Shown: piece by piece, positions 1 through 64,000 of the stretch
Numbering within the stretch: the stretch's first letter is position 1
How the letters are laid out: each line of letters opens with the position of its first letter
Sequence record: OM386653.1
DNA length: 64,000 nucleotides
DNA from: Escherichia phage vB_EcoM_ESCO8
Direction: 5' to 3' (one strand)
Program-made: the position numbers and the translations under genes
Notes under the pieces: model-generated
The model's input: only the letters and a program-made list of their open reading frames with translations
The model's database searches: none
What the model was told of the DNA's origin: nothing

Positions 1-9085: not shown

Positions 9086-9167
9086 TGGCCGGGGTGACAG
9101 GATTCGAACCTGCATACTCCAATTACTCGGTTAACGCCTGATTAGAAGTCAGGTGAGATACACCCCG
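9086..9167 (-). tRNA. Atypical tRNA-like gene (UCU-type anticodon hairpin, no canonical D arm)
   Basis: Perfect 7-bp acceptor and canonical T-arm TTCGAAT; internal hairpin CCTGA-CTTCTAA-TCAGG. Confidence 0.35.
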
Positions 9168-9178
9168 TTTTCATAACG

Positions 9179-9208
9179 ACTATAACAAAAAAACTAAGTA
9201 AATGTCAA
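9179..9208 (-). promoter_or_regulatory. Sigma70-like promoter candidate for tRNA array (TTGACA-N18-TATAGT)
   Basis: Read on reverse complement; -10 ends ~12 nt upstream of the first tRNA-like gene. Confidence 0.35.
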
Positions 9209-9224
9209 GACATTTTTTAGGTGT

Positions 9225-9310
9225 TGGTGCAAGTGGAGGGATTCGAACCCTCAATCATTTAAGCGTTGCGTTTTAAGCACAATGTGTATCACCAATTCCA
9301 CCACACTTGC
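9225..9310 (-). tRNA. tRNA-Leu(UAA), type II
   Basis: Perfect acceptor, T-loop TTCGAAT, anticodon loop CTTAAAA. Confidence 0.6.
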
Positions 9311-9341
9311 ATATAGGAGATGCATAGCACCTCCTTTTAAA

Positions 9342-9417
9342 TGGTGGTTCCCCAGGGTTACAATCCCTGCCCTCGACACTTATGAGGTGTGCGCTCTCGT
9401 CAGTGAGCTATGGAACC
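9342..9417 (-). tRNA. tRNA with CAU anticodon, non-canonical T-loop
   Basis: D-arm GCTC/GAGC, anticodon loop CTCATAA, T-loop ATTGTAA. Confidence 0.45.
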
Positions 9418-9424
9418 TTGAATA

Positions 9425-9691
9425 TTAAGCATACTGGGTCATTTCACCAGCTTCGCGTTTCTCCAGAAGAACTGCAATCAAAGCAATAGCTGCTTCTTCT
9501 TCGTGAGGAAGCCCCATTTCATCCAGAAGAGCAAGGAAGTCAATTACCAAACTTTCTGTTTTAAGGCTAACGCTACCATTTTCATTTTCAGTAAGAACTG
9601 ATTCAGGATCAAAAATAAAGATTGCTCCACCTTTATTATCAATCAATACGTGCTTCTCAATCAATTCTTTACCATAAGTCTTTTCTGTCAT
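9425..9691 (-). CDS. Hypothetical protein (88 aa)
   Basis: ORF track; AAGGAGA RBS. Confidence 0.55.
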   Translation of the reverse strand: MTEKTYGKELIEKHVLIDNKGGAIFIFDPESVLTENENGSVSLKTESLVIDFLALLDEMGLPHEEEAAIALIAVLLEKREAGEMTQYA

Positions 9692-9746
9692 AGTTTTCTC
9701 CTTTTGTTTAACTTGTGCTTATCTTAGCAAATAACTAGCTATGTTG

Positions 9747-9857
9747 TCAACTAGTTTTTACAATATTTTTTCTTGATCTGTAACCTAGTGTATAACCACA
9801 TACAAAAGATACAATAGCAATAAAAACAGATAAGCCAAAAATAATTTCTGTAGACAT
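9747..9857 (-). CDS. Small membrane protein (36 aa, one TM helix)
   Basis: Hand translation MSTEIIFGLSVFIAIVSFVCGYTLGYRSRKNIVKTS; AAGGA RBS. Confidence 0.35.
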   Translation of the reverse strand: MSTEIIFGLSVFIAIVSFVCGYTLGYRSRKNIVKTS

Positions 9858-9870
9858 ACTGTTTCCTTAA

Positions 9871-10092
9871 TTATGTGAAATCTAATTCCTCCTCTGGTGC
9901 TGTGTAATTTAGAAGAAGATCAGTTACACTTTGATGTTGATAAACCCTTTCGGGACTGTCGTCGAATGCCAAACTTGTACAAATCGAGCATAGATCCGAC
10001 TCTTGAATATTACCATTCCTGTCTCTACGGGAATGATTAGTCAAGTGTCTGTTACAGGCTCGGCAACGAAAATAAAAATTATGTTGTTTCAT
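9871..10092 (-). CDS. Small zinc-ribbon-like protein (CxxC...CxxC)
   Basis: ORF track; Cys pairs; GAAGGA RBS. Confidence 0.5.
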   Translation of the reverse strand: MKQHNFYFRCRACNRHLTNHSRRDRNGNIQESDLCSICTSLAFDDSPERVYQHQSVTDLLLNYTAPEEELDFT

Positions 10093-10163
10093 AAATCCTT
10101 CGTGAAGCCCATCCAGGGCAGTTGCAGGCTCTCCTTACCTTAATCTTATCACGAAGTTTTTAT

Positions 10164-11897
10164 TTAGTCAACCTGGATGGTTCCCATAGTACGAAGAACC
10201 TCTACATCAACACGGTTACGGATATCAGTAAATGTTTCATCACGTCCTTCTACTTGTGGTGTAATAACCGTACCATCTCTGAAGATAACTTGTAACTCAT
10301 TGTCTTCATCTTGGATATCTTTAAAAGAAAGATTATCCACAAGAGAAAGTTTACCATTTGTATCCTTAACAACCTTAATAAAACCTTTTGCAGAGCGTTT
10401 ACCAGGGTCAGTTTTAGGCTCTTTACTTACCAAAATTTCGTGTTCACCGATGATACTACCTGTTGCTTTAACAGCAAAACCAAAAGTATCTCGTGTATTG
10501 AACTGATAAGTATAACTACCAACACCAAATACAATATTGGAAGCTGCAAAACCTTTCTTCTTCAGTCGGCGTAAGATCTCGTGTTCTCGTTCAACAGTAA
10601 TAGAATCACCATAAATCATACCGATGTGCTGATCAAGAACCTTGTAGCCTTTTCGGTTGATAGTACCACCAAACACTTCCCAAAGGATTTGAATAGAACC
10701 TACTGCTTCACAATAAGGAATCTCATAAGTTTCATCAATACAATCAGCAACACTGCAATCCTGAAGAACATTGTAATACTTATTAACATCAGCCAAATGA
10801 ACTACTTCAGTGGCTGTAGCAATACCATTATTTAAAAGGTCTTCATAGTTAGCAAAAGATTCAACATTGTATCCTGCAACAACTTTAACCGGATCTCCTG
10901 AATCTGGACGAATAACAAGACGACCATTTCGTGACATAATGGATTCTTTCAATTCTACCAGAATGCGAGTCAAGACAGCCCAGTAATCATAAGAATCTGC
11001 TACATATGAACAAAAACCTTCTGGAACAATTTCTTCAATATAGCGGCGAAGAAACTCTTTCTCTGCTACATAACGAAGCCCATCAACATCATCTTTAAGA
11101 TGTGGGAAATGTTTCTTCAGATCTTCAACAATAGCTCCAATGTTAGTCGTTGCTACTGAATGTTCTGTTGCAGGAATAGAACCTGCAACAAACTGGTCAT
11201 AATCAATACCATAATAATCATGCACAGTTTCAATAGCCAGAATATTATCTGTTCCTGTGAAAGATGCCAAATGAGCGATACCACTCTTATAACCATCTTC
11301 GATATTACTTAAACCACGTAGGCTAAAATCATGACACTGGAAGTTAACGTGATCAATATTATCACACGTTGCCATCGCATATGCCATAGCAATACGCTTA
11401 TACTGAAAAGCTGCTGTAGCATTAGTCATTGTCTTCCAAGTTTCATCTGACAATAGTGTTTCCACATAGTTAGTTAACCAAAAGAATTTTTCTAAAGTAT
11501 TATGCACAGTAAACACAGGAACACCAATAGGACACAAAACACCTTCTGGCAGAGATCGAACTTCCAGCGGAAGATAACCTAAATCGTGCAATTCTCCCCA
11601 ACATTCAGCAGAAGGAGCAGAAGCACCTAATGCATTTTTAGACATACGATAAAATTTATTTACTGCTGCACTACGAGACATTTTAAAGAAGCTATCCCAC
11701 ATAGTTACAAGAGCATCAGTAACTGCTCGACGAATACCTAAAACAATTACACCACGTGCTTCACGATCTGCATAGTGTGCAAAGTTTTTATCATTACGAG
11801 GAGTTAAATTAGAGAAAATGAGTTTTGTATTTTGGTTGTACATCTGCTTGTGACCAGGCTTATACCAATCAGTAGCAAAAGGTGCAAAAATATTCAT
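10164..11897 (-). CDS. Nicotinamide phosphoribosyltransferase family protein (NAMPT/NadV-like; possibly Namat-type)
   Basis: 577 aa, NAMPT-like N-terminus and length; AAGGAGA RBS. Confidence 0.75.
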   Translation of the reverse strand: MNIFAPFATDWYKPGHKQMYNQNTKLIFSNLTPRNDKNFAHYADREARGVIVLGIRRAVTDALVTMWDSFFKMSRSAAVNKFYRMSKNALGASAPSAECWGELHDLGYLPLEVRSLPEGVLCPIGVPVFTVHNTLEKFFWLTNYVETLLSDETWKTMTNATAAFQYKRIAMAYAMATCDNIDHVNFQCHDFSLRGLSNIEDGYKSGIAHLASFTGTDNILAIETVHDYYGIDYDQFVAGSIPATEHSVATTNIGAIVEDLKKHFPHLKDDVDGLRYVAEKEFLRRYIEEIVPEGFCSYVADSYDYWAVLTRILVELKESIMSRNGRLVIRPDSGDPVKVVAGYNVESFANYEDLLNNGIATATEVVHLADVNKYYNVLQDCSVADCIDETYEIPYCEAVGSIQILWEVFGGTINRKGYKVLDQHIGMIYGDSITVEREHEILRRLKKKGFAASNIVFGVGSYTYQFNTRDTFGFAVKATGSIIGEHEILVSKEPKTDPGKRSAKGFIKVVKDTNGKLSLVDNLSFKDIQDEDNELQVIFRDGTVITPQVEGRDETFTDIRNRVDVEVLRTMGTIQVD

Positions 11898-11968
11898 AGT
11901 TATGTCTCCTTGTTTGTTAGTGTGGGAGTATCTTACTAAGCATACTCCCTATTGTCAACACTTATTAT

Positions 11969-12862
11969 TTAAAAATTCCACACGTATGGAGATACAATTT
12001 GTTGTTGCAAATCTGACTGATTCTTAACAAGAACACAGGAATCTTCTTGGATGTTATCTTCCCACACATTAAGAGAATGAATGCAGTCAAAGTGCTCACT
12101 TAACTCTTTAAGACCTTTAGAAAAGATACCGTGTGTAACATATAACTCAATCTTACCTGCGTTACGAGCACGTAGCACTTTAGCCAATTCAATAAAAGTT
12201 CTACCTCCGTCACAGATATCATCTACGATCATCAGGTTACGCTTATTGAAATCCTGTACAGAAATGTCTGTACGAACAATAGCACCTGTTGCAGTATCTC
12301 TAACCTTCTCTGCACAGAACACATCTAAAGACATTTTCTTAGATAATTTAAATATTTTCTTAAGAGCACCACCATCAGGACTAACAAGAGCAAAATTCTC
12401 CATACGTAACTTCCACTTTAAAGTTTCGTAAGCAATCTCTTCTTGAGGTATTACACAGAGTCTGTCAAACACTGCTGGAGTAACATCGCTATGTGGATCA
12501 GCAACGATAACACGTGAGAAATTTAATGAATTAATTATAGAAGCAAATGCTTTAACTCCGAATGCTTCCCCAGGTTCACACACTCTGTCTTGTCGTGCAT
12601 ATGGCACATACAGCATGAGTAAATCAACACAATATGGTTTATGATATAGCATATTGTCCAATGCATTCTTAGTCATAACCAAAGTCATCAAGTCTTTAGC
12701 AGATCTTACTTCTAAAGAGAGTAAGATTCTGTCTGTAGCATGATTGAAACCTGATAGATTCGTATCTAGTTGAACATGTTGTTCTCCACCAGAGAATGTA
12801 AAGACTTTAACGTCTACATCAGTAACATAACAGTCAACACCATGTAGAATACTAACTTTCAT
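11969..12862 (-). CDS. Ribose-phosphate pyrophosphokinase family protein (Prs-like; possibly Adps-type)
   Basis: 297 aa; VADPHS and DDICDGGRT motifs typical of PRPP synthetase; AAGGAGA RBS. Confidence 0.75.
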   Translation of the reverse strand: MKVSILHGVDCYVTDVDVKVFTFSGGEQHVQLDTNLSGFNHATDRILLSLEVRSAKDLMTLVMTKNALDNMLYHKPYCVDLLMLYVPYARQDRVCEPGEAFGVKAFASIINSLNFSRVIVADPHSDVTPAVFDRLCVIPQEEIAYETLKWKLRMENFALVSPDGGALKKIFKLSKKMSLDVFCAEKVRDTATGAIVRTDISVQDFNKRNLMIVDDICDGGRTFIELAKVLRARNAGKIELYVTHGIFSKGLKELSEHFDCIHSLNVWEDNIQEDSCVLVKNQSDLQQQIVSPYVWNF

Positions 12863-13271
12863 TGTTTATCTCCTTAGTTGAGTTAGGACTTTATGTTCTC
12901 TACTCTACATACAGATAGATCTAAAGTCAATAGATATTTATTATTTAATTAATAATAAAATTAATAAAGAATCTATTGTTAGTATAGAGTATGTATGTTA
13001 GTATTATAGACATAACATAGTGCTATATGTAGACTACTCAGTTGTCTGTTAGATCATGTATCACAAGATTAGATAACACCCCCTCGCTGCGCTCGGCGTT
13101 TTTCGGGGGTTAGGGTAGCATACTTTTTTGCGTTTGTCAACACCTTTTTGGATTATTTTTAAGTACAACCTAAACCTCCTAAAAACGATTGTAACGAGTT
13201 TTACTGTGAGGTAAGGTGATTGCATATCTTAAAGGCCATTAGCTCGTTACAGAGCCGTACAGGAGGGAATA

Positions 13272-13640
13272 ATGAGGGTCACACGTTACGTTAGAAGTGA
13301 AACAATAGATGGAGGCATAATGTATGCTTTCTACGATGATAAAACTTTTTGTTCTGCATTCTATGAAGAAGACTTGTCTACGGAATGGCAACAAATCATC
13401 TTCTTACTTGACATTTTGAAAAGAAGAGATAACTTTGAAGGTATTGAGTGGACAGTGGGAAGCAAAGTTATCATTCCAGGCTTAAGCAAACATGAGTTGC
13501 TTGACTTAGATTGCAAACTTTGTAATTATCAATTCTCAAAACGTTTACCATTAGAAAGACAGTTAGGAGTTGAGATTCATGTTGACTTGGGCGATGGAGT
13601 ATCCTATACTCTCAACAATCATAGTGCTGACGTTAATTAG
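13272..13640 (+). CDS. Hypothetical protein
   Basis: ORF track; AGGAGGG RBS. Confidence 0.5.
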   Translation: MRVTRYVRSETIDGGIMYAFYDDKTFCSAFYEEDLSTEWQQIIFLLDILKRRDNFEGIEWTVGSKVIIPGLSKHELLDLDCKLCNYQFSKRLPLERQLGVEIHVDLGDGVSYTLNNHSADVN

Positions 13641-13706
13641 TGGGATCACAAAGTGCGTCACAAGCATTTGCGATTGTTTAACACATTTTAAACAAAGGAA
13701 AAATAA

Positions 13707-13904
13707 ATGAATCAAACTATGCAAACAATCTATAGAGTAATTCTTGGTGAGTTCCATGTTGTTAAGTCAACATTGAATTATGAAGAAGCTAAAGAGAATT
13801 TCTTACTTTGGGTTGAAGCATTCTCTGAAGTTGAAAAGGTGAGTTACAATTGTGTAACTTTAACTGCTGATCACGTACCTGTATTGGAGTTTATTAAGAA
13901 ATGA
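13707..13904 (+). CDS. Hypothetical protein
   Basis: ORF track; RBS present. Confidence 0.45.
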   Translation: MNQTMQTIYRVILGEFHVVKSTLNYEEAKENFLLWVEAFSEVEKVSYNCVTLTADHVPVLEFIKK

Positions 13905-14140
13905 AAAAAGAAATTTTAACTGATGTAACATATTCTTGTATTAGCAAAGGCGGTTTATATCGTGTAGTTGGCTTCCCTAAACCAGCAGGTGTATCTAAAG
14001 TATTTGATCCTGTTGTGATCTACGAAGATGTAAGGACTGGTCAACAGTATTGGCGATTCCAGCAAGATTTCTTACACCGCATGGAGGTTGTTGATGGCGA
14101 AAACACCGAAGAAGCGATCCGTAACAAAGCACGCATCTAA
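13901..14140 (+). CDS. Hypothetical protein
   Basis: ORF track; start overlaps upstream stop. Confidence 0.45.
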   Translation: MKKEILTDVTYSCISKGGLYRVVGFPKPAGVSKVFDPVVIYEDVRTGQQYWRFQQDFLHRMEVVDGENTEEAIRNKARI

Positions 14141-14429
14141 AGATGGGGCGGCAAAAGCCGCTCCTAAGAAACAAAAATTTGACACAGAGGCTTTTGTCTT
14201 TGATACCCCAATAGAAAAGATAGAAGAAGCTCTTGCTAAATTTGAAGAACGTGATGCAGATCCTATGGCAGATCCTTTTACAGAGGATGAATTGTACTGG
14301 TTTGGCTGGTGGGTTTTGAATCTACCAGAAGCTAAAAAACGAGGAATGAAGTCAGTTCCTATTTGTGCAAAAGAATCGGCTGTGTTAGGTTTATACGAGA
14401 AGCCTAAAAGAAGGAGCAAAAAGAAATGA
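14094..14429 (+). CDS. Hypothetical basic protein
   Basis: ORF track 14088..14429 adjusted to ATG with GGAGG RBS. Confidence 0.45.
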   Translation: MAKTPKKRSVTKHASKDGAAKAAPKKQKFDTEAFVFDTPIEKIEEALAKFEERDADPMADPFTEDELYWFGWWVLNLPEAKKRGMKSVPICAKESAVLGLYEKPKRRSKKK

Positions 14430-14704
14430 GAAAAACTTATCTGAAGTGTTTGTCTGTTGTGCAAAATGAATGGTATTCAGGTTTGCTGACAGCAGGTAAG
14501 AAATATGAAGTGCTCAATAAACCAGGGGCAAGATTTTCATTAATTAAGAACGACGAAGGCACTGAAATGCTTATTTCAGTTGCAGATTCTGTGTATGGTA
14601 CTTTTGAGTTGGTCTATGAATATGTACCAATTATTCTTGAATACAGCGGTACAAACAAACCTTACACAGCTTTAGATGTGATCAACAACAAAAGGAATAA
14701 GTAA
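14426..14704 (+). CDS. Hypothetical protein
   Basis: ORF track; coupled start. Confidence 0.45.
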   Translation: MRKTYLKCLSVVQNEWYSGLLTAGKKYEVLNKPGARFSLIKNDEGTEMLISVADSVYGTFELVYEYVPIILEYSGTNKPYTALDVINNKRNK

Positions 14705-14898
14705 TGTTTCTTATTTATTCAGGTAAAGCCAAATACATGCAAGGTGTAAAGCGTGTAGAAGTAGCAGATACTGTAACTATAGGAAAATCCTTTATTCTTT
14801 ATTTGTTTTATATCAATGGAGAAAGATTTGCTGTTTCTAAGAAGTTGGTAGATAATGGTAAAACTTGGAAAGAAGAGAAACAGGAAGGGGGTAGATAG
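14704..14898 (+). CDS. Hypothetical protein
   Basis: ORF track. Confidence 0.4.
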   Translation: MFLIYSGKAKYMQGVKRVEVADTVTIGKSFILYLFYINGERFAVSKKLVDNGKTWKEEKQEGGR

Positions 14899-15239
14899 TG
14901 GCTAAAATTCTTTGGTTAGACGATTTAAGAGATCCTAAAGATTATGGTTATGAGGATGCCATTTGGTTAAAATCTTTTGAGGATTGGTTATCTTTTGTTT
15001 CAGATGAAGATAATTTCAATAATATCTCAGAGATACACTTCGATAATGATCTTGGAGAAGATCAAGAAGGATATCATGCGTTCTTAGACGTAGAATGTAT
15101 GTTGTACGCGGGTGAATGGGATGCTCTTAAAACTATCTATGTTCATACATCAAATCCTTCTGCTGCTGGTAAATATATGTTAGCTAAGGAAAATTTTATT
15201 TCATCCTATGGTGTTGAAATTAAACGTGTTAACTATTAA
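14898..15239 (+). CDS. Hypothetical protein (GTG start)
   Basis: ORF track. Confidence 0.45.
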   Translation: MAKILWLDDLRDPKDYGYEDAIWLKSFEDWLSFVSDEDNFNNISEIHFDNDLGEDQEGYHAFLDVECMLYAGEWDALKTIYVHTSNPSAAGKYMLAKENFISSYGVEIKRVNY

Positions 15240-15394
15240 GTAGGTATTATGCATTACTCAGTTTGGTCAGAGTAAGAAGAGGATGAAGGGCGTTTTATCT
15301 ATAAAGAGGAAGAAAACTGTAACGATATGAGTAATGATCTTTTACTTCCTGATTACAGTTTTTTCGCTGATAGATTAAAAGAGTACGGAGAAAA

Positions 15395-15757
15395 TTGATG
15401 TGCGCTACTAATCAACATGATATTTGTTACCAACCTCTTACTTGGATTGGTGAGGATCACTATGCTCAACGTGTTATAGTATGCGCTGCGAATAAGTATA
15501 TTCTTAACAATGGCGAAGAGTTAATTATTCCTTGTGTTAGGCATGCAAATCCTGTACTATCTGCACAACTTAATGTTTTAAAAGATGCAGGATTGATCGA
15601 TAAACTGTTTTGCTTACCTGATAATCAAGGGTTTATTGATCAGTATTATAACTGGTGGAGTCGCAAAGATGCTTATATCATTGCAGATAACGCCAAACAA
15701 ATTAACTACGAAAGAAATGGTCACAACAGTGAACTATTCAGCGAGGGATTATACTAA
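15395..15757 (+). CDS. Hypothetical protein
   Basis: ORF track; RBS present. Confidence 0.5.
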   Translation: MMCATNQHDICYQPLTWIGEDHYAQRVIVCAANKYILNNGEELIIPCVRHANPVLSAQLNVLKDAGLIDKLFCLPDNQGFIDQYYNWWSRKDAYIIADNAKQINYERNGHNSELFSEGLY

Positions 15758-16308
15758 TGTTTATTACAAGTGATTTGCATTTTATGCACAAACGTATCCG
15801 AGAGTTTGCTCCTGAATATCGCCCGTGGGAAGATATGGAGCATATGACAGAAGCACTGATCGAAGCATGGAATAAATGTGCCACAACACCAGGAGTAAAG
15901 ATGTACCATCTTGGGGACTTCTGTTTCGGGACTGAAGAAGATACCCGTAAGATTGCTTCCCGTCTCCAAGGAGATATTACTTACTGTGTTGGGAACCATG
16001 ATTACAGTAAACACAGAAAAGTGCTTGCAGAGTATGGAGAAGTGGTTTATTATGACGAAGTGAAATATCAGAAGCTGTTTTTCGTCTTAAGCCATTACCC
16101 TATGGCTGCCTGGAATAAACAAGGGCATGGATCAATCATGCTACACGGACACTCTCACGGATCATTCCCTGATCATTTGTATGGGAAAATGTTGGATGTT
16201 GGTTGGGACGCACACGGGAAAATCTTGCATTTTGACGAAATCATCTCTATTATGGATAAGCGTGATATTGTTGTTGTAGATCATCATAAGATAATCAAAG
16301 GAGATTAA
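15757..16308 (+). CDS. Calcineurin-like metallophosphoesterase
   Basis: Motifs DLHFMH, GDFCFG, GNHD, HGHSH. Confidence 0.7.
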   Translation: MFITSDLHFMHKRIREFAPEYRPWEDMEHMTEALIEAWNKCATTPGVKMYHLGDFCFGTEEDTRKIASRLQGDITYCVGNHDYSKHRKVLAEYGEVVYYDEVKYQKLFFVLSHYPMAAWNKQGHGSIMLHGHSHGSFPDHLYGKMLDVGWDAHGKILHFDEIISIMDKRDIVVVDHHKIIKGD

Positions 16309-16309
16309 G

Positions 16310-17242
16310 GTGGCTAAGTTCAATTGTGATGACCTGATTGCAAAAGGTTTAGTGCATAAAAAAGAAGTTAAATCTGGAGAGTATGCTGGTCTTGCTGTAC
16401 TTAAATACAAAAACAATGTATTCTGGGATAACTTGTGGAACGTTGACAAACGACTTCTAGATTGTCGTGGGTTGGTTGTTGACTCAGAAGACAATGTTGT
16501 TATTTGGCCTTTTACTAAAATCTTTAATCGTTTTGAGAATGGTACAGATCTTCCAGCAGACCAACTTGTAGATGCTGTCCGTAAAGTAAACGGTTTTATG
16601 GCATCTGTAGGTGTGTACAAAGGGAAACTTGTTGTATCAACAACAGGGAGCCTAGAATCAGATTTTGCAATTATGGCAAAGAACCGTATTGTTTCCGAGT
16701 GTGACGACATAGAGTATTTCATTAAGTGGACAGAAAGTGCAAAAGCAACTTTTCTTTTTGAAATCTGTGATCCTTCTGATCCACATATTGTCGAAGAAGA
16801 ACCAGGCGCATACTTAATTGGAGCAAGAATTCAAAATCTTGATGGGACAAGTTTCATGTTACCTGAAGGTGTTCTTGATGGGATTGCATCTGTTACAAAG
16901 TTTAAACGTCCTGAAGTTTATCCGATGATTAAATTTTCAGATGTTGTTGAAATGTCTAAACATTGTAGACACGAAGGCTTTGTTGTTCGTGAAACAAACT
17001 ACCCGTTTAACTTACTCTTAAAGATTAAGTCACCATACTATCTTGCTAAGAAGTTCCTTATGCGTGGTGGCAATAAGAAGTGGGATATGATTTGGGACAA
17101 CCCAAAAAATGCTAAAGAAATTGTTGACGAAGAATATTATACTTTGCTAGAATGGCTTCGAAATAATTTTACGAAGGTTCAGTGGGCTGCTCTAGATCCA
17201 CAAGAGCGACGTAAAGAAATAGAAAACTTCTTTGGAGGCTAA
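16310..17242 (+). CDS. RNA-ligase-like nucleotidyltransferase (GTG start)
   Basis: KxNG motif (RKVNGF); position between phosphoesterase and kinase. Confidence 0.55.
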   Translation: MAKFNCDDLIAKGLVHKKEVKSGEYAGLAVLKYKNNVFWDNLWNVDKRLLDCRGLVVDSEDNVVIWPFTKIFNRFENGTDLPADQLVDAVRKVNGFMASVGVYKGKLVVSTTGSLESDFAIMAKNRIVSECDDIEYFIKWTESAKATFLFEICDPSDPHIVEEEPGAYLIGARIQNLDGTSFMLPEGVLDGIASVTKFKRPEVYPMIKFSDVVEMSKHCRHEGFVVRETNYPFNLLLKIKSPYYLAKKFLMRGGNKKWDMIWDNPKNAKEIVDEEYYTLLEWLRNNFTKVQWAALDPQERRKEIENFFGG

Positions 17243-17647
17243 ATGAAACAACTTATCATTTTACGTGGTGTTTCAGGCGCAGGTAAATCTACAGTAGCAG
17301 AAATTATTTCTGAAGGTTATTGGCCTATCTGTGAGGCAGATCAATATCATTACACAGAAAACGGTGTTTACGATTGGAAGCCAGAAAATGTAGGTAAAGC
17401 ACACGCATGGTGTCAGAGTATTGTTCGTGATGCTATGGCATCTAATATTAAAAAGATTATTGTCTCTAACACTTCAACCACAGAGAAAGAACTTAAACCT
17501 TATTTTACTATTGCTGAAGAGTTTGGTTATCAAGTTATCTCTTTAGTTGTTGAAAATAGGCACGGTAACGACTCAATTCATGAGGTTCCACAACATATTC
17601 GTGATCAGCAAGAGAAACGTCTTCGCAGTTCACTTAAGCTACAATAA
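17243..17647 (+). CDS. P-loop polynucleotide-kinase-like protein
   Basis: Walker A GVSGAGKST near N-terminus; 134 aa. Confidence 0.65.
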   Translation: MKQLIILRGVSGAGKSTVAEIISEGYWPICEADQYHYTENGVYDWKPENVGKAHAWCQSIVRDAMASNIKKIIVSNTSTTEKELKPYFTIAEEFGYQVISLVVENRHGNDSIHEVPQHIRDQQEKRLRSSLKLQ

Positions 17648-17656
17648 GGAGAGTGT

Positions 17657-17977
17657 ATGGAAATTTATTCTGGTGAAGGTAAGTATTTTACAGTAGTCGA
17701 TAATGGTGAAATTATTATTTATCGCTACGGAAGTGAGTGGAGGAACGAGACAGGAGACGGCTATATCTTATCTTTGCTCAGTTTGATTAATGATCTTACG
17801 GAAGAACTTGAAGAAACAAAACGTTCATATGATGATCAAGTAGATTCATTAGAAAACATTATTTCAGATCTAAATGAAGAAGTTTCTTGTTTGAATGAAC
17901 AAGTTTCAGAGTTAACACTGGAATGTGAAGATTTAAATGATGTTATTGCAGATTTAAATGAACGTCTTAAGGATTAA
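17657..17977 (+). CDS. Hypothetical coiled-coil protein
   Basis: ORF track; heptad-like repeats. Confidence 0.45.
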   Translation: MEIYSGEGKYFTVVDNGEIIIYRYGSEWRNETGDGYILSLLSLINDLTEELEETKRSYDDQVDSLENIISDLNEEVSCLNEQVSELTLECEDLNDVIADLNERLKD

Positions 17978-17980
17978 TAT

Positions 17981-18205
17981 ATGAGCACAGCTATCTATGT
18001 TAAAGGTGTAAGCGAAGATCAACAAATGTTATTTTCATTTGGTGAGAATACTGAAATGGAAGATATGTTTAATGATATCCTTGATGCCCTTTCTTCGGAA
18101 GGGTTCACAATGATTACATACTTTATGGCAACATCTTCTGAATATGTTGATACAGATCTTGAAGATTTGATGGAAGAAATTCAAACTCTTGTGTATAATT
18201 GGTAA
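17981..18205 (+). CDS. Hypothetical acidic protein
   Basis: ORF track. Confidence 0.4.
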   Translation: MSTAIYVKGVSEDQQMLFSFGENTEMEDMFNDILDALSSEGFTMITYFMATSSEYVDTDLEDLMEEIQTLVYNW

Positions 18206-18402
18206 GGTTAACTATGACATTTATTGAAGAACTAACGAGAATTGCAAACGCGCCTAACAGTAGTGAAGATCCTTACTTTATGGTGGATGATTACACTGGT
18301 GGTAATATTGAGGATGCCTATGAACTAGGCAGACTACACGGTGAAATTGAAATGGCTAAATGGGTTCTTTCGCAACTGGAGGTTAAAGATGAAACAAACT
18401 AA
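18199..18402 (+). CDS. Hypothetical protein
   Basis: ORF track. Confidence 0.4.
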   Translation: MVRLTMTFIEELTRIANAPNSSEDPYFMVDDYTGGNIEDAYELGRLHGEIEMAKWVLSQLEVKDETN

Positions 18403-19504
18403 TCCTACATTATATGGTAAAACTTCTACAGGTAAAATTAGACAGTGGTCAGTCTATACCGAAGGTAGTGTTGTAACTGTTGCTCATGGTCAATTAGGTG
18501 GAAAGATCACTAGCAAATCTTATACGGCAGAACCTAAAAATATTGGTCGCTCAAATGAAACAACAGCAGAAGAACAAGCTGAAATAGAAGCTCTTGCCAA
18601 ATGGACAAAGCAAATTAAGAATGGGTATTATAAAACAAAAGAGGAAGCTGAAAACCATGTTCCTTCTACACCCATGAAATGTCAGGATTATAAAGATTAT
18701 GCTGATCGTGTTTTGTTCCCAGGTTATGCACAATATAAATTGAATGGTCTACGTTCAATGATTAACATGCAAGGTGAATGTTTATCTAAAGCTGGAGAGG
18801 TATATAAACTCCCACCTCACTGGGAAGAAATTCCAACCTTCATTAAAGAAGTAGTTGGTCATCCTCTTGACGGTGAAGTTTTTGCTGGTTTGGGTATCCT
18901 TAGCCTTCAACAAATTAATAGTGCGTGGAAAAAGCATAATGCTAACACTCCGCTTCTTAAATACTATGTATATGATGTTCCCGTGCCATCTGTACCATTT
19001 GAGAAGAGGGTTCAAGTTTTGGCTGCTCTCAAAGAAGTTGTTGAAGATAAAGGTTTAGATGAACTCATTTGTGTAGTACATACAGAGTACATTGAAAACC
19101 AAGAGCAGTTTGATGCTTTCTATGCAAAAGCTCTACGTGAGAAAGCGGAAGGTGTGGTGTATCGTAACGCACAAGGTGTTTACGAGTTTGATAAACGTTC
19201 TTATGATGTTATTAAACGTAAACCACGGCAGACGCTTGAAGTTAAAGTGGTAAGTGCAAAGCGTGATAAAAATGGTGACGGGGTATTGACAGGCGAGATG
19301 GAAAATGGTAAAGTAGTCGAATTCCTGATGCGTAAGGATTCAGATGAAACCATTAACTATCGTAAAGCAGAAAATGCCGAAATGTTAATTGGTAAATTTG
19401 TTGAGATTGAGTATGAAGAGTTTTCCGATGGTGGAATACCTACGAAACCAACAGGTGTCCGTTTACGGGAAATGGTGGAGGGAACATGGGAGCCAAGAGA
19501 GTAG
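18390..19504 (+). CDS. ATP-dependent DNA ligase (probable)
   Basis: Motif I KLNGLR; ~370 aa; start at ATG after GAGGT RBS. Confidence 0.6.
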
Positions 19505-20115
19505 ACCTTGTAGGTAAGAAATGCGGTTGTTATACTGTCTTAGAAGAGATTGAAAGGGACAAACATGGCAAAAGACGTTTTACTTGTTCTTGTGATTGTG
19601 GTAATATTTGCACGGTAACTATGGAAACACTTAGGAAGAGTAGAAGTTCTTATTGTTCCAAGTGTAGACCGAAAACAACACAAACAGGAGCATACAAATC
19701 GTGGGAAGCTATGTTAGGGAGATGCTATAACAAAAACAATACTCACTTTGAATACTACGGTGGTCGTGGTATTAAGGTTTGTGATGCTTGGAGAAATTCA
19801 TTCTCTGCATTCTTTGAGGATATGGGAGATAGACCTAAAGGTTTATCTCTTGACAGAATAGACTCGGAAAAAGATTACAGTAAAGAAAATTGTCGCTGGG
19901 CTACAAGGTCTGTCCAGTCATACAATACACGAAAACAGAAAAATAACACTTCTGGTAAAACAGGTGTTGTGTGGAGCGAGAAAGAAAAAAGATGGATTGC
20001 TCGTATATCCTATCAAGGAAAAGATATCCGTCTTGGAGCATTTATTGATATTGAAGATGCTATATCAGCAAGACAGGAAGCTGAAGTATTGTATTTTGGT
20101 AAGATTAAAACATAA
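19486..20115 (+). CDS. AP2-domain/zinc-finger endonuclease-like protein (possible homing endonuclease)
   Basis: N-terminal Cys cluster; C-terminal AP2-like VVWSEKEKRWIARISYQGKDIRLGAF. Confidence 0.55.
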   Translation: MGAKRVDLVGKKCGCYTVLEEIERDKHGKRRFTCSCDCGNICTVTMETLRKSRSSYCSKCRPKTTQTGAYKSWEAMLGRCYNKNNTHFEYYGGRGIKVCDAWRNSFSAFFEDMGDRPKGLSLDRIDSEKDYSKENCRWATRSVQSYNTRKQKNNTSGKTGVVWSEKEKRWIARISYQGKDIRLGAFIDIEDAISARQEAEVLYFGKIKT

Positions 20116-20126
20116 AGGAGGTTGCA

Positions 20127-20318
20127 ATGAACATTGAAGTTATTTTGATTCTTGTGTTGCTTTCTCTTGTTGCTTGTGGTATAATTTTCGCATCAACTTT
20201 CCCTCACCCAACATGGTGGCAGAAGGTTAGTCTGATGATTGTCTACGGTGCAGCAGGTGTACAAATGGGTGCAGTTGTTGTATATCTGGTGGAATTTACA
20301 AAACAATATTTTAAATAA
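20127..20318 (+). CDS. Small membrane protein (2 TM)
   Basis: ORF track; hydrophobic helices. Confidence 0.5.
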   Translation: MNIEVILILVLLSLVACGIIFASTFPHPTWWQKVSLMIVYGAAGVQMGAVVVYLVEFTKQYFK

Positions 20319-20327
20319 GGAGAAACA

Positions 20328-21050
20328 ATGATTGAGAATTTTTTTAAACAAGTAAAAGTGGACAATAGCTTCTTTATCAAAGCTGCCGATCAAATTGTTG
20401 CTTGGAATGCTAAGGCACGTGGTGGAGTAACTCCAGAATTTACTCAAGAGATGTTTGAAGCTCAACTTTCTTTTGTACGCGAAGAACTAAAAGAGTTTCA
20501 AGCAGCAGCACAGGAAAATGATCACGTTGAATTACTTGATGCAGCAGCAGATATTTTTGTGGTAGCCTCCTACCTGGCGTTTATGTTCTTTGGTAAAGAA
20601 GGTGTTGATAAAGCTCTGGAAATGCCAACAGGAGATGTTCTGGCAGAGAACATTTACGATGTTATCATTGAATTTGATAAAATGGTAGAAAATGACTTGC
20701 AATTTGCCTTAATGTCTCTTACACTTACCCGTATGGCACGAGATACTTTGGTGCGTTCTGTTTATAACGAGAAGAAGGTTATGCGTGAAGTGTTGAATAG
20801 CAATGAGTCCAAGTATCCTACCAAGAAGCAACTCCTGGCTATTTGGGAAACTAAGGATATTATTGAAGCTCTTGAAAAAGAGTGCGATGCTATCGAGATG
20901 CGAAGCAAAGATCGTGCAGAAGGTTCTTATACTGGGGTACATGCTGTATATAACGAAGTTCAAAAGGTGTACGTATTCTTTGATGACAAAGGTAAAATTA
21001 TGAAACCATCTACCTTTGTTAAACCTAATATCGCAGCAATCATTGCTTAA
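20328..21050 (+). CDS. MazG-like nucleoside triphosphate pyrophosphohydrolase (possible dNTPase)
   Basis: All-alpha acidic motifs (EELKEF, ELLDAAADI). Confidence 0.5.
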   Translation: MIENFFKQVKVDNSFFIKAADQIVAWNAKARGGVTPEFTQEMFEAQLSFVREELKEFQAAAQENDHVELLDAAADIFVVASYLAFMFFGKEGVDKALEMPTGDVLAENIYDVIIEFDKMVENDLQFALMSLTLTRMARDTLVRSVYNEKKVMREVLNSNESKYPTKKQLLAIWETKDIIEALEKECDAIEMRSKDRAEGSYTGVHAVYNEVQKVYVFFDDKGKIMKPSTFVKPNIAAIIA

Positions 21051-21056
21051 GAAATA

Positions 21057-21078
21057 AAGCCCCTTCGGGGGCTTATTG
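21057..21078 (+). terminator. Stem-loop terminator (AAGCCCC-TTCG-GGGGCTT)
   Basis: GC stem, short T-rich tail. Confidence 0.45.
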
Positions 21079-21086
21079 GAGGTATT

Positions 21087-21365
21087 ATGTTAACAGCAGA
21101 AGATATCTTTAAACACGGTTTGCGTCAGGTAATCAAATCCTTGAAGAATGCAGGTATTGAAGATATCACACAGGAAATTGTTGGTTTAGAAAAAGAAGGT
21201 AAGAGAACAGAATTTAAGTTTTACACAGAAGAACAGTGGCTGAGTAATCCGCAAAACAAAGCTAATGAGGCTGTTAGTCTGTTTGGTAAATCTTATAAAG
21301 GATTTAAATATCCTGATCATATTGTCGAATATGATGGTGTAAAATATTTTGTAGTTATTATTTGA
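21087..21365 (+). CDS. Hypothetical protein
   Basis: ORF track. Confidence 0.45.
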   Translation: MLTAEDIFKHGLRQVIKSLKNAGIEDITQEIVGLEKEGKRTEFKFYTEEQWLSNPQNKANEAVSLFGKSYKGFKYPDHIVEYDGVKYFVVII

Positions 21366-21375
21366 GGAGAAAACT

Positions 21376-22260
21376 ATGTTTGCTAAAAATTTCAAATCTT
21401 GCGTAACCCTGATTTCTGGTGATGGTCTGTCTATTTCCGCACTGAACACAGTAACAGACAAACCGCTGGATTTTGTTGTGGCACAGGGTCAACAAGCACA
21501 TACCATTGGTCTTGTTCGTTTTGAAGATGATGGTTCCTATGTAAAAGTGTTCTCTGGTTTAGAGGTTATTAAAGTAGGGCAATCTGTTAAGAAAGTTAAC
21601 AAGAAAAAAGTTAAACGCATTCTTAATGAAAAACTCCAAGAGATGGAACAAGAGTTTATTGCTGCAAATCCTACTAAAGAATTCTTCTTGGACAAAGAAA
21701 GTAAAAAAGCAATTGAGGCTGATATCGTGTTTTCTCTGCTCCCAGAAACAGAGGCAGATGATTTCTATAACTATGTTGTTGTAGACACTGAAAACAGTAT
21801 TACCTACGTTCTTAATGGTACTAAGAAAATTAGTGAAGATATTGCTGTGTTTCTTCGTGAGGTGTTGGGTACTTTCCCAGTCCTGCCGTTTAGTGTACAC
21901 GAAGAGGCCATTATTAAAGGTTTTGATACCATCTTAGAAGAACATGAGGCTGAACGACTGACCCTTGGTAATTATATTAAACTTGAAGATTCTGAAGGTG
22001 TGGTTGTATGGAGTAAAGAATCCCTTTATGAATCTCGTGCAGTAGAACTTATGGAAGATGGTAAGCACGTTGTTGCCATTGGCCTGGAATATGACGGTTT
22101 CGTTAACTTTATTGTTGATAAAGAATTTAAGTTGAGTGGTATTAAATTCCCTAAATACTTTAACGATGAAGAAGGATCTTTTGAAGCATCTGTCCTTCTG
22201 TGCTTTAATGAAATCCGTGGTATTATGCAAGACCTTATTAAGTCAACTATTCAAAAATAA
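21376..22260 (+). CDS. Hypothetical protein (294 aa)
   Basis: ORF track; RBS GAGGAGAA. Confidence 0.5.
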   Translation: MFAKNFKSCVTLISGDGLSISALNTVTDKPLDFVVAQGQQAHTIGLVRFEDDGSYVKVFSGLEVIKVGQSVKKVNKKKVKRILNEKLQEMEQEFIAANPTKEFFLDKESKKAIEADIVFSLLPETEADDFYNYVVVDTENSITYVLNGTKKISEDIAVFLREVLGTFPVLPFSVHEEAIIKGFDTILEEHEAERLTLGNYIKLEDSEGVVVWSKESLYESRAVELMEDGKHVVAIGLEYDGFVNFIVDKEFKLSGIKFPKYFNDEEGSFEASVLLCFNEIRGIMQDLIKSTIQK

Positions 22261-22263
22261 TAC

Positions 22264-22293
22264 TTGACTTACTAATTTAATATGTGTTAATAT
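22264..22293 (+). promoter_or_regulatory. Sigma70-like promoter candidate (TTGACT-N18-TAATAT)
   Basis: Hexamers upstream of 22336. Confidence 0.35.
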
Positions 22294-22335
22294 GCCTACC
22301 TACTTAGTTAGGTGGGCTTTTAAGGAGACACACCA

Positions 22336-22548
22336 ATGAAAAAACTTCTTGTCGGTTTACTTTTAGTAATCAGTTCTTATTCTTATGCTGGTCAAATAAC
22401 TTTAATTAATTCTGGAGAACAAGTTTCTGGAAGTACAAAATACTGTTTTTACTCTAACGGTATGTACGACAAGGTTATAGAGGTTTCTGCAAGTCGTCAG
22501 TGTCCCTACACACGAACATTCTCAACAGAGAGTTCAGATGATGAATAG
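22336..22548 (+). CDS. Small secreted protein (signal peptide)
   Basis: N-terminal MKKLLVGLLLVISSYSYA. Confidence 0.5.
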   Translation: MKKLLVGLLLVISSYSYAGQITLINSGEQVSGSTKYCFYSNGMYDKVIEVSASRQCPYTRTFSTESSDDE

Positions 22549-22640
22549 GAGGTAATATTAGCGGTTACATTTTAATCCAACCGGAAGACCTGCACAAATA
22601 TGTTGACGAGAACACAATTCTTGCAATAGACTACGATCAA

Positions 22641-23675
22641 GTGGCGTTCCAAGCATCTTCAGCTTTAGAACAAAGAAAAATCCACGCTGTACACAAGGCT
22701 TCCGGTAATGTAAAAGAGTTTGAAACAAGAACAGATTTTTGGGGTAAATCTTCAAAAAATATTGGAGGATGGTTAGGAGCACTTAACGCGCAACGCGAAG
22801 CTGCTGGTAAGAAGTTGTTCTCCAAGGAAGATTTTGAAATAAAAGATGTTCAAATAGTCCCAGAGAATATTTCTTTTACGTTTCAAGCTGCAAAGACAAA
22901 AATAACCCAGATGGTGGATCACCTAAAACTTCAAAAGTATTGCGGTGTCATCGGGGTAGGAAAAACCTTCCGGCATTCTTTCAAAATGCCAAAAGAATAT
23001 AAATCAGAACGATCAGATTTAAGACCAATCCAATTATCAGATACTAAAGATTATCTAGTTGAAAAACATAACGGTGACGTTGTTACTGGTATTGAGGCAG
23101 ATGATGCTTTAGAAATCTATGGATATGCAGGGTATAAAGCCTACAAGGAAACTGGTAAGTTTTCTCATATTGTAGCATCTATCGACAAAGATAGCTTACA
23201 CACACCAAGTTTACTCTTTAACTTTTATAAAGAGGATGGTGTTTATAAAAATCCTTGTGTTATTCTGATTGATGAATCTATCGGTGATATCTGGATCGTA
23301 GAAAAAGGTAAGAAAAAAGAAGTTAAGGGTTGGGGTAGTTACTGGTTAGCTTATCAAATGCTAATGGGCGATAAGACAGATAGTATTCGACCTTACCAAG
23401 ATTTCGATGTTAAGTTTGGAGATATTACTTGCTTTAATCTTATTTCCAAATGTAAAACACAGGCTGAACTTTTTCAGACAGTTAAAGATCAGTATTATGA
23501 ATGGTTCCCAGATGGCGTTAAATTTACTTCTTGGGATGGTGAAGAAGTAGAAATGACAACTGATGAATGGATAGAGACAATTTTTCAGTTGGTATATATG
23601 AAACGTTGGGCGAATGATGAAACAACTTTTGAAAGTATGCTACAAGCATATATTTCAGAGCAGGAGGAACATTGA
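22641..23675 (+). CDS. Hypothetical protein with EADD motif (possible nuclease); start uncertain
   Basis: ORF track (GTG start); GIEADDALE motif. Confidence 0.4.
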   Translation: MAFQASSALEQRKIHAVHKASGNVKEFETRTDFWGKSSKNIGGWLGALNAQREAAGKKLFSKEDFEIKDVQIVPENISFTFQAAKTKITQMVDHLKLQKYCGVIGVGKTFRHSFKMPKEYKSERSDLRPIQLSDTKDYLVEKHNGDVVTGIEADDALEIYGYAGYKAYKETGKFSHIVASIDKDSLHTPSLLFNFYKEDGVYKNPCVILIDESIGDIWIVEKGKKKEVKGWGSYWLAYQMLMGDKTDSIRPYQDFDVKFGDITCFNLISKCKTQAELFQTVKDQYYEWFPDGVKFTSWDGEEVEMTTDEWIETIFQLVYMKRWANDETTFESMLQAYISEQEEH

Positions 23676-24634
23676 GTAAATTAACAGACGAACAGAAAGC
23701 CTTGATTGTATCTATGAAAGCACAAGGTTATTCTTCGCGTAAGATTGCACAAGAGGTGTTGGGAAGTTCTACTAAGAAGAGCACAGTAAATGATTACTTA
23801 GCTCGTGTAAATTCACCACATCGTGGTGCTCCGCAAGATAAAGGTGGGCCAGTAATTAAAATTATTGACGTAGAGACAGCACCGGAGATTGTGTATAGCT
23901 TCTCACGTTTCAAAGCCTTTATTGCACCTGAACAAGTTATTCGTCGAGGTTACTTGCTTTCCTATTCCTCTGCTGATTTAGAAACAGGGGAAGTAGAAGG
24001 TAAGAACCTTAGCAATTACCCTTTGTTTGACATAGATCATACAGATGATTGGGAATTATGTCAAGATCTCTGGCACTTACTTGACGATGCAGATATTGTG
24101 ATCGCGCACAATGGTATTAAGTTTGATAAGGCTTATATTAACCAACGTTTTGCTTTTCACGGTATGGAGCCACCATCGCATTATGTTGTAATTGATACAC
24201 TCAAGGCAGCTAAGAAGCAGTTTGCACTACCTTCTAATGCGCTTAAAGAAATGTGTTTGTATTTTGATACAGAAAACTTTAAACTTGATAATGAAGGTTT
24301 TCCTTTGTGGAAAGCATGTTGTGAAGGAGATAGACATGCCTTCTTCCGTATGCAAACATACAACGATGGTGATGTTGTTTCTCTTAGAGATCTTTACATC
24401 AAACTTCGTGCATGGATTCCACAACATCCTAACGTATCTGCATTCTATGACGATGAAAAACTTCGTTGTCCTCGTTGCGGTAAAGAGCACCTTGAAGTTG
24501 TTCCTGGTAAGGTTTACACAACAGCGGTTAGTACATTCCAAGTGCTAAGATGCACATCATGTAATAGCCTGTCTCGTGGACGTGTTAATTTGCGTAGCAA
24601 AGAGAAGCGTGTAAACACTGTTATTGGAATTTAA
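23672..24634 (+). CDS. DnaQ-like 3'-5' exonuclease with N-terminal HTH and C-terminal zinc ribbon
   Basis: Motifs IIDVETA, IAHNGIKFD, YNDGDVV; CPRCG...CTSC. Confidence 0.6.
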   Translation: MSKLTDEQKALIVSMKAQGYSSRKIAQEVLGSSTKKSTVNDYLARVNSPHRGAPQDKGGPVIKIIDVETAPEIVYSFSRFKAFIAPEQVIRRGYLLSYSSADLETGEVEGKNLSNYPLFDIDHTDDWELCQDLWHLLDDADIVIAHNGIKFDKAYINQRFAFHGMEPPSHYVVIDTLKAAKKQFALPSNALKEMCLYFDTENFKLDNEGFPLWKACCEGDRHAFFRMQTYNDGDVVSLRDLYIKLRAWIPQHPNVSAFYDDEKLRCPRCGKEHLEVVPGKVYTTAVSTFQVLRCTSCNSLSRGRVNLRSKEKRVNTVIGI

Positions 24635-24635
24635 T

Positions 24636-24665
24636 AAAAAGGGGCGAAAGCCCCTTTATTTTTGG
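24636..24665 (+). terminator. Rho-independent terminator (GGGGC-GAAA-GCCCC + T-run)
   Basis: Stem-loop followed by TTTATTTTT. Confidence 0.7.
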
Positions 24666-24672
24666 AGGATTT

Positions 24673-25074
24673 ATGACTACAGCACTGGATATTCAAATTG
24701 ATGGTGATCACTACAAACGTATGCGTATGCAACCTTTGGAACTTGCATATCTAATTGGTGCAACTCCTTGTTTCACTAAGTTAGCTAAGTATGCTTGTCG
24801 AAACAAAGGTGATCGTGTGATCAACCTAAACAAAGCGATTCACGTTATTCATATTGAAAAAGAATTAAGTGATAAGTATTACAATATGTTGTATGAAGCC
24901 TACCCTAACTTAAAAAATCCTGTAAAAATTGAGTTAGCTAATCAGCTAATTGATTTATACACAGATGATGATCTTGTTCGTAAGGCTTTAAAAGCAATGT
25001 ACAAAGGTAAATATATTGAAGCAGCAGATGCTATTGAAACATTGAAGGAGAGTGTAGATGGCTTCTCACGGTAA
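24673..25074 (+). CDS. Hypothetical protein
   Basis: ORF track; GGAGG RBS. Confidence 0.5.
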   Translation: MTTALDIQIDGDHYKRMRMQPLELAYLIGATPCFTKLAKYACRNKGDRVINLNKAIHVIHIEKELSDKYYNMLYEAYPNLKNPVKIELANQLIDLYTDDDLVRKALKAMYKGKYIEAADAIETLKESVDGFSR

Positions 25075-25252
25075 ACAATACGGAGAGGGTGAAGTATATA
25101 AAATATACAATAAACGTGGAGATAAACTCTTATATACAATCACAATCCCAGAAAACATGTGTAAGGCTGGTTTAGACCGTATGCTTTTCTTTAAATATAA
25201 CATTCCACCTGGAGATTATGTAGCTAAAAAGGTGAGCACTATTGGAAAATAA
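25058..25252 (+). CDS. Hypothetical protein
   Basis: ORF track. Confidence 0.4.
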   Translation: MASHGKQYGEGEVYKIYNKRGDKLLYTITIPENMCKAGLDRMLFFKYNIPPGDYVAKKVSTIGK

Positions 25253-25817
25253 AGAACCTAAAGTTATTTGGGGAGATGGAACACCTTGGAAAACTCAAGC
25301 AGCCTTTTATACATATTTAAGGGGTTGCTTAAGGAAAGCATGGGTGAGACACCCGAATAAGATAAAAAAGATCCAATCTGTACGATTTAAAGCTGATAGA
25401 TTGGATAAAGATGGAAATATAGTCTTAGATAAGAAAACAGGCAAACCGAAACAGGTTTGGAATTGTAAGTGTGAATTGTGTGGACATACAGGAGGTATGA
25501 AAGACTTTCAAGTAGACCATATTAATGCAGCAGGTACATTAACCTGTTATGAAGATATCCCAAGTTTTGTTTTACGCCTATTGTACGTAACAGAAGACGA
25601 CCTGCGTGTAGTTTGTAAGCAGTGTAACGCTATCCTGGCTTACGCTGACAAGCACGATATGACATTCAGGGAAGCAAAAGCGGAGAAGGAAGCGATAGCT
25701 TTATGCCAGTCTAAAAAGGATAAAAATTGGCTAACGAAGCGCGGAATTTCACCAGAAAGTACAGTAAGTAAGAGAAGAAAACAAATAGTAAAAATTCTTC
25801 TTGACGAAGAGAAATAA
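25242..25817 (+). CDS. HNH endonuclease (possible homing endonuclease)
   Basis: CKCELCGH...QVDHINAAG...CKQCN motif. Confidence 0.6.
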   Translation: MENKEPKVIWGDGTPWKTQAAFYTYLRGCLRKAWVRHPNKIKKIQSVRFKADRLDKDGNIVLDKKTGKPKQVWNCKCELCGHTGGMKDFQVDHINAAGTLTCYEDIPSFVLRLLYVTEDDLRVVCKQCNAILAYADKHDMTFREAKAEKEAIALCQSKKDKNWLTKRGISPESTVSKRRKQIVKILLDEEK

Positions 25818-25828
25818 TAAAGTATTAT

Positions 25829-25850
25829 CGCTCCCACAAATGGGAGCGTT
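25829..25850 (+). terminator. 8-bp hairpin (CGCTCCCA-CAAA-TGGGAGCG), weak terminator or RNA structure
   Basis: Perfect inverted repeat; poor T-tail. Confidence 0.35.
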
Positions 25851-25862
25851 AGAGGAGAAAAT

Positions 25863-26426
25863 ATGGCTAAACTTTATTTCCGATATAGTCCGATGAACAG
25901 TGGTAAAAGCACACATCTGCTACAAACAGCTTGGAACTATAAAGAAAGAAATATGAAAGTTCTTCTTTTAACTTCAGCTTTAGATACCAGATCTGGTTGT
26001 GCTATTGCTTCTAGGATAGGTATTAAAGAGGAAGCAAAACCAGTTAAAACAAAAGAAGATATGCTGGAAATTTATACACAACTTAAAGAAAATCCAGTCG
26101 ATGCAGTATTTGTGGACGAATCACAATTCCTAACTAAAGATATGGTTGACATTCTTGGAGATGTGGTAGATAATTACGATATTCCTGTATTCTGTTATGG
26201 GCTTAAAACAGATTTTGCTACAGAATTGTTTGAAGGTTCTGAACGGTTATTAGCCATAGCAGATTCAATTACAGAATTGAAAAGCATTTGTAAATGTGGA
26301 AGAAAAGCTATTTTCAATGCTAGACTTATCGACTCTAAAGAACAGATTGTTATTGGAGGAGAAGACATTTACGAAACAATGTGTAGAAAATGTTATAACA
26401 GGAGAAATAATGCGTCTAGTATGTGA
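25863..26426 (+). CDS. tdk: Thymidine kinase
   Basis: P-loop SPMNSGKST; C-terminal CxxC zinc motifs; 187 aa. Confidence 0.8.
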   Translation: MAKLYFRYSPMNSGKSTHLLQTAWNYKERNMKVLLLTSALDTRSGCAIASRIGIKEEAKPVKTKEDMLEIYTQLKENPVDAVFVDESQFLTKDMVDILGDVVDNYDIPVFCYGLKTDFATELFEGSERLLAIADSITELKSICKCGRKAIFNARLIDSKEQIVIGGEDIYETMCRKCYNRRNNASSM

Positions 26427-27000
26427 TTGGGATTTAGTAATAGCTCCTGCCGATATAGAATGGTTGAGTTGGTTAAATGCGGTAAGTAGATCTAATATCA
26501 AGTTTGATAAGACACAAAAGACTGTGCATTATGATATTACGAAATATTTTCCTGATTTTAAAAAGCAATTTGGTGTAGATCCTTACTCTTTTTGGGATAA
26601 CCAACATCTATATGATACTATGGGAGTAGTACCTAATAGTACAGATGTTGTTCATCGTATAATTGCAAATGGAGCTAATATATCTATAGCAAGCCACACT
26701 AAGGGTGGACACCTTAGTTCTAAATATAGACACGTAACACGATCTTTAGATAAAGTGGACTTTAGTAGAACATCTGGTAATGGCTTTTTCGCAACAAAAG
26801 AAAAATACTTATTACCTTGCGACGTAACTATTGACGATAGGGCTGAAAATCTTGTCCTATTTCCAGATGAAACGTTGAAAATATATTTCAACACTATTTA
26901 CGAAGATCCATACTTGGAAGAGTTAAAGAAACTTCCTAATGTAATTATCACTGGTTTAGATAATCAGTGGGAAGAAATTGAAAGTATTTTACTACCTTAA
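26410..27000 (+). CDS. 5'(3')-deoxyribonucleotidase, HAD family (probable)
   Basis: ORF track 26296..27000 trimmed to ATG after AGGAGA RBS; DWDLV HAD motif I. Confidence 0.55.
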   Translation: MRLVCDWDLVIAPADIEWLSWLNAVSRSNIKFDKTQKTVHYDITKYFPDFKKQFGVDPYSFWDNQHLYDTMGVVPNSTDVVHRIIANGANISIASHTKGGHLSSKYRHVTRSLDKVDFSRTSGNGFFATKEKYLLPCDVTIDDRAENLVLFPDETLKIYFNTIYEDPYLEELKKLPNVIITGLDNQWEEIESILLP

Positions 27001-27009
27001 GGAGAAATA

Positions 27010-27981
27010 ATGACAAACTCTATTTCAGCAAAAATTATTGCACACTCTCAAACATCTGAAGGTAAGGATATTGTTACCTTTGAACTTGAATATCCTCGAA
27101 TCATTCACTCTGAATTGATGACGCATCGTTTGTTTTCTCGTAATGCCGCATCAAGTCGAGCTATCCCTGTTAAAACTCTAATTGAAATGGTACGGCAATC
27201 TCCAGCACGTCCTTATCGTTTTGGTGCTAACCAACCAGGTATGCAAGATAAAGGCACAGATCACGATGCCCTGATTGATGCAGGTTACACTGCAAAAGAA
27301 TGGTGGGACTTGGCTGCGCTAAGTGCTGCACGTTTTGCAGAAGAGTTTGCCCTTGCTGGTTATCATAAACAGGTTGCAAACCGCCTACTAGAACCATTCC
27401 AGCGTATGAAGACTGTAGTAACCACTACAGAGCTAGAAAACTTCTTGTGGTTGCGCGTAGATGCTGATGCAGATCCTACTATTGAGGCTCTTGCTAAAGA
27501 AATTAAAAAACTGTATGAATCTTCTGAACCATATCTTCTTTTCCCAGGGGAATGGCATACACCTTACGTTAATCGTGATCGAGATCCAGAAACTGGTATG
27601 ATCCGTTATTTCTTGGGTGAAACCTTCTCCAACGAGAAAATGTTGACAGAAGAGGAAGCAAAAGCTATTTCAGCTTCTTGTTGCGCTCAGGTAAGTTATC
27701 GTAAATTGAATGATACTAAAGATAAAGCATTGGATATCTATTCTCGTTTGCTGTCTGGACAAAAGGTACATGCATCTCCGTTTGAACACCAGGCAACGCC
27801 AATGAAAGAAATGGATTTGTCAGGATTAAAACAACAGAAAGGTGGTATTAATATTCCTCCGTTCCCTACTTCTTGGGAAGAAGGTATTACACATATGGAT
27901 CGTAAACATCGTTTGTGGAGTGGAAACTTCTGTGGTTGGATTCAACATCGTCAACTTTTGACTAACCATACAAAATGGTAA
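27010..27981 (+). CDS. thyX: Flavin-dependent thymidylate synthase
   Basis: ThyX signature HRxFSRNxxSSR. Confidence 0.75.
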   Translation: MTNSISAKIIAHSQTSEGKDIVTFELEYPRIIHSELMTHRLFSRNAASSRAIPVKTLIEMVRQSPARPYRFGANQPGMQDKGTDHDALIDAGYTAKEWWDLAALSAARFAEEFALAGYHKQVANRLLEPFQRMKTVVTTTELENFLWLRVDADADPTIEALAKEIKKLYESSEPYLLFPGEWHTPYVNRDRDPETGMIRYFLGETFSNEKMLTEEEAKAISASCCAQVSYRKLNDTKDKALDIYSRLLSGQKVHASPFEHQATPMKEMDLSGLKQQKGGINIPPFPTSWEEGITHMDRKHRLWSGNFCGWIQHRQLLTNHTKW

Positions 27982-27998
27982 TCAACTTAAAATTATAG

Positions 27999-28027
27999 TT
28001 GACTTTTAATTGAGATTCGTGTAGTAT
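27999..28027 (+). promoter_or_regulatory. Sigma70-like promoter candidate (TTGACT-N17-TAGTAT)
   Basis: Hexamers upstream of 28079. Confidence 0.35.
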
Positions 28028-28078
28028 AGGCTAACGTTAGGAGAGCTATGCTCTCCTTAAAAGAGAGAAGGAGAATTT

Positions 28079-28489
28079 ATGTCACTAATTAATACAACCA
28101 TTTGGGCGACCGTAAGTATGTCTACCATTAAGGCTACACCGATCTGGAAAGAAATGGCTAAAAAGCACGGAGGAAAAATTCCTCACGAGTATCATAACAC
28201 TACATTGCGAGCAGCATTAGTAATGCTTGGTATGTCTACCGATGGACATTATACAGTAGAACGTGGTGTTAATATTCGTAGTAACAACAATCGACGTGTG
28301 GTGTTTGCAAATACTACATTGTATACTTTCCCAGTTCGACAAGACTATAAATATAAGCGAATCTATCAAGGTGTAGATATTTTGCACTTTGGAGAAGAAG
28401 ATTTTACAGGTTGGGGTAGCTCTCATATCAAAATGGAAGACTTCGGAAATGAACATGATCCATCACGAGATGATGATTCTGAATTCTAA
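28079..28489 (+). CDS. Hypothetical protein
   Basis: ORF track; RBS. Confidence 0.5.
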   Translation: MSLINTTIWATVSMSTIKATPIWKEMAKKHGGKIPHEYHNTTLRAALVMLGMSTDGHYTVERGVNIRSNNNRRVVFANTTLYTFPVRQDYKYKRIYQGVDILHFGEEDFTGWGSSHIKMEDFGNEHDPSRDDDSEF

Positions 28490-28750
28490 TTGAGAGGCCA
28501 AATGACAGAAAGTAATAAATATGAAGGCTGTGAAATTGAAGTCTATTTTGATGAAACATTAGGTTGCAATGTAACAGTTATCCTTGATACATCTAAAAGA
28601 TTATCACCAAAAAGACAAGAAGCAGACCGCAAAGCAAAGGCAAAAGGTTTTGAAGGTATAGATCATTTTGAAGGTTTTCTATACGCAAATGGCTTATATA
28701 ACGAGATGCGTGGCGGTTATGATGTAGATGTTCTAAACATGCACAATTAA
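28490..28750 (+). CDS. Hypothetical protein
   Basis: ORF track. Confidence 0.45.
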   Translation: MRGQMTESNKYEGCEIEVYFDETLGCNVTVILDTSKRLSPKRQEADRKAKAKGFEGIDHFEGFLYANGLYNEMRGGYDVDVLNMHN

Positions 28751-28761
28751 TAGGAGAGGAA

Positions 28762-31023
28762 GTGACTCAGTATCTAAGCAAATCTATCCGTTATGTAACA
28801 AAAACAAACGGCAAGAAAGAAGAATTTAATCCAGAAAAACTTCGTAAATGGTCAGAGTTTGCTGCTGGTAAATTAAATTGGTCTGAAATTGAACTTGAAG
28901 CTGTTAAACGTTGTTACGACGGTGTGCCTACTCGTGATTTACATAAAGCTATGATAGCAGCATGTATTGATAAGAAAGATCAGGCATATAGTGATATGGC
29001 AGGTCGGTTACTTCTTGGTATGATTTATAAACAGGCTCATGGGGGATATCACAATATCCCCTCCCTCCTGGATTTCTACAATATGTCTGTAAGTAAAGGC
29101 TATTGGGGAAAAATGGATTATACAGAAGAAGAAATTATTGAGATTGGTAAAATTGTCAATCACGATAAAAACCTAACTTATGGTTATTCCGTACTGCGCC
29201 AGATGGTTGATAAGTATCTTGTGAAAGATGCGATCAATGATGTGGTTTTTGAATCACCACAATTTTTATTCATTGGTGTAGCAATGAAGGTAATGGAAAT
29301 CCAACCAAAAGATCGCAGAGTAGAAGACATTAAACGTCTATATACCTACGTAAGTGATCTTAAGATTAATTTACCATCACCTTATTTAACAACTTTGCGT
29401 ACTAAGATTAAAGGTAGTGCTTCTTGTTGTCTGTTTAGAGCAGATGATACAGCAGAATCTTTAGCAATTGCTAACTATCTTGCTCATGAATATACATTGA
29501 ATAATGCAGGTATTGGTGTTAACCTCCAAACCCGTGCTACAGGACAAGGTGTTAAGAACAACCGTATCGTTCACGGTGGTCTTTTACCATATCTGAAATG
29601 GATGGAGACAAGTGTTGGAGCATCAAAACAAGCAAGCCGTGGTGGAAGTGCAACAGTAACGTTTACAATATTAGAACCTGATTTTGAAGATCTGGTACGT
29701 TTGAAAAACCCAACTACTGTTAGTGAAAAACGAGTAGATAAACTTGATTACTCTATTGTAGTAAACAATGCTTTCCTGCGACGTGCAGCAAAAGGTAAAG
29801 ATTGGATGCTAGTCAGTTATGACGAAGCACCAGAACTCTATGAGGCGCTTTATAAAAGCGAGGAAGAGTTTGAAGAAGTATATGAAAAAGTTAGTCGCAA
29901 ACGAATTAAGAAGAAGTTTGTAAAAGCACGAGATCTTCTGGCAGAAATTATTACACAAAGAGCAGAAACAGGACGTATTTATATGTTCTTTGCGGATAAT
30001 GCTAATAAGCATACTCCGTTTAAGGATGTTATTTACCAGTCAAACTTGTGCCAAGAAATTTTCTTACCTACGAAAGCATTTCACAATATGACTGATCTTT
30101 TCACAGGTGAGAATACAGAAGACCAAGAATTGGCATTATGCTTCCTGTCTTCTATTGTAGCTGGTCGTGTTACACCAGAAGAATATGAAGATGTTGCATA
30201 TTATACCGTTCTAACTATTGATAATGTGATTGAAACAATGCAGTATCCGTTTAAACATAACGAAATCACTGCTAAAGCACGTAGGTCTATCGGTGTAGGT
30301 ATTACAAACCTTGCACATTATCTGGCAAGTAATTTTGTTACTTATTCAGATCCTTACGGCAAAAAACTAATTCACGAATTAGCAGAAAGACATTATTATT
30401 GGTTAGCAAGAGCTTCTCTTCGTTTGGCAAAAGAGAAAGGTAATGCAGAATGGATGCATAAAACCAAATGGCCTGAAGGATGGTTGCCTATTGACACCTA
30501 CGCTAAAGCTGTAGATGATATTGGCAATTTTAAACTTAAAATGGATTGGGAAGGTTTACGACAAGATATCATTGCACAAGGCGGTATCCGAAATAGTGTA
30601 TTAGCAGCTATTGCTCCGAATGAGTCCAGTAGTCTTGTAAGTAATACGACTAACTCTGTGTATCCTGTACGTGATACTATAGTTTATAAACAAAGCCAAA
30701 AAGGTAATGTTCTGTTTATTGTGCCAGATTACGATAAACTAAAAGATATTTACCAATCGGCTTGGGATACGCCAGATAAAGATATGGCTGAAGCATATGG
30801 ACTGTTGACTAAATTCTTAGATCAAGGTGCATCATGTGATAAGTGGATTGACTATTCTAAGATGGAAGGTGGTCGTTTATCCATTAAATCAGAAATGCAA
30901 TATATCCTTCAGTTTGCAAAACTTGGTGGTAAATCTTTGTACTACCTAAACAGCAGAACAAAATCGGCAACCTCACTCGCTCAAGAGGATGAAGAATCCG
31001 GTTGTGAGGCTTGTAAGATGTAA
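28762..31023 (+). CDS. nrdA: Ribonucleotide reductase class Ia large subunit
   Basis: 753 aa; C-terminal CxxC redox pair; adjacent nrdB. Confidence 0.8.
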   Translation: MTQYLSKSIRYVTKTNGKKEEFNPEKLRKWSEFAAGKLNWSEIELEAVKRCYDGVPTRDLHKAMIAACIDKKDQAYSDMAGRLLLGMIYKQAHGGYHNIPSLLDFYNMSVSKGYWGKMDYTEEEIIEIGKIVNHDKNLTYGYSVLRQMVDKYLVKDAINDVVFESPQFLFIGVAMKVMEIQPKDRRVEDIKRLYTYVSDLKINLPSPYLTTLRTKIKGSASCCLFRADDTAESLAIANYLAHEYTLNNAGIGVNLQTRATGQGVKNNRIVHGGLLPYLKWMETSVGASKQASRGGSATVTFTILEPDFEDLVRLKNPTTVSEKRVDKLDYSIVVNNAFLRRAAKGKDWMLVSYDEAPELYEALYKSEEEFEEVYEKVSRKRIKKKFVKARDLLAEIITQRAETGRIYMFFADNANKHTPFKDVIYQSNLCQEIFLPTKAFHNMTDLFTGENTEDQELALCFLSSIVAGRVTPEEYEDVAYYTVLTIDNVIETMQYPFKHNEITAKARRSIGVGITNLAHYLASNFVTYSDPYGKKLIHELAERHYYWLARASLRLAKEKGNAEWMHKTKWPEGWLPIDTYAKAVDDIGNFKLKMDWEGLRQDIIAQGGIRNSVLAAIAPNESSSLVSNTTNSVYPVRDTIVYKQSQKGNVLFIVPDYDKLKDIYQSAWDTPDKDMAEAYGLLTKFLDQGASCDKWIDYSKMEGGRLSIKSEMQYILQFAKLGGKSLYYLNSRTKSATSLAQEDEESGCEACKM

Positions 31024-31029
31024 TGAAAC

Positions 31030-31053
31030 TAGGGGGCTTTGTCCCCCTTTCTT
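31030..31053 (+). terminator. Rho-independent terminator (GGGGG-CTTTGT-CCCCC + TTTCTT)
   Basis: Stem-loop just after nrdA stop. Confidence 0.6.
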
Positions 31054-31063
31054 AAGGAGGAAT

Positions 31064-31399
31064 ATGCCTACATTAGTTGTATTACCTGGAGCAACACCAC
31101 AAAGACGCTGGGGAAATTATACACTGGTAGATAGTAAAGATTTTACATTCGATTGGTGTTGTCATTATATTGCAGGTTTTCAATTTTCCAGTGTTGAAAT
31201 ATGGGCTTCCAATGATCCCGAAGCTACCTGGTATGCTTTAACCAGGGCAAGATATGAGGGAGAAGTTACTGTACTACTCACAAAGAGTGTATGGAACGCA
31301 TTAGAGAAGGCTTACATAGAGAATGGTATGGAGAGAGAACACATTGATACAATAAAAGCAATGTGTGATATTGTGGAGGATTTAAATGGCAGCAATTAA
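31064..31399 (+). CDS. Hypothetical protein between nrdA and nrdB
   Basis: ORF track 30989..31399 trimmed to ATG after AAGGAGG RBS. Confidence 0.45.
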   Translation: MPTLVVLPGATPQRRWGNYTLVDSKDFTFDWCCHYIAGFQFSSVEIWASNDPEATWYALTRARYEGEVTVLLTKSVWNALEKAYIENGMEREHIDTIKAMCDIVEDLNGSN

Positions 31400-32471
31400 T
31401 TTATACAACGACACTTACAAAGAAGGTTTCTACCCTGTATTTTTGGGAGAACAGTTAGGTATTTTTGATTCTATTAACGTAACATACCCAGAAATGCATC
31501 GTCTGTACAAACTACAAAAACAGCAAGATTGGGATGAAAACGAAGTAAACTTAGATCAGACACGAAAAGATTTCGTAGCTTGTTCTAAAAGCAACTATGA
31601 TGTTATGATCAAAAACCTATCTTTCCAATGGGAAAATGATTCACTTGCTAAATCAATCATCACTTTGTTTGCACCATTTTTAAGCAACAACGAAGCATGT
31701 GCAATGATGATGAAGCAATCAGAAATGGAAGTTTTACACGCTTTGACATATTCTGAAATTATTCGTCAGTGTATCCCTAATCCAAATGAAGTTATCGATC
31801 AGATCATGGAGAATGAAAGAATCTTCCAGAGGATGGGTATAGTTGAAGAGATAATGAGTGATCTGGCAGAGGCAGGACATAAATATGCTCTAGGTCTGAT
31901 TGAGAAGGATGATAACCTTCGTCTACTGATCCTGAAAGGAATGATTGCACTTATCGGTCTGGAAGGTATTCAGTTCATCTCCTCTTTTGCTGCAACATTT
32001 GCCTTAGCAGAGCAGCAATTGTTTGTAGGTGCAGCTAAACTCATTCAAAAAATTATGTTGGATGAACTATTGCACGTTAAAATGGATTATGCTATTATTG
32101 ATGCACTGCTGAAAGATCCTGTTTGGAGAAAAGTATACGAAGACAATATCGACGTTCTGACAGAAATTCTTGATACGGTAGTTGGACAAGAGGAAGATTG
32201 GTGTGACTATCTGTTTAGTGAAGGAAGGGTTATCGTTGGTGGTAACGCAGAGTTGTTCAAACTTTGGGTTTACTTCAATGCCGCGCCTATCTATCGCAGA
32301 CTGAAAATGAAACACAAATTCCGTGCACCGAAGAAAAGTCCACTGCCTTGGATGGATGTTTGGTTAAATCCAGATCAAATTCAAGCAGCAGCACAGGAGA
32401 TCCAAATTACAGCTTACAAACTGAATTCAGCAAATAAAGATGTAAGTGACGACGAGGAGTTAGATTTTTAA
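31386..32471 (+). CDS. nrdB: Ribonucleotide reductase class Ia small subunit
   Basis: 361 aa; Glu/His helix motifs typical of the di-iron site. Confidence 0.8.
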   Translation: MAAINLYNDTYKEGFYPVFLGEQLGIFDSINVTYPEMHRLYKLQKQQDWDENEVNLDQTRKDFVACSKSNYDVMIKNLSFQWENDSLAKSIITLFAPFLSNNEACAMMMKQSEMEVLHALTYSEIIRQCIPNPNEVIDQIMENERIFQRMGIVEEIMSDLAEAGHKYALGLIEKDDNLRLLILKGMIALIGLEGIQFISSFAATFALAEQQLFVGAAKLIQKIMLDELLHVKMDYAIIDALLKDPVWRKVYEDNIDVLTEILDTVVGQEEDWCDYLFSEGRVIVGGNAELFKLWVYFNAAPIYRRLKMKHKFRAPKKSPLPWMDVWLNPDQIQAAAQEIQITAYKLNSANKDVSDDEELDF

Positions 32472-32689
32472 TGAAACTACTTTGTGTTGGATTAATTTCT
32501 GACTTCAAAGACGTTTTCGAAAAGGGAGCCTCTTACGAGGCTTCCGAATTGCAGAATGGTTTCTGTGATGTTTACGGTAAACGTTTAAAAAAGAATGGTG
32601 ATCATTGGCTAGGAGTTCTGTCTTGCGGTCATATTATAGTTAATGGTGTAGCCAAGTTTGAAATTATCAAAGGAGAAAAAGATGATTGA
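32471..32689 (+). CDS. Hypothetical protein
   Basis: ORF track. Confidence 0.4.
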   Translation: MKLLCVGLISDFKDVFEKGASYEASELQNGFCDVYGKRLKKNGDHWLGVLSCGHIIVNGVAKFEIIKGEKDD

Positions 32690-32864
32690 TTTTGTTGATG
32701 TAGATATTAATTCTGACTTAACAGAAGATGAAGGTGGCGCTTTTGTGTGTTCAGATGGGGAAAAATGTTTTACTCTGATGGTAGAAACTTATGATGGTAT
32801 CACAGAAATTCTGTTAACAGAGAATGAGTTAAAACAGATGTTAGAAAAGATTGAGGAGCTTTAA
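32658..32864 (+). CDS. Hypothetical acidic protein
   Basis: ORF track. Confidence 0.4.
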   Translation: MKLSKEKKMIDFVDVDINSDLTEDEGGAFVCSDGEKCFTLMVETYDGITEILLTENELKQMLEKIEEL

Positions 32865-33002
32865 TAATGGATGATGTAAGTATTTGTCCTATCTGCGGGG
32901 GTACTGGGAATTTTATTGTTAGTATGGAACAATTTATTCCTTGTTGGAATTGTAACGGCTTAGGTTTCGTTCATACAGAAGAAAAAGAAGAGGAGGAAGA
33001 TA

Positions 33003-33329
33003 GTGGGGGTTGATATTGCATGGCGTATGTTACAGGGTGCACCTTTTAATAAATGGGAAGAGGCTGTAGGAGAAGATCCTAGAATTGAAGAAGAATTTGA
33101 TGGAGATTTTAATTGGTTCTTACAAGAAGGTCTTGATTTAAGCCGTATCTCTCCTTTCTATGATGCTGATGAATCTTATTGCATATATGGCATTTATTTA
33201 GAAGGTGGCGAAGGAAGTATAGCTGTAGATCTTGAGCAACTAAATAAGAATGCAAAAGAAGCCTACGCACAACTTCTTGAAAAATATAACATTGAAACGG
33301 AAACTATTATTTCTCAACACGTTTGGTAA
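33003..33329 (+). CDS. Hypothetical protein (GTG start)
   Basis: ORF track. Confidence 0.4.
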   Translation: MGVDIAWRMLQGAPFNKWEEAVGEDPRIEEEFDGDFNWFLQEGLDLSRISPFYDADESYCIYGIYLEGGEGSIAVDLEQLNKNAKEAYAQLLEKYNIETETIISQHVW

Positions 33330-33342
33330 GGAGGATAGTAGA

Positions 33343-33540
33343 ATGATGCTAGATCAACTGATCAATACTCCTCGCGTAACAGTAAGTCCAAAAACATTTG
33401 CATCACTTTTAGAAGATGCTAGAGAGGTTTATAACTTTACTGAAGAAGAGATTCCTGTTCCTGTTGAAAAAGGTTCCAGATGGTTGTTTTATGAAGGTAT
33501 TATTTTTACTGAAGGGAATAATTGGAAGGAGACTAAATGA
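33343..33540 (+). CDS. Hypothetical protein
   Basis: ORF track 33250..33540 trimmed to ATG after AGGAGG RBS. Confidence 0.4.
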   Translation: MMLDQLINTPRVTVSPKTFASLLEDAREVYNFTEEEIPVPVEKGSRWLFYEGIIFTEGNNWKETK

Positions 33541-34526
33541 AATACTTAGTAACAGGTGGTTTAGGCTTTATTGGAAGTGCAGTAGTTCGTTTCCTGGCTA
33601 AAAATACTAAGAATGATATTTACGTTATAGATAAATGGGGTTACGCTTCAGACCCTAGAAATTTATCAGAAACACCTAATGTAAAGTTTTGTCGTGTTGA
33701 CTTGACAAATGCGCAGTTAACTGCTAAGATTGTGGCAGATGTTAATCCAGATTATATAATGCATCTTGCAGCAGAGAGTCACGTAGATAATTCAATAGCA
33801 TCACCGAGTGTTTTTATAAATTCAAATATTGTTGGAACATTTAATCTTCTAGAGGCTGTTCGTTTAATGGGAGATAAATCAAATCTTAAAATGTTCCATC
33901 ATATTTCAACAGATGAAGTGTATGGTGATATGGAAGAAGGGGATTATCCGTTTACAGAACAGAATCCTTATAAACCAAGTAGTCCATATGCTGCATCTAA
34001 AGCTGCAAGCGATCATTTGGTAAGAGCATGGCATCGTACTTATGGTATTCCGACAGTTATAACAAATTGTTCAAATAATTTTGGAGCATATCATCATCCA
34101 GAAAAACTAATACCTAAAACGATAACAAATATCTTGATGCATAAACCAATCCCTGTTTATGGCAATGGTCTTCAAGTAAGAGATTGGTTATACGTTGACG
34201 ATCACGCAGAAGCATTACACCTAGTAGTAACTAAAGGCAAATCTGGAGAAACATATAATATTGGGAGCAGAAACCCTAGAACTAATATTGATGTAATCTA
34301 TATGATTTGTGATTATATGGATGCGGTGTATCCATCTGAAACAGATGCTTGTAGCCTCATTGAAATGGTTACAGATAGACCTGGACATGATTTAAGATAC
34401 GAAGTGAATCCTTATAAGATTGAAAAGGAATTAGGGTGGAAAGCTAAAGGCATATTTGAAGAAAAACTTTATTCAACCATTGATTGGTATGTAGATAACA
34501 AAGAGTGGTGGGAAAATAAAGTTTAA
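33537..34526 (+). CDS. rfbB: dTDP-glucose 4,6-dehydratase
   Basis: N-terminal TGGLGFIGS Rossmann motif; 329 aa. Confidence 0.75.
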
Positions 34527-34534
34527 GGAGGAGT

Positions 34535-35404
34535 ATGAAAGGTATTATCTTAGCAGGTGGTAGTGGAACAAGACTTTACCCAGTTACTAAAGGGGTTAGT
34601 AAACAACTATTACCAATTTATGATAAGCCTATGATTTATTATCCACTCTCTGTCCTAATGCTTTCTGGAATTAGGGAAATACTAATAATTACAACACCAG
34701 AAGATCAAATTAATTTTGTAAATCTTCTAGGTGATGGTTCTTCTTTTGGTATTTCCCTACAGTATGCAATACAGGATAGCCCAAGAGGTTTAGCAGAAGC
34801 GTTTATTATTGGTGAGAACTTTATTGGTGAAGATTCTGTAGCACTTGTGCTAGGTGATAATTTATTCTTTGGTCAGAGTTTTGGTAGCATTTTAGATTCT
34901 GCTAAAGAACATATTGAAAAGAATGGTGGAGCTAATATTTTTGGGTATCACGTAAATGATCCTGAAAGATTTGGTGTTGTTGAGTTTGATTCTGAAGGTA
35001 CAGTGGTGAGTATTGAAGAAAAACCAAAAGCACCAAAAAGCAACTATGCAATCACAGGCTTGTACTTTTACGATAATTCTGTTGTACAGAAAGCTAAAAG
35101 CGTTAAACCTTCTGCTAGAGGGGAGTTAGAGATTACAGATATAAATGAGATGTACTGGAAAGAAAAGGCTTTACGTGTCTGTAAACTAGGAAGAGGTTTC
35201 ACTTGGCTGGATACAGGAACACATGAAAGTCTTATGGAAGCATCTCAATTTGTTCATGCAATAGAAAAGCAACAAGGTATGAAGGTTGCATGCCTGGAAG
35301 AGATTGCTTTTAAAAATGAATGGATTACTTTAGACTCTGTAAAAAGTTCTGGAGAGGTTTTAAGTAAAACAGACTACGGTAAGTATTTACTTAAATTAAA
35401 ATAA
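34535..35404 (+). CDS. rfbA: Glucose-1-phosphate thymidylyltransferase
   Basis: N-terminal [14 protein letters not shown]. Confidence 0.8.
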
Positions 35405-35416
35405 AGGGGGAATTAA

Positions 35417-35971
35417 ATGATTCAAGCAACAAAAATCGAAGATTTGTTGATCATTCAACCTGACGTTTACGGAGATGAACGTGGTTTTTTCTTAGAAAGT
35501 TTTAATCAGGCTTTATATGATCAATACATAGGTAAACAAAACTTTGTCCAAGATAACCATTCACGTTCTATTCGAGGAGTTCTACGTGGGCTTCATTTTC
35601 AAAAGAAAAACCCACAAGGGAAGTTAGTACGTTGTGTTCGTGGTGAAGTTTATGATGTTGCTGTAGATATTAGGGTTGGTAGTCCAACATTTGGAGAATG
35701 GGTAGGTGTTCTCTTATCTGAAAAGAATAAAACACAATTTTGGATTCCTCCTGGTTTCGCTCATGGCTTTGTTGTGATTAGTGACATTGCTGATTTTGAA
35801 TATAAATGTACAGAATATTACGATCCGACTTCAGAGTGTAGTCTTGCGTGGAATGATCCAGATATCAATATTGATTGGGGTTTTGATTTAATCTTTAATG
35901 ATATTAATTTTAAACCTATCTTGTCACAAAAAGATCAGCAAGCCAAAACACTAAAGGAGATCATATTTTGA
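35417..35971 (+). CDS. rfbC: dTDP-4-dehydrorhamnose 3,5-epimerase
   Basis: Cupin motifs; 184 aa. Confidence 0.7.
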   Translation: MIQATKIEDLLIIQPDVYGDERGFFLESFNQALYDQYIGKQNFVQDNHSRSIRGVLRGLHFQKKNPQGKLVRCVRGEVYDVAVDIRVGSPTFGEWVGVLLSEKNKTQFWIPPGFAHGFVVISDIADFEYKCTEYYDPTSECSLAWNDPDINIDWGFDLIFNDINFKPILSQKDQQAKTLKEIIF

Positions 35972-36798
35972 CAAAATTTTTAATCTTTGGTTCAAAAGGT
36001 CAATTAGGACAGTCTTTGGCAAAAGTTGCGCCCGAAGATGTTATTTTGATTGAAGCAAGTGATGTAGACATTACCAACTTTAAAGATGTTATGAATAGTC
36101 TTGTACAGCATGTGCCTGATGTTGTTGTGAATTGTGCGGCTTACACGGCAGTAGATAAAGCTGAAGAAGATGTTAACACCTGTATAAATGTTAATGCATA
36201 CGGTGCAACAAACATTGCCAAAGCATGTAATGATTTACTGATACAGTTTGTACATATTTCAACAGACTATGTTTTTGATGGGCATGTTGCTGGCACAGAA
36301 GATAGTAAAACAAACCCCTTGAACACCTACGGTTACAGTAAACAATTAGGTGAAACTTTAGTACAAACAGTTTGTCCTACAGCACTTATTATCAGAACAG
36401 CTTCTGTTTATAGTGAATTTGGACATAACTTTTTGAAAACTATGTTGGAACGCTACAACGGTGGTCAAAAAGAATTTAATGTAGTATGTGATCATTTGTC
36501 ATGTCCTACTTATGCACCTGATCTTGCAGAAACAATTTTTAAACTTGTAAAAGATGGTGTAAATAGTAAAGTTGTACACTATGCAGGTGCAGATTATATT
36601 TCTTGGTATGATTTTGCACGAAAGATATTTCTTGTTATAGATTTATCTGTTACAGTTAATCCTGTATCTGCTTCAACCTATAATTCCAAAGCAGTCAGAC
36701 CAGCAACATCTTATTTAAAAACAGATCCTACTTTAAATCCGCGAAGTGTTGATAGCGGTATTGTAAGAACTTTAACTATACTTTTAAACAAGGAGTGA
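35968..36798 (+). CDS. rfbD: dTDP-4-dehydrorhamnose reductase
   Basis: N-terminal IFGSKGQLG Rossmann motif; 276 aa; follows rfbC. Confidence 0.7.
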   Translation: MTKFLIFGSKGQLGQSLAKVAPEDVILIEASDVDITNFKDVMNSLVQHVPDVVVNCAAYTAVDKAEEDVNTCINVNAYGATNIAKACNDLLIQFVHISTDYVFDGHVAGTEDSKTNPLNTYGYSKQLGETLVQTVCPTALIIRTASVYSEFGHNFLKTMLERYNGGQKEFNVVCDHLSCPTYAPDLAETIFKLVKDGVNSKVVHYAGADYISWYDFARKIFLVIDLSVTVNPVSASTYNSKAVRPATSYLKTDPTLNPRSVDSGIVRTLTILLNKE

Positions 36799-37061
36799 AA
36801 ATGAATTTTATTATCTACGGTAAACCAAATTGTCCTTTCTGCACTAACGCTAAGATTCTACTAGAACAGCGTGAACAGGATTTTAAATATCTTACCTTAG
36901 ATGAAGACTATTCTTTAGATCAGATTCAGAATCTGGTTTTAGAGAAAACAGGTGTTCTACCACGCACATTTCCTCAGATTTTTGTGGAAGATGGTGAACA
37001 GCTAACCCACGTAGGAGGTTTTTCTGAACTACGTGAATTCATGGCTCAGATTGCGGAGTAA
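36795..37061 (+). CDS. Glutaredoxin-like protein
   Basis: CPFC active site near N-terminus. Confidence 0.7.
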   Translation: MKMNFIIYGKPNCPFCTNAKILLEQREQDFKYLTLDEDYSLDQIQNLVLEKTGVLPRTFPQIFVEDGEQLTHVGGFSELREFMAQIAE

Positions 37062-37065
37062 CAAT

Positions 37066-37209
37066 ATGAAAGGTAAACAGAAACGTAAGATCTTTTCTCG
37101 TGCTTTGGCAACAGAGCTTAAGTCCCAAACTAAAAAGACGAAGCCTAAACGTGAAATGTCTCCTGAACACCTACTGTTTCAAGAGCTAGATCATGGGGAG
37201 GGCGACTGA
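37066..37209 (+). CDS. Small basic hypothetical protein (47 aa)
   Basis: Hand translation; lysine-rich. Confidence 0.3.
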   Translation: MKGKQKRKIFSRALATELKSQTKKTKPKREMSPEHLLFQELDHGEGD

Positions 37210-37221
37210 TATAAGGAAAAC

Positions 37222-37722
37222 ATGGCTAAAGTAGTTGATGTGTTTGATATGTTACGTTTTGATGAAGGACTAAAGCTAACTGTATATCCTGATACCGAAG
37301 GGTATTGGACAGTTGGTATTGGACACCTTCTGACAAAACTCAAAGATAAAGCAGAAGCTATACGCATTCTTGATAACTTAGTAGGTAGAAAAACCAATGG
37401 AGTTATTACTGAAGCGGAAGCTAGAAAAATCTTTGAGAGTGACGTAAAGAAAGCGATACAACAAATCCATTCAAGTACCATACTATCTCCTATTTACGAT
37501 AAAGTAAGTCCTAATCGTAAAATGGCTATTATTAATATGGTATTTCAAATGGGGTTGAAAGGTGCAGAATCTTTCAAAAATAGCTTGACTTTAGTGAGTA
37601 ATTCATATTATACTCAAGCCTCTATAAATTTACGTAAAAGTAAATGGTATCGCCAAACGCCTAATCGCGCAGAGCGTGTAATTCAGGTACTTAAAACTGG
37701 AACATTAGACGCTTATAACTAA
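37222..37722 (+). CDS. Endolysin, T4-lysozyme-like
   Basis: Close match to T4 lysozyme along its length. Confidence 0.85.
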   Translation: MAKVVDVFDMLRFDEGLKLTVYPDTEGYWTVGIGHLLTKLKDKAEAIRILDNLVGRKTNGVITEAEARKIFESDVKKAIQQIHSSTILSPIYDKVSPNRKMAIINMVFQMGLKGAESFKNSLTLVSNSYYTQASINLRKSKWYRQTPNRAERVIQVLKTGTLDAYN

Positions 37723-37748
37723 ACAAAGGGGCGAAAGCCCCTTTTATA
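37723..37748 (+). terminator. Rho-independent terminator (GGGGC-GAAA-GCCCC + TTTTAT)
   Basis: Stem-loop after endolysin stop. Confidence 0.7.
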
Positions 37749-37760
37749 AGGAGTGCAAAC

Positions 37761-38513
37761 ATGGGAAACAAAACCGCAAAGGCTCGTCGTCAATCAGCAG
37801 CCAATGATGACAAACGTGCCAGTCGTTATGCGGCTAAAGCAGTAGGAAATGATGATTACCGTCTTGATGAATTTACCCCTGTTGGGAATCAAGAAGCTAT
37901 TGTAAGAAGCATGGTTTGGAATGATTTAACCATTGTTAATGCCCCAGCAGGAACAGGAAAAACGACAACAGCACTATGGAAAGCATTGCAAATGCTTAAA
38001 GCTGGTGACTTCAGAAAGTTGATTTTCCTTAAAAACCCGACAGAAGTAGGTGATGATCAAATTGGTTTCTTATCTGGAGATAAGACTGATAAACTAGCAG
38101 CACACTACGAATCAACTAAAAGAATTTTCCAACAGTTTATGACTGCAAATAAATTGGAAAACGATATTGCAAGTGGCAAAATTGAACTTAATATTCCAAA
38201 CTATGCACTAGGTGCTACGTGGGATAACAGCATTATTCTTATTGATGAAGTTCAACTTATGTCACCAAATACAGTAAAACTTCTCCTTGAGCGAGCAGGT
38301 CTTAATACACGTATTGTCATTATGGGTGATGTTAATCAAACATATGCAATTAAACGAAGAGCTAACGGGTTAGGTGATTTGTTAGATCGTGTTGTTCCTA
38401 TTAATGAAGAAGGAGAAAGGGAAGCTATTGTGGATTTTATTGGTTATGTTGAAATGACAACTGCTGATAACCAACGTTCCCGTTTGTCTCAGTTCATCAC
38501 GGAAGTATATTAA
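37761..38513 (+). CDS. phoH: PhoH-like ATPase
   Basis: Walker A NAPAGTGKTT; 250 aa. Confidence 0.7.
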   Translation: MGNKTAKARRQSAANDDKRASRYAAKAVGNDDYRLDEFTPVGNQEAIVRSMVWNDLTIVNAPAGTGKTTTALWKALQMLKAGDFRKLIFLKNPTEVGDDQIGFLSGDKTDKLAAHYESTKRIFQQFMTANKLENDIASGKIELNIPNYALGATWDNSIILIDEVQLMSPNTVKLLLERAGLNTRIVIMGDVNQTYAIKRRANGLGDLLDRVVPINEEGEREAIVDFIGYVEMTTADNQRSRLSQFITEVY

Positions 38514-38549
38514 TAATTACAAGGCAAGGATGCCTGTTATGGAGGTTAA

Positions 38550-39044
38550 ATGACGCTAATTGAGATTGATCGCAATGGTATTGATGAATGCTATCAAGCT
38601 GGCTTAGTTAAGCCGAATGAGTTTAGACAGATTTATATTGACAAGATTGAAAAAGAAATATCTCTTCGTTTAGAGAACATGACAACTTTGCAAAAAGTTC
38701 AGATGTTTTTTAGTTGGTTAAAAGGCGAGGATTGGCTAACTAAATATTACCAGGAATTATCTGATAGTCAAGAAGGCTTGTTTGAGTGTATAATAAATAT
38801 AGCTGGGTCTAATTCAGAATTACTCCTGATTGATGAAGAAGATTCTAAACTTCTTTTTCTTAGCAGTATCTTTCACAAGAAATCTATGTTAGTAAGAAAT
38901 TGCAGTGATTTACTAAATCATCCACTAACAAGAACTAATAAAATTCTTGTGGATAAAGAAACACTAAGAGCTATTGATTACCTCCGTAAATATGTAAGCG
39001 GTGGTAAAGCAGTCCTTAAAACACTACAGGAGGAAGTACAATGA
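38550..39044 (+). CDS. Hypothetical protein
   Basis: ORF track. Confidence 0.45.
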   Translation: MTLIEIDRNGIDECYQAGLVKPNEFRQIYIDKIEKEISLRLENMTTLQKVQMFFSWLKGEDWLTKYYQELSDSQEGLFECIINIAGSNSELLLIDEEDSKLLFLSSIFHKKSMLVRNCSDLLNHPLTRTNKILVDKETLRAIDYLRKYVSGGKAVLKTLQEEVQ

Positions 39045-39694
39045 CAACAATTATTGCAACACGTAACAAAATTCTGTCTGACGGTAAAGTAACAGTAGGT
39101 AGTCGTGTAGACACTTTAAATTTCAAGAAAGTGCGTAAAATTGGGGATTACCTTGTTGGTGGTGCAGGACGTCTGTCTTCTATCTTGACTTTCTTTTCTT
39201 GGTTCGAACAAAACTTACAATGCCAAGCAGCACAAGAGACAATCCCAGGTTTGGTGATCCAGTCAGATCCTGATAAAGAAGATGAAGAGTTTGTGGCATT
39301 GGTTGTTCACCCAGACGGTAAAATTTATATGCACGAGGGTAATAATCCAACACGAGCATATCCTTTAACTGAAGATTATTATGCTGTTGGTAGTGGGGCA
39401 GATTTTGCTTTAGCAGCTTTAGATGCAGGGGCAACTCCAGAAGAAGCGATGGAAGTTGCAAAACTACGAGATGCTTTTTCCGGTGGTGAAACTTTTGTCG
39501 AAGAGATCGAAGAACAACTGGAGCTAACAGCGGAAGATATTCTGAACTTCAGCAAGGAGCAACTAATTAGTATGCTGTTGACTGGTGATCCTGATAGTGA
39601 TGAAGCTGAAAGTATTTTAGCAGAAATGAAAGAATCACAAGAAAAAGTATTGACAGTCTCTGAAAAACTTGATAAAGTGTCCTCTGATAATTAA
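39041..39694 (+). CDS. HslV-like N-terminal-nucleophile peptidase with acidic C-terminal extension
   Basis: MTTIIA (Thr at position 2) and HslV-like block KKVRKIGDYLVGGAGR. Confidence 0.55.
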   Translation: MTTIIATRNKILSDGKVTVGSRVDTLNFKKVRKIGDYLVGGAGRLSSILTFFSWFEQNLQCQAAQETIPGLVIQSDPDKEDEEFVALVVHPDGKIYMHEGNNPTRAYPLTEDYYAVGSGADFALAALDAGATPEEAMEVAKLRDAFSGGETFVEEIEEQLELTAEDILNFSKEQLISMLLTGDPDSDEAESILAEMKESQEKVLTVSEKLDKVSSDN

Positions 39695-39705
39695 TCTAGT
39701 ATAAA

Positions 39706-39727
39706 CCCCCCTTTAAGGGGGTTATTA
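39706..39727 (+). terminator. Stem-loop terminator (CCCCCC-TTTAA-GGGGG + TTATT)
   Basis: GC stem, short T-rich tail. Confidence 0.5.
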
Positions 39728-39736
39728 GGAGGAGAT

Positions 39737-40165
39737 ATGTTACCAGTACCTGTAACCTTTGTAGAAAAAGCCTACTACTCTTTAGAACAAAACTGTAAAA
39801 GAGCTAAAAATTTTATTGAAAGTTTAGCAGAACAGCGTTACACTGTATCTAAAAAGGGATGGTTCAGAACTTCACAATATTTAGTCAACCCTTTCGGAGA
39901 AGTTCGTGTGTTGTATGGCAACACAGAAAATATCTTAGAAAGAATGTTAGAACTAGATAGGATCTCCTCCTGTGATTATCAACTGTTGAAATTTTACGAT
40001 GTGTCAGAAAGCGTTAAAAACTTTCTTGACGACTTATGTAAACGAAAAACAGAAGAAGATACAATACCAGTATCTATGGAAGAATTAACATTCTTAAGAG
40101 ATATTATGGTTTTTGAAGAAGACCCTGAAATCACAAAAGAGGAGATTTTAAGTAGTGGCAAATAA
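39737..40165 (+). CDS. Hypothetical protein
   Basis: ORF track; GGAGG RBS. Confidence 0.5.
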   Translation: MLPVPVTFVEKAYYSLEQNCKRAKNFIESLAEQRYTVSKKGWFRTSQYLVNPFGEVRVLYGNTENILERMLELDRISSCDYQLLKFYDVSESVKNFLDDLCKRKTEEDTIPVSMEELTFLRDIMVFEEDPEITKEEILSSGK

Positions 40166-40664
40166 GTATGATCGTCCACCAACTGATTACTATCCTACTC
40201 CACAAAAATGTATAAATGCATTATTTAGTGTAATAGATTTTAATAACCTTAAAGAAGAAGGTTTTATTTTTGCAGAACCGTGTAAAGGCGCTGCTGCTGC
40301 AATTTATCAACATTTTCCAGAAGGATCAGAATATTGTGAGTTAGAAGAAGGGAAAGATTATTTTAACCACGAATGGCATACTAAGCCGGATATTATAATC
40401 ACAAATCCCCCATTCAAACTTGCACTTGAGTTCTTGCAAAAGAGCTTAAAAGAAGCAGACGTTTGCATATACTTGTTGCGTCTTGGGTTCCTAGAGTCTA
40501 TTAAACGAAGGGAATTCCATAAACAGAATCCACCAACAAACTTGATTGTTCTTTCTGAACGACCATCTTTTGTTGCAGGTGGTACTGATAAGACAGCATA
40601 TGCTTGGTACGTCTACGACCCAAAAAACAGGCTGGGTTTAACTCAACCTTTCTATTTTGTTTAA
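40155..40664 (+). CDS. Small N6-adenine DNA methyltransferase (probable)
   Basis: Catalytic motif IITNPPF; ~169 aa. Confidence 0.55.
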   Translation: MANKYDRPPTDYYPTPQKCINALFSVIDFNNLKEEGFIFAEPCKGAAAAIYQHFPEGSEYCELEEGKDYFNHEWHTKPDIIITNPPFKLALEFLQKSLKEADVCIYLLRLGFLESIKRREFHKQNPPTNLIVLSERPSFVAGGTDKTAYAWYVYDPKNRLGLTQPFYFV

Positions 40665-40677
40665 GAGGAGCATTTTT

Positions 40678-40908
40678 ATGACCGAGAAATTTACTGTTAC
40701 TATGGAACTCACCTTTGATGAAGAAGATTTTGATCTTCATGTATCAACTAAAGCAGATAACATTCACACAACACAGAGTGTTGCAATCGCTATGTTCTTT
40801 AAACAAGCTATTGCAAAACAAGCTGAAGTATGTGCTGGTTTAGCTGTAGAGTATGCAGAAGTTGTCAAGGTTCTTGAAAGTGCTCGTAACGGCGATTGGG
40901 ATGAATAA
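40678..40908 (+). CDS. Hypothetical protein
   Basis: ORF track 40657..40908 trimmed to ATG after AAGAGGAG RBS. Confidence 0.45.
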   Translation: MTEKFTVTMELTFDEEDFDLHVSTKADNIHTTQSVAIAMFFKQAIAKQAEVCAGLAVEYAEVVKVLESARNGDWDE

Positions 40909-41111
40909 TGGCATACAATTACTATCTGGTATATTTTAACGAAACTAAGAAAAAAGACACAGGAACTAATGTTTATGCGGAATCCGAAGAACACGCAAAA
41001 GCTATTGGTTCCGTGCTTCTTTCTAGAATAGCAGGTGAAGAAATTCCTGTAGAGGCTATTTTTGCAGAAGTTGACCCTGGTATTCAAGAGGATGATATTA
41101 CCACTACTTAA
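40908..41111 (+). CDS. Hypothetical protein
   Basis: ORF track. Confidence 0.4.
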   Translation: MAYNYYLVYFNETKKKDTGTNVYAESEEHAKAIGSVLLSRIAGEEIPVEAIFAEVDPGIQEDDITTT

Positions 41112-41114
41112 CTG

Positions 41115-41143
41115 TTGACTTTAACATTAAGGTAGTGCATACT
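41115..41143 (+). promoter_or_regulatory. Sigma70-like promoter candidate (TTGACT-N17-CATACT)
   Basis: Hexamers upstream of recombinase gene. Confidence 0.3.
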
Positions 41144-41168
41144 TCCTGTAACAGAACAGGAGGGTATT

Positions 41169-41831
41169 ATGAAGTTTGTACTGTATCATCGACTTTCTAA
41201 GAAGAAACAACAAGGCAACCAGTATGGTATAGAATCACAGGAAGCAGATATTCAACGCTTCCTGGATTCACAAGAAAATTATACTATTGTAGGTAGCTTT
41301 GCAGAGTTTTATTCGGGTAAAGGCGATTGGAAGCAACGTAGAGAGCTTGTAAAAGCTGTTAATCTTTGTAAAGAAACAGGTGCTACACTTGTTGTTGCTA
41401 AGGTTGACCGTCTTGGACGTAACACAGCCTCTGTTGCAACCTTATTAGAGATGATTAATGTACGAATAGCAACTATGCCCTCCGCTGAAAATATGATAAT
41501 AAATATTTTAGCAGTTCTGGCAGAAGAAGAGGCTCGTGCAATATCTGATCGTGTTAAGAAGAGCCTTAAGGTAGCAAAAGCGAAGGGAACGCTTCTTGGT
41601 GCAGCAAACCCTAAATACAAAAGAACAGATTATACGAAAACGGAAGAAGCAAAACGCTCAAAAGAGTTTGCGCTTTCTTTAAAAGATTCTTTAGTTGCAT
41701 ACAGAGCTTGTAAAACGCCATATATGACGATTGCAAAGCATCTGAATGAATCAGGAAAGAGAACTATTCGTGGGAGTTTGTTCGATGCCAAAGCGGTACA
41801 ACGTCTTTGTGCAAAATTGAATATTAAATAA
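41169..41831 (+). CDS. Small serine recombinase (resolvase/invertase family)
   Basis: N-terminal YHRLS; VAKVDRLGRN motif; 220 aa. Confidence 0.6.
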   Translation: MKFVLYHRLSKKKQQGNQYGIESQEADIQRFLDSQENYTIVGSFAEFYSGKGDWKQRRELVKAVNLCKETGATLVVAKVDRLGRNTASVATLLEMINVRIATMPSAENMIINILAVLAEEEARAISDRVKKSLKVAKAKGTLLGAANPKYKRTDYTKTEEAKRSKEFALSLKDSLVAYRACKTPYMTIAKHLNESGKRTIRGSLFDAKAVQRLCAKLNIK

Positions 41832-41840
41832 GGAGGAAAC

Positions 41841-42044
41841 ATGGTAGTTCAATCTTTTGAGGAGACTGTTAAAAAACAATTCCTATCGAAGCGAGCGATG
41901 GTTGAATTTTTGCATTTTCTCGAAGTAGATAGGGTACTTATTGAGACTACACCAGATGGTAACTGGCAAGTCTCGTATATTGCCACCAGGCATATCGTAG
42001 ACAGTACGAAAGAAGAAAGTTCGGAAGTTACGGTTGCTAGTTAA
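41841..42044 (+). CDS. Hypothetical protein
   Basis: ORF track. Confidence 0.4.
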   Translation: MVVQSFEETVKKQFLSKRAMVEFLHFLEVDRVLIETTPDGNWQVSYIATRHIVDSTKEESSEVTVAS

Positions 42045-42055
42045 AGGAGTTAAAT

Positions 42056-42628
42056 ATGCGTTTAGCTTTTAACGGGAAGATAAGCACAGCAAACATATTA
42101 TCAGCCATAGGATTATTAGGTAAAAAATTCACACCTTTCAGTTTACCTGTTTGTGTAGATTTTGATCATGTATTTGATATTAATAATCCTTCACGTTGTA
42201 TCGCCAGAAGTAATATTGATAACCCAAGTGAAAATCTGTTTTATATTACTAAACCATCCCAGGCAATTTTGAATCAATGGGAAGCAGGTCTGATTAAACC
42301 AGGTAAATATTTTGCATTACTACCTTGTAAATCATTGGCTATAGAGGACAGTCTAAACTATGCAAACAATCTTGTTGTTACAGCATTCATTGTCTCAGAA
42401 AAAGAAGAAACTGCGGCACTTGCAAACACTGTTAAATCTTTGTATGATGCTTTGGGTGTTACTTACACTACCTTCGTTTGTGAAGATATTCCACATTGCG
42501 TTGAATTCGTGGTGAATGGTGTAACTGTATGTCGTGTAGAAACAACTCAAGACGAAGACGTTTTTATTACTGTAGCCGATGTAATATCTGAACCTGTGTT
42601 TAGCTACGCAGTTTCATTAACACATTAA
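42056..42628 (+). CDS. Hypothetical protein
   Basis: ORF track. Confidence 0.45.
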   Translation: MRLAFNGKISTANILSAIGLLGKKFTPFSLPVCVDFDHVFDINNPSRCIARSNIDNPSENLFYITKPSQAILNQWEAGLIKPGKYFALLPCKSLAIEDSLNYANNLVVTAFIVSEKEETAALANTVKSLYDALGVTYTTFVCEDIPHCVEFVVNGVTVCRVETTQDEDVFITVADVISEPVFSYAVSLTH

Positions 42629-42638
42629 GGAGAAGGGG

Positions 42639-42965
42639 ATGAAAATAACGACAGAACAGGCTTTAATAGACAAAGGAAGGGAAATCTTAGAAAGTCATTT
42701 GGAGGATATTCAAAGGACTCCAGGGTATCTCGGCTGGCGTATACAAGAAGCCGTCGATTTTCTACCCCGTAAAAATAAAGAGATTGAAGTAAGATCTCTA
42801 TTCCTCCTTGTTAAAGTAGATGGTGACGCTATATACAAAGATGTAGCGTCTCACATTGAACAAATAGAAGAAAAAGCCTACAAAGAATTTGCAGATCTTG
42901 TTGTAGAACATAATATAGAAGGTAAAGTTAATATCTTTATACTTATGGATTTTGAGGAGAGTTGA
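42639..42965 (+). CDS. Hypothetical protein
   Basis: ORF track. Confidence 0.45.
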   Translation: MKITTEQALIDKGREILESHLEDIQRTPGYLGWRIQEAVDFLPRKNKEIEVRSLFLLVKVDGDAIYKDVASHIEQIEEKAYKEFADLVVEHNIEGKVNIFILMDFEES

Positions 42966-43708
42966 TGCTAGTATATCAAGAAATTAGTGTAAAAGATGAT
43001 CAAGACCTGTTTATTATTGGTGATTTACATGGTTGCTTTGATTTGTACCAGAAAGGTGTTAATACTTTAGGTATCCGAGATCAAGATGTTGTTGTATCTT
43101 TAGGAGATCTTACAGATCGCGGCAAGCAGAATTTTCGTTGTGTTGTTGAATTCACCAGAAAGCTAAATCGTTATGGTATTCGTGGAAATCATGAAGATAT
43201 GATGATTAAAGGGTTGCTAGAAGGTGATAGACGATATTACGAATGTTGGTTTCAGAACGGAGGCCATACAGTTCTAGACGAGTGTGGAGAAGAGGGTGCA
43301 ACTGCTCTTGCTTTGATGCTAGAAGATTTACCTGTTGTACTTGTTGTCAATTATCGTAATATGAAACTAGGCTTTATTCACGGTGGGTATCCTTCAGTTT
43401 TGGAACATTTACCAGTGACAGAAGTTTTGCCATTTTGTTTGAATATGAATAAAGAGCAAGTTTCTCGATTCACAGAATCTTTAATGTGGGATCGTGATAT
43501 GATAGATTGCGCACTTGAAGGGATTCTTCTTCCTAGAGTTTCAGGAGTAGATTATGTATTTCACGGGCATTCTTATGTTCCTAAACCTGTGATTAGCAGT
43601 AATAGGGTATATATGGACACAGGATCTTGCTTCAATGGTAATTTAACCTTTGCATATTTTGATGATTCAAATACGTTACAATTTTATTCTACTTTAGAGG
43701 AGGACTAA
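42962..43708 (+). CDS. Ser/Thr protein phosphatase, PP-lambda-like
   Basis: Motifs GDLHG, GDLTDRG, GNHE. Confidence 0.7.
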   Translation: MMLVYQEISVKDDQDLFIIGDLHGCFDLYQKGVNTLGIRDQDVVVSLGDLTDRGKQNFRCVVEFTRKLNRYGIRGNHEDMMIKGLLEGDRRYYECWFQNGGHTVLDECGEEGATALALMLEDLPVVLVVNYRNMKLGFIHGGYPSVLEHLPVTEVLPFCLNMNKEQVSRFTESLMWDRDMIDCALEGILLPRVSGVDYVFHGHSYVPKPVISSNRVYMDTGSCFNGNLTFAYFDDSNTLQFYSTLEED

Positions 43709-44028
43709 TGTATAAAATCACAATTAAAGAAACAGTAGGAGAACTTACGAAAGAAACTACTATTGAGACGGAAGATGTTGAGTTAGTCAAAGAGCTTTTA
43801 TTTCCAAAACCAGAAATAAAAGATAATGATGAACAGTTGGATGAAGATAATGAGACAGCAAGGGATAAATGGAAGAAACAACTAGCGGAGATTTGGAAAA
43901 AGCCTGAAGTAACTCCTCCATTTGATCCTCGTAGACCTTATAATCCTTGGGAAATTGGAAGCCCTTGGTTTACGTACCCTATCACTCCAATTGTTAATCC
44001 AATTGTTACTCCCAATATTACTTGTTAA
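43708..44028 (+). CDS. Hypothetical protein
   Basis: ORF track. Confidence 0.45.
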   Translation: MYKITIKETVGELTKETTIETEDVELVKELLFPKPEIKDNDEQLDEDNETARDKWKKQLAEIWKKPEVTPPFDPRRPYNPWEIGSPWFTYPITPIVNPIVTPNITC

Positions 44029-44038
44029 GGAGAAAACC

Positions 44039-44617
44039 ATGAGCGATTTATTCTACACAGGTGTTGGTAGCAGAGATATTACAGACGAAGAATGGGATAC
44101 TATGGTATCTGTTGCAAAATGGCTATCTACATGGTTCATTTTGCGATCTGGTAAAGCAGAAGGTGCAGATTCCGCATTTGAATGCGGGGTATATGATAGT
44201 GGGAACAATACAAAGAAAGAAATATACATCCCTTGGCTCTCGTTTAAAGGTAATGAAATAGAGGGAGAGGTTATTGTTCTTGACAGACCAGATAGTGTAA
44301 ACTATGCTTTAACCTTGCAATATGCAAAAGAATTGCATCCAGCTTGGGACAGATTATCTCAAGGTGCTAAAAAATTACATCAAAGAAATATCCACCAAGT
44401 TCTTGGAAGAGATCTTGAGAATCCAAAACCATCTTGTTTTCTTTTAGCTTGTGCAAATACAGATAAAAATGGAGATCCTTTAGGTGGTACAAGAACAGCT
44501 TGGATGTTGGCTAAAAAGTTTAATGTTCCTTGTTTTAATATTCGAGGTAAAAGTAAAAAACAAATTTTCGAATTTATTAAGCCTATTTTAGAGGAGAATG
44601 GTCTTGTCCAGAAATAA
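44039..44617 (+). CDS. DprA/Smf-like Rossmann-fold protein (putative)
   Basis: ORF track 43922..44617 trimmed to ATG after AAGGAGAA; motifs GVGSRD and SGKAEGADSAFE. Confidence 0.4.
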   Translation: MSDLFYTGVGSRDITDEEWDTMVSVAKWLSTWFILRSGKAEGADSAFECGVYDSGNNTKKEIYIPWLSFKGNEIEGEVIVLDRPDSVNYALTLQYAKELHPAWDRLSQGAKKLHQRNIHQVLGRDLENPKPSCFLLACANTDKNGDPLGGTRTAWMLAKKFNVPCFNIRGKSKKQIFEFIKPILEENGLVQK

Positions 44618-45122
44618 TATAAGCGTCATTAAAGATAGCTTTATTGATGTAACAAACGATATTGTACCTACAATACAATATATAGTTGAGGCACAAGGTT
44701 TAAACTTTATACGTGATAAAGTTAAGATTGTTTTTCATAACACTCCAGGTTTTGTAACAGTGGGTTCAACAAAAACGCCGTGCTCTACAGATCTGATTAC
44801 TTTAGACAAAAACTTAACACAAGAAGAAGTAGAAATTCTTAACCTCTATTGGTTAGGTTTTAAAAGATACGAGGATACAGCTTTATCCAGAATGTCAACT
44901 ATTTTAGCTAATATTCTGGTTCGGAAAATTTCTAAAATATGGGATGAAGAAAACCCAGATGAAATAGTTTTACACTTTGCTAAACCGGAAGACGGGGCAT
45001 ATGATATAGACACATCTGAAATGGCTTATGGATTTATTATTTCTGGTAATGTATTACAGATGGAATCTTTATTGTATGTTGAGACAGTAAAACACAATAA
45101 CAACTACGAGGAGGTTGTATGA
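44598..45122 (+). CDS. Hypothetical protein
   Basis: ORF track. Confidence 0.4.
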   Translation: MVLSRNNISVIKDSFIDVTNDIVPTIQYIVEAQGLNFIRDKVKIVFHNTPGFVTVGSTKTPCSTDLITLDKNLTQEEVEILNLYWLGFKRYEDTALSRMSTILANILVRKISKIWDEENPDEIVLHFAKPEDGAYDIDTSEMAYGFIISGNVLQMESLLYVETVKHNNNYEEVV

Positions 45123-45376
45123 AAGGTTTAGAGTTTAACTTTGTAGATGCGTGGGAAGGATGGGATGAACTAGGAGTAGGGGATTTATGTTTTTATGATG
45201 TTACCTTGAAGGAAGAATACAAACATCTAGCTCCTAGTGAAGATTGCGATGTGATTCTATCTATTCTGTTAAGTCAGTCTATAGTGCAATTCGATTTCTT
45301 AAAAGGTAGTGAATGTATTGAAAGTAAAGCATTCCGTTTAGAAGTTTCTCTTGGTGAAGAAGTTCCTGTAGAATAA
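45119..45376 (+). CDS. Hypothetical protein
   Basis: ORF track. Confidence 0.4.
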   Translation: MKGLEFNFVDAWEGWDELGVGDLCFYDVTLKEEYKHLAPSEDCDVILSILLSQSIVQFDFLKGSECIESKAFRLEVSLGEEVPVE

Positions 45377-45379
45377 TAT

Positions 45380-45404
45380 AAACCCGCTTCGGCGGGTTTT
45401 TTGT
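45380..45404 (+). terminator. Rho-independent terminator (ACCCGC-TTCG-GCGGGT + TTTTTG)
   Basis: Canonical stem-loop and T-run. Confidence 0.75.
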
Positions 45405-45432
45405 TGACAACACTAGTTTTTTCGAATAAACT
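45404..45432 (+). promoter_or_regulatory. Sigma70-like promoter (TTGACA-N17-TAAACT)
   Basis: Directly after terminator, upstream of 45459. Confidence 0.45.
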
Positions 45433-45458
45433 ACAGAAAAACAGAAGAGGAGTTTAGC

Positions 45459-45869
45459 ATGTATTATAGTGATTATTTTGTAAACCCAACAAAAGAACAA
45501 CTTCAATCAGCAGTGGATAAGATGCAGATTGTAGTTAAAGAATGTGAGAAAATAAGAAAACAACTACAAGAGGAGACTGTTGTTGTTAATAAATGGTTTG
45601 GTCTTAAGAAGAAAGTTGTTAGTAAACACAATATCATCCTTGAAAAAGCAAAAACGACAGGAACTAGTTACGCCTTACAAGCCTTGTTACTAAATTACAT
45701 TGATATAGAACAACATTCTCTTCTGCACTGTTGGCTTAACAGCCCTGGTATTGAGGATCTCTTGTTCTGGTTATCGTGTGAATCTGTACTTTTAAATGAG
45801 AATGAGGCTTACCGTTTAAACTTCTGCCTCAAGGCAGAATTACCAGCTAGTGTTAAGGAGAAGAAGTAA
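45459..45869 (+). CDS. Hypothetical protein
   Basis: ORF track; GAGGAG RBS. Confidence 0.5.
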   Translation: MYYSDYFVNPTKEQLQSAVDKMQIVVKECEKIRKQLQEETVVVNKWFGLKKKVVSKHNIILEKAKTTGTSYALQALLLNYIDIEQHSLLHCWLNSPGIEDLLFWLSCESVLLNENEAYRLNFCLKAELPASVKEKK

Positions 45870-45871
45870 TA

Positions 45872-46861
45872 ATGAAAGTTTTAAGTCTTTTTGATGGTAT
45901 GTCAGGAGGAATGCTTGCGCTAAAAAGTGCAGGTATTGAAGTAGATACATATTACGCTTCAGAATTAGACAAATTTGCCGTAGCTGAAAGCCAAGCAAAT
46001 TTTCCAGATATTATTCAGTTAGGTGATGTTACAAAATGGAGAGAATGGGATATCCCGTGGGGAGAAATTGATCTTTTGTTAGGTGGTAGTCCGTGTCAAG
46101 GCTTCTCTTCTTCTGGTAAGGGTTTGAACTTTCAAGATCCGCGATCTAAGCTATTCTTCGAATATGTTGAAATTCTTGAACATATTAAAAAGTTTAATCC
46201 TAATGTTAAGTTCATGCTTGAAAACGTTAAGATGAAAGCGGAGTGGGAAAACGTGATCACAAGTTACTTAGGTGTTGATCCCGTATTCATTAACTCCGCA
46301 GATTTCACGGCACAGAATAGACAACGTTTATACTGGTGCAACTGGGAAATAAAACCCTGGGAGATTACCAATGAAGTGTTGCAAGATATCATTGAAGATG
46401 ATAGTATTGTAGACAGAGATAAGGCTTATTGCATAGATGCAAATTATGCCAAAGGTGGTAATATAGAACAGTATTTTGAAAAGAGTCGCAGACAACTGGT
46501 TTTTTATCCGGCAGCAATATATGGGCGTAGAATTAATGAAAATGGCAAACGTAGTACATCTAAAACTGATCGTTTGGTACATTGTTTGGAAGTTCAGGAC
46601 AGTGGAAAAACTCGTTGCCTCACAACTGTGCCTAAAGACGTACTATTAGCTTATATTCCACCTGGAAGATATCTAGATGCCTTTGAAAAATTAAGTGAAG
46701 GCGTACATTATAGAAAGTTAACGGTTAAAGAGTGTTGCCGCTTGCAAGGTGTGCCAGATGACTACTTTAAAGTGAGTAGTAACACACAAGCATATAAGAT
46801 GTTAGGCAATGGTTGGACTATACCTGTCATTGCACATATTCTTAAATGTATGGAGGAATAA
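45872..46861 (+). CDS. DNA (cytosine-5)-methyltransferase
   Basis: Motif I FDGMSGG, motif IV GGSPCQGFS, motif VI ENV. Confidence 0.75.
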   Translation: MKVLSLFDGMSGGMLALKSAGIEVDTYYASELDKFAVAESQANFPDIIQLGDVTKWREWDIPWGEIDLLLGGSPCQGFSSSGKGLNFQDPRSKLFFEYVEILEHIKKFNPNVKFMLENVKMKAEWENVITSYLGVDPVFINSADFTAQNRQRLYWCNWEIKPWEITNEVLQDIIEDDSIVDRDKAYCIDANYAKGGNIEQYFEKSRRQLVFYPAAIYGRRINENGKRSTSKTDRLVHCLEVQDSGKTRCLTTVPKDVLLAYIPPGRYLDAFEKLSEGVHYRKLTVKECCRLQGVPDDYFKVSSNTQAYKMLGNGWTIPVIAHILKCMEE

Positions 46862-46983
46862 TGGAAACATTGTGGAAAGGCTGGAAGACTGCTGTGATAG
46901 CTTTTATAATTCCATTAACTTTTCTTGGTTGGTGTTTTTGGGAATTTATCTTTTGGTTAATTTCCCATATACATTGGGGGTAA
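46861..46983 (+). CDS. Small membrane protein (40 aa)
   Basis: Hand translation; ATG overlaps upstream stop; GGAGG RBS. Confidence 0.4.
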   Translation: METLWKGWKTAVIAFIIPLTFLGWCFWEFIFWLISHIHWG

Positions 46984-46984
46984 T

Positions 46985-47593
46985 ATGACTCAAAAAGTTG
47001 CATATCAAGTAGATCGTGAAGATGGTGAAGGTAGTGTTGTAGTTTTTGATACACATGGTCTTGCAGCAAGACGCAAAGGTGCTTGTCTACTGGACATTGG
47101 TGGTGAAGATGAATACTGCACTGTACGTAGAGTAAAAGAATTTGATCAATATGCTGAAAAAGGTTTTGTACCCGTGAAAGCACTATTAGAAGCTGGATGG
47201 TGGATACCTAGTGCACATGATTATGATATTTTGGAAGATACAGATGAATTCAACAGTGAAGATTTTGTTTTTTCTCTGGATGAAAAATGTGTTTGGAAAA
47301 ACTGGGATGAAATGGAACGCCATGCTTATTTTATAAACGAAGCATTAGATCGTAAAACTTGGTTTGAAAATACAGTTAAAGCAGCGTATCCTCAATTTAC
47401 TTTTACACAGTTTTGGGGTGGCCCACATCATATTACTCATACAGCATATTTCGAGTTCCCAGGTTCACGTTATAAAGGTACTGTTTATTGGGATTGGGAC
47501 GAGAACAAAGAACCTTCTGCTCAAGATTTCCGTTGCTATGTTTGTCAAGGTGATCAAGAAGCCCTTGACAAGTACCTTAAAAGTCTGGTATAA
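46985..47593 (+). CDS. Hypothetical protein
   Basis: ORF track. Confidence 0.5.
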   Translation: MTQKVAYQVDREDGEGSVVVFDTHGLAARRKGACLLDIGGEDEYCTVRRVKEFDQYAEKGFVPVKALLEAGWWIPSAHDYDILEDTDEFNSEDFVFSLDEKCVWKNWDEMERHAYFINEALDRKTWFENTVKAAYPQFTFTQFWGGPHHITHTAYFEFPGSRYKGTVYWDWDENKEPSAQDFRCYVCQGDQEALDKYLKSLV

Positions 47594-47610
47594 TCCGTAA
47601 AACTTAACCA

Positions 47611-47636
47611 AAGCCCCAATCAGGGGCTTTATTTGT
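47611..47636 (+). terminator. Rho-independent terminator (GCCCC-AATCA-GGGGC + TTTATTT)
   Basis: Stem-loop and T-run. Confidence 0.6.
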
Positions 47637-47647
47637 GTGGAGGATAT

Positions 47648-48178
47648 ATGGGTTTTGATGATATGTTATTATATGAGGAGGCTTGTGTGAAAGAAGCTAT
47701 GGCTTTACCAGTTTTATCTATTGATATTACAACAGTAGACACTTTTTCAGATTGTGAAACGTGTGGATCGTATTCGTCTATTGTACATGAAGTTAGTGGG
47801 GATTTAGGCACTTACGAAGATGGAGATTATGCAAGTTGTTTAGGTGATAATCGAGATGGTGAAGTGGCGAATGTTGCAAACTGGATTGCTTCTAAGTTAA
47901 AAGAAAGAAATCGTCCGTTCCCTAATCTTCTTACACCAGAAGCTATGCTTAAAGCTGAACAAGAGATGTATGATTATGGTTATAAAGTAGATTATGACTA
48001 TAATGATCCTAAATATAAAAAATTGAGTGACAAGTATTGGGAACTAGCTAATGCTTATGATAAATACTACTCTACAGAAAACATTGTTAAATTGTTTTTA
48101 GATTTTGGAGTAGAAATTAATTGGGATTTCGAAGAGGAAGAGCGTTACGACGCATCTTCTTGGGATGATGATTACTAA
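47648..48178 (+). CDS. Hypothetical acidic protein
   Basis: ORF track 47633..48178 adjusted to ATG after GGAGG RBS. Confidence 0.45.
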   Translation: MGFDDMLLYEEACVKEAMALPVLSIDITTVDTFSDCETCGSYSSIVHEVSGDLGTYEDGDYASCLGDNRDGEVANVANWIASKLKERNRPFPNLLTPEAMLKAEQEMYDYGYKVDYDYNDPKYKKLSDKYWELANAYDKYYSTENIVKLFLDFGVEINWDFEEEERYDASSWDDDY

Positions 48179-48189
48179 GAGGATATTGA

Positions 48190-49002
48190 ATGCGAAGAGT
48201 AATTTTTGTTAGTGGCGCAGGTTTAAGTGCAGACAGTGGGATTCGAACGTTCCGAACAGACACAGATAGTGGTCGTGCCTTATGGGAAGAATATGACTTA
48301 GAAGAGGTCTGCGATATTGGAGCTTTCCAAGCAGGTTATCGTGTGAGAACATCTCCAGATCTTCCAGTGGTCGGTGGTGTAGACGAGAACGGTATGGACT
48401 TGTATGCCAAAACACACGAATTTTATAACAAAAGACGTGTTGAGCTTAAAGATGTACAACCTAATGCTGCACATATTCAAATAGCAAAGTGGTTTAAGGA
48501 ATATCCTAACCAAGTAGTAAACTTGACAACAAACGTCGATGATCTACTAGAGCGAGCAGGTGTGGACAGGGATTCTGTTATTCACGTGCACGGGTATCTC
48601 CCTGAAGTAGTTTACCGTATGCATCCTGGAGATTACAAAACACTGGTAGACATTGGTTACAATAGTATAAACATAGATGATTATAACTGGGTGAAGCCTA
48701 ATGTTGTATTTTTTGGTGAGGCTGCACCTTTGTATGCAGATATGGCTCACTTGTTTGATACTTTGACCATGCAAGATTTGGTTGTTGTAGTAGGATGTTC
48801 AAACCAAGTTATCAATTTTAATTGGGAATTATTCCCTGCACTTAATATGGGTACAAAAATGATTGTTGTTAACCCAGGAATTAATTACGAAGAAACTCTT
48901 CTTTACGAAGATAGAGGAGTCTTTGTTTACAGAGAAAAGGCAGCAGATGCTTTTAGCAATCCTGCTTTCATAAAAATGATAGAAGATCATTTGACTAAGT
49001 AA
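48190..49002 (+). CDS. Sir2-family (sirtuin-like) NAD-dependent protein, no zinc ribbon
   Basis: Motifs GAGLSADSGIRTFR, TTNVDDL, HVHG. Confidence 0.65.
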   Translation: MRRVIFVSGAGLSADSGIRTFRTDTDSGRALWEEYDLEEVCDIGAFQAGYRVRTSPDLPVVGGVDENGMDLYAKTHEFYNKRRVELKDVQPNAAHIQIAKWFKEYPNQVVNLTTNVDDLLERAGVDRDSVIHVHGYLPEVVYRMHPGDYKTLVDIGYNSINIDDYNWVKPNVVFFGEAAPLYADMAHLFDTLTMQDLVVVVGCSNQVINFNWELFPALNMGTKMIVVNPGINYEETLLYEDRGVFVYREKAADAFSNPAFIKMIEDHLTK

Positions 49003-49008
49003 CTTGAC

Positions 49009-49033
49009 CAAGGGGCGAAAGCCCCTTTTCTTA
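49009..49033 (+). terminator. Rho-independent terminator (GGGGC-GAAA-GCCCC + TTTTCTT)
   Basis: Stem-loop and T-run. Confidence 0.7.
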
Positions 49034-49045
49034 TAGGAGAATATT

Positions 49046-49303
49046 ATGACCACAGAACAAATCGTTAAAGACCATTTTATGATGCACTACGTTTATTACT
49101 TCAATAATAATCAACAGAAAGGTGAGGGATTTTGTTATCTATCCGCACAACAAGGTTTTGGTATCCGTCAAGCAGATATTAACGGGGCAGTGGCTGGAAT
49201 TACAAAAGGCTTGGTTGCAAACCTTAAAGATAATGTTGTTGTTGTCCCAACGTGCATCTCTTATCTCTCAACCTGCCCTGAAGAAGATTTTATGCATTCT
49301 TAA
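49046..49303 (+). CDS. Hypothetical protein
   Basis: ORF track; last plus-strand gene before strand switch. Confidence 0.45.
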   Translation: MTTEQIVKDHFMMHYVYYFNNNQQKGEGFCYLSAQQGFGIRQADINGAVAGITKGLVANLKDNVVVVPTCISYLSTCPEEDFMHS

Positions 49304-49367
49304 AACCTCCTGTAACGCATTCTAACGCACTTTTTATTTTAGTAATACGTTTCCCTATCTAATGCAA

Positions 49368-49406
49368 ACAAAAGCCCCTAGAAGCGATTCTAGGGGCTTT
49401 ATTTTA
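49368..49406. terminator. Bidirectional terminator at convergent junction (GCCCCTAG-loop-CTAGGGGC)
   Basis: 8-bp perfect stem flanked by A-run and T-run. Confidence 0.7.
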
Positions 49407-49478
49407 GTCTTCTGTAAAATATCCTATGACAACAATGATAAAGATGATTAACACTACGATACTCTCTAATAAAGTCAT

Positions 49479-49700
49479 CTACAGATCTCGTTCATATAGT
49501 TCAATTATCAATTCATCCTCTGCTGTTATCGTACCAATTTGCCAAGTGTGAAGATAAACCTCTGTATAAGAGTGTATCTTACTATCTAACAAGCACAACC
49601 ACGTATTGTTGCTTACCTTTTCTTGAATATGAACCTTAACCACGAAAGGGTGAGGGTTATCTACTAAGAAACCAATACTACCTTCTACAACTACAGACAT
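49479..49700 (-). CDS. Hypothetical protein
   Basis: ORF track. Confidence 0.4.
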   Translation of the reverse strand: MSVVVEGSIGFLVDNPHPFVVKVHIQEKVSNNTWLCLLDSKIHSYTEVYLHTWQIGTITAEDELIIELYERDL

Positions 49701-49740
49701 AATACCTCCTATTGTTTATGCTAAGACAAATAAAAACACA

Positions 49741-49769
49741 CATACAAGAAAACCCGCCGGAGCGGGTTT
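49741..49769 (-). terminator. Rho-independent terminator on minus strand (AACCCGC-CGGA-GCGGGTT)
   Basis: Stem-loop followed by T-run on minus strand. Confidence 0.6.
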
Positions 49770-49774
49770 AGCTG

Positions 49775-50098
49775 TTATACAATGTGTTTTGTTTTAACGT
49801 GCGAAGATTTAAAAATCTTATTATGTAATGAAATACAACTATCACGGAACACATAGTAGTTAACAACATCTGGTTTATCAACACAGAGTGTAGCCACAAC
49901 TTTCATAGGTATAGATACATTCTCACGAAGAGTAATACTACCTTTCAAACGTTCAGATGAAATGTGAATCAAACCTTCTTTTTCATCAATGATAACTTCT
50001 TTAACATTTTTGAAATTATAACAAGAGTTGTCAACATAAGATACCCTTGCTTTTGTTTGCTTCTGTTTAGGACGAGAACCAGTGTTTATTTTTTGCAT
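49775..50098 (-). CDS. Hypothetical protein
   Basis: ORF track. Confidence 0.45.
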   Translation of the reverse strand: MQKINTGSRPKQKQTKARVSYVDNSCYNFKNVKEVIIDEKEGLIHISSERLKGSITLRENVSIPMKVVATLCVDKPDVVNYYVFRDSCISLHNKIFKSSHVKTKHIV

Positions 50099-50106
50099 AG
50101 TTTTCC

Positions 50107-50394
50107 TTATTTGCTTTCACGAGCAAAATAATAATTTTCATATTCATTACGTGTAACGATTTCTGGATGATCAGGTTCACCGTAACTAAGTTTAATTTCA
50201 GGATACACTTTGGTGTTGAATAGACACGTAACACCTCTCATATAATATCCTGTAGGACTTAAGACAACATCATCTTCACTTACACTTGAGAATTTTATTT
50301 CACCATTAGTATCTTTGACGACAATAAGAGCATGTTCAGGCCAATCAAGATTCTCTTCTTTCAGTTTTTCATAAACTTCTTGCACTAGTTCCAT
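50107..50394 (-). CDS. Hypothetical protein
   Basis: ORF track. Confidence 0.45.
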   Translation of the reverse strand: MELVQEVYEKLKEENLDWPEHALIVVKDTNGEIKFSSVSEDDVVLSPTGYYMRGVTCLFNTKVYPEIKLSYGEPDHPEIVTRNEYENYYFARESK

Positions 50395-50403
50395 ATTGCC
50401 TCC

Positions 50404-50577
50404 TCAGATTACAAATTTTTCTTCTTCTGGTTTCTCGTAGTTGGGAGAATAAACGTGGGATGGATTAAAACCTTTAAAGCTACCCCGCCCTTTTCGTGGA
50501 CAATTGAATGTTTTAGCTTTGTGATCACCAAAAGATTTACCACAATGTACACATTTATAATTGGTATCTTTGAACAT
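50404..50577 (-). CDS. Small zinc-finger-like protein (57 aa)
   Basis: Hand translation MFKDTNYKCVHCGKSF...; AAAGGAGAG RBS; preferred over overlapping track ORF 50409..50606. Confidence 0.45.
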   Translation of the reverse strand: MFKDTNYKCVHCGKSFGDHKAKTFNCPRKGRGSFKGFNPSHVYSPNYEKPEEEKFVI

Positions 50578-50733
50578 TTTACTCTCCTTTGAAAGATAGG
50601 CTGCACAGCAGTACAGCCTTTTAAAAAATTAGTGTTTAAATTTTTCGATTACTTCGTCAACTTTAGCGATGATAACATCCTGGTACTTGTGACCAAAATA
50701 ACCAACAACAACACCAACAATAAACGTCATCAT

Positions 50734-51333
50734 TTACTTCTCCTTTTTAACTATAATGGCTTCTTCATTCAGAGTAAACAGCAAGGAAGATGTATCACCA
50801 ACACACCTTGCACCTGGAATGAGTTCTAAAATTTTAGAGGATATAGCAATAGTATCTTCATCCAGTACATATTCTCCAGGTAACAATCTTAATGTTATTG
50901 GAAAATCTACGGATGCCAAACCAGAGAACATCCCATCATTAAGAAGAACAACTTCTAAACCGTTGCCTTCTTGTTGTGCATTATGCACTTTTTCCGGTAA
51001 GAAGTCAATACATTGATTTAAAATTTCCACATTTAATTCTACACCAGTCCGAGCTTTATAAACTCTAGCCAAATCTATGATCCGAGGATCAATACTGGCG
51101 TAAGGAGATTCTAGGTGTTTTGGGTCAATAGGAGCAACGCGCAATTTACCATCGAGAGATATCCACGTTACAATCCACATTTCACCAACCCCAGGTTGAT
51201 CTCGCGCAGTAAGGAATTCTACTAATGCTCCAGGATTAGGCATTATGTAATCTTGTGTGATCAACATGTTCTTCACTCGCAAAAGCATTCCTGGCTTCAG
51301 TAAGCCCTTCTCACCACTCCAATATTCTTTCAT
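50734..51333 (-). CDS. Hypothetical protein (start at MKEYW with AGGAG RBS)
   Basis: ORF track 50734..51378 trimmed. Confidence 0.5.
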   Translation of the reverse strand: MKEYWSGEKGLLKPGMLLRVKNMLITQDYIMPNPGALVEFLTARDQPGVGEMWIVTWISLDGKLRVAPIDPKHLESPYASIDPRIIDLARVYKARTGVELNVEILNQCIDFLPEKVHNAQQEGNGLEVVLLNDGMFSGLASVDFPITLRLLPGEYVLDEDTIAISSKILELIPGARCVGDTSSLLFTLNEEAIIVKKEK

Positions 51334-51346
51334 TTTTACTCCTGAT

Positions 51347-51619
51347 TTAATGTCGTAGTTCACTAAACTTACAAACAAAGTGAACGTTAAGAAAAGTTAG
51401 TTTTCGATCTGGTGTAAACTCTGTTACTGTTTTATACACCTGTGCAATACCGAACCTGTTGACAGCAGGTACTGATAGTTGGCTTATACATTTCATAGCT
51501 GATAGTTTTGCCTCTTCTTCAGATGCAAAATAAGTAAACATACCTTCTTCGTCAACTATAATTTCTTGTGTAACACAATCTACAAAACAAAAGAAAACAT
51601 TAGGTAATTTTTCCGACAT
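51347..51619 (-). CDS. Hypothetical protein
   Basis: ORF track. Confidence 0.4.
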   Translation of the reverse strand: MSEKLPNVFFCFVDCVTQEIIVDEEGMFTYFASEEEAKLSAMKCISQLSVPAVNRFGIAQVYKTVTEFTPDRKLTFLNVHFVCKFSELRH

Positions 51620-51620
51620 A

Positions 51621-51833
51621 TTAGTTGTTCCTGTACTTAGAGAACAAGGTATTGACTAACCAGTCAGCAAACAGTAATCCAAGTGTACCAATACCGTAAC
51701 CGATAAGCATAATGTAAGGCACTGCCTTATTTTCATTACCTGTCATTACTTCAGGAAAAATCAAAAATACAATACCGTTACCAACGATAATCCAGAACAT
51801 AAGAAACACAAACATACGAAGCAACATTGTCAT
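51621..51833 (-). CDS. Small membrane protein (2 TM)
   Basis: ORF track; hydrophobic. Confidence 0.45.
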   Translation of the reverse strand: MTMLLRMFVFLMFWIIVGNGIVFLIFPEVMTGNENKAVPYIMLIGYGIGTLGLLFADWLVNTLFSKYRNN

Positions 51834-51834
51834 A

Positions 51835-52017
51835 TTATTCTTCCTCCTTCACTTCTTCAACTTTACGAAGCATACGTTTATCAAATGTAGCTTTCTGTAG
51901 TTGTTCATTAACATCAAACCATACCACTTCGCAAGTATCATAAGTAGATACCATTACAGTCATTAACATTTCTTCACTGGCAAGACGTACAATATCACCT
52001 GTTTTAATATTTACCAT
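51835..52017 (-). CDS. Hypothetical protein
   Basis: ORF track. Confidence 0.4.
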   Translation of the reverse strand: MVNIKTGDIVRLASEEMLMTVMVSTYDTCEVVWFDVNEQLQKATFDKRMLRKVEEVKEEE

Positions 52018-52421
52018 AACTCCTCCAGAAGTTTACCAAGTTTAGTTTTAAATTCATTATCCCACGCTATACGAACTATGTCAAGATCACCTTGTGCATT
52101 ACGTTTTGTATCTAAGTAGTAACCACCATGCTCATAGCGGTGTTTTATATGCTCGATCAGACGTTCTTTACCACTCTTGGATAAATAGTCATCAAATTCC
52201 CCATTGAAAAGGTCTAAGATTGTTTGTCTATTATCTCCTAGTTGGGTGATTCTAAAACTAATCAAAGATCCCTGTAAACCTATATCTGTTTGTTTAAGAG
52301 AAAACCCATGACCAAAGCCGCCTGTAACTATAACAAGCGGTTTTCCTGTGATAGAGCTTTTAATAACATCTTGCTTAGGTTCTGCCAAAGATGTTAGAAA
52401 CTCTTTTAACCATTTGAACAT
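52011..52421 (-). CDS. Hypothetical protein
   Basis: ORF track. Confidence 0.5.
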   Translation of the reverse strand: MFKWLKEFLTSLAEPKQDVIKSSITGKPLVIVTGGFGHGFSLKQTDIGLQGSLISFRITQLGDNRQTILDLFNGEFDDYLSKSGKERLIEHIKHRYEHGGYYLDTKRNAQGDLDIVRIAWDNEFKTKLGKLLEELW

Positions 52422-52526
52422 AAACTCTCCTGTGTGGCGTGGCTTTGCCTAAGCGCCGAAGGCGCGGATCAAATATAAGCTGAATTTATTACGCCCAGGT
52501 AGCCAGGGCGCATAAATATCAGAAAT

Positions 52527-52775
52527 TTACCATCGAATAACTATTCGAGTAAAGTTTTCATCGTAATGAGATGTTTCTGTATCAATAAAAGTTAAAAAAC
52601 CTTCAGCATCCAAGCTAACTTTTACGAAAGTTGGATAAAGCGTGTATATAGCAGCTTCTCTGTCTCCATCTTTAGCTGCTCTTTCAATATACGCGTAGAT
52701 GTTTTGTAAACTCTCCTTTGCTTTGTTAAGTTCTGCGTTTTCTGCCAGTTCTCTCATTTTATCTGCTACAGTCAT
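52527..52775 (-). CDS. Hypothetical protein
   Basis: ORF track. Confidence 0.45.
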   Translation of the reverse strand: MTVADKMRELAENAELNKAKESLQNIYAYIERAAKDGDREAAIYTLYPTFVKVSLDAEGFLTFIDTETSHYDENFTRIVIRW

Positions 52776-53044
52776 TTGTCAGTATCCTTTTCAATAAAGC
52801 CTGTGGTTTTACAAGGTACACATTCATACATTTGTCCAACATCTGCAACCACCCAACCCATTCCATTGCAATAAGGACAGATTGTTTTGTTCTCTTTAGC
52901 ATACACAGCCAGAAGTCTTTCTTCTAGCTTGTTGTAATCAGCAAGAAGAACATAGTCTCCTTCTGGATCTGGTACAATATCACATTGACCAGCAGCACCT
53001 TGGCTGTACACCTCTAAACCATATCGTGTAACCATTATCCCCAC
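52772..53044 (-). CDS. Small Cys-containing protein (CDIVxDPxG family)
   Basis: ORF track; paralog of 57550..57774. Confidence 0.45.
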   Translation of the reverse strand: MGIMVTRYGLEVYSQGAAGQCDIVPDPEGDYVLLADYNKLEERLLAVYAKENKTICPYCNGMGWVVADVGQMYECVPCKTTGFIEKDTDK

Positions 53045-53253
53045 TCCGCAATCAGTTTTGGATTTTCTGCACGAGAATAGAATGTTGTAATGTCACCGTA
53101 AGTGTACTCTTGTTCCGACAGTTTTACAAGAGAGATCATTTCACGATCTGGAGTACCAGGAATCCAGTCAAATACAGCAACGCCACGTGGTGTTACATAG
53201 AAACCAGATGTATTACCCGTAAACTTATCTTTTCCTTTATATAATTTGTACAC
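53035..53253 (-). CDS. Hypothetical protein
   Basis: ORF track. Confidence 0.45.
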   Translation of the reverse strand: MYKLYKGKDKFTGNTSGFYVTPRGVAVFDWIPGTPDREMISLVKLSEQEYTYGDITTFYSRAENPKLIAEWG

Positions 53254-53460
53254 TTTCTACTCCTCATAGATAGAATCTATTAAAAACCTGCTATCAATCG
53301 GTATAAACAGTTTTACTTTTCGTAAAAAACATGCTACCCTAATCTTATATACCGAGCGATAGCGAGGTAGAGAATATTCCATGTTATACATGGAAAGAGT
53401 ATATGTAATGTTACTAACTCTATAACTAACTATATACTCTTTATACCTTACTTACTACTC

Positions 53461-53724
53461 TTATTGAAGTTCAAAGATATCCCCATCTCCATCATATCCA
53501 TACTCTAACTCTCCTGTATCATATAATACAATAAAGTCTGTATCATCTTCAATAAAAGATTTAGCATAGTCTACTAACTCTTCATTATCTTCATACCCTT
53601 CCAGGTACTCAATACGACCATTGATACATTTAGCTGCAACAACTCCTGGGCCATTGCTTGGAGTCCACTCACTGTATACTCGCATACCTAATTCTTTAAT
53701 CATTGTTTGTCTCCTCATAATCAA
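53461..53724 (-). CDS. Hypothetical protein
   Basis: ORF track. Confidence 0.45.
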   Translation of the reverse strand: MIMRRQTMIKELGMRVYSEWTPSNGPGVVAAKCINGRIEYLEGYEDNEELVDYAKSFIEDDTDFIVLYDTGELEYGYDGDGDIFELQ

Positions 53725-53920
53725 TGTAGTTGTAACACTTATTCTTTAAGAAATCTTCTGCTTGTTTATTGTGTTTTAGAATGATGCACTTCTCTTTGTT
53801 CTGTTCTACATCATTATGTAGATTGTACAAGTTAGATGCACCATACAGAATACCAATTAACAAAAGCAAAGAGATTGCTGTTGATAACAAAAATTGTTGC
53901 AACTTGTTTACAGACTTCAT
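53696..53920 (-). CDS. Small membrane-anchored protein (KExCIxxKH family)
   Basis: ORF track; paralog of 57784..58032. Confidence 0.45.
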   Translation of the reverse strand: MKSVNKLQQFLLSTAISLLLLIGILYGASNLYNLHNDVEQNKEKCIILKHNKQAEDFLKNKCYNYIDYEETNND

Positions 53921-54143
53921 AAACCCTCCTTATCGTTAGTACACATTGATACTAACAAGAAGTTAAGATCGTGTCAACATCTTTGTGTTAATTTTATCCA
54001 CTGTTCACATTCTTCTTTTGTGTCGTACTCTACAGGCTTTCCTGTATCATTTCCACAACCATCTCCGAACGTAGCCCACCAGGAGAATAGAAAACAAGTT
54101 TCTCTTACTCTCCACTTATTGGCATAAGGTACAACATAATAAC

Positions 54144-54395
54144 TCATAAGATTGTGATCCTTAGTTCATTTTCTAAGGTGTGTCTCACACATTCTTTGAA
54201 ATTGTTATCAACATAAACCACACGTACCCCATGAGGTGTTTCTTTACATTCAAACACATTATATACAGTGTCAGATAAGACATGTTGTACGTTTACTTGT
54301 CCAACACCATCTTTAACCACAACCATTACTTTCAGTAAACTTGTATGGTTTTTAACTTCATCTTCTACGTATGCTACAACATCTTTGATATTCAT
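54144..54395 (-). CDS. Hypothetical protein
   Basis: ORF track. Confidence 0.45.
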   Translation of the reverse strand: MNIKDVVAYVEDEVKNHTSLLKVMVVVKDGVGQVNVQHVLSDTVYNVFECKETPHGVRVVYVDNNFKECVRHTLENELRITIL

Positions 54396-54691
54396 CGTTT
54401 CTCCTGTTTAAGTACGATATAAGATTGACGAGATTTCCATCGTCCCATCTTAACAAGGCAAATAACGCCTCTCTTTAACAGATATTTCATATCTTCGTCA
54501 TAAGCTGTTTGCAATTGCCACTTACTGTTAACAGGAAGAGAACCATGTACCCTTAAGTGAGCTAACAGATACTTTCTTCGCTCCTTCCCATAAGGCAGAT
54601 ATTGCCATTCTTTCTTTGATACAGGTTCGTGTACTTTACGATGCCAGTAAGTAAGGTGTCTTCTTTTATGTAAACCCCTATTCCTTACCAT
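54392..54691 (-). CDS. Hypothetical basic protein
   Basis: ORF track. Confidence 0.45.
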   Translation of the reverse strand: MVRNRGLHKRRHLTYWHRKVHEPVSKKEWQYLPYGKERRKYLLAHLRVHGSLPVNSKWQLQTAYDEDMKYLLKRGVICLVKMGRWKSRQSYIVLKQEKR

Positions 54692-54930
54692 TATACCTCT
54701 ACCTCCGTTACCCCAGGATCTCTAGTCCAGGTATAGTAGAGCATACCATCTTCTTTCAGTGCAATGCGATCACTTTCGTCTCGAAGATATAGGTCACATA
54801 CTACGCGCAGTTGCGGATCTGATCCGAGTAGTTCTGAAACAATAAGGTCATCACCGCTCATACGAGCAACAATCACTGCATATTGACCAGTATCTGCATC
54901 AAAAATTGGTTGTCCGATGTTTAATTGCAT
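54691..54930 (-). CDS. Hypothetical protein
   Basis: ORF track. Confidence 0.45.
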   Translation of the reverse strand: MQLNIGQPIFDADTGQYAVIVARMSGDDLIVSELLGSDPQLRVVCDLYLRDESDRIALKEDGMLYYTWTRDPGVTEVEV

Positions 54931-55115
54931 TGTGTTGTCTCCTTATTCAGTACATTGTTTTGTGCTGCGCGCCAGCACTCATAAAAACCTTGGGTTAATG
55001 GCATAGTGTAATTTCCAGAAGGATCTCTTTCGAGATCCCCATCTGCATAACAACCACTACCTAAAAACCATTTTTCAAAATCGGATAAATCATCCCAATC
55101 TACACTATTTTCCAT
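54921..55115 (-). CDS. Hypothetical protein
   Basis: ORF track. Confidence 0.4.
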   Translation of the reverse strand: MENSVDWDDLSDFEKWFLGSGCYADGDLERDPSGNYTMPLTQGFYECWRAAQNNVLNKETTQCN

Positions 55116-55116
55116 A

Positions 55117-55608
55117 TTATACTGTCTTATACCCTACAATAGCAACCTGATTCGTAGGCTTCCAACGACCAATAATCTCACCAGAAATCTCTGTGCTACC
55201 ATTTATGTATTGGTAATGGGTATCATCATGATTAACCCACGCCATAACGTCAAGAGTAGGGGTTTTGACGTGTACCAGTAGTGTAGCCCATTCTGGGGCT
55301 TCTTTAATATCTACAGAATCTTGCCAATCTTCTTCGATGTGCCAAGTAGGTTCACCATCAACATCTGTAACGAAGAAACGAGCTTTCATACGTTTAAAGA
55401 ACATTGGTGTATACCCATGATCGCACTCTGGGGTAAAATCATCCATCGTCTCGTCATAGGTGAAATATTGTCCATCTTTGTAATGAAAAGATGCGCAAAA
55501 TAGTTCATTACGAGCAGGAACATGCCATACAGCTACAAAACTACGACCATGTGGATAATGTTTAACCTCTTGCATAGTTTCCTCCTTATTTTTATTCAAA
55601 AGAATCAA
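55117..55608 (-). CDS. Hypothetical protein
   Basis: ORF track. Confidence 0.5.
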   Translation of the reverse strand: MILLNKNKEETMQEVKHYPHGRSFVAVWHVPARNELFCASFHYKDGQYFTYDETMDDFTPECDHGYTPMFFKRMKARFFVTDVDGEPTWHIEEDWQDSVDIKEAPEWATLLVHVKTPTLDVMAWVNHDDTHYQYINGSTEISGEIIGRWKPTNQVAIVGYKTV

Positions 55609-55936
55609 TTCGATTTTGTTCTATGTCAATTGCAGCATCTAAGATAAGTTTTAATGCTTCGAATTGCAAGTCTTCCTCTAAAGAGAAGACATATAAAACA
55701 ACGGATTCCAAGTAAGACAGCACTCCAAGACTAAGCGTTGCAATTTCTACTCCTGCATCGGAGAAGCCTGTTTGCAAAATTTCTTTGAAGAAACGCTGTT
55801 TATCAACAATAGCAGATAAAATAAGCGTTTTACGCTCGTCTGCTGATCGCACTGTGCAGTATATGTTGCTAAAAGAATCTAGCCACATTTTGATCATACC
55901 TTGTCGGTACATAAGGATTTCAATATCAGCTAACAT
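55592..55936 (-). CDS. Hypothetical protein (start at MLADIEI with AGGAGA RBS)
   Basis: ORF track 55592..56035 trimmed to remove overlap with upstream ORF. Confidence 0.45.
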   Translation of the reverse strand: MLADIEILMYRQGMIKMWLDSFSNIYCTVRSADERKTLILSAIVDKQRFFKEILQTGFSDAGVEIATLSLGVLSYLESVVLYVFSLEEDLQFEALKLILDAAIDIEQNRIDSFE

Positions 55937-55937
55937 A

Positions 55938-56105
55938 TTATTTCTCCTCTGGAGAAAGGTTTGCATTAACTTGATAGTAAAAATCAAAATCTTTGTGTTG
56001 ATCGCACCATTCTTGAGCGTCTTTAAATGACGCAAATTGCATAGTGAATGTTGCCATCCACGTGTTCATACTTTTATTGAACTTGTCGATAAAAAATGTT
56101 TGCAT
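55938..56105 (-). CDS. Hypothetical protein
   Basis: ORF track 55938..56126 trimmed to ATG after GGAGG RBS. Confidence 0.4.
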   Translation of the reverse strand: MQTFFIDKFNKSMNTWMATFTMQFASFKDAQEWCDQHKDFDFYYQVNANLSPEEK

Positions 56106-56338
56106 TATTCCTCCCATTTTATCCAAAGGCAGTATTCTGGAACATAAACCTCCTTCCCTTTGTTATTTACAAAGGTGTACTCCACAAATTCTGCTTTATA
56201 TGTTTTGTTATATTCCTGTGCTGCTGGCACAGGACATTTTGTAATGCGCGTTTCAGTCCAACGGCGGTGTATAACCGCCTTGTTCTTTGGATCAAACGGA
56301 TGTATAAAGTGTGTTTTACTCATGCGCCATTTCCACAA
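56105..56338 (-). CDS. Hypothetical protein
   Basis: ORF track. Confidence 0.4.
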   Translation of the reverse strand: MWKWRMSKTHFIHPFDPKNKAVIHRRWTETRITKCPVPAAQEYNKTYKAEFVEYTFVNNKGKEVYVPEYCLWIKWEE

Positions 56339-56720
56339 GATTTTTAATCATAGTTTCTCGACAGAGATTCCACATGTCCGAAGCAACCATAGAGGCATAT
56401 TCATCGGGGTTGGATTCTGGTAAAATCTCTTTAACTGCTTCTGGTGTCGGGTTGCACATAGCAGGTAGTGCTTTAAGTGCATCTTCAATAGAGAGCTTCT
56501 TACCTTCACTGTAAATAACTTCGTAAGCATAGTCATTTACATCTTCTGGAATATCTTGATCCAGGTAACGCACAGTAGAGTTATGCATTTTGTTCATAGC
56601 TTCACTAACACCAGCGCCACAAAGCTGTGCAACTTCTTTAGAGATACAGTCACAAATAACAACTTCATAAGGTTGTCCACCATAATACTGTGCATTATAT
56701 TTGATTTTAACAGACCACAT
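56316..56720 (-). CDS. Hypothetical protein
   Basis: ORF track. Confidence 0.45.
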   Translation of the reverse strand: MWSVKIKYNAQYYGGQPYEVVICDCISKEVAQLCGAGVSEAMNKMHNSTVRYLDQDIPEDVNDYAYEVIYSEGKKLSIEDALKALPAMCNPTPEAVKEILPESNPDEYASMVASDMWNLCRETMIKNLVEMAHE

Positions 56721-56786
56721 CTTACTCTCCTTATTTAACGTGTTTTAGCAATTCAATGCGATGCCCTTCAAACATAATCTCTTTCA

Positions 56787-57371
56787 TTACACATCCTCCA
56801 TTTGGAACATCTTCTTGTGGTTAGAATAGATCTGTTTGAAAATCTTGTCAAGGCGTTCATATGATTCTTTATGCTCTTGTTTCCATCCGTGATTTCGGAT
56901 TTTATCTGCTAGGTCATACGCCTCGCATAAAACTTTGGCAAAGTTGGTATTATCTATAGCACAAGCCTCAAAACCTTGAACTAAACCCTCTACATCATAC
57001 CACGTATAGTCAGAGTCACTAGGAGGCTTTCCTGCATCGGCTAAACGTTGCCTCACCCATTCGATACGTTTTTCATTCAAATGGCACTTACCTTCTCTAC
57101 ACTCTTGTTCTAATTCTTCTTTAGATTCATTGAATGGGTGAAGGACAGGTAGCTCTGCTTTTTGCAATTGCTCCAGATATTCTCCTACAATACGCATAGC
57201 TTCACTGTGTGTACACTTTCTACCTGTGTGCCAGTAACGGAAGATACTTTCTGTTAAACAGATGTTTTTACTAAACATCGCATTGTCTTTAACATTCACT
57301 CTATTAGCCCAGTCTAAATAATATACATAAAACTGCAATAATTCATAACTGCTTGGTATAATTTTACTCAT
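56787..57371 (-). CDS. Paralog-family protein A (LLQFY / LHPFN / CHxN / WVxxR motifs)
   Basis: ORF track; shares motifs with 57995..58363, 60287..60661, 60802..61218. Confidence 0.5.
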   Translation of the reverse strand: MSKIIPSSYELLQFYVYYLDWANRVNVKDNAMFSKNICLTESIFRYWHTGRKCTHSEAMRIVGEYLEQLQKAELPVLHPFNESKEELEQECREGKCHLNEKRIEWVRQRLADAGKPPSDSDYTWYDVEGLVQGFEACAIDNTNFAKVLCEAYDLADKIRNHGWKQEHKESYERLDKIFKQIYSNHKKMFQMEDV

Positions 57372-57549
57372 AGCCTCTCCTTAATTGTGAAAAATGTTAT
57401 CAATCAATATGACTAGTAATACAAGGATAGAAGGGAGTAGGAACAGAAATCTTAACATTATGTGATGCGTGTGAGAAGCGGCTTTAGCGCCAGCCGCCAG
57501 TAAGCCTACTAATCCTACAATAAAGAGCAGTTGTTCAGGGACACCCATA

Positions 57550-57774
57550 TTATGGAACACTTGGATACTCCGTAAGTTCGGCTAACAATTGGATATGTGG
57601 ACACGTGAATTGTTGTCCTGGATAGCGTGAGCTAATATCATCCAGCAAAGCAATCACAGCATTGTGCAATGCTTCGTAATCTTCATAATACACCATCTCT
57701 CCATTAGGATCTTCAACAATATCACAGTGACAAGCGTGAGCAGTACACGCATCCCATTCCAGACGTTTTACCAT
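57550..57774 (-). CDS. Small Cys-containing protein (CDIVxDPxG family)
   Basis: ORF track; paralog of 52772..53044. Confidence 0.45.
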   Translation of the reverse strand: MVKRLEWDACTAHACHCDIVEDPNGEMVYYEDYEALHNAVIALLDDISSRYPGQQFTCPHIQLLAELTEYPSVP

Positions 57775-57783
57775 AAACCCTCC

Positions 57784-58032
57784 TTACTCATACATTTGAT
57801 AAGATACATAACGATTGCAATCAAGTGCGAGAAACTTTTCAGCATTTCTTTGATGCTTGAACACAATACACTGTTCTTTTTTAGCTGCACTTTCACGAGC
57901 TTCTCTTGCCATATACTCACCTAAACGAACGATACCAGAGAATAACACGTATGCAAGAATAAGACAAACAGTGATTGCACAGAAAGTTTTAAACTTAACC
58001 ATTGTATTCCTCCATATCACGAATACGATCAA
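57784..58032 (-). CDS. Small membrane-anchored protein (KExCIxxKH family)
   Basis: ORF track; paralog of 53696..53920. Confidence 0.45.
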   Translation of the reverse strand: MIVFVIWRNTMVKFKTFCAITVCLILAYVLFSGIVRLGEYMAREARESAAKKEQCIVFKHQRNAEKFLALDCNRYVSYQMYE

Positions 58033-58363
58033 TCACCCATTGTACACGTTCTTTATTAAGGTGTGCAATGCCTAGCTCTGTTTCCGTAAAGTAGTGCGAG
58101 AAATCCGTATTAAACGGATGTAAATGGTTCAAACCCGCTTTCTTAAATTGTTCCTTCATTTCCTCTCGTACAGAGGATTGGAGCTTTGATACATTCTCAA
58201 CATCTTTTATCCAAGCAATATTGTATAAGAAGTCTACAAGACACGTGCAAAGACCATAATGCTTTTTGCTAAAGTTTGTATCTTCTTGTTCTAACCACCA
58301 TTCATAAAATTGTAGCAAATAGGGGCTGCTTTTCATGTTACACACTTTATTATTTTCTTGCAT
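57995..58363 (-). CDS. Paralog-family protein B
   Basis: ORF track; motifs LLQFYEWW, GLCTCL, LHPFN, RVQWVIDRI. Confidence 0.5.
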   Translation of the reverse strand: MQENNKVCNMKSSPYLLQFYEWWLEQEDTNFSKKHYGLCTCLVDFLYNIAWIKDVENVSKLQSSVREEMKEQFKKAGLNHLHPFNTDFSHYFTETELGIAHLNKERVQWVIDRIRDMEEYNG

Positions 58364-58372
58364 GGTTTCTCC

Positions 58373-58672
58373 TTAATGCCAATCTACGATCACTGAATCT
58401 ACAAAACCCTCTTTGGTGTTTAAAGCATACACCTTACTAAGCCCACGCTCTCGTAGTGTTTCCATAGCAAGATCAATCAAATCAACTTGTCGTTTCTTTG
58501 CTTGTTCATTTTTTGGATAGTCATCCAAACCGAAAACAGACGGTTTAAATGCTTTGGAGTATTTGCCAGTCTTAGCCTGATCATAACAGTCCTGAATAAT
58601 TTCCTCAATAGGAAACCATAAACCTTCTCCACTTTGCTTTGCAATACAACGCAGTTTTTCTGTAACAGTCAT
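58373..58672 (-). CDS. Hypothetical protein
   Basis: ORF track. Confidence 0.45.
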   Translation of the reverse strand: MTVTEKLRCIAKQSGEGLWFPIEEIIQDCYDQAKTGKYSKAFKPSVFGLDDYPKNEQAKKRQVDLIDLAMETLRERGLSKVYALNTKEGFVDSVIVDWH

Positions 58673-58881
58673 TCTTCCTCTCCTTTCAATTTACACTCAA
58701 AGATACCATTCTTAATGTTATCTGTCAAATAAAGACTATCTTCTATCTCTTCTTTTGTATACACATAAGCCTCCTTTTCCACGTCTGTCAGACCTTGCAT
58801 CGGAGCTAGTAGCCACCAGCTCCGCCAGTCAAACATAGGAGACTTATCAGATACACGAAGAATGTATCTGTCATTACACAT
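58669..58881 (-). CDS. Hypothetical protein
   Basis: ORF track. Confidence 0.45.
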   Translation of the reverse strand: MCNDRYILRVSDKSPMFDWRSWWLLAPMQGLTDVEKEAYVYTKEEIEDSLYLTDNIKNGIFECKLKGEEE

Positions 58882-58884
58882 ATA

Positions 58885-59337
58885 TTATACGATGTTCACA
58901 CTAATATCTGCAACACCAACAAGAGAATAGATTTCAACTACACTCTGTGTACGATCCAGCTTGTAACGTTTCGCCTCTTTTTCAACTTCCTCATGGGAGA
59001 TGGTTTCCATGATCGGAACTCCATCCACTACAAGCAGGTATTTCTCTTCGTGTTTACTTTTTGGTGCTTCCTCTAAGACTTCTACAAAATACTCAAACTC
59101 ACTTTTTGCAAGCAACGTGTAACACTGAAGAAAGTCTCCTTCATTTTGAGCGATAATTTCTTGTTCTCCTGCTAAGGATTGCAAAGCAGTGACACCATAC
59201 CAATCATCCACATCTAATACACGAAAATAGGAATCACCTAAAAAAGAAGCAATCCTACTATTGCACTCAGACACATTAGCAAACTTACGGATATAAGATG
59301 CGTTCTTAAAACGATACACTTTACCAATTTCAAACAT
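58885..59337 (-). CDS. Hypothetical protein
   Basis: ORF track. Confidence 0.5.
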   Translation of the reverse strand: MFEIGKVYRFKNASYIRKFANVSECNSRIASFLGDSYFRVLDVDDWYGVTALQSLAGEQEIIAQNEGDFLQCYTLLAKSEFEYFVEVLEEAPKSKHEEKYLLVVDGVPIMETISHEEVEKEAKRYKLDRTQSVVEIYSLVGVADISVNIV

Positions 59338-59539
59338 TACACAACTCCTTATTGTTCAAGGGTAAAAGGAATGATTTCACCATAGCTGTATTGCATGGCA
59401 TTCACTTCTGCTTCTGCACGTTGTGCTAGTTCTAGTGTTGCACAGATTTTGTAAGGTACAGTGCTGCATTGGCTCCAGCCTGGGGTATTCTTTGTTACTA
59501 AGTACACAGTAGTTTGTTTATCCATCTTCTTTTCCTCTT

Positions 59540-59797
59540 TTAAACAGTATATTCGTGTGGAAGGAAAACATAGTCTTCTCCTTCAACAACATCAACTACT
59601 TTCCACTTCCAGCCAGGTACTTGGCTCATTGTCTTGAATGACACATAAGCAACTCCGCTGTAAGCGATATCGGCATCTAATATAAGAGGGAAAGCAACGT
59701 GTGTCAACCCCAGATAACCACAATTATTTTCAATACACACCTGAATGCTTTTCATGTTATGCTCCATTAAAGACGGGGCGCGTAGCGTTACGTTCAT
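59540..59797 (-). CDS. Hypothetical protein
   Basis: ORF track. Confidence 0.4.
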   Translation of the reverse strand: MNVTLRAPSLMEHNMKSIQVCIENNCGYLGLTHVAFPLILDADIAYSGVAYVSFKTMSQVPGWKWKVVDVVEGEDYVFLPHEYTV

Positions 59798-60215
59798 CGT
59801 TCACTGTAATAAGGTTTTTCATAACCATAACACCCTGAATATAGCCTAGCCAACGATGGCGTTTGGTTTCAGACATACCATTACACCCATTCTGAATTTC
59901 ATTCAACATCCACAGTAAGTGGGAAACACCTGTTTCACTGGTATCTGGATCTTCTACAGAACTAAGAATAGTTTCATAGCGTTCACAAATTTCTGGGTAG
60001 AATTCATAATCCTGTTGTACATCTCGCATTTCTCGAATGAAGTGACGAGCAATAGGCTTCCCACGAAAATATTCATTGATGAAATCAATAACACACATCT
60101 CACTGCCTGTCACCACGGAAGGCGTTCCTATGTTAAATTGAACACTCACACCGCATTCTTTTACAAGATTATGTACACGCTCCGTGTTAGCAAGATACAA
60201 AGATACAGTTTTCAT
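59757..60215 (-). CDS. Hypothetical protein
   Basis: ORF track. Confidence 0.5.
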   Translation of the reverse strand: MKTVSLYLANTERVHNLVKECGVSVQFNIGTPSVVTGSEMCVIDFINEYFRGKPIARHFIREMRDVQQDYEFYPEICERYETILSSVEDPDTSETGVSHLLWMLNEIQNGCNGMSETKRHRWLGYIQGVMVMKNLITVNDERNATRPVFNGA

Positions 60216-60286
60216 TTACACCTCTCATTAGTAGTTTTGTTATGCGCGATATTGCATATTTTATGGAACACAGTGTACAGGCATTT

Positions 60287-60661
60287 CTATTCAATGCAAG
60301 CATTATTTGCATCTTCGATTCTGTCTTTCACCCATTGAAGACGTAACGTGTTGGTATGACACGCCAAGTCTATACACTCTGAAAGGTAATCCATGCAATC
60401 TGCATTGAACGGAAGATTGTAGTCCAGTCCTGCACATGTAAATTGTTTCCTCATTTCGTATTTCAAACTATCCAACAAACGATCACGCCATCTTTTATCT
60501 TCTTCTCTAGTTACCTCACCAACAAAATCATCTACATAATCTACCAGACAACCACATAAGCCACTCGTTGTGCGATTCATTGCAGGATGGTTGGCAATCC
60601 ATGCTTTATAGAATCGTATTAAAGCTGCACTACTCAACGGAATATTACTTTTCATGATCAC
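60287..60661 (-). CDS. Paralog-family protein C
   Basis: ORF track; motifs LIRFYKAW, GLCGCL, LPFN, RLQWVKDRI. Confidence 0.5.
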   Translation of the reverse strand: MIMKSNIPLSSAALIRFYKAWIANHPAMNRTTSGLCGCLVDYVDDFVGEVTREEDKRWRDRLLDSLKYEMRKQFTCAGLDYNLPFNADCMDYLSECIDLACHTNTLRLQWVKDRIEDANNACIE

Positions 60662-60827
60662 CTCCTAACTTAAGTATTCTACCTAGCAGATAAAAGAATG
60701 CCTGTATTGCACTAAGGAACATACACAAAATAATAAGAAGTCCGAAACCGACAAAACCTGCTTTTATCATTAACCAAACTATTCCAACCAATTCCCACAT
60801 TCTACACACCCTTACATGAATCGGCAA
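60645..60827 (-). CDS. Small membrane protein
   Basis: ORF track; hydrophobic; start uncertain. Confidence 0.35.
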   Translation of the reverse strand: MPIHVRVCRMWELVGIVWLMIKAGFVGFGLLIILCMFLSAIQAFFYLLGRILKLGGDHEK

Positions 60828-61218
60828 TACGATCTTTCACCCACTGCAATCTCCCTGGGTTCGTATGGCAAGAATGTTTCTTACCTTCATCTTCATAACA
60901 CAGAAGATCATCATTAAAGGGCAGGAAGGAGGATAGCCCAGCACACGTGAATTGCAATTTCATCTCTTCCAGCGTTTTGCTACGAACCATTTTGAAATGT
61001 TCTATATCTTCTTGCGTAGGCTTTTTCTTTGACATAGCGGATGCCAGATAATCCATAAGGCAAATACACAAACCAACATTCTCACGATGCATTGAGGAAT
61101 GATCTTCCATCCATGCTTTGTAGAATTCTAACAGCAGTGGACTGCTAAGAGGAACACACATATCAGACTCCTTTATAAGATTACGTTTCATGCCACACAT
61201 CATATAGCATCTTTTCAT
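60802..61218 (-). CDS. Paralog-family protein D
   Basis: ORF track; motifs LLEFYKAW, GLCICL, LPFN, RLQWVKDRI. Confidence 0.5.
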   Translation of the reverse strand: MKRCYMMCGMKRNLIKESDMCVPLSSPLLLEFYKAWMEDHSSMHRENVGLCICLMDYLASAMSKKKPTQEDIEHFKMVRSKTLEEMKLQFTCAGLSSFLPFNDDLLCYEDEGKKHSCHTNPGRLQWVKDRIADSCKGV

Positions 61219-62840
61219 CTGTTACAAGAACAGCAACATAGGAACATCATTAATGAAGGATTTAGTATAGGATTTCCCTATCAATTATTCTATATATACC
61301 TATTATTTTTAACACACCCCTTTGTACATAATATAGACAAATAAATATCTATGCCACAAAAATTTTCCGGTATACCCGATTTATTTCGACACACCCCCTT
61401 TTCATAAACGTAAAGTCAATAATATCAATAACTTGCCGCAAAATACTGCTCGCTTGCGAGAGGTGCTTAACGCGATTTTCAGCGCCCCCCGATTTCTGCC
61501 GACCGTCCCCCTCAAATATCAATGAGAATTATTATCATTTGCATTATCATTCAATGACTTATAAGACTTTTGATTATTTTCTGAGCAAGAAAGGCACTAC
61601 TCACAACAAAACAGATAAATTCTAAGTAAATCAATGGCTTGGCATTTCTAAACATCTATATACACCTTGCCAAATGAAATGATCTGGCGTGAAATAGTGC
61701 CACCCGTGGAAGATAGCTGATAATGATTCTCATTTGCATACTTTCTGTACTATAAAACCGACTAAAAATCAAGATAATTCTATTTTATTGCGCTTTTAAG
61801 AAAGTAGGCTCAACAAATGGTAAGTTATATTGCAACAAATAGGGATAGTTATGCCCGACAAATAACAACAATAGTATGAAAAATCATCTATTCGGATGTA
61901 AATAATTTTGCGCAATAGCACTGTGTTCCCATAGCGCCCCCTGGAGGGTGGCGCATTATGATCATCAATGTCATTATTCACCATGTTTATTATTGCATAG
62001 CTTATATTATAGCCAATGTTCTAAACATTAGCTAATAATAACGCACCGCAACAATGTAAGGGAATACAATATACCATGTATATTGTTGCGCTTGCAATTG
62101 TTGCAAGCTACATAAGCACAGATAATAACTATCGGTGATGGTTATTATGTGGGGTGTGTAGTTGCGTTATTATTAGCCGCCTATGTGTCCGGCATAGGCT
62201 GCTAATGATACGCTTGCGAATTATATTTCTTGTTATAGTTATTGTATGGAATGATTACTGTATGAAATGATTATTTAGGTAATAGATAGGAAGGTAAAGA
62301 TTAGATCATAAATAGATAGGATATTAATTATTTAGTAATGTTACTAACAATTTAATAGTTACTTTGTGCAACAATTCGATAGATTATAGTTATAGTTTTA
62401 AAGGTTAGATAGATTATATTTAGCTTAGTAATGATTTATATTGGTTATTGTTGTTTAATATAAGGTTATCAATGAGATAGTAACAGTAAGTTATAAATAA
62501 AGGTGAGATAATTAGTTTTAATTTAGTTAGATAACTTATTATTTTATAGGTTAGATGGTCATAAGTTAAGAATGATTATCATTATTGCATTATGCAGTTT
62601 ATTGCATAAATAATCAGCTATAAATAAGAATGATTATCATTTAAGAGGAAAGACAAGAAAAAGGCTGTTTTTTCCCGATAGTTACATTGAGAAATTAAAA
62701 ATAAGCGGTCTAAAACACGCTGTAAGCGCCTTATGATCTTCATGGTATGGTTGTTCATCTGCTCCTTGATTAGCTCGATACCGCGATCTATTCACTTTTT
62801 TCGGTGAACGTTTTTGATAGGTAAAAGCTATCATATTTAT

Positions 62841-62872
62841 TTAGGTAAAAAGAAAGGGCGCTTTGTGCGCCC
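62841..62872 (-). terminator. Rho-independent terminator on minus strand (GGGCGC-TTTGT-GCGCCC + T-run)
   Basis: GC stem then TTTCTTTTT on minus strand, immediately downstream of 62889..63272. Confidence 0.6.
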
Positions 62873-62888
62873 TGGTATGAAATGTTAT

Positions 62889-63272
62889 TTACTGATAAGC
62901 AGGATCGTTTGTTATATCAATCCAATGAGCTAAATTAATTTTATTTTTTGCTTTCATTTTCTCGATCAAACGTTCGGCTAATGTCTCGGAACGAATATAA
63001 ACATAATCGCTAAAATCTTGCCCCGTTTCTTCGTCGATCATTTCCCTGTATTCAACCTTGCCGATAAACGCATGATTCAGCGCATAAGTTTTACCCGTGT
63101 ACCAGTTGTGTAAATGAATCTCGCATTTATAATCGTCGCTATAACCTTCGGTTGTTCTAACTTCAACCAAGTCACCTTTAAACACTGATAAGCACCACAT
63201 AGGATCACGATCTACAGCGCCGTTAAAATCTTTACCGTTTACAGTCGCTGCCAGGTTGATGATATTGCTCAT
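62889..63272 (-). CDS. Hypothetical protein (GC-richer accessory gene)
   Basis: ORF track; composition differs from phage core. Confidence 0.45.
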   Translation of the reverse strand: MSNIINLAATVNGKDFNGAVDRDPMWCLSVFKGDLVEVRTTEGYSDDYKCEIHLHNWYTGKTYALNHAFIGKVEYREMIDEETGQDFSDYVYIRSETLAERLIEKMKAKNKINLAHWIDITNDPAYQ

Positions 63273-63347
63273 GGTGATTCCTCGTTTACCGTTTAAAATT
63301 GTTTGCCCTACACGATAACTATAAATTAACAGAGGCTATAAAGCAAG

Positions 63348-63656
63348 TTATTTTTCATAGAATTTTTCTACTGTGATATTCTTCCCAGTGGGATTAGCTA
63401 CTTTCAAAATTTTATCATGTACTGGACGCCCAAAAGAATAAGATCCGTATACAGTAAACCAATAATCACCGTCAGGCTGTACTATCACCGCTGCATAGGG
63501 TACGCCTTTTTCGTTATTGCTGACATAATAGATCACATTGCCGTTAATAGCCTCAGCGCGTTTAATTTGTTCGATCATGATATGATTCCTATATTGAGCG
63601 GGAAACCATTTCCCGCCTACGTGATAAATAATAATGTAAGCGTGATCCGGTGTCAA
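63348..63656 (-). CDS. Hypothetical protein (GC-richer accessory gene)
   Basis: ORF track. Confidence 0.45.
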   Translation of the reverse strand: MTPDHAYIIIYHVGGKWFPAQYRNHIMIEQIKRAEAINGNVIYYVSNNEKGVPYAAVIVQPDGDYWFTVYGSYSFGRPVHDKILKVANPTGKNITVEKFYEK

Positions 63657-63669
63657 TAGATAAAGTTAA

Positions 63670-63906
63670 TTATTTTGCATAATCAATAACAGCGCAGATT
63701 TTATCATTTACATCTTGTAAATCAAAGGCATAGGCGATCTTGCCTTGCAATTTTCCACGGGTGAAACAGATACGATAAACGCCGTTTTTACTATCCTCTT
63801 CTGATTTTAGTATTTTTGCAACCGTTGCAATTAACAGATCATCAGAGTAAGCGATAAAGCCACCACGTAAAATAGGTGATTTTTTGAGGATCATGACTTC
63901 TTTCAT
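63670..63906 (-). CDS. Hypothetical protein (GC-richer accessory gene)
   Basis: ORF track. Confidence 0.45.
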   Translation of the reverse strand: MKEVMILKKSPILRGGFIAYSDDLLIATVAKILKSEEDSKNGVYRICFTRGKLQGKIAYAFDLQDVNDKICAVIDYAK

Positions 63907-64000
63907 TTTCTTTTTCCTGTTTTCGTTTTGGGTATGTTCTACCCTCTAAAAACAATATTAAACTGTTGTGATTTATCGGTCAATAGATGAGATTGTAAAG

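Follow-up and report, generated by a model that had tools for sequence, protein, structure and literature searches.

What use does a strictly lytic coliphage with a very broad host range have for an activated deoxysugar? The question is raised by four consecutive genes in Escherichia phage vB_EcoM_ESCO8 (OM386653.1), from which we analysed a stretch of 64,000 nucleotides, referred to here as the window. A sequence-only reading of this stretch had taken it for phage DNA carrying a complete dTDP-L-rhamnose operon, and comparison with databases bears out the first point: the window belongs to a phi92-like coliphage (Justusliebigvirus), and its rml cassette is 99.9% identical to that of phage inny. 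Coordinates are collected in the table.

Table. Features discussed in the text. Positions are those of the window, except for the transferase cluster, which is numbered as in phage inny.
Feature	Position	Strand	Length	Basis or remark
MazG-like gene	20328-21050			Pfam PRA-PH, 27 bits
tdk	25863-26426			Pfam TK, 185 bits
thyX	27010-27981			Pfam Thy1, 36.9 bits
nrdB	31386-32471	+		record annotation; conserved gene that anchors the insertion site upstream
rml cassette	33537-36798	+		four intact ORFs
rmlB, dTDP-glucose 4,6-dehydratase	33537-34526	+	329 aa	TIGR01181, motifs
rmlA, glucose-1-phosphate thymidylyltransferase	34535-35404	+	289 aa	TIGR01207, motifs
rmlC, dTDP-4-dehydrorhamnose 3,5-epimerase	35417-35971	+	184 aa	TIGR01221, motifs
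rmlD, dTDP-4-dehydrorhamnose reductase	35968-36798	+	276 aa	TIGR01214, motifs
grx, glutaredoxin	36795-37061	+		Pfam Glutaredoxin, 45 bits; overlaps rmlD stop
Second methyltransferase	40155-40664			record annotation and NPPF motif only; weak Pfam match
C5-cytosine methyltransferase	45872-46861			149 bits
Glycosyltransferase cluster (four genes)	inny 91381-94557			PHROGs; outside the window

The four genes are tightly packed in the order rmlB-rmlA-rmlC-rmlD, and all four products exceed the curated equivalog cut-offs of NCBIfam, by which families were called: RmlB scores 439.2 bits (cut-off 365.1, E 8e-132, residues 2-327 of the protein), RmlA 473.2 bits (short-form model, cut-off 360.65, E 2e-142), RmlC 260.4 bits (cut-off 155.75, E 7e-78, with no other family matched) and RmlD 254.1 bits (cut-off 224.05, E 1e-75). 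Pfam is concordant with these calls, and solved Rml enzymes align essentially end to end with each protein. For three of them the alignments are to Salmonella enterica enzymes, i.e., 1g1a for RmlB (E 8e-116, residues 1-327), 1iim for RmlA (E 5e-125) and 1dzr for RmlC (E 6e-64), while the best solved relatives of RmlD are those of Bacillus anthracis and Clostridium (3sc6 at E 4e-44).

Catalytic motifs are present throughout. RmlB has GLGFIG at residue 8 (the GxGxxG NAD site of extended SDRs), TDEVYG at 125 and YAASK at 151 (YxxxK), which line up with their counterparts in RmlB of S. enterica, and RmlA has GGSGTRL, KQLLP, LGDN, EKP and DTGT. In RmlC, the active-site His (GLHFQ), Lys (GKLVR) and Tyr (FEYK) correspond to H63, K73 and Y133 of 1dzr, and the Asp in SQKD, which lies beyond the printed 1dzr alignment, is present too. 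RmlD contains GSKGQLG (GxxGxxG), STDYVF and YGYSK, and so keeps the Thr/Tyr/Lys triad. The genes have no internal stops, each is preceded by a Shine-Dalgarno-like GGAG/AGGAGG, and their GC3 is 20-23%; rmlD starts with TTG and overlaps the rmlC stop. Neither a pseudogene nor a member of another SDR or cupin family was found among them, so the proposed rfbB-A-C-D set holds up as complete. Together, the family scores and motifs show four genes predicted to encode the whole route from glucose-1-phosphate and dTTP to dTDP-L-rhamnose, in the order RmlA, RmlB, RmlC, RmlD.

The operon is already known in these phages, because it is annotated in ~55 GenBank records and was discussed in 2020 and 2021, and its function has so far been putative. 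Olsen 2020 put both the operon and a guess of DNA glycosylation in print (PMC7552041), and Maffei 2021 discussed it further (PMC8594841). Our additions to the published record are a transferase cluster, its conserved cassette, its co-occurrence with rml, its head-module neighbours in other genomes, and a search that found no base-making enzyme.

Conservation of the rml cassette is high within the genus: nucleotide identity across it is 95-99.9% in Justusliebigvirus, and 53 of 55 records keep at least 80% of it. Compared with EmilieFrey (Bas61), the genes have 32 synonymous and 12 non-synonymous codon changes and no stops. Phage phAPEC8 has identical synteny (nrdA-nrdB-small ORFs-rmlBACD-grx-lysozyme-PhoH) at a protein identity of only 54-71%. 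The conserved downstream neighbour of rmlD is grx, which marks the insertion point: in KP13-16, a Klebsiella phage that is an rml-less relative, a grx homologue directly follows nrdB. These comparisons show a single insertion between nrdB and grx in the ancestor of Justusliebigvirus and Phapecoctavirus, retained since. Independent acquisitions by other phages were considered and rejected, since both sampled cases were host DNA (in one, rml lay past attL in the flank of a prophage; in the other, a contig labelled as phage resembled a chromosome). One Phapecoctavirus, ESCO37, lacks rmlA and rmlB (PMC10269720) and still has rmlC and rmlD.

How far the cassette deserves the name "operon" depends on what is meant by it. 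The genes are co-directional and overlapping, but they are embedded in a same-strand gene array of ~36 kb, and scans for promoters and terminators around the cassette gave counts at chance level, so no separate transcription unit can be defined. The surrounding nucleotide-metabolism block fared better: most of its members (tdk, thyX, the C5-cytosine methyltransferase and the MazG-like gene) hold by Pfam score, while nrdA, nrdB and the second methyltransferase are called from the record annotation. Between nrdB and rmlB lie 4-5 small ORFs, whose PHROGs matches are only to families of unknown function.

An activated sugar needs a transferase, and none had been seen nearby. Within the window this stands: Pfam and PHROGs searches of the rml neighbours and of unannotated ORFs of at least 150 aa found no glycosyltransferase. 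Elsewhere in the genome, however, ~72 kb from rml, are four adjacent glycosyltransferase genes, which match PHROGs glycosyltransferase families at E 1e-79 to 1e-149 and which BASEL records already label "putative glycosyltransferase / disaccharide synthase". They encode a small GT-like protein, a GT-A enzyme and two GT-B paralogues; beyond this cluster, the scan of the genome, run on ORFs of at least 150 aa, detected no further glycosyltransferase. Fold searches confirmed the GT-A and GT-B folds and did not resolve donor or acceptor. The BFVD matches were generic viral GT-A proteins, and a sequence search of solved structures with the three glycosyltransferase types returned nothing informative.

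The transferases are found well beyond these phages. Three of the four genes (GT4-like, GT-A and GT-B) form a cassette whose order is conserved in many phages, and distant relatives of the GT-B protein are encoded by phages of Streptomyces and Arthrobacter. RmlD and the GT-B protein occur in essentially the same set of ~135 Stephanstirmvirinae genomes, a co-occurrence that represents one lineage and therefore counts as few independent events. The transferase cassette also exists without rml, in KP13-16 and in prophages, and in the rml-bearing phi1_175008 the 11 kb around the cassette holds a GT4-like and a GTB2-type gene but neither of the other two transferase genes. Consequently, no transferase can be assigned to rhamnose; the GTB1 paralogue was considered as a rhamnose-specific enzyme and rejected on the evidence of phi1_175008.

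What stands next to the cassette in other genomes bears on its probable acceptor. A Pseudomonas prophage carries it immediately 3' of the major capsid gene; a Serratia prophage and a metagenomic phage have it just ahead of terminase, portal and capsid. The terminase gene of Streptomyces phage Zuko is preceded by genes for a nucleotide-sugar enzyme and a GT-B homologue, and two Burkholderiaceae chromosomes have a GT-B homologue directly 3' of a gene for an intimin/invasin-type adhesin. Capsid and terminase neighbours in temperate phages point towards a virion target. Moreover, the hosts of the phages that carry the cassette differ in their envelope glycans, which argues for an acceptor that is phage-borne or universal.

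The reading we favour, at a little under an even chance, is that rml provides, from the phage's own genome, the sugar donor for phage transferases, and that these glycosylate a protein of the phage, probably one of the virion. All E. coli can make the RmlA/RmlB product via RffH/RffG, but rmlC and rmlD are present in some O-serotypes only; with the cassette, the phage would have activated 6-deoxyhexose of its own making whichever host it infects. This donor would be consumed by the phage's soluble transferases, whose most likely product is a short glycan attached to a protein that the phage encodes, most probably of the head or tail, rather than to DNA or host envelope glycans. That ESCO37 keeps rmlC and rmlD without rmlA and rmlB is consistent with this donor-supply logic. 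Our literature search found no report of glycosylated virion proteins in these phages. A more specific version, which we hold more loosely, is that virion proteins may be decorated with a rhamnose-containing oligosaccharide by a mobile three-gene cassette shared across proteobacterial phages, with the phage's own donor pathway making the process independent of O-serotype.

DNA, virion proteins and host polymers had all been named as possible acceptors, and of these DNA drew the least support: the base-handle enzyme was not found and the relatives are restriction-sensitive. The idea is that the transferases place the dTDP-rhamnose sugar on a modified base and thereby shield the genome from host nucleases, as in T-even phages or RB69. 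Gene position would suit it, since rml sits among nucleotide-metabolism genes and the transferase cluster is in the replication module, with primase and DNA polymerase as neighbours; that the cluster lies outside the structural genes of this phage counts against the virion reading. The phage also has a C5-cytosine methyltransferase, and its GT-A protein has a sub-threshold match to a TET-associated glycosyltransferase family (24.1 bits against a gathering threshold of 27.5) and a match to a T-even HMC glucosyltransferase PHROG at E 4e-5. Self-made nucleotide sugars for DNA hypermodification are known in phages, but all characterised pathways need an enzyme to make the handle (PMC13326640). Pfam scans of unannotated ORFs of at least 150 aa, covering the window and the non-structural genome, found no ThyA-family hydroxymethylase or hydroxylase and no TET/JBP dioxygenase. 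As thymidylate synthase the phage has a ThyX-type enzyme, and a ThyX-family base hydroxylase was rejected as a candidate because the published hydroxylases are ThyA homologues (PMC13326640). With pI values of 5.2-5.6, three of the transferases are acidic, and cassette homologues lie in head modules and beside bacterial adhesin genes. Finally, phi92-like phages were "exceptionally susceptible" to restriction-modification in plating assays (PMC8594841; echoed in PMC10844046), and this published sensitivity conflicts with the published guess. We therefore consider DNA glycosylation unlikely, while ranking it first among the alternatives to virion glycosylation.

Next, and also unlikely, is a target that is neither virion nor genome, e.g., a host protein (modified for host takeover, in the style of EarP and its arginine rhamnosylation of EF-P), a non-structural protein of the phage or a small molecule. 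The transferases are soluble and belong to an early or middle block of genes, at most 2 kb from a Ter-like metabolite module; structural neighbours of the GT-B proteins include the small-molecule transferases BshA and sucrose-phosphate synthase; and the phage encodes other domains of host-modifying types (Sir2, macro and NADAR). Set against this, cassettes beside capsid and terminase genes favour the virion, prophage cassettes occur without the Ter module, and EarP-type enzymes gave no sequence or fold match in the top lists.

Remodelling of a host glycolipid or polysaccharide during infection (such as LPS core, ECA or the NGR glycan), or a drain on the shared dTDP-4-keto-6-deoxyglucose, would block superinfection or keep progeny from sticking to debris; we give it a low probability, ranking it below a non-virion target. 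ECA synthesis shares the RmlA/RmlB product, and the GT-B structural neighbours also include lipid-linked and LPS-core transferases (PglJ, WlaC, PimA, WaaG). Surface glycans serve these phages as receptors, namely the wecB-dependent NGR/ECA and the LPS core glucose (PMC8594841, PMC11990801). However, the four transferases have no transmembrane segments, the genome scan of ORFs of at least 150 aa found no flippase, polymerase or Gtr-type genes, and rmlA and rmlB would raise rather than drain the shared intermediate. The same cassette is also found in phages infecting Pseudomonas, Serratia, Klebsiella and E. coli, whose envelope glycans differ. In addition, envelope turnover is slow within a lytic cycle.

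Least probable is that rml is a dispensable moron, or that a divergent 4-reductase leads to dTDP-6-deoxy-L-talose: ESCO37 is viable without rmlA and rmlB, KP13-16 lacks the whole operon, and RmlD, the most divergent of the four (30 bits above its cut-off), falls in a phage-only clade whose closest cellular relatives are Bacteroidota-like at no more than 46% identity, with homology at ~40% leaving rhamnose and 6-deoxy-L-talose stereochemistry undiscriminated, but rml is intact across two genera with mainly synonymous substitutions, and RmlD passes its equivalog threshold with its triad kept.

If the sugar is on virion proteins, this bears on antibody recognition, stability and mucus binding in phage therapy, for which phi92-like phages are frequent candidates, and on phage engineering. 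It would also bear on how widely particle glycosylation has spread outside actinobacteriophages and giant viruses. To our knowledge, no virion glycosylation system has yet been described for phages of Gram-negative bacteria, so this one would be the first, and we know of no earlier phage that supplies its own nucleotide sugar for virion glycosylation. The conserved three-gene transferase cassette offers a concrete experimental handle.

Among known systems, the bacterial rmlBDAC/rfbBDAC clusters of E. coli and S. enterica O-antigen loci have the same four enzymes, chemistry and catalytic residues. The phage set differs in its order (B-A-C-D), in its place between nrdB and grx of a lytic phage, in having no adjacent glycosyltransferase, flippase or polymerase, and in an RmlD of non-enterobacterial type with its best solved relatives in Firmicutes. 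From phi92, inny, EmilieFrey/Bas61 and phAPEC8 nothing substantive separates it: the window adds one further isolate to the genus. RB69, DLP3 and HY126, which make arabinosyl-5-hydroxycytosine, combine their own sugar-activation pathway with several glycosyltransferases (PMC13326640). This phage resembles them, and T4 with its glucosyl-hmC, in having both sugar activation and multiple transferases. RB69- and T4-type systems, however, need a ThyA-family base enzyme and have restriction-resistant DNA, whereas no such enzyme was found here and the relatives are restriction-sensitive.

In actinobacteriophages, virions are glycosylated and the glycosyltransferase genes lie next to capsid genes. Phage-encoded soluble transferases are common to both, and the homologues in Zuko and the prophages lie in the head or packaging module; unlike those systems, this phage has its transferases in the replication module and a full donor pathway, and glycans on its virion proteins are so far putative. 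Giant viruses make the sugars for their capsid and fibril glycans themselves (UDP-L-rhamnose in mimivirus, GDP-sugars in chloroviruses). They infect eukaryotic hosts and use a UDP-rhamnose route with other enzymes, so the likeness is one of function, not homology. As in this phage, sugar synthesis and transferases are both virus-encoded, which in giant viruses makes particle glycosylation independent of the host.

The sequence-only reading had placed four consecutive dTDP-L-rhamnose pathway genes in this phage, and both their identities and their coordinates proved exact. We used NCBIfam equivalog models with curated cut-offs as the family test: the best model for each Rml protein corresponds to one pathway enzyme, and all four score above their cut-offs. 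Pfam assignments are concordant, and solved Rml enzymes align with all four phage proteins over nearly their whole length. Key residues are also kept, namely the NAD(P)-binding glycine motif, Thr-Asp-Glu and YxxxK in RmlB, the GGxGTRL signature in RmlA, the His/Lys/Tyr/Asp set in RmlC, and the NAD(P)-binding glycine motif with Thr and YxxxK in RmlD. By alignment, motifs and scores, none of the four is a pseudogene or a member of another SDR or cupin family. The gene set is real and intact and, judged from its sequence, probably functional.

Features of the window, of Escherichia phage inny and of two chromosomal homologue loci
Feature	Sequence	Position	Strand	Basis or remark
tRNA cluster	window	6630-9417	-	16 genes incl. 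three tRNA-Met, two tRNA-Leu, two tRNA-Ser
NAPRTase-family protein	window	10164-11897	-	577 aa; 129 bits
Ribose-phosphate-pyrophosphokinase-like protein	window	11969-12862	-	297 aa; adjoins NAPRTase-family gene
Metallophosphoesterase, T4 Rnl1-type RNA ligase, P-loop kinase	window	15757-17647	+	in a row
Segment without counterpart in inny	window	19450-20301		~852 bp; alignment gap
Cys-rich ORF	window	19486-20115		209 aa; no Pfam match
rmlB	window	33537-34526	+	NCBIfam equivalog, 439 bits (cut-off 365)
rmlA	window	34535-35404	+	NCBIfam equivalog, 473 bits (cut-off 361)
rmlC	window	35417-35971	+	NCBIfam equivalog, 260 bits (cut-off 156)
rmlD	window	35968-36798	+	NCBIfam equivalog, 254 bits (cut-off 224)
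HslV/proteasome-like protein	window	39041-39694	+	
Second methyltransferase	window	40155-40664		annotation and NPPF motif only
Serine recombinase	window	41169-41831	+	Resolvase N-terminal domain, 75 bits
Short histidyl-tRNA-synthetase-like protein	window	42056-42628	+	PHROGs
Sir2-family gene	window	48190-49002		Pfam
Four adjacent glycosyltransferase genes	inny	91381-94557	-	PHROGs, E 1e-79 to 1e-149
Tellurite-resistance-like module (L003/L004)	inny	96564-105905		TerD, vWA-TerF, TelA, TerC, macro domain, ComF-like PRTase, HAD hydrolase
NADAR and CapR-domain proteins	inny	124221-125945		
Adhesin locus (L009)	Trinickia	4742-11026		inverse-autotransporter adhesin, unknown 555-571-aa protein, GT-B homologue
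Adhesin locus (L010)	Burkholderia	3025-8440		same three-gene content

A Shine-Dalgarno-like sequence lies upstream of every rml gene, and neighbouring genes overlap or lie 8-12 bases apart in a run of ~36 kb in which all genes share one direction. Scans for promoters and terminators around them gave chance-level results only, so we regard the set as a gene cassette rather than an established separate operon; the four-gene pathway behind the earlier label holds. The nucleotide-metabolism block described around it stands by Pfam for tdk, thyX, the MazG-like (PRA-PH) protein and the C5-cytosine methyltransferase, with nrdA, nrdB and the second methyltransferase taken from annotation. Pfam also confirms glutaredoxin and a T4-type lysozyme.

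The presence of rml genes in these phages is already known and annotated. The whole window is colinear with Escherichia phage inny (Justusliebigvirus), to which the rml region is 99.9% identical. At least 95% identity over this region is found in 55 records, nearly all Justusliebigvirus (phi92-like myoviruses, Stephanstirmvirinae), and those already name the four genes as Rml enzymes. Over the rml region, four "Campylobacter phage" records (MG065639, MG065645, MG065656 and MG065689) share 98.7% identity with this coliphage; on that likeness, they are probably contaminants or mislabelled.

The earlier statement that no glycosyltransferase lies near rml was right for the window: its ORFs of at least 150 aa that lack solid annotation gave no glycosyltransferase signal, and PHROGs places the small ORFs flanking rml in families without an assigned function. 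In the inny genome, however, four adjacent glycosyltransferase genes lie ~72 kb from rml, adjoining primase/helicase and DNA polymerase. All four match PHROGs glycosyltransferase families, with weak GT-B or TAGT matches in Pfam; two are paralogues (40.7% identical), and no membrane segment was found in any of them. BASEL records label these genes "putative glycosyltransferase" and "putative disaccharide synthase". Pfam found no further glycosyltransferase in the other unannotated ORFs of at least 150 aa in the non-structural genome. The tellurite-resistance-like module lies at most 2 kb from the cluster and is also kept in Klebsiella phage KP13-16.

Three of the four transferase genes form a cassette whose GT4-like/GT-A/GT-B order is conserved across unrelated phages. 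The cassette lies directly 3' of the major capsid gene in a Pseudomonas prophage and between lysis genes and terminase in a Serratia prophage; in a metagenomic phage, GT-B and GT-A genes lie directly 5' of terminase, portal and capsid genes, and in Streptomyces phage Zuko, terminase is preceded by genes for a nucleotide-sugar enzyme and for a GT-B protein distantly homologous to the one here. In two Burkholderiaceae chromosomes, the order is an intimin/invasin-type adhesin gene, the gene of a conserved 555-aa protein and, directly after these, a GT-B homologue (42-44% identical to the phage GT-B); the arrangement may be an adhesin glycosylation system. Neighbours of this kind suggest that the acceptors are proteins, which in phages would belong to the particle.

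The most likely role, held tentatively and at a little short of an even chance as a composite, is that the phage would make its own dTDP-L-rhamnose independently of the host, that its transferase cassette would consume this putative donor, and that a phage (virion) protein would be glycosylated. Against this, the transferase genes sit in the replication module here, and our literature search found no report of a glycosylated virion protein in these phages. The literature searched also gave no experimental identification of the sugar acceptor. Glycosylation of DNA, specifically of hydroxymethylated nucleotides, was proposed by Olsen et al. (PMC7552041). We consider it rather unlikely: the group is "exceptionally susceptible" to restriction-modification systems "despite a putative dTDP glycosylation machinery" (Maffei et al. 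2021, PMC8594841), a tension restated in 2024 (PMC10844046). Characterised DNA glycosylation pathways all need a base-hydroxylating or base-hydroxymethylating enzyme (PMC13326640), yet Pfam found no TET/JBP dioxygenase or ThyA-family enzyme in unannotated ORFs of at least 150 aa in the non-structural genome, and three of the four transferases have an acidic pI. Some other target is unlikely. Remodelling of the host envelope is quite improbable; the hosts of the cassette do not share the same envelope glycans, an argument against an acceptor glycan specific to one host. That the genes are a dispensable passenger or serve a different end product is very unlikely.

Several other genes in the window deserve mention. 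The NAPRTase/pyrophosphokinase pair is a possible counterpart of NARP1, a two-enzyme phage NAD+ reconstitution pathway that counters NAD-depleting defence. The trio annotated as phosphoesterase, RNA ligase and polynucleotide kinase is a possible RNA-repair set. The Cys-rich ORF directly follows the DNA ligase gene, and the extra segment containing it resembles a mobile insertion of the homing-endonuclease type. The HslV-like, serine recombinase and histidyl-tRNA-synthetase-like genes are unusual for a strictly lytic phage.

By tblastn, 156 phage records encode RmlD and 145 encode the GT-B. The two sets overlap mainly in the same Stephanstirmvirinae genomes, of which ~54 match at no less than 95% identity and ~80 are more distant. 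The other RmlD matches sampled are host DNA: in OQ658368, rmlD lies beyond attL, and CAKLQF020000003 ("Acinetobacter phage MD-2021a") is a contig with chromosomal housekeeping genes. Genuine phage-borne rml sets in the collection searched thus appear limited to Stephanstirmvirinae. The link between rml and the transferases is not obligate. KP13-16, itself a member of Stephanstirmvirinae, has the three-gene transferase cassette and no rml genes anywhere in its genome; there grx comes straight after nrdB, a junction that marks the rml insertion site. In phi1_175008, which has rml, the 11 kb inspected on and around the cassette contain only two of the transferase genes. As is generally known, every enterobacterium forms the RmlB product for use in ECA, while the presence of rmlC and rmlD depends on the serotype. 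This fits the gene content of the Phapecoctavirus ESCO37, which lacks rmlA and rmlB (PMC10269720) and by tblastn retains rmlC and rmlD.

Compared with a close relative, the rml genes carry 32 synonymous and 12 non-synonymous codon changes. RmlD falls in a phage-only clade, beyond which cellular homologues drop to at most 46% identity. The Phapecoctavirus phAPEC8 has the same gene order as the window (nrdA, nrdB, small ORFs, rmlBACD, grx, lysozyme, PhoH), but its Rml proteins are only 54-71% identical. This synteny at such divergence, together with the phage-only clade, indicates that rml is old in the lineage and maintained, rather than a recent capture.

Follow-up and report, generated by a model that had tools for sequence, protein, structure and literature searches.

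Proteasome homologues of phages were described in a 2021 survey by Fuchs, Alva and Lupas as PPH and RPC, which lack helix H2 and some of which have C-terminal extensions (PMC8665760). PPH proteins are about 140 aa long, and RPC proteins, for which Table 1 of that survey lists Proteobacteria alone, possess a C-terminal extension or domain; the authors' representatives are WP_042125023.1 (PPH) and WP_140207863 (RPC) (PMC8665760). [quoted passage not shown] In HslV the C-terminal tail of HslU is received by a pocket composed of F54 and F57 on helix H1, Q114, and A79/K80 on H2, and HslV without HslU is a very poor, nearly inactive protease (PMC6429459). Site-specific proteolysis by a stand-alone enzyme, with no unfoldase, has been shown for Rrp (SP_1145) of S. 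pneumoniae TIGR4 (bioRxiv 10.64898/2026.08.10.744006).

The gene examined here lies in a 64-kb stretch of DNA that was analysed as a whole (the window). The DNA comes from a Justusliebigvirus of the phi92-like kind, in which the gene corresponds to Phi92_gp058. Its product is an N-terminal-threonine hydrolase of the proteasome/HslV superfamily and, judged by described features, matches the PPH/RPC branch of the 2021 survey, equivalent to phrog_1040. The original prediction of an HslV-like peptidase holds as to superfamily and closest structure but not as to lineage, which is that of the phage PPH/RPC proteins, and the HslV equivalog cutoffs are missed. The label HslV is only approximate, and the peptidase is not a true HslV. 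The find is already known, as the protein is annotated in GenBank and RefSeq and its kind was described in the survey; the gene adds nothing past this existing annotation (Phi92_gp058, phrog_1040) and the 2021 description.

The peptidase gene, its surroundings and its distribution

The open reading frame (39041-39694, + strand) was recovered exactly as predicted, with 217 aa and the N-terminus MTTIIATRNKILSDGKVTVG...KKVRKIGDYLVGGAGR. The start codon at 39041 is supported because MTT forms the N-terminus in 198 of the 227 peptidase homologues collected. An AGGAG ribosome-binding site is annotated in the phi92 record at the same site as the AGGAGG of the window. The ATG shares bases (ATGA) with the stop of the preceding gene, the Phi92_gp059 orthologue, and this overlap suggests translational coupling. 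The gp059 orthologue is found directly 5' of the peptidase gene in 10 of 13 loci, has no Pfam match, and was not detected by BLAST in the peptidase-carrying Vibrio and Aeromonas phages; on these grounds a role as universal partner is unsupported. The hairpin beyond the stop codon is a possible terminator or RNA-stability element, and scans for promoters and terminators near the gene gave counts no higher than in shuffled sequence. The expression signals are consistent with a block of co-directional auxiliary genes of the early/middle class. The peptidase gene is located among accessory genes.

Table 1. Features of the peptidase gene and its neighbours, in window coordinates
Feature	Position	Strand	Basis or remark
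PhoH-like P-loop ATPase gene	37761..38513	+	Pfam PhoH E=1.4e-35; upstream neighbour
Upstream gene, Phi92_gp059 orthologue, 164 aa, phrog_14834	38550..39044	+	stop overlaps peptidase ATG
AGGAGG ribosome-binding site, ATG 7 nt downstream	39028..39033	+	read from sequence
Phage proteasome/HslV-like peptidase, complete CDS (217 aa + stop)	39041..39694	+	ORF call; Phi92_gp058 orthologue
Ntn-hydrolase (proteasome-fold) core, residues 1-155	39041..39505	+	carries catalytic set
Thr2 codon, predicted N-terminal nucleophile after Met removal	39044..39046	+	T in 132/132 representatives and E. coli HslV
Residues 68-84 (IPGLVIQSDPDKEDEEF), Pro-containing acidic loop in place of HslV helix H2 and pore loop (model)	39242..39292	+	
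Conserved C-terminal helical extension, residues 156-185 (LTxE.....SKExL..ML), long-form signature	39506..39595	+	
Fast-evolving acidic distal tail, residues 186-217	39596..39691	+	composition kept, sequence not
GC-rich hairpin CCCCCC-TTTAA-GGGGG, just 3' of peptidase stop	39706..39721	.	terminator-like scan

Orthologues that are 98.6-100% identical carry names such as 'peptidase HslV family' or 'putative 20S proteasome', and phrog_1040 ('peptidase HslV family') matches the window protein with E=8e-62. The peptidase is present in 166 phage records, 106 of them from 'Escherichia' phages, and the named host genera of these phages are gamma-proteobacteria without exception. Cellular members of the close clade amount to a single 425-bp contig among about 185,000 species genomes; apart from this contig, the long-form clade appears to be phage-only in the scans done here. 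The long forms constitute one NJ clade of 61 tips, 56 of which have an extension of at least 30 aa. Closest to them are phage proteins of 138-156 aa that begin with MTT and match phrog_1040, whose profile matches short forms of about 140 aa at 1e-30 to 1e-37. More widely, the representative library holds 1,473 clusters of proteasome homologues at E<=1e-10, and BFVD gave 46 viral fold matches at E<=1e-3. Orphan phage proteasome homologues are a real and widespread class, and literature searches for functional studies of phage HslV-like or PPH proteins gave annotation-level mentions only.

Catalytic core, acidic loop and C-terminal extension

A profile search had been set beforehand as the test of the HslV-like assignment, and its best matches, PF00227 and phrog_1040, fall inside the proteasome/HslV family. 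The gathering score of Pfam PF00227 is passed with 25.1 bits against 22.4 (E=1.6e-5), and the family profile finds HslV (7e-12) and beta5 (2e-5) in the PDB. The alpha-beta-beta-alpha Ntn fold of the peptidase model superposes on beta/HslV subunits, with a Foldseek probability of 1.0 to HslV, BPH and 20S beta. HslV is the single closest solved structure, and the core most closely resembles the HslV and beta subunits that build rings.

The parallel to the N-terminus of HslV, with Thr following the initiator Met, is borne out by the alignment of T2 with E. coli HslV. No propeptide is present, the Thr being placed directly after Met. Methionine aminopeptidase removes Met before Thr, and because of this known specificity Thr2 would be exposed in the mature protein. 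The other catalytic equivalents in the core are D14 (Asp17), K30 (Lys33), G43 (Gly47), G117-S118-G119 (the Ser129 region), and the beta-type RDxxSGG motif R143-D144-x-x-S147-G148-G149 (Asp166/Ser169). Conservation was counted over 132 family representatives at 50% identity. Thr2, G117 and G119 are kept in 132/132 and position 118 is S or T in all 132; K30 and G43 are kept in 131 each, D14 in 130 and D144 in 127, and position 147 is S or T in 130. As the catalytic residues are near-invariant across these representatives, the Phi92_gp058-type protein is very probably an active Thr-peptidase.

The region of helix H2 differs from HslV. According to the model (DSSP), a single helix comprising residues 45-67 is followed by coil at 68-83 with P69, G70 and P77. 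The loop has moderate model confidence (block pLDDT 62-75), and on this model helix H2 is absent from the phage peptidase, with an acidic loop instead. The segment from H1 to the next strand measures 21 aa in the long forms but 30 aa in E. coli HslV; in short forms it is about 12 aa. Long forms keep a P.V.I.IPE...DEDF pattern in these 21 residues with a net charge of -4 to -6, against net 0 in E. coli HslV, and D81, E82 and F84 are conserved in the acidic loop.

HslV alignments to the peptidase stop near residue 154. The acidic tail of about 60 residues that was originally predicted beyond this point is real (residues 156-217, 62 aa, 17 D/E versus 5 K/R, net charge -12), but its first part, residues 156-185, is conserved and helical, and the tail is not uniformly floppy. 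Helices are predicted in the model at 164-169 and 172-181. Mean identity to the window protein in the family is 35% for residues 156-185 and 17% for residues 186-217, which have low pLDDT, whereas core identity is held at 66-68%. The LTxE.....SKExL..ML motif also occurs in distant homologues from Vibrio and Aeromonas phages, and 32 representatives fit the pattern. Tails are net-negative in 91% of 65 long-form representatives, with a mean net charge of -13. The number of C-terminal extra residues among long forms ranges from 36 to 201. Visual inspection of distant long forms suggested a HeH/SAP-like DNA-binding module at their C-termini, but Pfam gave no support at E<=0.05 and the idea was dropped.

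Possible modes of action

The phage encodes no HslU/ClpX/Lon-type unfoldase. The absence of an HslU-like gene from the window, noted from the outset, was confirmed with tblastn searches, in which E. coli HslU gave nothing at E<=10. HslU and Lon likewise gave nothing at E<=1 against the sister genome (148,000 of 148,442 bases), of which the peptidase is 99.5% identical to the window protein. HslU is matched by only 4 'Escherichia' phage records, versus 106 with the peptidase gene.

On balance we favour a catalytically competent peptidase of the PPH/RPC branch, distinct from true HslV, that self-assembles and works without a dedicated unfoldase. In this mechanism host methionine aminopeptidase would expose Thr1, after which the subunits could self-assemble to a ring-shaped, self-compartmentalised particle. 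Its targets would be peptides, unfolded proteins or else a defined group of host or phage proteins, and their cleavage would require no dedicated ATP-dependent unfoldase, as has been assumed for BPH and Anbu. The acidic loop that the family conserves lies at the site of the long acidic pore loop of BPH and is in keeping with this, and Rrp offers a precedent from a mobile element. The C-terminal helices, which would face outward, and the acidic tail may serve as a module for interaction, recruitment or gating.

Of the alternatives, the hijacking of host HslU survives best, although we consider it unlikely. HslV-like hexameric rings of the peptidase would dock onto E. coli HslU hexamers, or titrate HslU away from host HslV; a complex with host HslU, possible but disfavoured, would be an ATP-dependent protease whose properties are set by the phage. 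In both sequence and structure searches HslV ranks first, the phage is without an unfoldase, and E. coli encodes hslVU. All named hosts are gamma-proteobacteria, and the other host genera are expected to encode HslU as well. One residue of the tail pocket is retained, HslV F57 corresponding to the invariant F52, and the near inactivity of HslV alone (PMC6429459) means that an activator would make sense. However, other pocket positions differ: F54 is replaced by L49, Q114 by Y107, and H2, which provides A79/K80, is absent from the model. Because this helix is part of the pocket for the HslU tail, its loss makes use of host HslU unlikely. The scores far under the HslV equivalog cutoffs, the RDxxSGG motif and acidic loop that are unlike HslV, the 62 extra C-terminal residues, and the even shorter H1-to-strand segment of the short relatives (about 12 versus 30 aa in HslV) also argue against it. 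Of the two modes first proposed, host HslU or action alone, the former is weakened and standalone action is better supported. As a counterpoint, by analogy with HslV, which is poor alone, an orphan relative could be similarly feeble without an activator.

Slightly less probable is that the peptidase is a site-specific processing enzyme or a transpeptidase, comparable to connectase or Rrp, in which the C-terminal extension recognises one or few host or phage substrates. The variation of the C-terminal modules among long forms fits exchangeable recognition modules, and the survey cautions that a classic stack of rings may be lacking in some of the new homologues (PMC8665760). Yet the peptidase model has no S3/S4 lid insertion, unlike the specificity-conferring one of connectase (PMC8665760), the core is nearest to proteins that form rings, and no candidate substrate was identified.

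A further step down in probability is a pairing with a phage ATPase that is not HslU-like, either the upstream PhoH or the AAA protein phrog_2376, which if true would represent a new type of ATP-dependent degradation machine. PhoH is the sole neighbour conserved at every informative long-form locus (13/13 and the divergent P0120, P0118 and P0098). It is encoded 0.06-3.3 kb upstream of the peptidase in 16/16 informative long-form loci, to about 35% peptidase identity or less, and directly adjoins it in L034-L036. The conserved neighbour may point to an ATPase partner of a non-AAA+ kind. Against this, PhoH is of helicase-like P-loop families (AAA_30, AAA_19 and UvrD matches) and is not known to be a protein unfoldase. 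The gene order lysozyme-PhoH-peptidase is kept in all 16 of these loci, and since the entire block is conserved, the linkage may be inherited gene order. A PVP-SE1 counterpart is recorded for PhoH but not for gp057-gp059 (phi92 record), and a short-form relative in a temperate-phage context has no PhoH within 6 kb. We regard it as a long shot that the long-form peptidase and the upstream PhoH together make up a single ATP-dependent system for degradation or remodelling, with a non-AAA+ ATPase feeding or activating the peptidase. If true, a proteasome-type machine fed by a helicase-like P-loop ATPase would have gone unrecognised, and phage PhoH would gain its first function.

For the AAA protein the case is different. 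Two AAA proteins, paralogues of each other, are encoded by the sister genome. The one scanned matches Pfam PF00004 (E=1.2e-6), and by eye its FNGEG is pore-loop-like and its RNRPSRI SRH-like. In the sister genome the classical AAA protein, phrog_2376, is located at L028:11140-12300, about 53 kb from the peptidase. It is not co-distributed with the peptidase: its 302 phage records include Lactococcus, Bacillus, Staphylococcus and crAss-like phages, groups that do not appear in the organism list of the peptidase, and it was not found in Vibrio phage VnaP, a peptidase carrier. It was rejected as a dedicated unfoldase on these grounds. VnaP_001 ('ATP-dependent Clp protease ATP-binding subunit') was matched by none of E. 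coli ClpX, HslU and Lon at E<=0.01 and has no homologue in the Justusliebigvirus genome; it is not relevant and is probably misannotated.

That the peptidase is a dead or decaying remnant, as its position among accessory genes might allow, is hardly credible: every catalytic position is near-invariant in 132 representatives at 50% identity or less, and this near-invariance, together with the contrast in identity between core and distal tail, points to purifying selection on the active site.

Whether the mode of action is alone, with a host unfoldase or with a phage partner, it would show how viruses rewire host proteolysis. The Phi92_gp058-type gene is useful as a convenient model, being carried by an easily grown E. 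coli phage, and phage proteasome homologues could supply biotechnology with Thr-proteases that are self-contained and very small (about 140-220 aa).

Comparison with known proteasome homologues

Rrp resembles the window protein in that it is a proteasome-like Ntn hydrolase, is carried by a mobile element of phage-like type and has phage relatives by fold search (bioRxiv 10.64898/2026.08.10.744006). It differs in being Anbu/beta-like, with extra domains and a Gram-positive host, and the likeness is by description only. Compared with the archaeal and eukaryotic 20S beta subunits, the peptidase has no propeptide, alpha partner, H2 or H5, and its core is much smaller. BPH (PDB 5OVS, 5OVT, 5OVU) is cellular, keeps both H1 and H2, forms heptameric double rings and has no C-terminal extension; its identity to the peptidase in structural alignments is 18-23%.

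With HslV the peptidase shares the Thr nucleophile, Asp17, Lys33 and the GSG motif, aligned with T2, D14, K30 and G117-S118-G119. The differences are more numerous. HslV proper is a dodecamer of two hexameric rings that HslU activates. For the NCBIfam equivalogs TIGR03692 / NF003964 the scores of the peptidase are far below cutoff (31.6 versus 157.75 bits, and 34 versus 137 bits), and RDxxSGG stands in place of the C-terminal motif of HslV. The H1/H2 pair of the HslU-docking face was not found, the model having one helix and a loop of moderate pLDDT; an acidic loop would occupy the place of H2 and the short pore loop, and a 62-aa C-terminal extension is added. The hslU gene is normally in the same operon as hslV, whereas the phage peptidase has neither an adjacent nor a genomic hslU.

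The likeness to PPH and RPC is closer. Like these, the peptidase is phage-borne, starts with Met-Thr without a propeptide, has the full catalytic set and, according to the model, lacks H2, and it has the compact Group I (HslV/BPH-like) core without S12/H5. Unlike PPH, with about 140 aa, the window protein has 217 aa, made up of a 155-aa core and a 62-aa extension, which fits the description of RPC. It differs from RPC, which Table 1 of the survey places in Proteobacteria alone, in that its long-form clade was phage-only in our scans.

Family membership and active site

Sequence searches give firm statistical support for the likeness of the window protein to HslV and the proteasome. The Pfam Proteasome model PF00227 matches it with E=1.6e-5 and 25.1 bits, exceeding the gathering score of 22.4, and NCBIfam HslV models give E=2e-8 and 1e-7. 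A phmmer search of PDB sequences returned HslV of T. maritima (5e-8) and E. coli (about 1e-5), while a profile of 18 family sequences matched HslV at up to 7e-12, with proteasome beta5 second at 2e-5. The matches thus fall within the proteasome/HslV family, in agreement with the HslV-like N-terminus of the original prediction. Of the predicted HslV-like peptidase without HslU, a proteasome/HslV-family peptidase lacking HslU stands, but the name HslV is better replaced by phage proteasome homologue (PPH/RPC-type). The protein scores below the equivalog level of the NCBIfam models, its structure model lacks H2 and the HslU pocket of HslV proper, its C-terminal active-site motif is not that of HslV, and no cognate hslU was found in the window or the 148,000-base sister sequence.

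Among the 18 aligned family sequences, which share 43-76% identity with the window protein, the positions that never vary include T2, T3, D14, K30, G40-R44, G117-S118-G119, D144 and G148-G149. A larger set was built from the best 150 hits of an exhaustive representative search (50%-identity clusters), of which 130 with a complete N-terminus were kept, plus the window protein and E. coli HslV. In these 132 sequences T2, the predicted Thr directly after the initiator Met, is always kept, as are G117, G119 and Ser or Thr at 118; K30 and G43 are each conserved in 131, D14 and Ser or Thr at 147 in 130, and D144 in 127. The near-invariant positions match proteasome Thr1, Asp17, Lys33, Gly47, Ser129, Asp166 and Ser169. 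The R-D-x-x-S-G-G stretch at 143-149 has the proteasome-beta form; E. coli HslV carries C, T, N and H in equivalent columns. Methionine aminopeptidase removes Met before Thr, including that of E. coli HslV, which also starts Met/Val-Thr-Thr, and proteasome-family subunits gain activity on assembly. These comparisons show a proteasome fold bearing an intact, strongly constrained Thr-protease active site, and the protein is very probably an active Thr-hydrolase of the phage PPH/RPC lineage.

In the predicted structure a single long helix (45-67) gives way to a coil (68-83, IPGLVIQSDPDKEDEEF) at the site of HslV helix H2 and the pore loop. The loop replacing H2 in long forms, the phage homologues with a C-terminal extension, has 21 residues (P.V.I.IPE...DEDF) and a net charge of -4 to -6. 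The corresponding segment has 30 residues and net charge 0 in E. coli HslV, and about 12 residues in the short forms, the ~140-aa relatives.

Gene context and search for an unfoldase

The peptidase start codon shares bases with the TGA that ends the gene before it (ATGA). Window DNA is 98.5-99% identical to phi92-like E. coli myoviruses (genus Justusliebigvirus). The 'HslV family peptidase' of phage 92CQ is 100% identical to the window protein and Phi92_gp058 98.6% (record note 'putative 20S proteasome', RefSeq product 'peptidase HslV family'), and phrog_1040 'peptidase HslV family' of PHROG matches with E=8e-62. Phage HslV genes without hslU have been noted in genome papers (e.g. PMC7823757). 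Annotation and family description are already known; since the protein is named in databases, the original prediction is a correct reading of a known entry, its observation confirmed and its interpretation partly supported. 'Campylobacter phage' records MG065639, MG065645, MG065656 and MG065689 (matches H10-H13, H22; host C. jejuni) show 98.7% DNA identity with the window and 100% identity in the peptidase, and are probably mislabelled or contaminant assemblies.

The gene lies in a long, co-directional auxiliary-gene block with genes for a dTDP-4-dehydrorhamnose-reductase-like protein, a glutaredoxin/thioredoxin, a DNA invertase and a Ser/Thr phosphatase; in the phi92 record, Sir2 and DNA methyltransferases are close by as well. 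Such surroundings suit host takeover or an accessory function better than virion assembly. Short GC-rich hairpins occupy the intergenic gaps directly 3' of the lysozyme, PhoH and peptidase genes. They score terminator-like on the minus strand, the total scan count is not above that of shuffled sequence, and a role in RNA stability or attenuation is possible.

The predicted absence of an HslU gene from the window was upheld, as E. coli HslU (NC_000913) gave no tblastn match at E<=10. Within the window, P-loop ORFs are limited to those for PhoH, a small kinase-like ATPase and an exonuclease-family protein. In the sister genome, Justusliebigvirus alia OZ035770.1, whose peptidase is 99.5% identical, 148,000 of 148,442 bases were scanned and HslU and Lon had no match at E<=1, so that the lack of an HslU partner holds for the whole phage. 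ClpX gave a single weak Walker-region match. This is a classical AAA protein of 386 aa (PF00004, E=1.2e-6), encoded beyond the window and some 53 kb away from the peptidase. By eye, a pore-loop-like FNGEG and an SRH-like RNRPSRI can be made out in it, and its relatives are common in crAss-like phages and in large phages infecting Gram-positive or Gram-negative bacteria. As a specific companion it was rejected: its 302 phage records extend to Lactococcus, Lactobacillus, Bacillus, Staphylococcus and crAss-like phages, groups missing from the peptidase's list of organisms, and it has no homologue in Vibrio phage VnaP, a long-form carrier. In the phage collection, 4 'Escherichia' phage records match HslU (E<=1e-3) versus 106 with the peptidase. 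As judged by these searches, the phage is shown to be without an AAA+ unfoldase of HslU, ClpX or Lon type.

Coordinates of features in the window and compared loci
Feature	Location	Strand	Remarks
Peptidase ORF	39041-39694	+	217 aa, N-terminus MTTIIATRNKILSDGKVTVG...; ORF listing and raw sequence
Ribosome-binding site AGGAGG	7 nt upstream of peptidase ATG		read from sequence
PhoH-like ATPase gene	window 37761-38513; L034:4084-5946; L037:2897-3685; L040:345-1121		L numbers, compared loci
Small kinase-like ATPase	17243-17644
Exonuclease-family ORF	22545-23672
Auxiliary-block genes	window 35968-36798, 36795-37061, 41169-41831, 42962-43708
Hairpins	window 37725-37744, 38522-38535, 39706-39721
386-aa AAA protein	L028:11140-12300	-	sister genome; PF00004, phrog_2376, Walker A GTKGSGKT, Walker B IMIDEFD
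AAA paralogue	L028:27839-28600	+	sister genome; 47% identity to 386-aa copy
4L372D_228	L005:4432-4983		Aeromonas phage 4L372D
VnaP_043, VnaP_001, VnaP_103	L031:26210-26755, L031:240-2417, L004:9869-10465		Vibrio phage VnaP
JAPMLR010000072.1 (L006)	425 bp		'Lysobacteraceae bacterium JHOS43'; encodes residues 68-188, 74% identity

C-terminal extension and possible working modes

HslV alignments stop near residue 154. In the predicted structure the last core strand (151-155) is followed by two short helices (164-169 and 172-181) and a low-confidence acidic helix. The helix motif LTxE.....SKExL..ML is recognisable in Vibrio and Aeromonas phage homologues (34-38% identity). An acidic tail of about 60 residues beyond HslV had been predicted, and residues 156-217 indeed contain 17 D/E versus 5 K/R (net -12). 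Mean identity to the window protein drops from 66-68% in the core to 35% over the extension helices and 17% over the distal part, and the tail is net-negative in 91% of 65 long-form representatives (mean net charge -13); its acidity is conserved, whereas its sequence is not.

In the mechanism to which we give somewhat better than even credence, peptidase subunits would self-assemble into a ring particle that needs no dedicated unfoldase to cut peptides, unfolded proteins or particular targets, and the outward-facing C-terminal helices and acidic tail would form a docking, recruitment or gating element. Unfoldase independence by itself is an evenly balanced proposition. HslV, which HslU gates, has a short pore loop; that of the beta-proteobacterial homologue BPH, which apparently has no unfoldase, is long and acidic (PMC8665760).

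The original prediction allowed for host HslU or independent action. Of the two, we consider hijacking of host HslU less likely, and unlikely in itself: the docking pocket for the HslU tail in HslV is lined by F54, F57, Q114 and A79/K80 (PMC6429459), and in the model of the window protein the A79/K80 wall (H2) is missing, with L49, F52 and Y107 as aligned residues. Slightly less probable again is an enzyme that processes or ligates at specific sites, as connectase and Rrp, a protease of a mobile element, do.

A non-AAA+ or non-HslU phage ATPase as partner is improbable. In all 13 compared loci the peptidase gene is preceded, at a distance of 1.3-3.3 kb, by a gene for a PhoH-like ATPase. In the divergent long-form member P0120, an intein/homing-endonuclease domain is inserted in PhoH, whose end is 55 bp ahead of the peptidase gene, and PhoH is also upstream in the divergent members P0118 and P0098. 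This makes 16/16 informative long-form loci; as a rule a lysozyme gene comes immediately ahead of PhoH. The PhoH gene of loci L034-L036 has an intein with Hint and LAGLIDADG domains, and the gap to the peptidase gene is 55 bp in these loci. One short-form relative, in a temperate-phage setting (integrase, YqaJ, metallophosphatase), has no PhoH within 6 kb. PhoH and peptidase may be functionally coupled, but coupling is inseparable from inherited gene order because the whole lysozyme-PhoH-peptidase block is conserved and, in the phi92 record, PhoH has a PVP-SE1 counterpart and gp057-gp059 have none. Set beside the constrained active site, a dead remnant is hardly credible.

Relation to known proteasome homologues

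The exhaustive representative search gave 57 clusters at E<=1e-30, which are long forms of roughly 165-350 aa, and 1,473 at E<=1e-10; of the latter, those among the best 150 hits are mostly MTT-starting proteins of 138-156 aa. Short forms match phrog_1040 too. In a neighbour-joining tree of the core the long forms make up one clade (61 tips, 56 with an extension of at least 30 aa), with the short forms beside it. The close clade of the window protein is represented in 166 phage records. Some 185,000 species-representative genomes gave one match only, the Lysobacteraceae contig, most likely phage DNA inside a bacterial assembly.

Aeromonas phage 4L372D has a second proteasome-like gene, 4L372D_228 (183 aa, N-terminus M/L-T-C-I-I-A; phrog_1040 E=9.6e-26, Pfam Proteasome weak at E=0.013), directly upstream of its long-form gene; given such tandem paralogues, hetero-oligomeric rings might form in some phages. 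Phage VnaP has additional genes VnaP_043 ('peptidase HslV family', 181 aa), VnaP_103 (ClpP-annotated) and VnaP_001 (725 aa, 'Clp protease ATP-binding subunit'). The last annotation is doubtful because E. coli ClpX, HslU and Lon gave no match to it at E<=0.01.

PPH and RPC, groups named by Fuchs, Alva and Lupas (Bioinformatics 2021, PMC8665760), have no second helix (H2), and C-terminal additions of proteasome homologues are regarded there as potential interaction sites. By its features, the window protein is very probably a phage proteasome homologue of PPH/RPC type. It resembles these groups in being phage-borne, in having no propeptide and no H2, and in its kinship to ~140-aa forms, and its C-terminal extension would fit RPC; it differs in that RPC is listed for Proteobacteria only (Table 1 of that paper), whereas its own close clade is phage-only.

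What the first reader, a model, noticed from the sequence alone, without database searches (positions are those of the whole stretch)
41169..41831. Small serine recombinase in an otherwise lytic-looking genome
A 220-aa protein with resolvase-type catalytic region (YHRLS, DRLGRN) and no integrase-sized C-terminal domain. In virulent phages such enzymes usually invert a DNA segment (for example tail-fibre switching) or resolve replication multimers. No flanking inverted-repeat target was identified in this window.
Basis: partly seen in the sequence, partly recalled or inferred. Interest (0 to 1): 0.5.

Follow-up and report, generated by a model that had tools for sequence, protein, structure and literature searches.

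The report
Orphan serine recombinase of phi92-like phages
This is a real, apparently active small DNA-cutting-and-rejoining enzyme (a serine recombinase, the phi92 gp053 gene) carried by a strictly lytic E. coli phage; public records call it a "DNA invertase", but I found no invertible DNA segment for it to flip, so its target and job remain unknown.

Summary
The ORF at 41169-41831 (+) is real. It encodes a 220-aa serine recombinase with all catalytic residues in place (Ser10, Arg8, Arg57, Asp80-Arg81, Arg84, Glu121, Arg128). The window is a phi92-like Justusliebigvirus; the protein is ≥99% identical in 55 deposited relatives (100% in phi92 gp053, annotated "DNA invertase"). Its C-terminal ~60 aa form a cut-down version of the "recombinase domain" of large serine recombinases, not a Hin-type HTH, and there is no zinc-ribbon or coiled-coil domain. 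It has its own sigma-70-type promoter, and a 5' hairpin would bury the ribosome-binding site in read-through transcripts. It is under strong purifying selection (dN/dS ~0.08). The promoter-plus-gene unit occupies three different intergenic slots in three Stephanstirmvirinae lineages. The invertase reading is not supported. The whole genome has no inverted-repeat pair other than terminator hairpins. The 55 relatives show no recombinase-type inversion; both tail-fibre clusters are always collinear. 80 distant homolog loci have no adjacent inverted repeats, and their neighbours are recombination/repair genes, never tail fibres. No phi92-like DNA occurs in 5,426 complete E. coli genomes, so it is not an integrase. 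Best reading: an early-expressed accessory recombinase of phage DNA metabolism with an unidentified target. The gene is already annotated; interest is modest.

The parts
41169..41831 (+). Coding sequence of the 220-aa serine recombinase (ortholog of phi92 gp053), stop codon included
   Evidence: ORF. PF00239 E 8.4e-22. PHROG 125. ≥99% identical (most 100%) in 55 Justusliebigvirus records. dN/dS ~0.08 against Klebsiella phage FKP3.
41178..41591 (+). Catalytic domain plus E-helix (residues 4-141), including nucleophile Ser10 (41196-41198) and the DRLGRN motif (residues 80-85)
   Evidence: Pfam match. Alignment to gamma-delta resolvase and Hin. Invariant columns. Model secondary structure E2-9, H19-34, E39-47, H58-70, E73-76, H86-95, E98-100, H108-138. 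Foldseek hits to Sin, gamma-delta and Bxb1.
41652..41816 (+). C-terminal four-helix DNA-binding domain (residues 162-216) with the motif IAKHLNESGKRTIRGSLFDAKAVQRL. It is a cut-down 'recombinase domain' of the large-serine-recombinase type and follows a low-confidence linker (residues 139-161).
   Evidence: 19 of 26 family members hit Pfam PF07508 'Recombinase', best E 3.3e-7; the window protein itself is below threshold. PHROG 95 'integrase' aligns residues 1-213 to positions 88-307 of 651. Best PDB fold match is Bxb1 integrase over 248 columns. NCBIfam CcrB aligns residues 4-212 to positions 10-225 of 542, sub-threshold.
41115..41143 (+). Sigma-70-type promoter TTGACT-17 nt-CATACT in the 57-bp spacer upstream of the gene (inferred)
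   Evidence: Consensus scan. Such matches are not above chance in this region (27 found against 25.4 expected). However, a TTGACA-type -35 box, a 17-nt spacer and a -10 box occupy the same position upstream of the gene in FKP3, ESCO5, Vibrio phage VPMCC14 and Shewanella phage 1/40.
41132..41170 (+). RNA hairpin (core CUUCCUGU-N6-ACAGGAGG) that buries the Shine-Dalgarno sequence in transcripts reading through from upstream. Its left arm lies upstream of the predicted start of the gene's own transcript (inferred insulation device).
   Evidence: RNA 41125-41180 folds at -15.2 kcal/mol, z -2.76, with 2 of 200 shuffles folding as well. RNA from 41150 is unstructured at -0.7 kcal/mol. Analogous lineage-specific dyads overlap the promoter or ribosome-binding site in FKP3, VPMCC14 and Shewanella 1/40.

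Best explanation
The gene encodes a catalytically competent, free-standing ('orphan') small serine recombinase. It has a resolvase-type catalytic domain and E-helix, followed by a minimal large-serine-recombinase-type DNA-binding domain. It lacks the zinc-ribbon and coiled-coil modules that give large integrases their attP x attB directionality. It is transcribed early by host RNA polymerase from its own promoter and is shielded from read-through expression. It belongs functionally to the phage's DNA replication/recombination gene set, not to host-range or lysogeny functions. It does not run a Gin/Hin-type inversion switch. The most likely mechanism is inferred, not shown: a dimer binds a short, roughly symmetric site that occurs once per genome copy. 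Two dimers then synapse two copies of that site on replicating or concatemeric phage DNA. They carry out the standard serine-recombinase reaction (double-strand cleavage through Ser10 phosphoserine links, 180-degree subunit rotation, religation). The outcome would be a resolution or fusion event, interconverting circles, multimers or concatemers, rather than an inversion. Shown here: enzyme identity, intact active site, domain make-up, purifying selection, cassette structure and relocation, absence of inversion. Inferred: promoter use, timing, and resolution-type chemistry on phage DNA. Unknown: the site.
For: The active site is intact and conserved down to 31% identity, and the fold is confirmed. 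Purifying selection is strong: pN 0.165 against saturated pS 0.716, dN/dS ~0.08, similar to the adjacent methyltransferase at 0.05 and tighter than gp051 at 0.20. The gene is present and full-length in all 55 Justusliebigvirus records and in most Phapecoctavirus records. The C-terminus is of the large-serine-recombinase recombinase-domain type. A promoter is conserved by position in five lineages, and a hairpin sequesters the Shine-Dalgarno sequence only in read-through RNA. The genomic context is DNA metabolism: phi92 neighbours include methyltransferases, a DprA-like protein, PhoH and NrdAB, and Shewanella phage 1/40 has ligase ... recombinase - small ORF - DprA-like. Among 122 proteins flanking 60+ distant homologs, the recurrent annotated families are endonuclease VII (6), RusA (4), RecE-like (2), DprA (1) and RNA ligase (1), with no tail fibres and only one integrase. 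Against inversion: no non-terminator inverted-repeat pair in the genome, no recombinase-type inversion in 55 genomes, and no excess of inverted repeats next to 80 homolog genes (median 12 nt against 12 nt in shuffles).
Against: No recombination site has been identified, so the central step (what it recombines) is unproven. A virulent phage with 343-bp direct terminal repeats has no obvious need for multimer resolution. The gene is interrupted by frameshifts in the deposited genome of the viable phage Schickermooser, and related subfamilies such as rV5 and PVP-SE1 were not among the tblastn hits; whatever it does is therefore dispensable. Its position differs among three lineages, which would also fit a selfish or 'moron' cassette. 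Neighbour tallies come from partly related contigs and a crude ORF caller.
Confidence: 0.4

Rival explanations
1. Selfish or 'moron' cassette. The promoter-plus-gene unit is an autonomous passenger that persists and occasionally relocates, either through its own activity or through illegitimate recombination. It makes little or no contribution to phage growth.
For: The cassette occupies three different intergenic slots: between gp054 and gp052 in Justusliebigvirus, in the early small-gene region in Phapecoctavirus, and after the phosphatase/DprA-like block in KP13-16. There is a precise filled-versus-empty site in which only the promoter and the 663-bp gene differ. The cassette has its own promoter and is insulated from neighbours. 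A frameshifted copy occurs in Schickermooser. The distribution is patchy at deep level.
Against: Position and presence are fixed within each genus (55 of 55 records), with no presence/absence polymorphism of the kind seen for homing endonuclease genes. There are no high-identity copies in unrelated phage backbones (identity bands >=99%, 60-80% and <60% only). Divergence between genera (57% aa) matches that of the old neighbours (56-67%), so the gene has co-diverged with the genome. Purifying selection on catalytic residues is strong, although a selfish element would also retain these. No terminal repeats or target duplications flank the cassette.
Confidence: 0.25
2. The recombinase acts on DNA that is not the phage's own, such as the host chromosome, resident plasmids or prophages, or co-infecting phages. 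It would rearrange or break that DNA to the phage's advantage.
For: No target is detectable in the phage genome. The gene is expressed early from a host-type promoter. The gene is accessory and lineage-variable in position.
Against: This is purely an argument from absence. No host site is known. The broader family's neighbours are phage recombination/repair genes rather than known host-takeover genes. Homologs occur in phages of very different hosts (Vibrio, Shewanella, Cellulophaga), which would each need their own host target.
Confidence: 0.12
3. Trans-acting DNA invertase, as the public annotation says. It would flip one or more segments bounded by short or degenerate sites that sequence searches miss, comparable to Bacteroides Mpi acting on distant promoters.
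For: Best PHROG is 'DNA invertase'. There is a sub-threshold full-length match to the Mpi master-invertase model (E 3.3e-8). One 0.9-kb two-gene block exists in both orientations among relatives: about 19 of 55 records have the PD211-type orientation.
Against: That block has no inverted repeats at its junctions (best 9 of 11 nt) and is accompanied by 425 bp of novel DNA. It is 93.2% identical between orientations while its flanks are 98%, so the two alleles are old and not an active switch. The rest of the ~148-kb genome, including both tail-fibre clusters, is collinear in all 55 relatives at a resolution of roughly 50 bp. There are no repeated short inverted-repeat families other than terminators. 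There is no Hin-type HTH. The Mpi score is 33.5 bits against a 272-bit cutoff. There is no inverted-repeat enrichment next to 80 homologs.
Confidence: 0.1
4. Domesticated DNA-binding regulator, for example an autorepressor or early-gene repressor. It would use the recombinase fold without catalysing recombination.
For: Lineage-specific dyads overlap the gene's own promoter in several lineages. This is reminiscent of resolvase autoregulation at res (from my own knowledge).
Against: The full catalytic constellation, including the Ser10 nucleophile, is conserved over deep divergence. A pure DNA-binding role would not require that. The dyads are equally well explained as terminators or Shine-Dalgarno-sequestering RNA hairpins.
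Confidence: 0.05
5. Cryptic integrase, or resolvase of a plasmid-prophage state. The phage would occasionally lysogenise or persist as a plasmid, and the enzyme would serve that state.
For: PHROG 95 'integrase' and CcrB/large-serine-recombinase similarity. Software that flags 'recombinase' genes could call such phages temperate.
Against: The protein is 220 aa with no zinc-ribbon or coiled-coil domains. No repressor or partition genes lie nearby. A 10-kb segment around the gene has no match in 5,426 complete E. coli genomes, including their plasmids. The phi92 group is known as virulent (from my own knowledge).
Confidence: 0.03

Closest known systems
Hin/Gin/Cin/Pin DNA invertases (Salmonella Hin, Mu Gin, P1 Cin, e14 Pin)
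   Same: They are small (~190 aa) serine recombinases with an N-terminal catalytic domain followed by a short C-terminal DNA-binding domain. The same catalytic residues are present. Two of them are phage-encoded. The public annotation and the best PHROG family name are 'DNA invertase'.
   Different: The C-terminal domain here is not a Hin-type HTH; it is related to the recombinase domain of large serine recombinases. The gene is not adjacent to tail-fibre genes or to any segment flanked by inverted repeats, and no active inversion is seen in 55 genomes. Identity to Hin is only 26%. Gin and Cin are in temperate phages (from my own knowledge).
Tn3 / gamma-delta resolvase and Sin
   Same: These give the best sequence-level PDB matches: Sin/Bin3 at 1.2e-5, Tn3 at 2.3e-5 and gamma-delta at 7e-5. 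The catalytic fold and E-helix are the same. The gene is preceded by a regulatory spacer with dyad symmetry, loosely recalling res upstream of tnpR.
   Different: The upstream spacer is only 57 bp, too short for a three-subsite res of ~115 bp (size from my own knowledge). There is no transposase or plasmid context. The C-terminal domain differs. A loop between strand 4 and the E-helix is shorter than in gamma-delta and Hin.
Large serine recombinases (Bxb1, PhiC31, TP901-1 integrases; CcrB)
   Same: Bxb1 is the best full-length structural match (E 4.7e-8, 248 aligned columns). The N-terminal motif Y-x-R-x-S-(x)n-S-Q and the C-terminal IAxxLNxxGxxTxxGxxF/W motif are typical of this group (from my own knowledge). 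Most family members hit PF07508. PHROG 95 and NCBIfam CcrB align across both domains.
   Different: The protein is less than half the size. Only the first part of the recombinase domain is present, and there is no zinc-ribbon domain or coiled coil. The machinery for attP/attB selection and RDF control is therefore missing. There is no prophage state.
Bacteroides Mpi 'master' invertase and Bacillus YneB resolvase-like proteins
   Same: They have a similar length (~200-210 aa) and align nearly end to end (Mpi positions 5-197 of 203, YneB positions 2-190 of 211). They are orphan genes that act, or are presumed to act, in trans.
   Different: Scores are far below the family cutoffs (33.5 against 272 bits; 29.8 against 175 bits). 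No family of short inverted repeats flanking promoters exists in the phage genome.
P1 Cre/loxP (functional analogy only; Cre is a tyrosine recombinase)
   Same: Cre is a phage-encoded site-specific recombinase with a single short site per genome. It cyclises terminally redundant DNA and resolves multimers (from my own knowledge). The single-site logic would explain why no repeat pair is found here.
   Different: The enzyme family is unrelated. P1 is temperate with a plasmid prophage. No lox-like site has been demonstrated here.
IS607-family TnpA serine transposases
   Same: They are small serine recombinases that move a compact element without terminal inverted repeats or target duplications (from my own knowledge). 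This matches the clean, repeat-free cassette boundaries seen. The ISC1926 TnpA catalytic domain is among the fold hits.
   Different: The domain order is reversed: IS607 TnpA has an N-terminal MerR-like HTH and a C-terminal catalytic domain. No multiple copies or recent transfers are seen.

Membership tests
Serine recombinase superfamily (Pfam PF00239) | Resolvase-type catalytic domain scoring above the curated threshold | tested here: met
   78.3 bits against a 23.3-bit cutoff, residues 4-141. Fold confirmed by the AF2 model and Foldseek.
Serine recombinase superfamily (Pfam PF00239) | Nucleophilic serine and the conserved Arg/Asp/Glu active-site residues (gamma-delta R8, S10, D36, R45, D67, R68, R71, E118, R125) | tested here: met
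   R8, S10, E46 (conservative D-to-E replacement), R57, D80, R81, R84, E121 and R128 align to those positions. Most are invariant or nearly invariant in 26 homologs.
Hin/Gin/Cin/Pin DNA invertases | Two crossover sites in inverted orientation bounding an invertible segment, normally next to the invertase gene | tested here: not met
   No inverted-repeat pair above chance in the window. In the whole genome of a 99%-identical relative, the only inverted-repeat pairs are terminator hairpins. Degenerate sites shorter than about 14 nt cannot be excluded.
Hin/Gin/Cin/Pin DNA invertases | Both orientations of the segment found among genomes or populations | tested here: not met
   The genome-wide sweep against 55 relatives is collinear. 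The single flipped block has no inverted repeats and has diverged alleles. Within-lysate heterogeneity could not be tested.
Hin/Gin/Cin/Pin DNA invertases | C-terminal Hin-type helix-turn-helix domain (HTH_7) | tested here: not met
   No HTH_7 hit in the protein or among the listed families for 26 relatives. 19 of 26 hit PF07508 instead.
Hin/Gin/Cin/Pin DNA invertases | Fis-dependent recombinational enhancer inside the 5' part of the gene | not testable with these tools
   Fis sites are too degenerate to call from sequence. A biochemical assay is needed.
Tn3/gamma-delta-type resolvases | Multi-subsite res region adjacent to the gene, and association with a transposon or plasmid | tested here: not met
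   The upstream spacer is 57 bp and holds a promoter and one hairpin. The neighbours are phage genes. No direct-repeat site family was found.
Large serine recombinases (integrases / CcrAB / TnpX) | Recombinase domain (PF07508) after the E-helix | tested here: inconclusive
   19 of 26 family members match PF07508 (best E 3.3e-7), but the window protein itself has no hit at E<=1. Structural and profile alignments to Bxb1, PHROG 95 and CcrB span this region. The domain is truncated to about 60 aa.
Large serine recombinases (integrases / CcrAB / TnpX) | Zinc-ribbon domain with embedded coiled coil; total size above ~400 aa | tested here: not met
   The protein ends at residue 220, and the stop codon is conserved in relatives of 205-250 aa.
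Large serine recombinases (integrases / CcrAB / TnpX) | Integration into a host attB (prophage copies exist) | tested here: not met
   No megablast match of window 36000-46000 in 5,426 complete E. coli genomes, 20,395 replicons.
IS607-like serine transposases | N-terminal MerR-type HTH preceding a C-terminal catalytic domain | tested here: not met
   The catalytic domain starts at residue 4, and the DNA-binding domain is C-terminal.
Mpi master invertase (NCBIfam NF009949) / YneB (NF049883) | Score above the curated equivalog cutoff | tested here: not met
   33.5 against 272 bits, and 29.8 against 175 bits.

The most novel reading that the evidence does not exclude
The enzyme is the serine-recombinase counterpart of Cre/lox for a virulent phage with direct terminal repeats. 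Its single target would be the 35-bp hairpin-palindrome at window 62172-62206 (ATTAGCCGCCTATG-TGTCCGG-CATAGGCTGCTAAT). This element lies ~360 bp from the terminal repeat in a 1.5-kb non-coding region. It is conserved in all Stephanstirmvirinae, with changes mirrored on both arms between genera, as expected if a dimeric binding protein and its site co-evolve. Recombination there early in infection would interconvert linear, circular and concatemeric genome forms. That would be a previously undescribed step in the replication of a lytic myovirus.
Probability: 0.06. Interest if true: 0.7.

Novelty: new member of a known kind. Interest (0 to 1): 0.3.

Why it matters
There are three modest reasons.

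1. Annotation. The label 'DNA invertase' has been propagated across about 150 phi92-like and phAPEC8-like genomes, yet no evidence in the genomes supports it. 'Orphan serine recombinase' would be more accurate.

2. Phage therapy. phi92-like phages are used or proposed as therapeutic phages. A 'recombinase' or 'integrase-like' hit can wrongly flag them as temperate. The domain analysis and the absence of any prophage copy argue that this gene is not a lysogeny marker.

3. Biology. A ~220-aa serine recombinase with a minimal large-serine-recombinase-type DNA-binding domain is widespread in viral contigs (at least 591 loci). It sits preferentially among recombination/repair genes and is under strong constraint, yet has no known target. 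Finding that target would define a new role for site-specific recombination in lytic phage DNA metabolism. It might also yield a very compact recombinase for engineering. None of this is established, and a specialist would not find the gene's mere presence surprising.

Tried and rejected
1. Inverted repeats in the window: only chance-level pairs and terminator hairpins.

2. Whole-genome self-BLAST of OZ035770.1: the repeat families turned out to be tRNA-cluster direct repeats and three shared terminator stems (AAGGGGCTTTCGCCCCTT, AAACCCGCTCCGGCGGGTTT, AAGCCCCCGAAGGGGCTT).

3. 'Places per record' as an inversion detector. It worked for the conserved parts of the genome. It failed for alia 75-100 kb (tRNA cluster, termini, hypervariable early genes), because of internal repeats and mosaicism. 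I replaced it there with direct blastn of three genomes.

4. The 0.9-kb flipped block in PD211-type phages. I considered it a candidate invertible segment and rejected it: no junction inverted repeats, novel flanking DNA, and 93% block identity against 98% flank identity.

5. The apparent split in phage 92CQ at window ~8638 is a tRNA-Ser tandem duplication.

6. A recombinase site inside the 343-bp terminal repeat: only Fur-box-like dyads are found there.

7. A conserved site in the gene's upstream spacer: the promoter is conserved by position, but the dyads are lineage-specific and better explained as terminators or Shine-Dalgarno-sequestering hairpins.

8. Cassette end repeats or target duplications at the filled/empty site: none.

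9. Flanking small proteins (gp055, gp054, gp052, gp051, gp050, ESCO5 gp034) as possible partner or directionality factors: no Pfam domains. In addition, gp052 stays at the empty site when the recombinase is elsewhere.

10. Literature. No functional or transcriptomic data on this gene were found. One paper states that no recombinase was predicted in ESCO5, although a homolog lies at 10017-10688 of that genome (PMC10269720).

11. Rfam and tRNA scans of the terminal region: nothing.

Full report
**Observation.** It runs from 41169 to 41831 on the + strand, starts with ATG, encodes 220 aa, and is preceded by AGGAGG. YHRLS is residues 6-10 and DRLGRN is residues 80-85. Pfam's Resolvase catalytic domain matches residues 4-141 (E 8.4e-22, 78 bits against a 23-bit cutoff). 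PHROGs places the protein in family 125 'DNA invertase' (1.3e-31) and, more weakly, in family 95 'integrase'.

**Identity of the genome.** The window is a phi92-like E. coli myovirus (Justusliebigvirus, Stephanstirmvirinae). 55 deposited genomes match the 5 kb around the gene at 95-99% identity. The protein is ≥99% identical in all 55 (100% in most, including phi92), and the gene is phi92 gp053, annotated 'DNA invertase / putative recombinase, resolvase family'. phi92 has 343-bp direct terminal repeats. The window's assembly runs across them: the repeat is at about 61468-61810.

**The protein.**
- Aligned with gamma-delta resolvase and Hin, the catalytic positions are all occupied: Y6, R8, S10 (nucleophile), Q24, E46 (a conservative replacement of D36), S49-G50, R57, D80-R81-L82-G83-R84, E121 and R128. 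In 26 homologs down to 31% identity, most of these are invariant or nearly invariant.
- An AlphaFold2 model built on that alignment is confident (mean pLDDT 87.4). It shows the resolvase beta-alpha core, a long E-helix (residues 108-138), a floppy linker (139-161) and a four-helix C-terminal domain.
- The best match among solved structures is the large serine recombinase Bxb1 over 248 columns, followed by Sin, gamma-delta, TP901-1 and PhiC31. By sequence alone, the best PDB hits are Sin/Bin3, Tn3 and gamma-delta resolvases.
- The C-terminal domain carries the motif IAxxLNxxGxxTxxGxxF/WxxxxVxRL. From my own knowledge, this motif is typical of the 'recombinase domain' of large serine recombinases. 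Consistent with that, 19 of 26 family members hit Pfam PF07508, although the window protein itself stays below threshold.
- NCBIfam gives only sub-threshold, near-full-length matches to CcrB, the Mpi master invertase and YneB.
- In summary, the enzyme has a resolvase-type catalytic domain plus a cut-down large-serine-recombinase-type DNA-binding domain. It has no zinc ribbon, no coiled coil and no Hin-type HTH.

**Expression signals.**
- The 57-bp spacer upstream holds TTGACT-17-CATACT (41115-41143). On its own this is not above chance (27 promoter-like sites found against 25.4 expected in the region). However, a TTGACA-type promoter occupies the same place upstream of the ortholog in FKP3, ESCO5, Vibrio phage VPMCC14 and Shewanella phage 1/40.
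- RNA reading through from upstream folds into a -15.2 kcal/mol hairpin (z -2.8) that buries the Shine-Dalgarno sequence. RNA starting at the predicted start site (~41150) is unstructured.
- Other lineages have different dyads in the same place, some of them terminator-like.
- I infer an insulated, self-promoted, early-expressed gene. This has not been shown experimentally.

**Is it an invertase?**
- *Repeats.* The window contains no inverted-repeat pair above chance. A self-comparison of a complete, 99%-identical genome (OZ035770.1) found only tRNA-cluster direct repeats and three families of shared terminator hairpins.
- *Comparative sweep.* I swept the whole ~148-kb genome in seven megablast queries against the 55 sequenced relatives. 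An actively flipping segment should be assembled in either orientation across so many isolates. The regions covered were window 1-25 kb, 25-50 kb, 39-64 kb, the structural and first tail-fibre module, the second tail-fibre/tailspike cluster with polymerase and primase, and the helicase/anaerobic reductase region. Each region is collinear in each record apart from the flipped block described below, and split matches otherwise end at record boundaries. One exception, phage 92CQ, is a tRNA-Ser duplication. Tail-fibre variation is always segment replacement and never inversion.
- *The mosaic tRNA/terminus region* could not be judged this way, so I compared it directly in three genomes.
- *The one orientation polymorphism.* That comparison revealed a 0.9-kb two-gene block, outside the window, that is flipped in PD211-type phages, about 19 of 55 records. 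It has no inverted repeats at either junction (best 9 of 11 nt). One breakpoint is at a stop codon, and 425 bp of novel DNA accompany it. The block is 93.2% identical between orientations while its flanks are 98% identical. These are old, separately evolving alleles produced by mosaic rearrangement, not a switch.
- *Distant homologs.* In 80 homolog loci from viral metagenomes, the best inverted repeat within 3 kb of the gene is no longer than in shuffled sequence (median 12 nt in both).
- *Conclusion.* The invertase annotation has no support.

**Is it an integrase or plasmid-prophage resolvase?** The protein lacks the domains that large integrases need. In addition, 10 kb around the gene has no match in 5,426 complete E. 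coli genomes with their plasmids. This reading is close to excluded.

**Evolutionary behaviour.**
- In Klebsiella phage FKP3 (78% identity) the neighbours are the same as in the window.
- In Phapecoctavirus (57% identity) the backbone is collinear with Justusliebigvirus, but the recombinase lies ~15 kb away, on the opposite strand relative to that backbone, among early small genes.
- At the Justusliebigvirus position, the Phapecoctavirus has an 'empty site': the gp054 stop codon, 45 bp containing a terminator hairpin, then the gp052 start. The Justusliebigvirus 'filled site' adds exactly the promoter and the 663-bp gene, without flanking repeats.
- Klebsiella phage KP13-16 (51% identity) has the intact gene in a third slot.
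- In Schickermooser the gene is broken by frameshifts. This is either a pseudogene or sequencing error.
- The gene is nevertheless fixed in position and intact in all 55 Justusliebigvirus genomes.
- It is under strong purifying selection: dN/dS ~0.08 against FKP3, compared with 0.05 for the neighbouring methyltransferase and 0.20 for gp051.
- It is as diverged between genera (57% aa) as its former neighbours (56-67%). It has therefore co-diverged with the phage and relocated only rarely.

**Context of the wider family.** At least 591 viral contigs encode relatives of 205-250 aa. Among 122 proteins flanking about 60 of them, the recurrent annotated families are endonuclease VII (6), RusA (4), RecE-like exonuclease (2), DprA-like (1) and RNA ligase (1). 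There are no tail fibres, one regulator and one integrase. In Shewanella phage 1/40 the order is ligase ... recombinase, small ORF, DprA-like. In phi92 the gene sits in the leftward cluster with methyltransferases, DprA-like, PhoH, ribonucleotide reductase and ligase. The family therefore belongs to replication/recombination modules.

**Candidate target (speculative).**
- A single-site recombinase would need one palindromic site per genome rather than a repeat pair. A palindrome scan found one notable non-terminator element: ATTAGCCGCCTATG-TGTCCGG-CATAGGCTGCTAAT at window 62172-62206.
- It lies ~360 bp from the terminal repeat, in a 1.5-kb stretch with no genes, tRNAs or Rfam matches.
- It is identical in all Justusliebigvirus genomes examined. 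In Phapecoctavirus, three stem positions have changed on both arms, while the centre, the outer hexamers and one internal mismatch are unchanged.
- It folds strongly as a hairpin (-30.1 kcal/mol, z -6.1).
- It occurs in 132 Stephanstirmvirinae records, always 300-700 bp from a physical end.
- This pattern fits a structured hairpin (packaging signal, origin or RNase III site) at least as well as a co-evolving protein site. Co-occurrence with the recombinase is uninformative, because both are subfamily-wide. I list it as a lead only.

**Verdict.** The suggested function (inversion, for example tail-fibre switching) is not supported, and integration is practically excluded. The best-supported reading is an early, self-promoted accessory recombinase of phage DNA metabolism that acts on an unidentified short site, probably in a resolution/fusion mode (confidence 0.4). 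The main rival is a largely selfish relocating cassette (0.25). The gene is already present and annotated in public phi92-group genomes. What is new here is the negative evidence against the 'invertase' label, the domain reassignment and the cassette behaviour. Interest: 0.3.

Noticed in passing
window 62172-62206 (second palindrome at 62122-62148): A 35-bp palindrome (14-nt arms, 7-nt centre, no T-run) lies in the non-coding region ~360 bp from the terminal repeat. It is conserved across Justusliebigvirus and Phapecoctavirus, with three compensatory arm changes, an unchanged centre and a conserved internal mismatch. It forms a strong hairpin (-30 kcal/mol, z -6). In 132 records it is always 300-700 bp from a genome end. 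It is probably a packaging, origin or RNA-processing element.
   Followed up: partly
window ~61468-61810 (terminal-repeat region; phi92 1-343): The direct terminal repeat carries two sequences close to the E. coli Fur-box consensus as I remember it: phi92 75-95 AAATGATAATCATTATCAG, and 258-291 GAATGATAATGCAAATGATAATTATTCTCATTG. This hints at iron-responsive control or Fur binding at the genome ends.
   Followed up: no
outside the window: OZ035770.1 74599-75474; OM401812.1 = L013 36103-36973: A 0.9-kb block of two small genes plus the 5' module of a third, at a divergent-transcription point, occurs in opposite orientations in two haplotype groups of Justusliebigvirus (about 19 of 55 records have the PD211 type). 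In one orientation, an N-terminal module is fused to a C-terminal module as a single 184-aa ORF. In the other, the two modules are separate genes. There are no junction inverted repeats, and the alleles have diverged (93% against 98% in the flanks).
   Followed up: yes
window 45380-45399 and 49749-49770, also ~24660, ~37755, ~49060 and 49371-49400: A few nearly identical GC-rich terminator hairpins are reused at many sites around the genome, on both strands (AAACCCGCTTCGGCGGGTTT; AAGGGGCTTTCGCCCCTT; AAAGCCCCTAGAAGCGATTCTAGGGGCTTT). They account for all the 'inverted repeats' seen by BLAST.
   Followed up: partly
window 19468-20301, 30991-31368 and 59526-61247: These are indel differences from phi92: 834 bp here against 208 bp in phi92; the phi92 HNH endonuclease gp074 region (726 bp) is replaced by 378 bp; and the stretch next to the terminal repeat differs (1.7 kb against 0.6 kb). 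phi92 gp011 (3920-4549) is absent from the window.
   Followed up: no
public records MG065639.1, MG065645.1, MG065656.1, MG065689.1: Four records named 'Campylobacter phage' with host C. jejuni are 98% identical to E. coli phi92-like phages across the regions searched. They are probably mislabelled hosts or contaminants.
   Followed up: no
L006 (ESCO5, NC_047776.2 10017-10688); L017 (Schickermooser): The ESCO5 homolog is annotated 'hypothetical protein'. A paper on that phage states that no recombinase gene was predicted (PMC10269720). Other Phapecoctavirus records label it 'methionine ABC transporter ATP-binding protein'. In Schickermooser the gene is split by frameshifts, several of them in homopolymer runs.
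   Followed up: partly
window 35000-38000 (phi92 gp064-gp067 equivalents): This lytic phage carries a complete dTDP-rhamnose biosynthesis set (RmlA/B/C/D-like). It also carries an HslV-like peptidase, Sir2-like, PhoH-like and DprA-like genes in the same leftward cluster as the recombinase.
   Followed up: no

Follow-up and report, generated by a model that had tools for sequence, protein, structure and literature searches.

The gene at positions 48190 to 49002 lies in a stretch of phage DNA of 64 kb, referred to here as the window; the source phage shares 99.5% nucleotide identity with Justusliebigvirus (phi92-like) genomes. The open reading frame starts with ATG and is preceded by the Shine-Dalgarno sequence AAGAGG. 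The following features were identified at the locus:

46985..47593, plus strand: homologue of gp041 (PHROG 8514), the upstream neighbour
47565..47594, plus strand: sigma-70 promoter, a 12/12 consensus match (TTGACA-18-TATAAT with TG) and identified by consensus match only
47610..47630, plus strand: G+C-rich hairpin between the promoter and gp039
47648..48178, plus strand: homologue of gp039 (PHROG 9509), 176 amino acids, 12 nucleotides upstream of the sirtuin gene
48190..49002, plus strand: sirtuin open reading frame (Phi92_gp038 / T5.102 family, PHROG 2162), 270 amino acids
49010..49027, plus strand: hairpin and T-run resembling an intrinsic terminator, 8 nucleotides past the sirtuin stop codon

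The consensus promoter overlaps the stop codon of the gp041 homologue and, judged by its sequence, is the probable start of a transcript that carries gp039 and the sirtuin gene. Most Stephanstirmvirinae-type loci, though not all, contain these two genes together, and the distant loci L050 and L057 likewise have gp041 upstream of the sirtuin gene. The fold of gp041 was uninformative. For gp039, the label "putative aminoacyl-tRNA synthetase" used in Bas61 (EmilieFrey), a phage with an almost identical locus, was rejected, as it found no support in Pfam, NCBIfam, PADLOC or PDB sequence comparisons.

A preliminary description of this DNA had proposed that the gene encodes a phage sirtuin, and profile searches together with the Justusliebigvirus identity of the genome confirmed this. 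The Pfam SIR2 model (PF02146) matched with an E-value of 1.3e-22 and 81 bits (cut-off 24), and the PHROG 2162 "Sir2" profile matched residues 1-269, which is the full length of the protein, with an E-value of 1.3e-105. The protein is 100% identical to a protein of phage arall that is annotated in GenBank and belongs to the Phi92_gp038 family, and it shares 47-60% identity with T5-like, rV5-like and Mydo-like proteins (T5, 52.8%; Mydo, 56%; rV5-like, 47-48%), which together with the full-length profile match places it in the PHROG 2162 clade. The product of 48190-49002 is a sirtuin of a phi92-like E. coli phage and probably an active NAD+-using enzyme.

Within the protein, the following segments were mapped:

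48214..48255, plus strand: GAGLSADSGIRTFR, residues 9-22, the Rossmann NAD+-binding loop and the start of the cofactor-binding loop (F21 and R22 invariant)
48328..48399, plus strand: residues 47-70, an insertion of about 22 residues relative to CobB in the helical small domain
48421..48438, plus strand: FYNKRR, residues 78-83, the class III Y-x-x-R motif, aligning with FYNARR of CobB
48526..48543, plus strand: TTNVDD, residues 113-118, the nicotinamide-pocket motif
48583..48594, plus strand: HVHG, residues 132-135, with the catalytic His134
48595..48693, plus strand: residues 136-168, a ribbon module without zinc ligands, with Y142 and H145 at the first CxxC and beta strands still predicted
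48694..48720, plus strand: KPNVVFFGE, residues 169-177, a conserved strand and the FGE substrate-cleft motif

The signature motifs named earlier, GAGLSADSGIRTFR, TTNVDDLLERAG (residues 113-124) and HVHG, were all recovered. Both the catalytic histidine and the Rossmann core, whose loss would have spoken against a sirtuin, are intact (H134, N115, D117, F21/R22 and the GAG loop), and the GAGxS loop and the F-R pair of the cofactor loop that are required of sirtuins are present as G9-A10-G11-L-S13 and F21-R22. In the nicotinamide pocket, N115, V116 and D117 are kept, while T114 takes the place of the canonical glutamine. The class III motif is represented by Y79 and R82, both of which are invariant among homologues. 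Conservation was assessed in 65 homologues with 56-92% identity, among which G9-A10-G11, S13, S16, G17, F21, R22, Y79/R82, N115, V116, D117, H134, G135, F175 and E177 are invariant or conserved in at least 90%. This pattern indicates that purifying selection acts on the deacylase-type active site as a whole, with the motif for the acyl carboxylate included.

The four zinc-binding cysteines of canonical sirtuins had been described as absent, and this was borne out. The whole protein has two cysteines, C41 and C203, neither of which lies within the segment between HG and FFGE; the number of cysteines between residues 134 and 175 is zero, compared with four in the HG...FFGE segment of CobB and the zinc-type relatives, and zero to one in the same segment of 93 close homologues. 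In an alignment to 87 Cys4-type relatives, the first two ligand positions are occupied by Y142 and H145, whereas the second CxxC knuckle aligns to a gap, indicating that this knuckle was deleted. The exchange of Gln for Thr in the TQNID motif co-varies with the loss of zinc ligands, threonine being present in 32 of 47 zinc-less but in 7 of 86 Cys4 representatives, a raw count that ignores kinship. The distant zinc-less and Cys4-type relatives are all metagenomic proteins.

The AlphaFold (AF2) model of the sirtuin (pLDDT 92.1, pTM 0.89) has the two-domain sirtuin fold. Its ribbon region contains three predicted beta strands (residues 135-143, 151-154 and 167-172; pLDDT of the block 93-97), so that the earlier statement of a lacking zinc ribbon holds for the ligands and the second knuckle, but not for the ribbon-like beta module itself. 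The 22-residue insertion is shared by phi92-like, T5-like and some Vequintavirinae-type members and is absent from L050/L057 and most distant relatives. Structure prediction and comparison with deacylase and ADP-ribosyltransferase/NADase sirtuins had been proposed as a check, and the model came closest to the deacylase CobB (1s5p; Foldseek E-value 1.8e-18, TM 0.85 on the target), followed by Sir2Af1/Af2 and SIRT5. Taking motifs and model together, the gene is best explained as encoding a sirtuin that would be catalytically competent and belong to a zinc-independent branch of the class III (CobB/SIRT5-like) sirtuins that is specific to phages.

Homologues, including T5.102, were found in 983 phage records, corresponding to about 980 of 50,697 deposited phage genomes, and the gene is widely conserved among virulent enterobacterial phages. 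Salmonella accounts for 289 of the records, and Pseudomonas and Streptomyces are outside the top ten genera. Domain fusions in longer relatives are limited to WG repeats, one RHS repeat and a GIY-YIG domain; they are mutually inconsistent and gave no hint at a function. The novelty implied by the preliminary description does not hold, since dozens of genomes annotate the gene and both the zinc loss (PMC5107563) and a functional prediction for the clade (PMC9503650) are in print. That KVP40-type homologues lack the zinc ligands of the finger domain was published in 2016 (Skliros et al.; PMC5107563), in a study which also argued that this homologue is a deacetylase of host proteins such as Acs and reported its transcription during infection. 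Iyer, Burroughs, Anantharaman and Aravind (2022) described a "distinct clade of viral sirtuins" and predicted a role in RNA repair (PMC9503650, section 3.7.3). The gene family, the absent zinc site and the two hypotheses on its role are already known. A literature search for experiments on phage sirtuins found no study on any member of the clade, and in the PhageMaP screen of Bas63 and the papers on NARP, SIR2 is mentioned for host defence systems only.

Our best guess, to which we give a probability of roughly 40%, is that the sirtuin is a CobB-like NAD+-dependent protein deacylase, whose most likely substrate would be an acyl-lysine of a host or phage protein. With NAD+ bound, an oxygen nucleophile of the substrate would attack C1' of the ribose and release nicotinamide, and the ribose 2'-OH, activated by H134, would then resolve the intermediate. 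Given the invariant Y79-x-x-R82 pair, acidic acyl groups of the succinyl or malonyl type may be preferred besides acetyl. The gene is apparently expressed early together with gp039 from its own consensus sigma-70 promoter. Nicotinamide and ADP-ribose-type products might in principle, although this is speculative, be recycled by the NARP1 enzymes of the phage itself, which are encoded elsewhere in the window:

10164..12862, minus strand: NARP1 pair, with Namat at 10164-11897 and Adps at 11969-12862

Among solved structures, those that match best in sequence are deacylases, namely CobB (E-value 1.5e-18), Sir2Af2, Sir2Tm and SIRT5. The scores against the NCBIfam CobB/deacylase equivalog models are far below the cut-offs (106.5 versus 243 bits and 86.6 versus 320 bits), and the sirtuin is therefore not a CobB equivalog. 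The Gln to Thr exchange and the remodelled small domain, which forms half of the substrate cleft, count against a deacylase. In addition, relatives carry the gene amid RNA-end-processing genes, which points towards a nucleic-acid substrate. Host CobB restricts rather than helps phages T4 and lambda-vir (PMC4271551), so that the benefit of additional generic CobB activity to a phage is not obvious.

The main rival explanation, which we consider possible but doubtful, is that the sirtuin removes the 2'-phosphate of RNA in an NAD+-dependent manner, like Tpt1/KptA. Such phosphates would originate when a metal-independent (anticodon) nuclease cleaves the RNA and the 2',3'-cyclic phosphate is subsequently opened. 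The RNA 2'-phosphate would attack C1'' of NAD+, whereupon H134 would activate the ribose 2''-OH to yield 2'-OH RNA and ADP-ribose 1'',2''-cyclic phosphate, a chemistry that formally parallels sirtuin deacylation. The kept catalytic histidine and the anion-binding Y/R pair are compatible with a phosphate acceptor, and the Q-to-T exchange and the remodelled small domain are compatible with an altered substrate. A published prediction assigns the RNA-repair role to this very clade (PMC9503650, section 3.7.3), and the genomic neighbourhood in relatives points in the same direction. In about 12 Vequintavirinae-type loci, whose sirtuins are 48-60% identical to the one studied here, the gene order is phosphoesterase, Rnl1 RNA ligase, cREC, AAA_33 kinase, SIR2, DNA ligase and MazG. 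In about 30 loci of T5-like phages a HAD_SAK_2 "Swiss-army-knife RNA repair" phosphatase follows the sirtuin within at most about 1 kb, and in the jumbo phage Turkey5 a NUDIX gene overlaps the sirtuin gene, with a PhoH-like gene nearby. The window itself encodes the complete cREC/phosphoesterase/Rnl1/kinase block:

14898..21050, plus strand: RNA end-healing and sealing block
14898..15239, plus strand: cREC
15757..16308, plus strand: phosphoesterase
16310..17242, plus strand: Rnl1-type RNA ligase
17243..17647, plus strand: AAA_33 kinase
18341..19504, plus strand: DNA ligase
20328..21050, plus strand: MazG-like

However, the sirtuin gene at 48.2 kb is located about 30 kb from this block (14.9-21.1 kb) in a separate transcription unit, and the RNA-end-processing neighbourhood seen in relatives is absent around it. 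No RNA-end-processing domains (Rnl1, cREC, kinase, HAD_SAK, 2H/Nudix) were found in gp041, gp039 or gp037, nor was a HAD_SAK_2 homologue found in the 64-kb window. Rnl1 and the sirtuin share only part of their phyletic distribution: of the 754 phage records with an Rnl1 homologue, Pseudomonas accounts for 177, Streptomyces for 126 and Salmonella for only 16, and comparison with the sirtuin records indicates that in T5-like phages the sirtuin occurs without this ligase, while many phages with the ligase lack the sirtuin. Moreover, synteny shared by members of one viral subfamily reflects common descent and does not constitute independent evidence, and the functions of cREC and HAD_SAK_2 are predictions themselves. 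Tpt1 and KptA are basic RNA-binding proteins, whereas the sirtuin family is uniformly acidic by whole-protein pI (query pI 4.8 with a net charge of -15; median pI 4.9; 0 of 120 above pI 7), and the sirtuin has no nucleic-acid-binding domain. The heal-and-seal set is, furthermore, already complete with phosphoesterase, kinase and Rnl1, leaving no 2'-phosphate. No homology to the PTS_2-RNA (Tpt1/KptA) family was detected, the sole Pfam match being SIR2 and the top fold matches being sirtuins. The wider proposal that the T5.102 / Phi92_gp038 clade consists of sirtuin-fold Tpt1 analogues that clear 2'-phosphates from nuclease-damaged tRNA or mRNA during infection, and not of protein deacylases, is tentative.

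It is improbable that the sirtuin acts as a mono-ADP-ribosyltransferase, which would attach the ADP-ribose of NAD+ to a small molecule or to a protein of the host or phage without deacylation, for takeover or as a regulatory modification. The residues of the NAD+ pocket are intact, dedicated ADP-ribosyltransferases exist among sirtuins (the SirTM class, cited in PMC9503650), and the NUDIX neighbour in the jumbo phage could process ADP-ribose products. T5.102 and Phi92_gp038 also carry the legacy annotations "ADP-ribosylase" and "Sir2-like transferase", but these labels reflect annotation history and no data. Simple transfer would not require the strictly kept catalytic histidine and the class III Y-x-x-R motif, and the nearest sequences and folds are deacylases. 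A macrodomain or other ADP-ribose eraser was not detected by Pfam in gp041, gp039, gp037 and seven upstream ORFs, so that these ten neighbouring ORFs (42056-49300) contain no operonic macrodomain of the SirTM type.

The preliminary description had further linked the sirtuin to NAD+-based immunity and to an "NAD+ salvage pair" in the same genome. The pair is present, but its identity is that of the NARP1 counter-defence enzymes Adps and Namat, and it is encoded on the opposite strand, 36 kb from the sirtuin gene. The link to immunity did not stand, as no PADLOC defence-SIR2 or SIR2_2 model matched and the protein resembles CobB and not the NADase sirtuins; its lone PADLOC match was a marginal 13.8-bit fragment to PDC-S65. 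Hydrolysis of NAD+ or of ADP-ribose-derived defence signals by the sirtuin, as a means of host shut-off or of weakening NAD+-based immunity, is very unlikely. NADase activity is known for the defence sirtuins ThsA, DSR and SIR2-HerA, and NAD+ reconstitution genes also occur in sirtuin-bearing phage lineages: NARP1 is encoded in this genome and, in L061 and the Vequintavirinae-type loci, at a distance of 2.5-8 kb from the sirtuin, and L063 has a Nampt-like gene 1.6 kb from it. Many phages with NARP genes nevertheless lack the sirtuin, and the association may just reflect clustering of early metabolic genes. The sirtuin has no similarity to NADase-type SIR2 models and no sensor or regulatory domain, partner genes typical of defence SIR2 were not found, and an unregulated NADase would bring no gain to a phage whose NARP1 enzymes serve to rebuild NAD+. 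A defence-type NADase sirtuin was therefore rejected as being of the wrong family and fold.

The carriers of homologues include the model phage T5 and several therapy phages, and NAD+, the predicted cosubstrate of the sirtuin, is a metabolite central to many bacterial anti-phage systems as well as to the NARP counter-measures of phages. Should the sirtuin be a deacylase, it would mean that phages alter the acylation of host proteins at an early stage of infection. Should it be Tpt1-like, it would add a new substrate class to the sirtuin fold, the Q-to-T exchange and the zinc loss would mark a switch of substrate, and the enzyme would be an NAD+-dependent phage answer to tRNA-cutting defences, the missing counter-defence step against anticodon nucleases. 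This idea was predicted in 2022, and novelty would lie in its proof.

Among known systems, E. coli CobB (PDB 1S5P/6RXJ), a class III lysine deacetylase and desuccinylase, is the best match in both sequence and fold. The two proteins have GAGxS, FR, Y-x-x-R, N-I/V-D, HG and FGE in common with similar HG-FGE spacing, but the phage sirtuin is about 26% identical, lacks the zinc cysteines, has Thr for Gln in TQNID and carries the insertion at residues 47-70. The "Sir2/CobB" proteins of the Vibrio schizoT4-like phages KVP40, phiSt2 and phiGrn1 share about 38% identity with the sirtuin, but are shorter and lack the 22-residue insertion of the helical domain; the published evidence on them is confined to homology modelling and transcript profiling (PMC5107563). 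The defence SIR2 NADases (ThsA, DSR1/2, SIR2-HerA, SPARSA) likewise belong to the sirtuin superfamily, but are of the SIR2_2 type with fused or paired sensor domains; in contrast to them, the best fold matches listed for the phage sirtuin are all deacylase sirtuins. The defence-associated SIR2 NADases are not known to carry a Cys4 zinc ribbon either. With Tpt1/KptA, a functional analogy is possible, namely the NAD+-dependent removal of an anionic group in two steps via an ADP-ribosylated intermediate, while there is no kinship in sequence or fold. Finally, the zinc-less ribbon, TTNVDD and FYNxRR are the same as in the phage sirtuin clade, whereas in this lineage the gene lies, together with gp041 and gp039, at the end of an early array that runs rightward, away from the RNA-repair genes.

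The open reading frame at 48190-49002 (+) encodes a protein of 270 amino acids, with an ATG start and an upstream ribosome-binding site AAGAGG. It matches the Pfam SIR2 family with 81 bits (cut-off 24; E 1.3e-22), and PHROG 2162, 'Sir2 (NAD-dependent deacetylase)', covers it over its full length (E 1.3e-105). The three sirtuin motifs quoted in the preliminary description were located at residues 9-22, 113-124 and 132-135. In canonical sirtuins, four zinc ligands sit between the HG and FFGE motifs; the only cysteines of the phage protein are C41 and C203, neither of which lies in this segment. Because of the family matches, the quoted motifs and the lack of cysteines between HG and FFGE, the initial observation of a phage Sir2-like protein without the four zinc cysteines stands, well outside what chance would give. 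It is not a notable discovery, since the protein is already annotated and its family has been discussed before.

The further statement that the zinc ribbon is lacking holds for the ligands but not for the module. In an alignment to 87 Cys4-type relatives, zinc ligands 1 and 2 correspond to Y142 and H145 and the second CxxC knuckle is a gap, while three beta strands (135-143, 151-154 and 167-172) are still predicted by AlphaFold2 with a pLDDT of 93-97. The ribbon-like module is therefore predicted to be retained without metal, and 'lacking the zinc ligands' is the proper wording. All 93 parsable close homologues have 0-1 Cys in the zinc segment, and on this basis we regard zinc loss as a trait of the clade. 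In addition, the TQNID motif has Thr (T114) in place of its Gln. Among the 133 nearest 50%-identity representatives, Thr at this position co-varies with zinc loss (32 of 47 zinc-less representatives with 0-1 Cys, against 7 of 86 of the Cys4 type, 73 of which have Gln), in counts that ignore shared ancestry. A second zinc-less type keeps TQN, and the jumbo-phage relatives (Turkey5, L067, and viral contigs L064 and L065) retain both the Cys4 zinc site and TQNID. Since Cys4/TQN sirtuins are also present on jumbo viral contigs (L064, L065), zinc loss probably arose within virus-associated sirtuins.

Alignment of 65 homologues (56-92% identity) bore out the retention of the catalytic His and the Rossmann loop. 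Positions that are invariant or at least 90% conserved comprise G9-A10-G11, S13, S16-G17 and F21-R22 at the N-terminus, Y79, R82 and R83 in the Y-x-x-R region, N115-V116-D117 in the nicotinamide-pocket region, the catalytic His motif H134-G135 and, after the ribbon module, K169-P-N-V and F174-F175-x-E177. At the class III signature Y-x-x-R, CobB has FYNARR in the alignment. The AlphaFold2 model (pLDDT 92.1, pTM 0.89) is of low confidence only at residues 23-29, in the cofactor-binding loop, which is mobile in known sirtuins. The structure comparison proposed in the preliminary description placed this predicted model nearest to a deacylase, E. coli CobB (Foldseek against PDB; 1s5p, E 1.8e-18, TM 0.85 on target), followed by Sir2Af1/Af2, SIRT5, SIRT2 and Sir2Tm; a PDB sequence search gave the same order. 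The helical small domain departs from canonical sirtuins by 22 inserted residues (residues 47-70), which only part of the clade has. By sequence, the protein belongs to the deacylase-like lineage of sirtuins, and the predicted enzyme is probably active. A CobB equivalog was ruled out, every NCBIfam deacylase model scoring far under its cut-off, as was a defence-type NADase sirtuin, without a SIR2_2 match or a meaningful PADLOC match.

In the proposed reaction, an oxygen nucleophile would attack C1' of NAD+, nicotinamide would leave, and the adduct would be resolved by the His-activated ribose 2'-OH. The two published ideas, deacylation and KptA-like activity, share this chemistry, and the retained His, the N-x-D pocket and the anion-binding Y/R pair fit deacylation or RNA repair alike. 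We favour a deacylase, with a probability of roughly 40%: the closest sequences and folds are all deacylases, and every residue class defining class III deacylases is under purifying selection in the homologues. Against a generic deacylase, T4 and lambda-vir are mildly restricted by host CobB (PMC4271551).

KptA-like 2'-phosphate removal in RNA repair is a somewhat more doubtful candidate, to which the gene neighbourhoods, the remodelled substrate-side domain and the Gln-to-Thr change point. We probed 59 viral loci with proteins from the window, T5, Mydo and JES2013, probe identities being confirmed by Pfam. A link between the sirtuin and RNA-end-processing genes recurred in three genome types that otherwise differ. 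The Vequintavirinae-type order is Namat/Adps (divergent strand), phosphoesterase, Rnl1 RNA ligase, cREC, AAA_33 kinase, sirtuin, DNA ligase and MazG; the T5-like order is NrdD, two small genes, sirtuin, two small genes, HAD_SAK_2 phosphatase and two DUF7415 genes. At the Turkey5 locus (L067, 4965-6265), the sirtuin stop codon overlaps a NUDIX hydrolase start, suggesting that the two genes are translationally coupled and that an ADP-ribose-type product is processed; a PhoH-like gene lies 2 kb downstream. At locus L063 (sirtuin 37% identical to that of the window), a Nampt-like gene lies 1.6 kb upstream. T5.105 (6142-6648 of the T5 locus) is named 'Sir2 (NAD-dependent deacetylase)' in RefSeq but has a HAD_SAK_2 phosphatase domain (Pfam E 4e-20); the name looks like an annotation error carried from the neighbouring T5.102.

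The window holds a complete RNA heal-and-seal block at 14898-21050 (+), nearly in the Vequintavirinae order, with cREC here upstream of the phosphoesterase:
14898-15239, +, cREC
15757-16308, +, calcineurin-like phosphoesterase
16310-17242, +, Rnl1-type RNA ligase
17243-17647, +, AAA_33 kinase
18341-19504, +, ATP-dependent DNA ligase
20328-21050, +, MazG-like pyrophosphatase
The usual slot between kinase and DNA ligase contains no sirtuin, which lies 30 kb downstream, and this unlinked position argues against RNA repair. So do the only partially overlapping phyletic patterns of Rnl1 (754 phage records, many of them from Pseudomonas and Streptomyces phages and 16 from Salmonella phages) and the sirtuin (983 records, 289 of Salmonella phages), the inherited and hence not independent synteny within subfamilies, and the uniform acidity of the family (pI 4.8 for the window protein, median 4.9, 0 of 120 above 7).

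An ADP-ribosyltransferase is unlikely and an NADase or signal-degrading enzyme more unlikely still; both rank below deacylation and RNA repair because no macrodomain partner was found (Pfam, neighbouring ORFs), PADLOC gave no NADase-type family signal, and the phage itself devotes genes to restoring NAD+. The genes concerned had been described as an NAD+ salvage pair, a description that we replace:
10164-11897, -, Namat (Nampt-like, 577 aa)
11969-12862, -, Adps (Prs-like, 297 aa)
For the Nampt-like protein, the match to the solved structure of SpbetaL1 Namat (9W5X/9W5W) scores 398 bits (E 7e-118), and those to true Nampts reach ~168 bits. Like Namat/Adps at the Vequintavirinae-type loci, the pair lies ahead of the heal-and-seal block on the opposite strand. 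By these matches, the pair at 10164-12862 (-) has the architecture of NARP1, a counter-defence module, rather than of classical NAD+ salvage. No specific tie between this pair and the sirtuin was seen in the window genome.

The sirtuin is the last gene of a long rightward early/metabolic array that includes NrdAB, thymidylate synthase, dTDP-sugar enzymes, PhoH, methyltransferases and a calcineurin-like phosphatase. Its immediate surroundings are:
47565-47594, +, putative sigma-70 promoter (12/12 consensus, TTGACA-18-TATAAT, TG extended -10), overlapping the stop codon of the upstream gene gp041
47610-47630, +, G+C-rich hairpin within ~15 nt after the promoter, which would be in the gp039-sirtuin 5' leader
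47648-48178, +, gp039, with the sirtuin starting 12 nt later
49010-49027, +, terminator-like hairpin after the sirtuin
From these consensus matches, gp039 and the sirtuin look like a two-gene early unit. The promoter-then-hairpin order at 47565-47630 (+) is unusual, and the hairpin may be a terminator of the upstream operon or a stabiliser of the new transcript. A terminator scan found nine terminator-like sites, with 2.5 expected from shuffles; perfectly symmetric hairpins at 45380-45399, 47610-47630 and 49371-49400 have terminator scores on both strands and punctuate the gene array. Profile and fold searches found no recognisable domain and no informative fold for gp041 and gp039. The gp039 protein is very acidic, with a CxxC near its N-terminus; its counterpart in BASEL phage Bas61 EmilieFrey (L066, 3049-3579) is labelled 'putative aminoacyl-tRNA synthetase', a label without a supporting match in Pfam, NCBIfam, PADLOC or PDB sequences. 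Likewise, the PHROG names of 42056-42628 (+; 'histidyl tRNA synthetase', 190 aa) and 44039-44617 (+; 'DprA-like DNA recombination-mediator', 192 aa) may be unreliable, as neither has a Pfam match at E 0.01.

The 1.8 kb around the sirtuin are 99.5% identical to Escherichia phage AV123 (megablast) and at least 97.6% identical to other Justusliebigvirus (phi92-like, Stephanstirmvirinae) genomes among the matches listed. The window sirtuin shares 100% identity with a phage arall protein annotated as 'putative Sir2-like protein', and the phi92 counterpart is Phi92_gp038, 'putative Sir2-like transferase'. Homologues occur in 983 of 50,697 phage records (tblastn), with identities of ~60% in T5-like Salmonella phages, 56% in Mydo-type phages, 52.8% in T5 (T5.102), 47-48% in rV5-type Vequintavirinae, ~38% in KVP40-like Vibrio phages and ~30% in jumbo phages. 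Among 1.84 billion cluster representatives, 2174 relatives were found at E <=0.001, only 26 of them under 1e-30; the close family thus appears compact and largely viral or metagenomic. Five Campylobacter phage-labelled records (host C. jejuni) match the locus (megablast) and the sirtuin is present in 25 records labelled Campylobacter, odd labels for a phi92-like coliphage locus that suggest mislabelled hosts or contaminant assemblies. Much like T5.105, the sirtuin homologue P0069 in Pectobacterium phage DU_PP_V bears an apparently wrong name, 'tail assembly protein'.

Our literature searches brought up no biochemical or genetic work on any protein of this phage clade. The Sir2/CobB proteins of Vibrio phages phiSt2, phiGrn1 and KVP40 were described by Skliros et al. 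(2016; PMC5107563), who noted that the zinc ligands are missing and suggested that salt bridges stabilise the protein. They named T5 among further phages with the gene, and put forward host enzymes such as Acs as targets of deacetylation. KptA-like RNA 2'-phosphate removal was predicted from sirtuin gene neighbourhoods (Iyer et al., 2022; PMC9503650). In phage Bas63, NARP1 rebuilds NAD+ from ADP-ribose and nicotinamide and counters SIR2-HerA.
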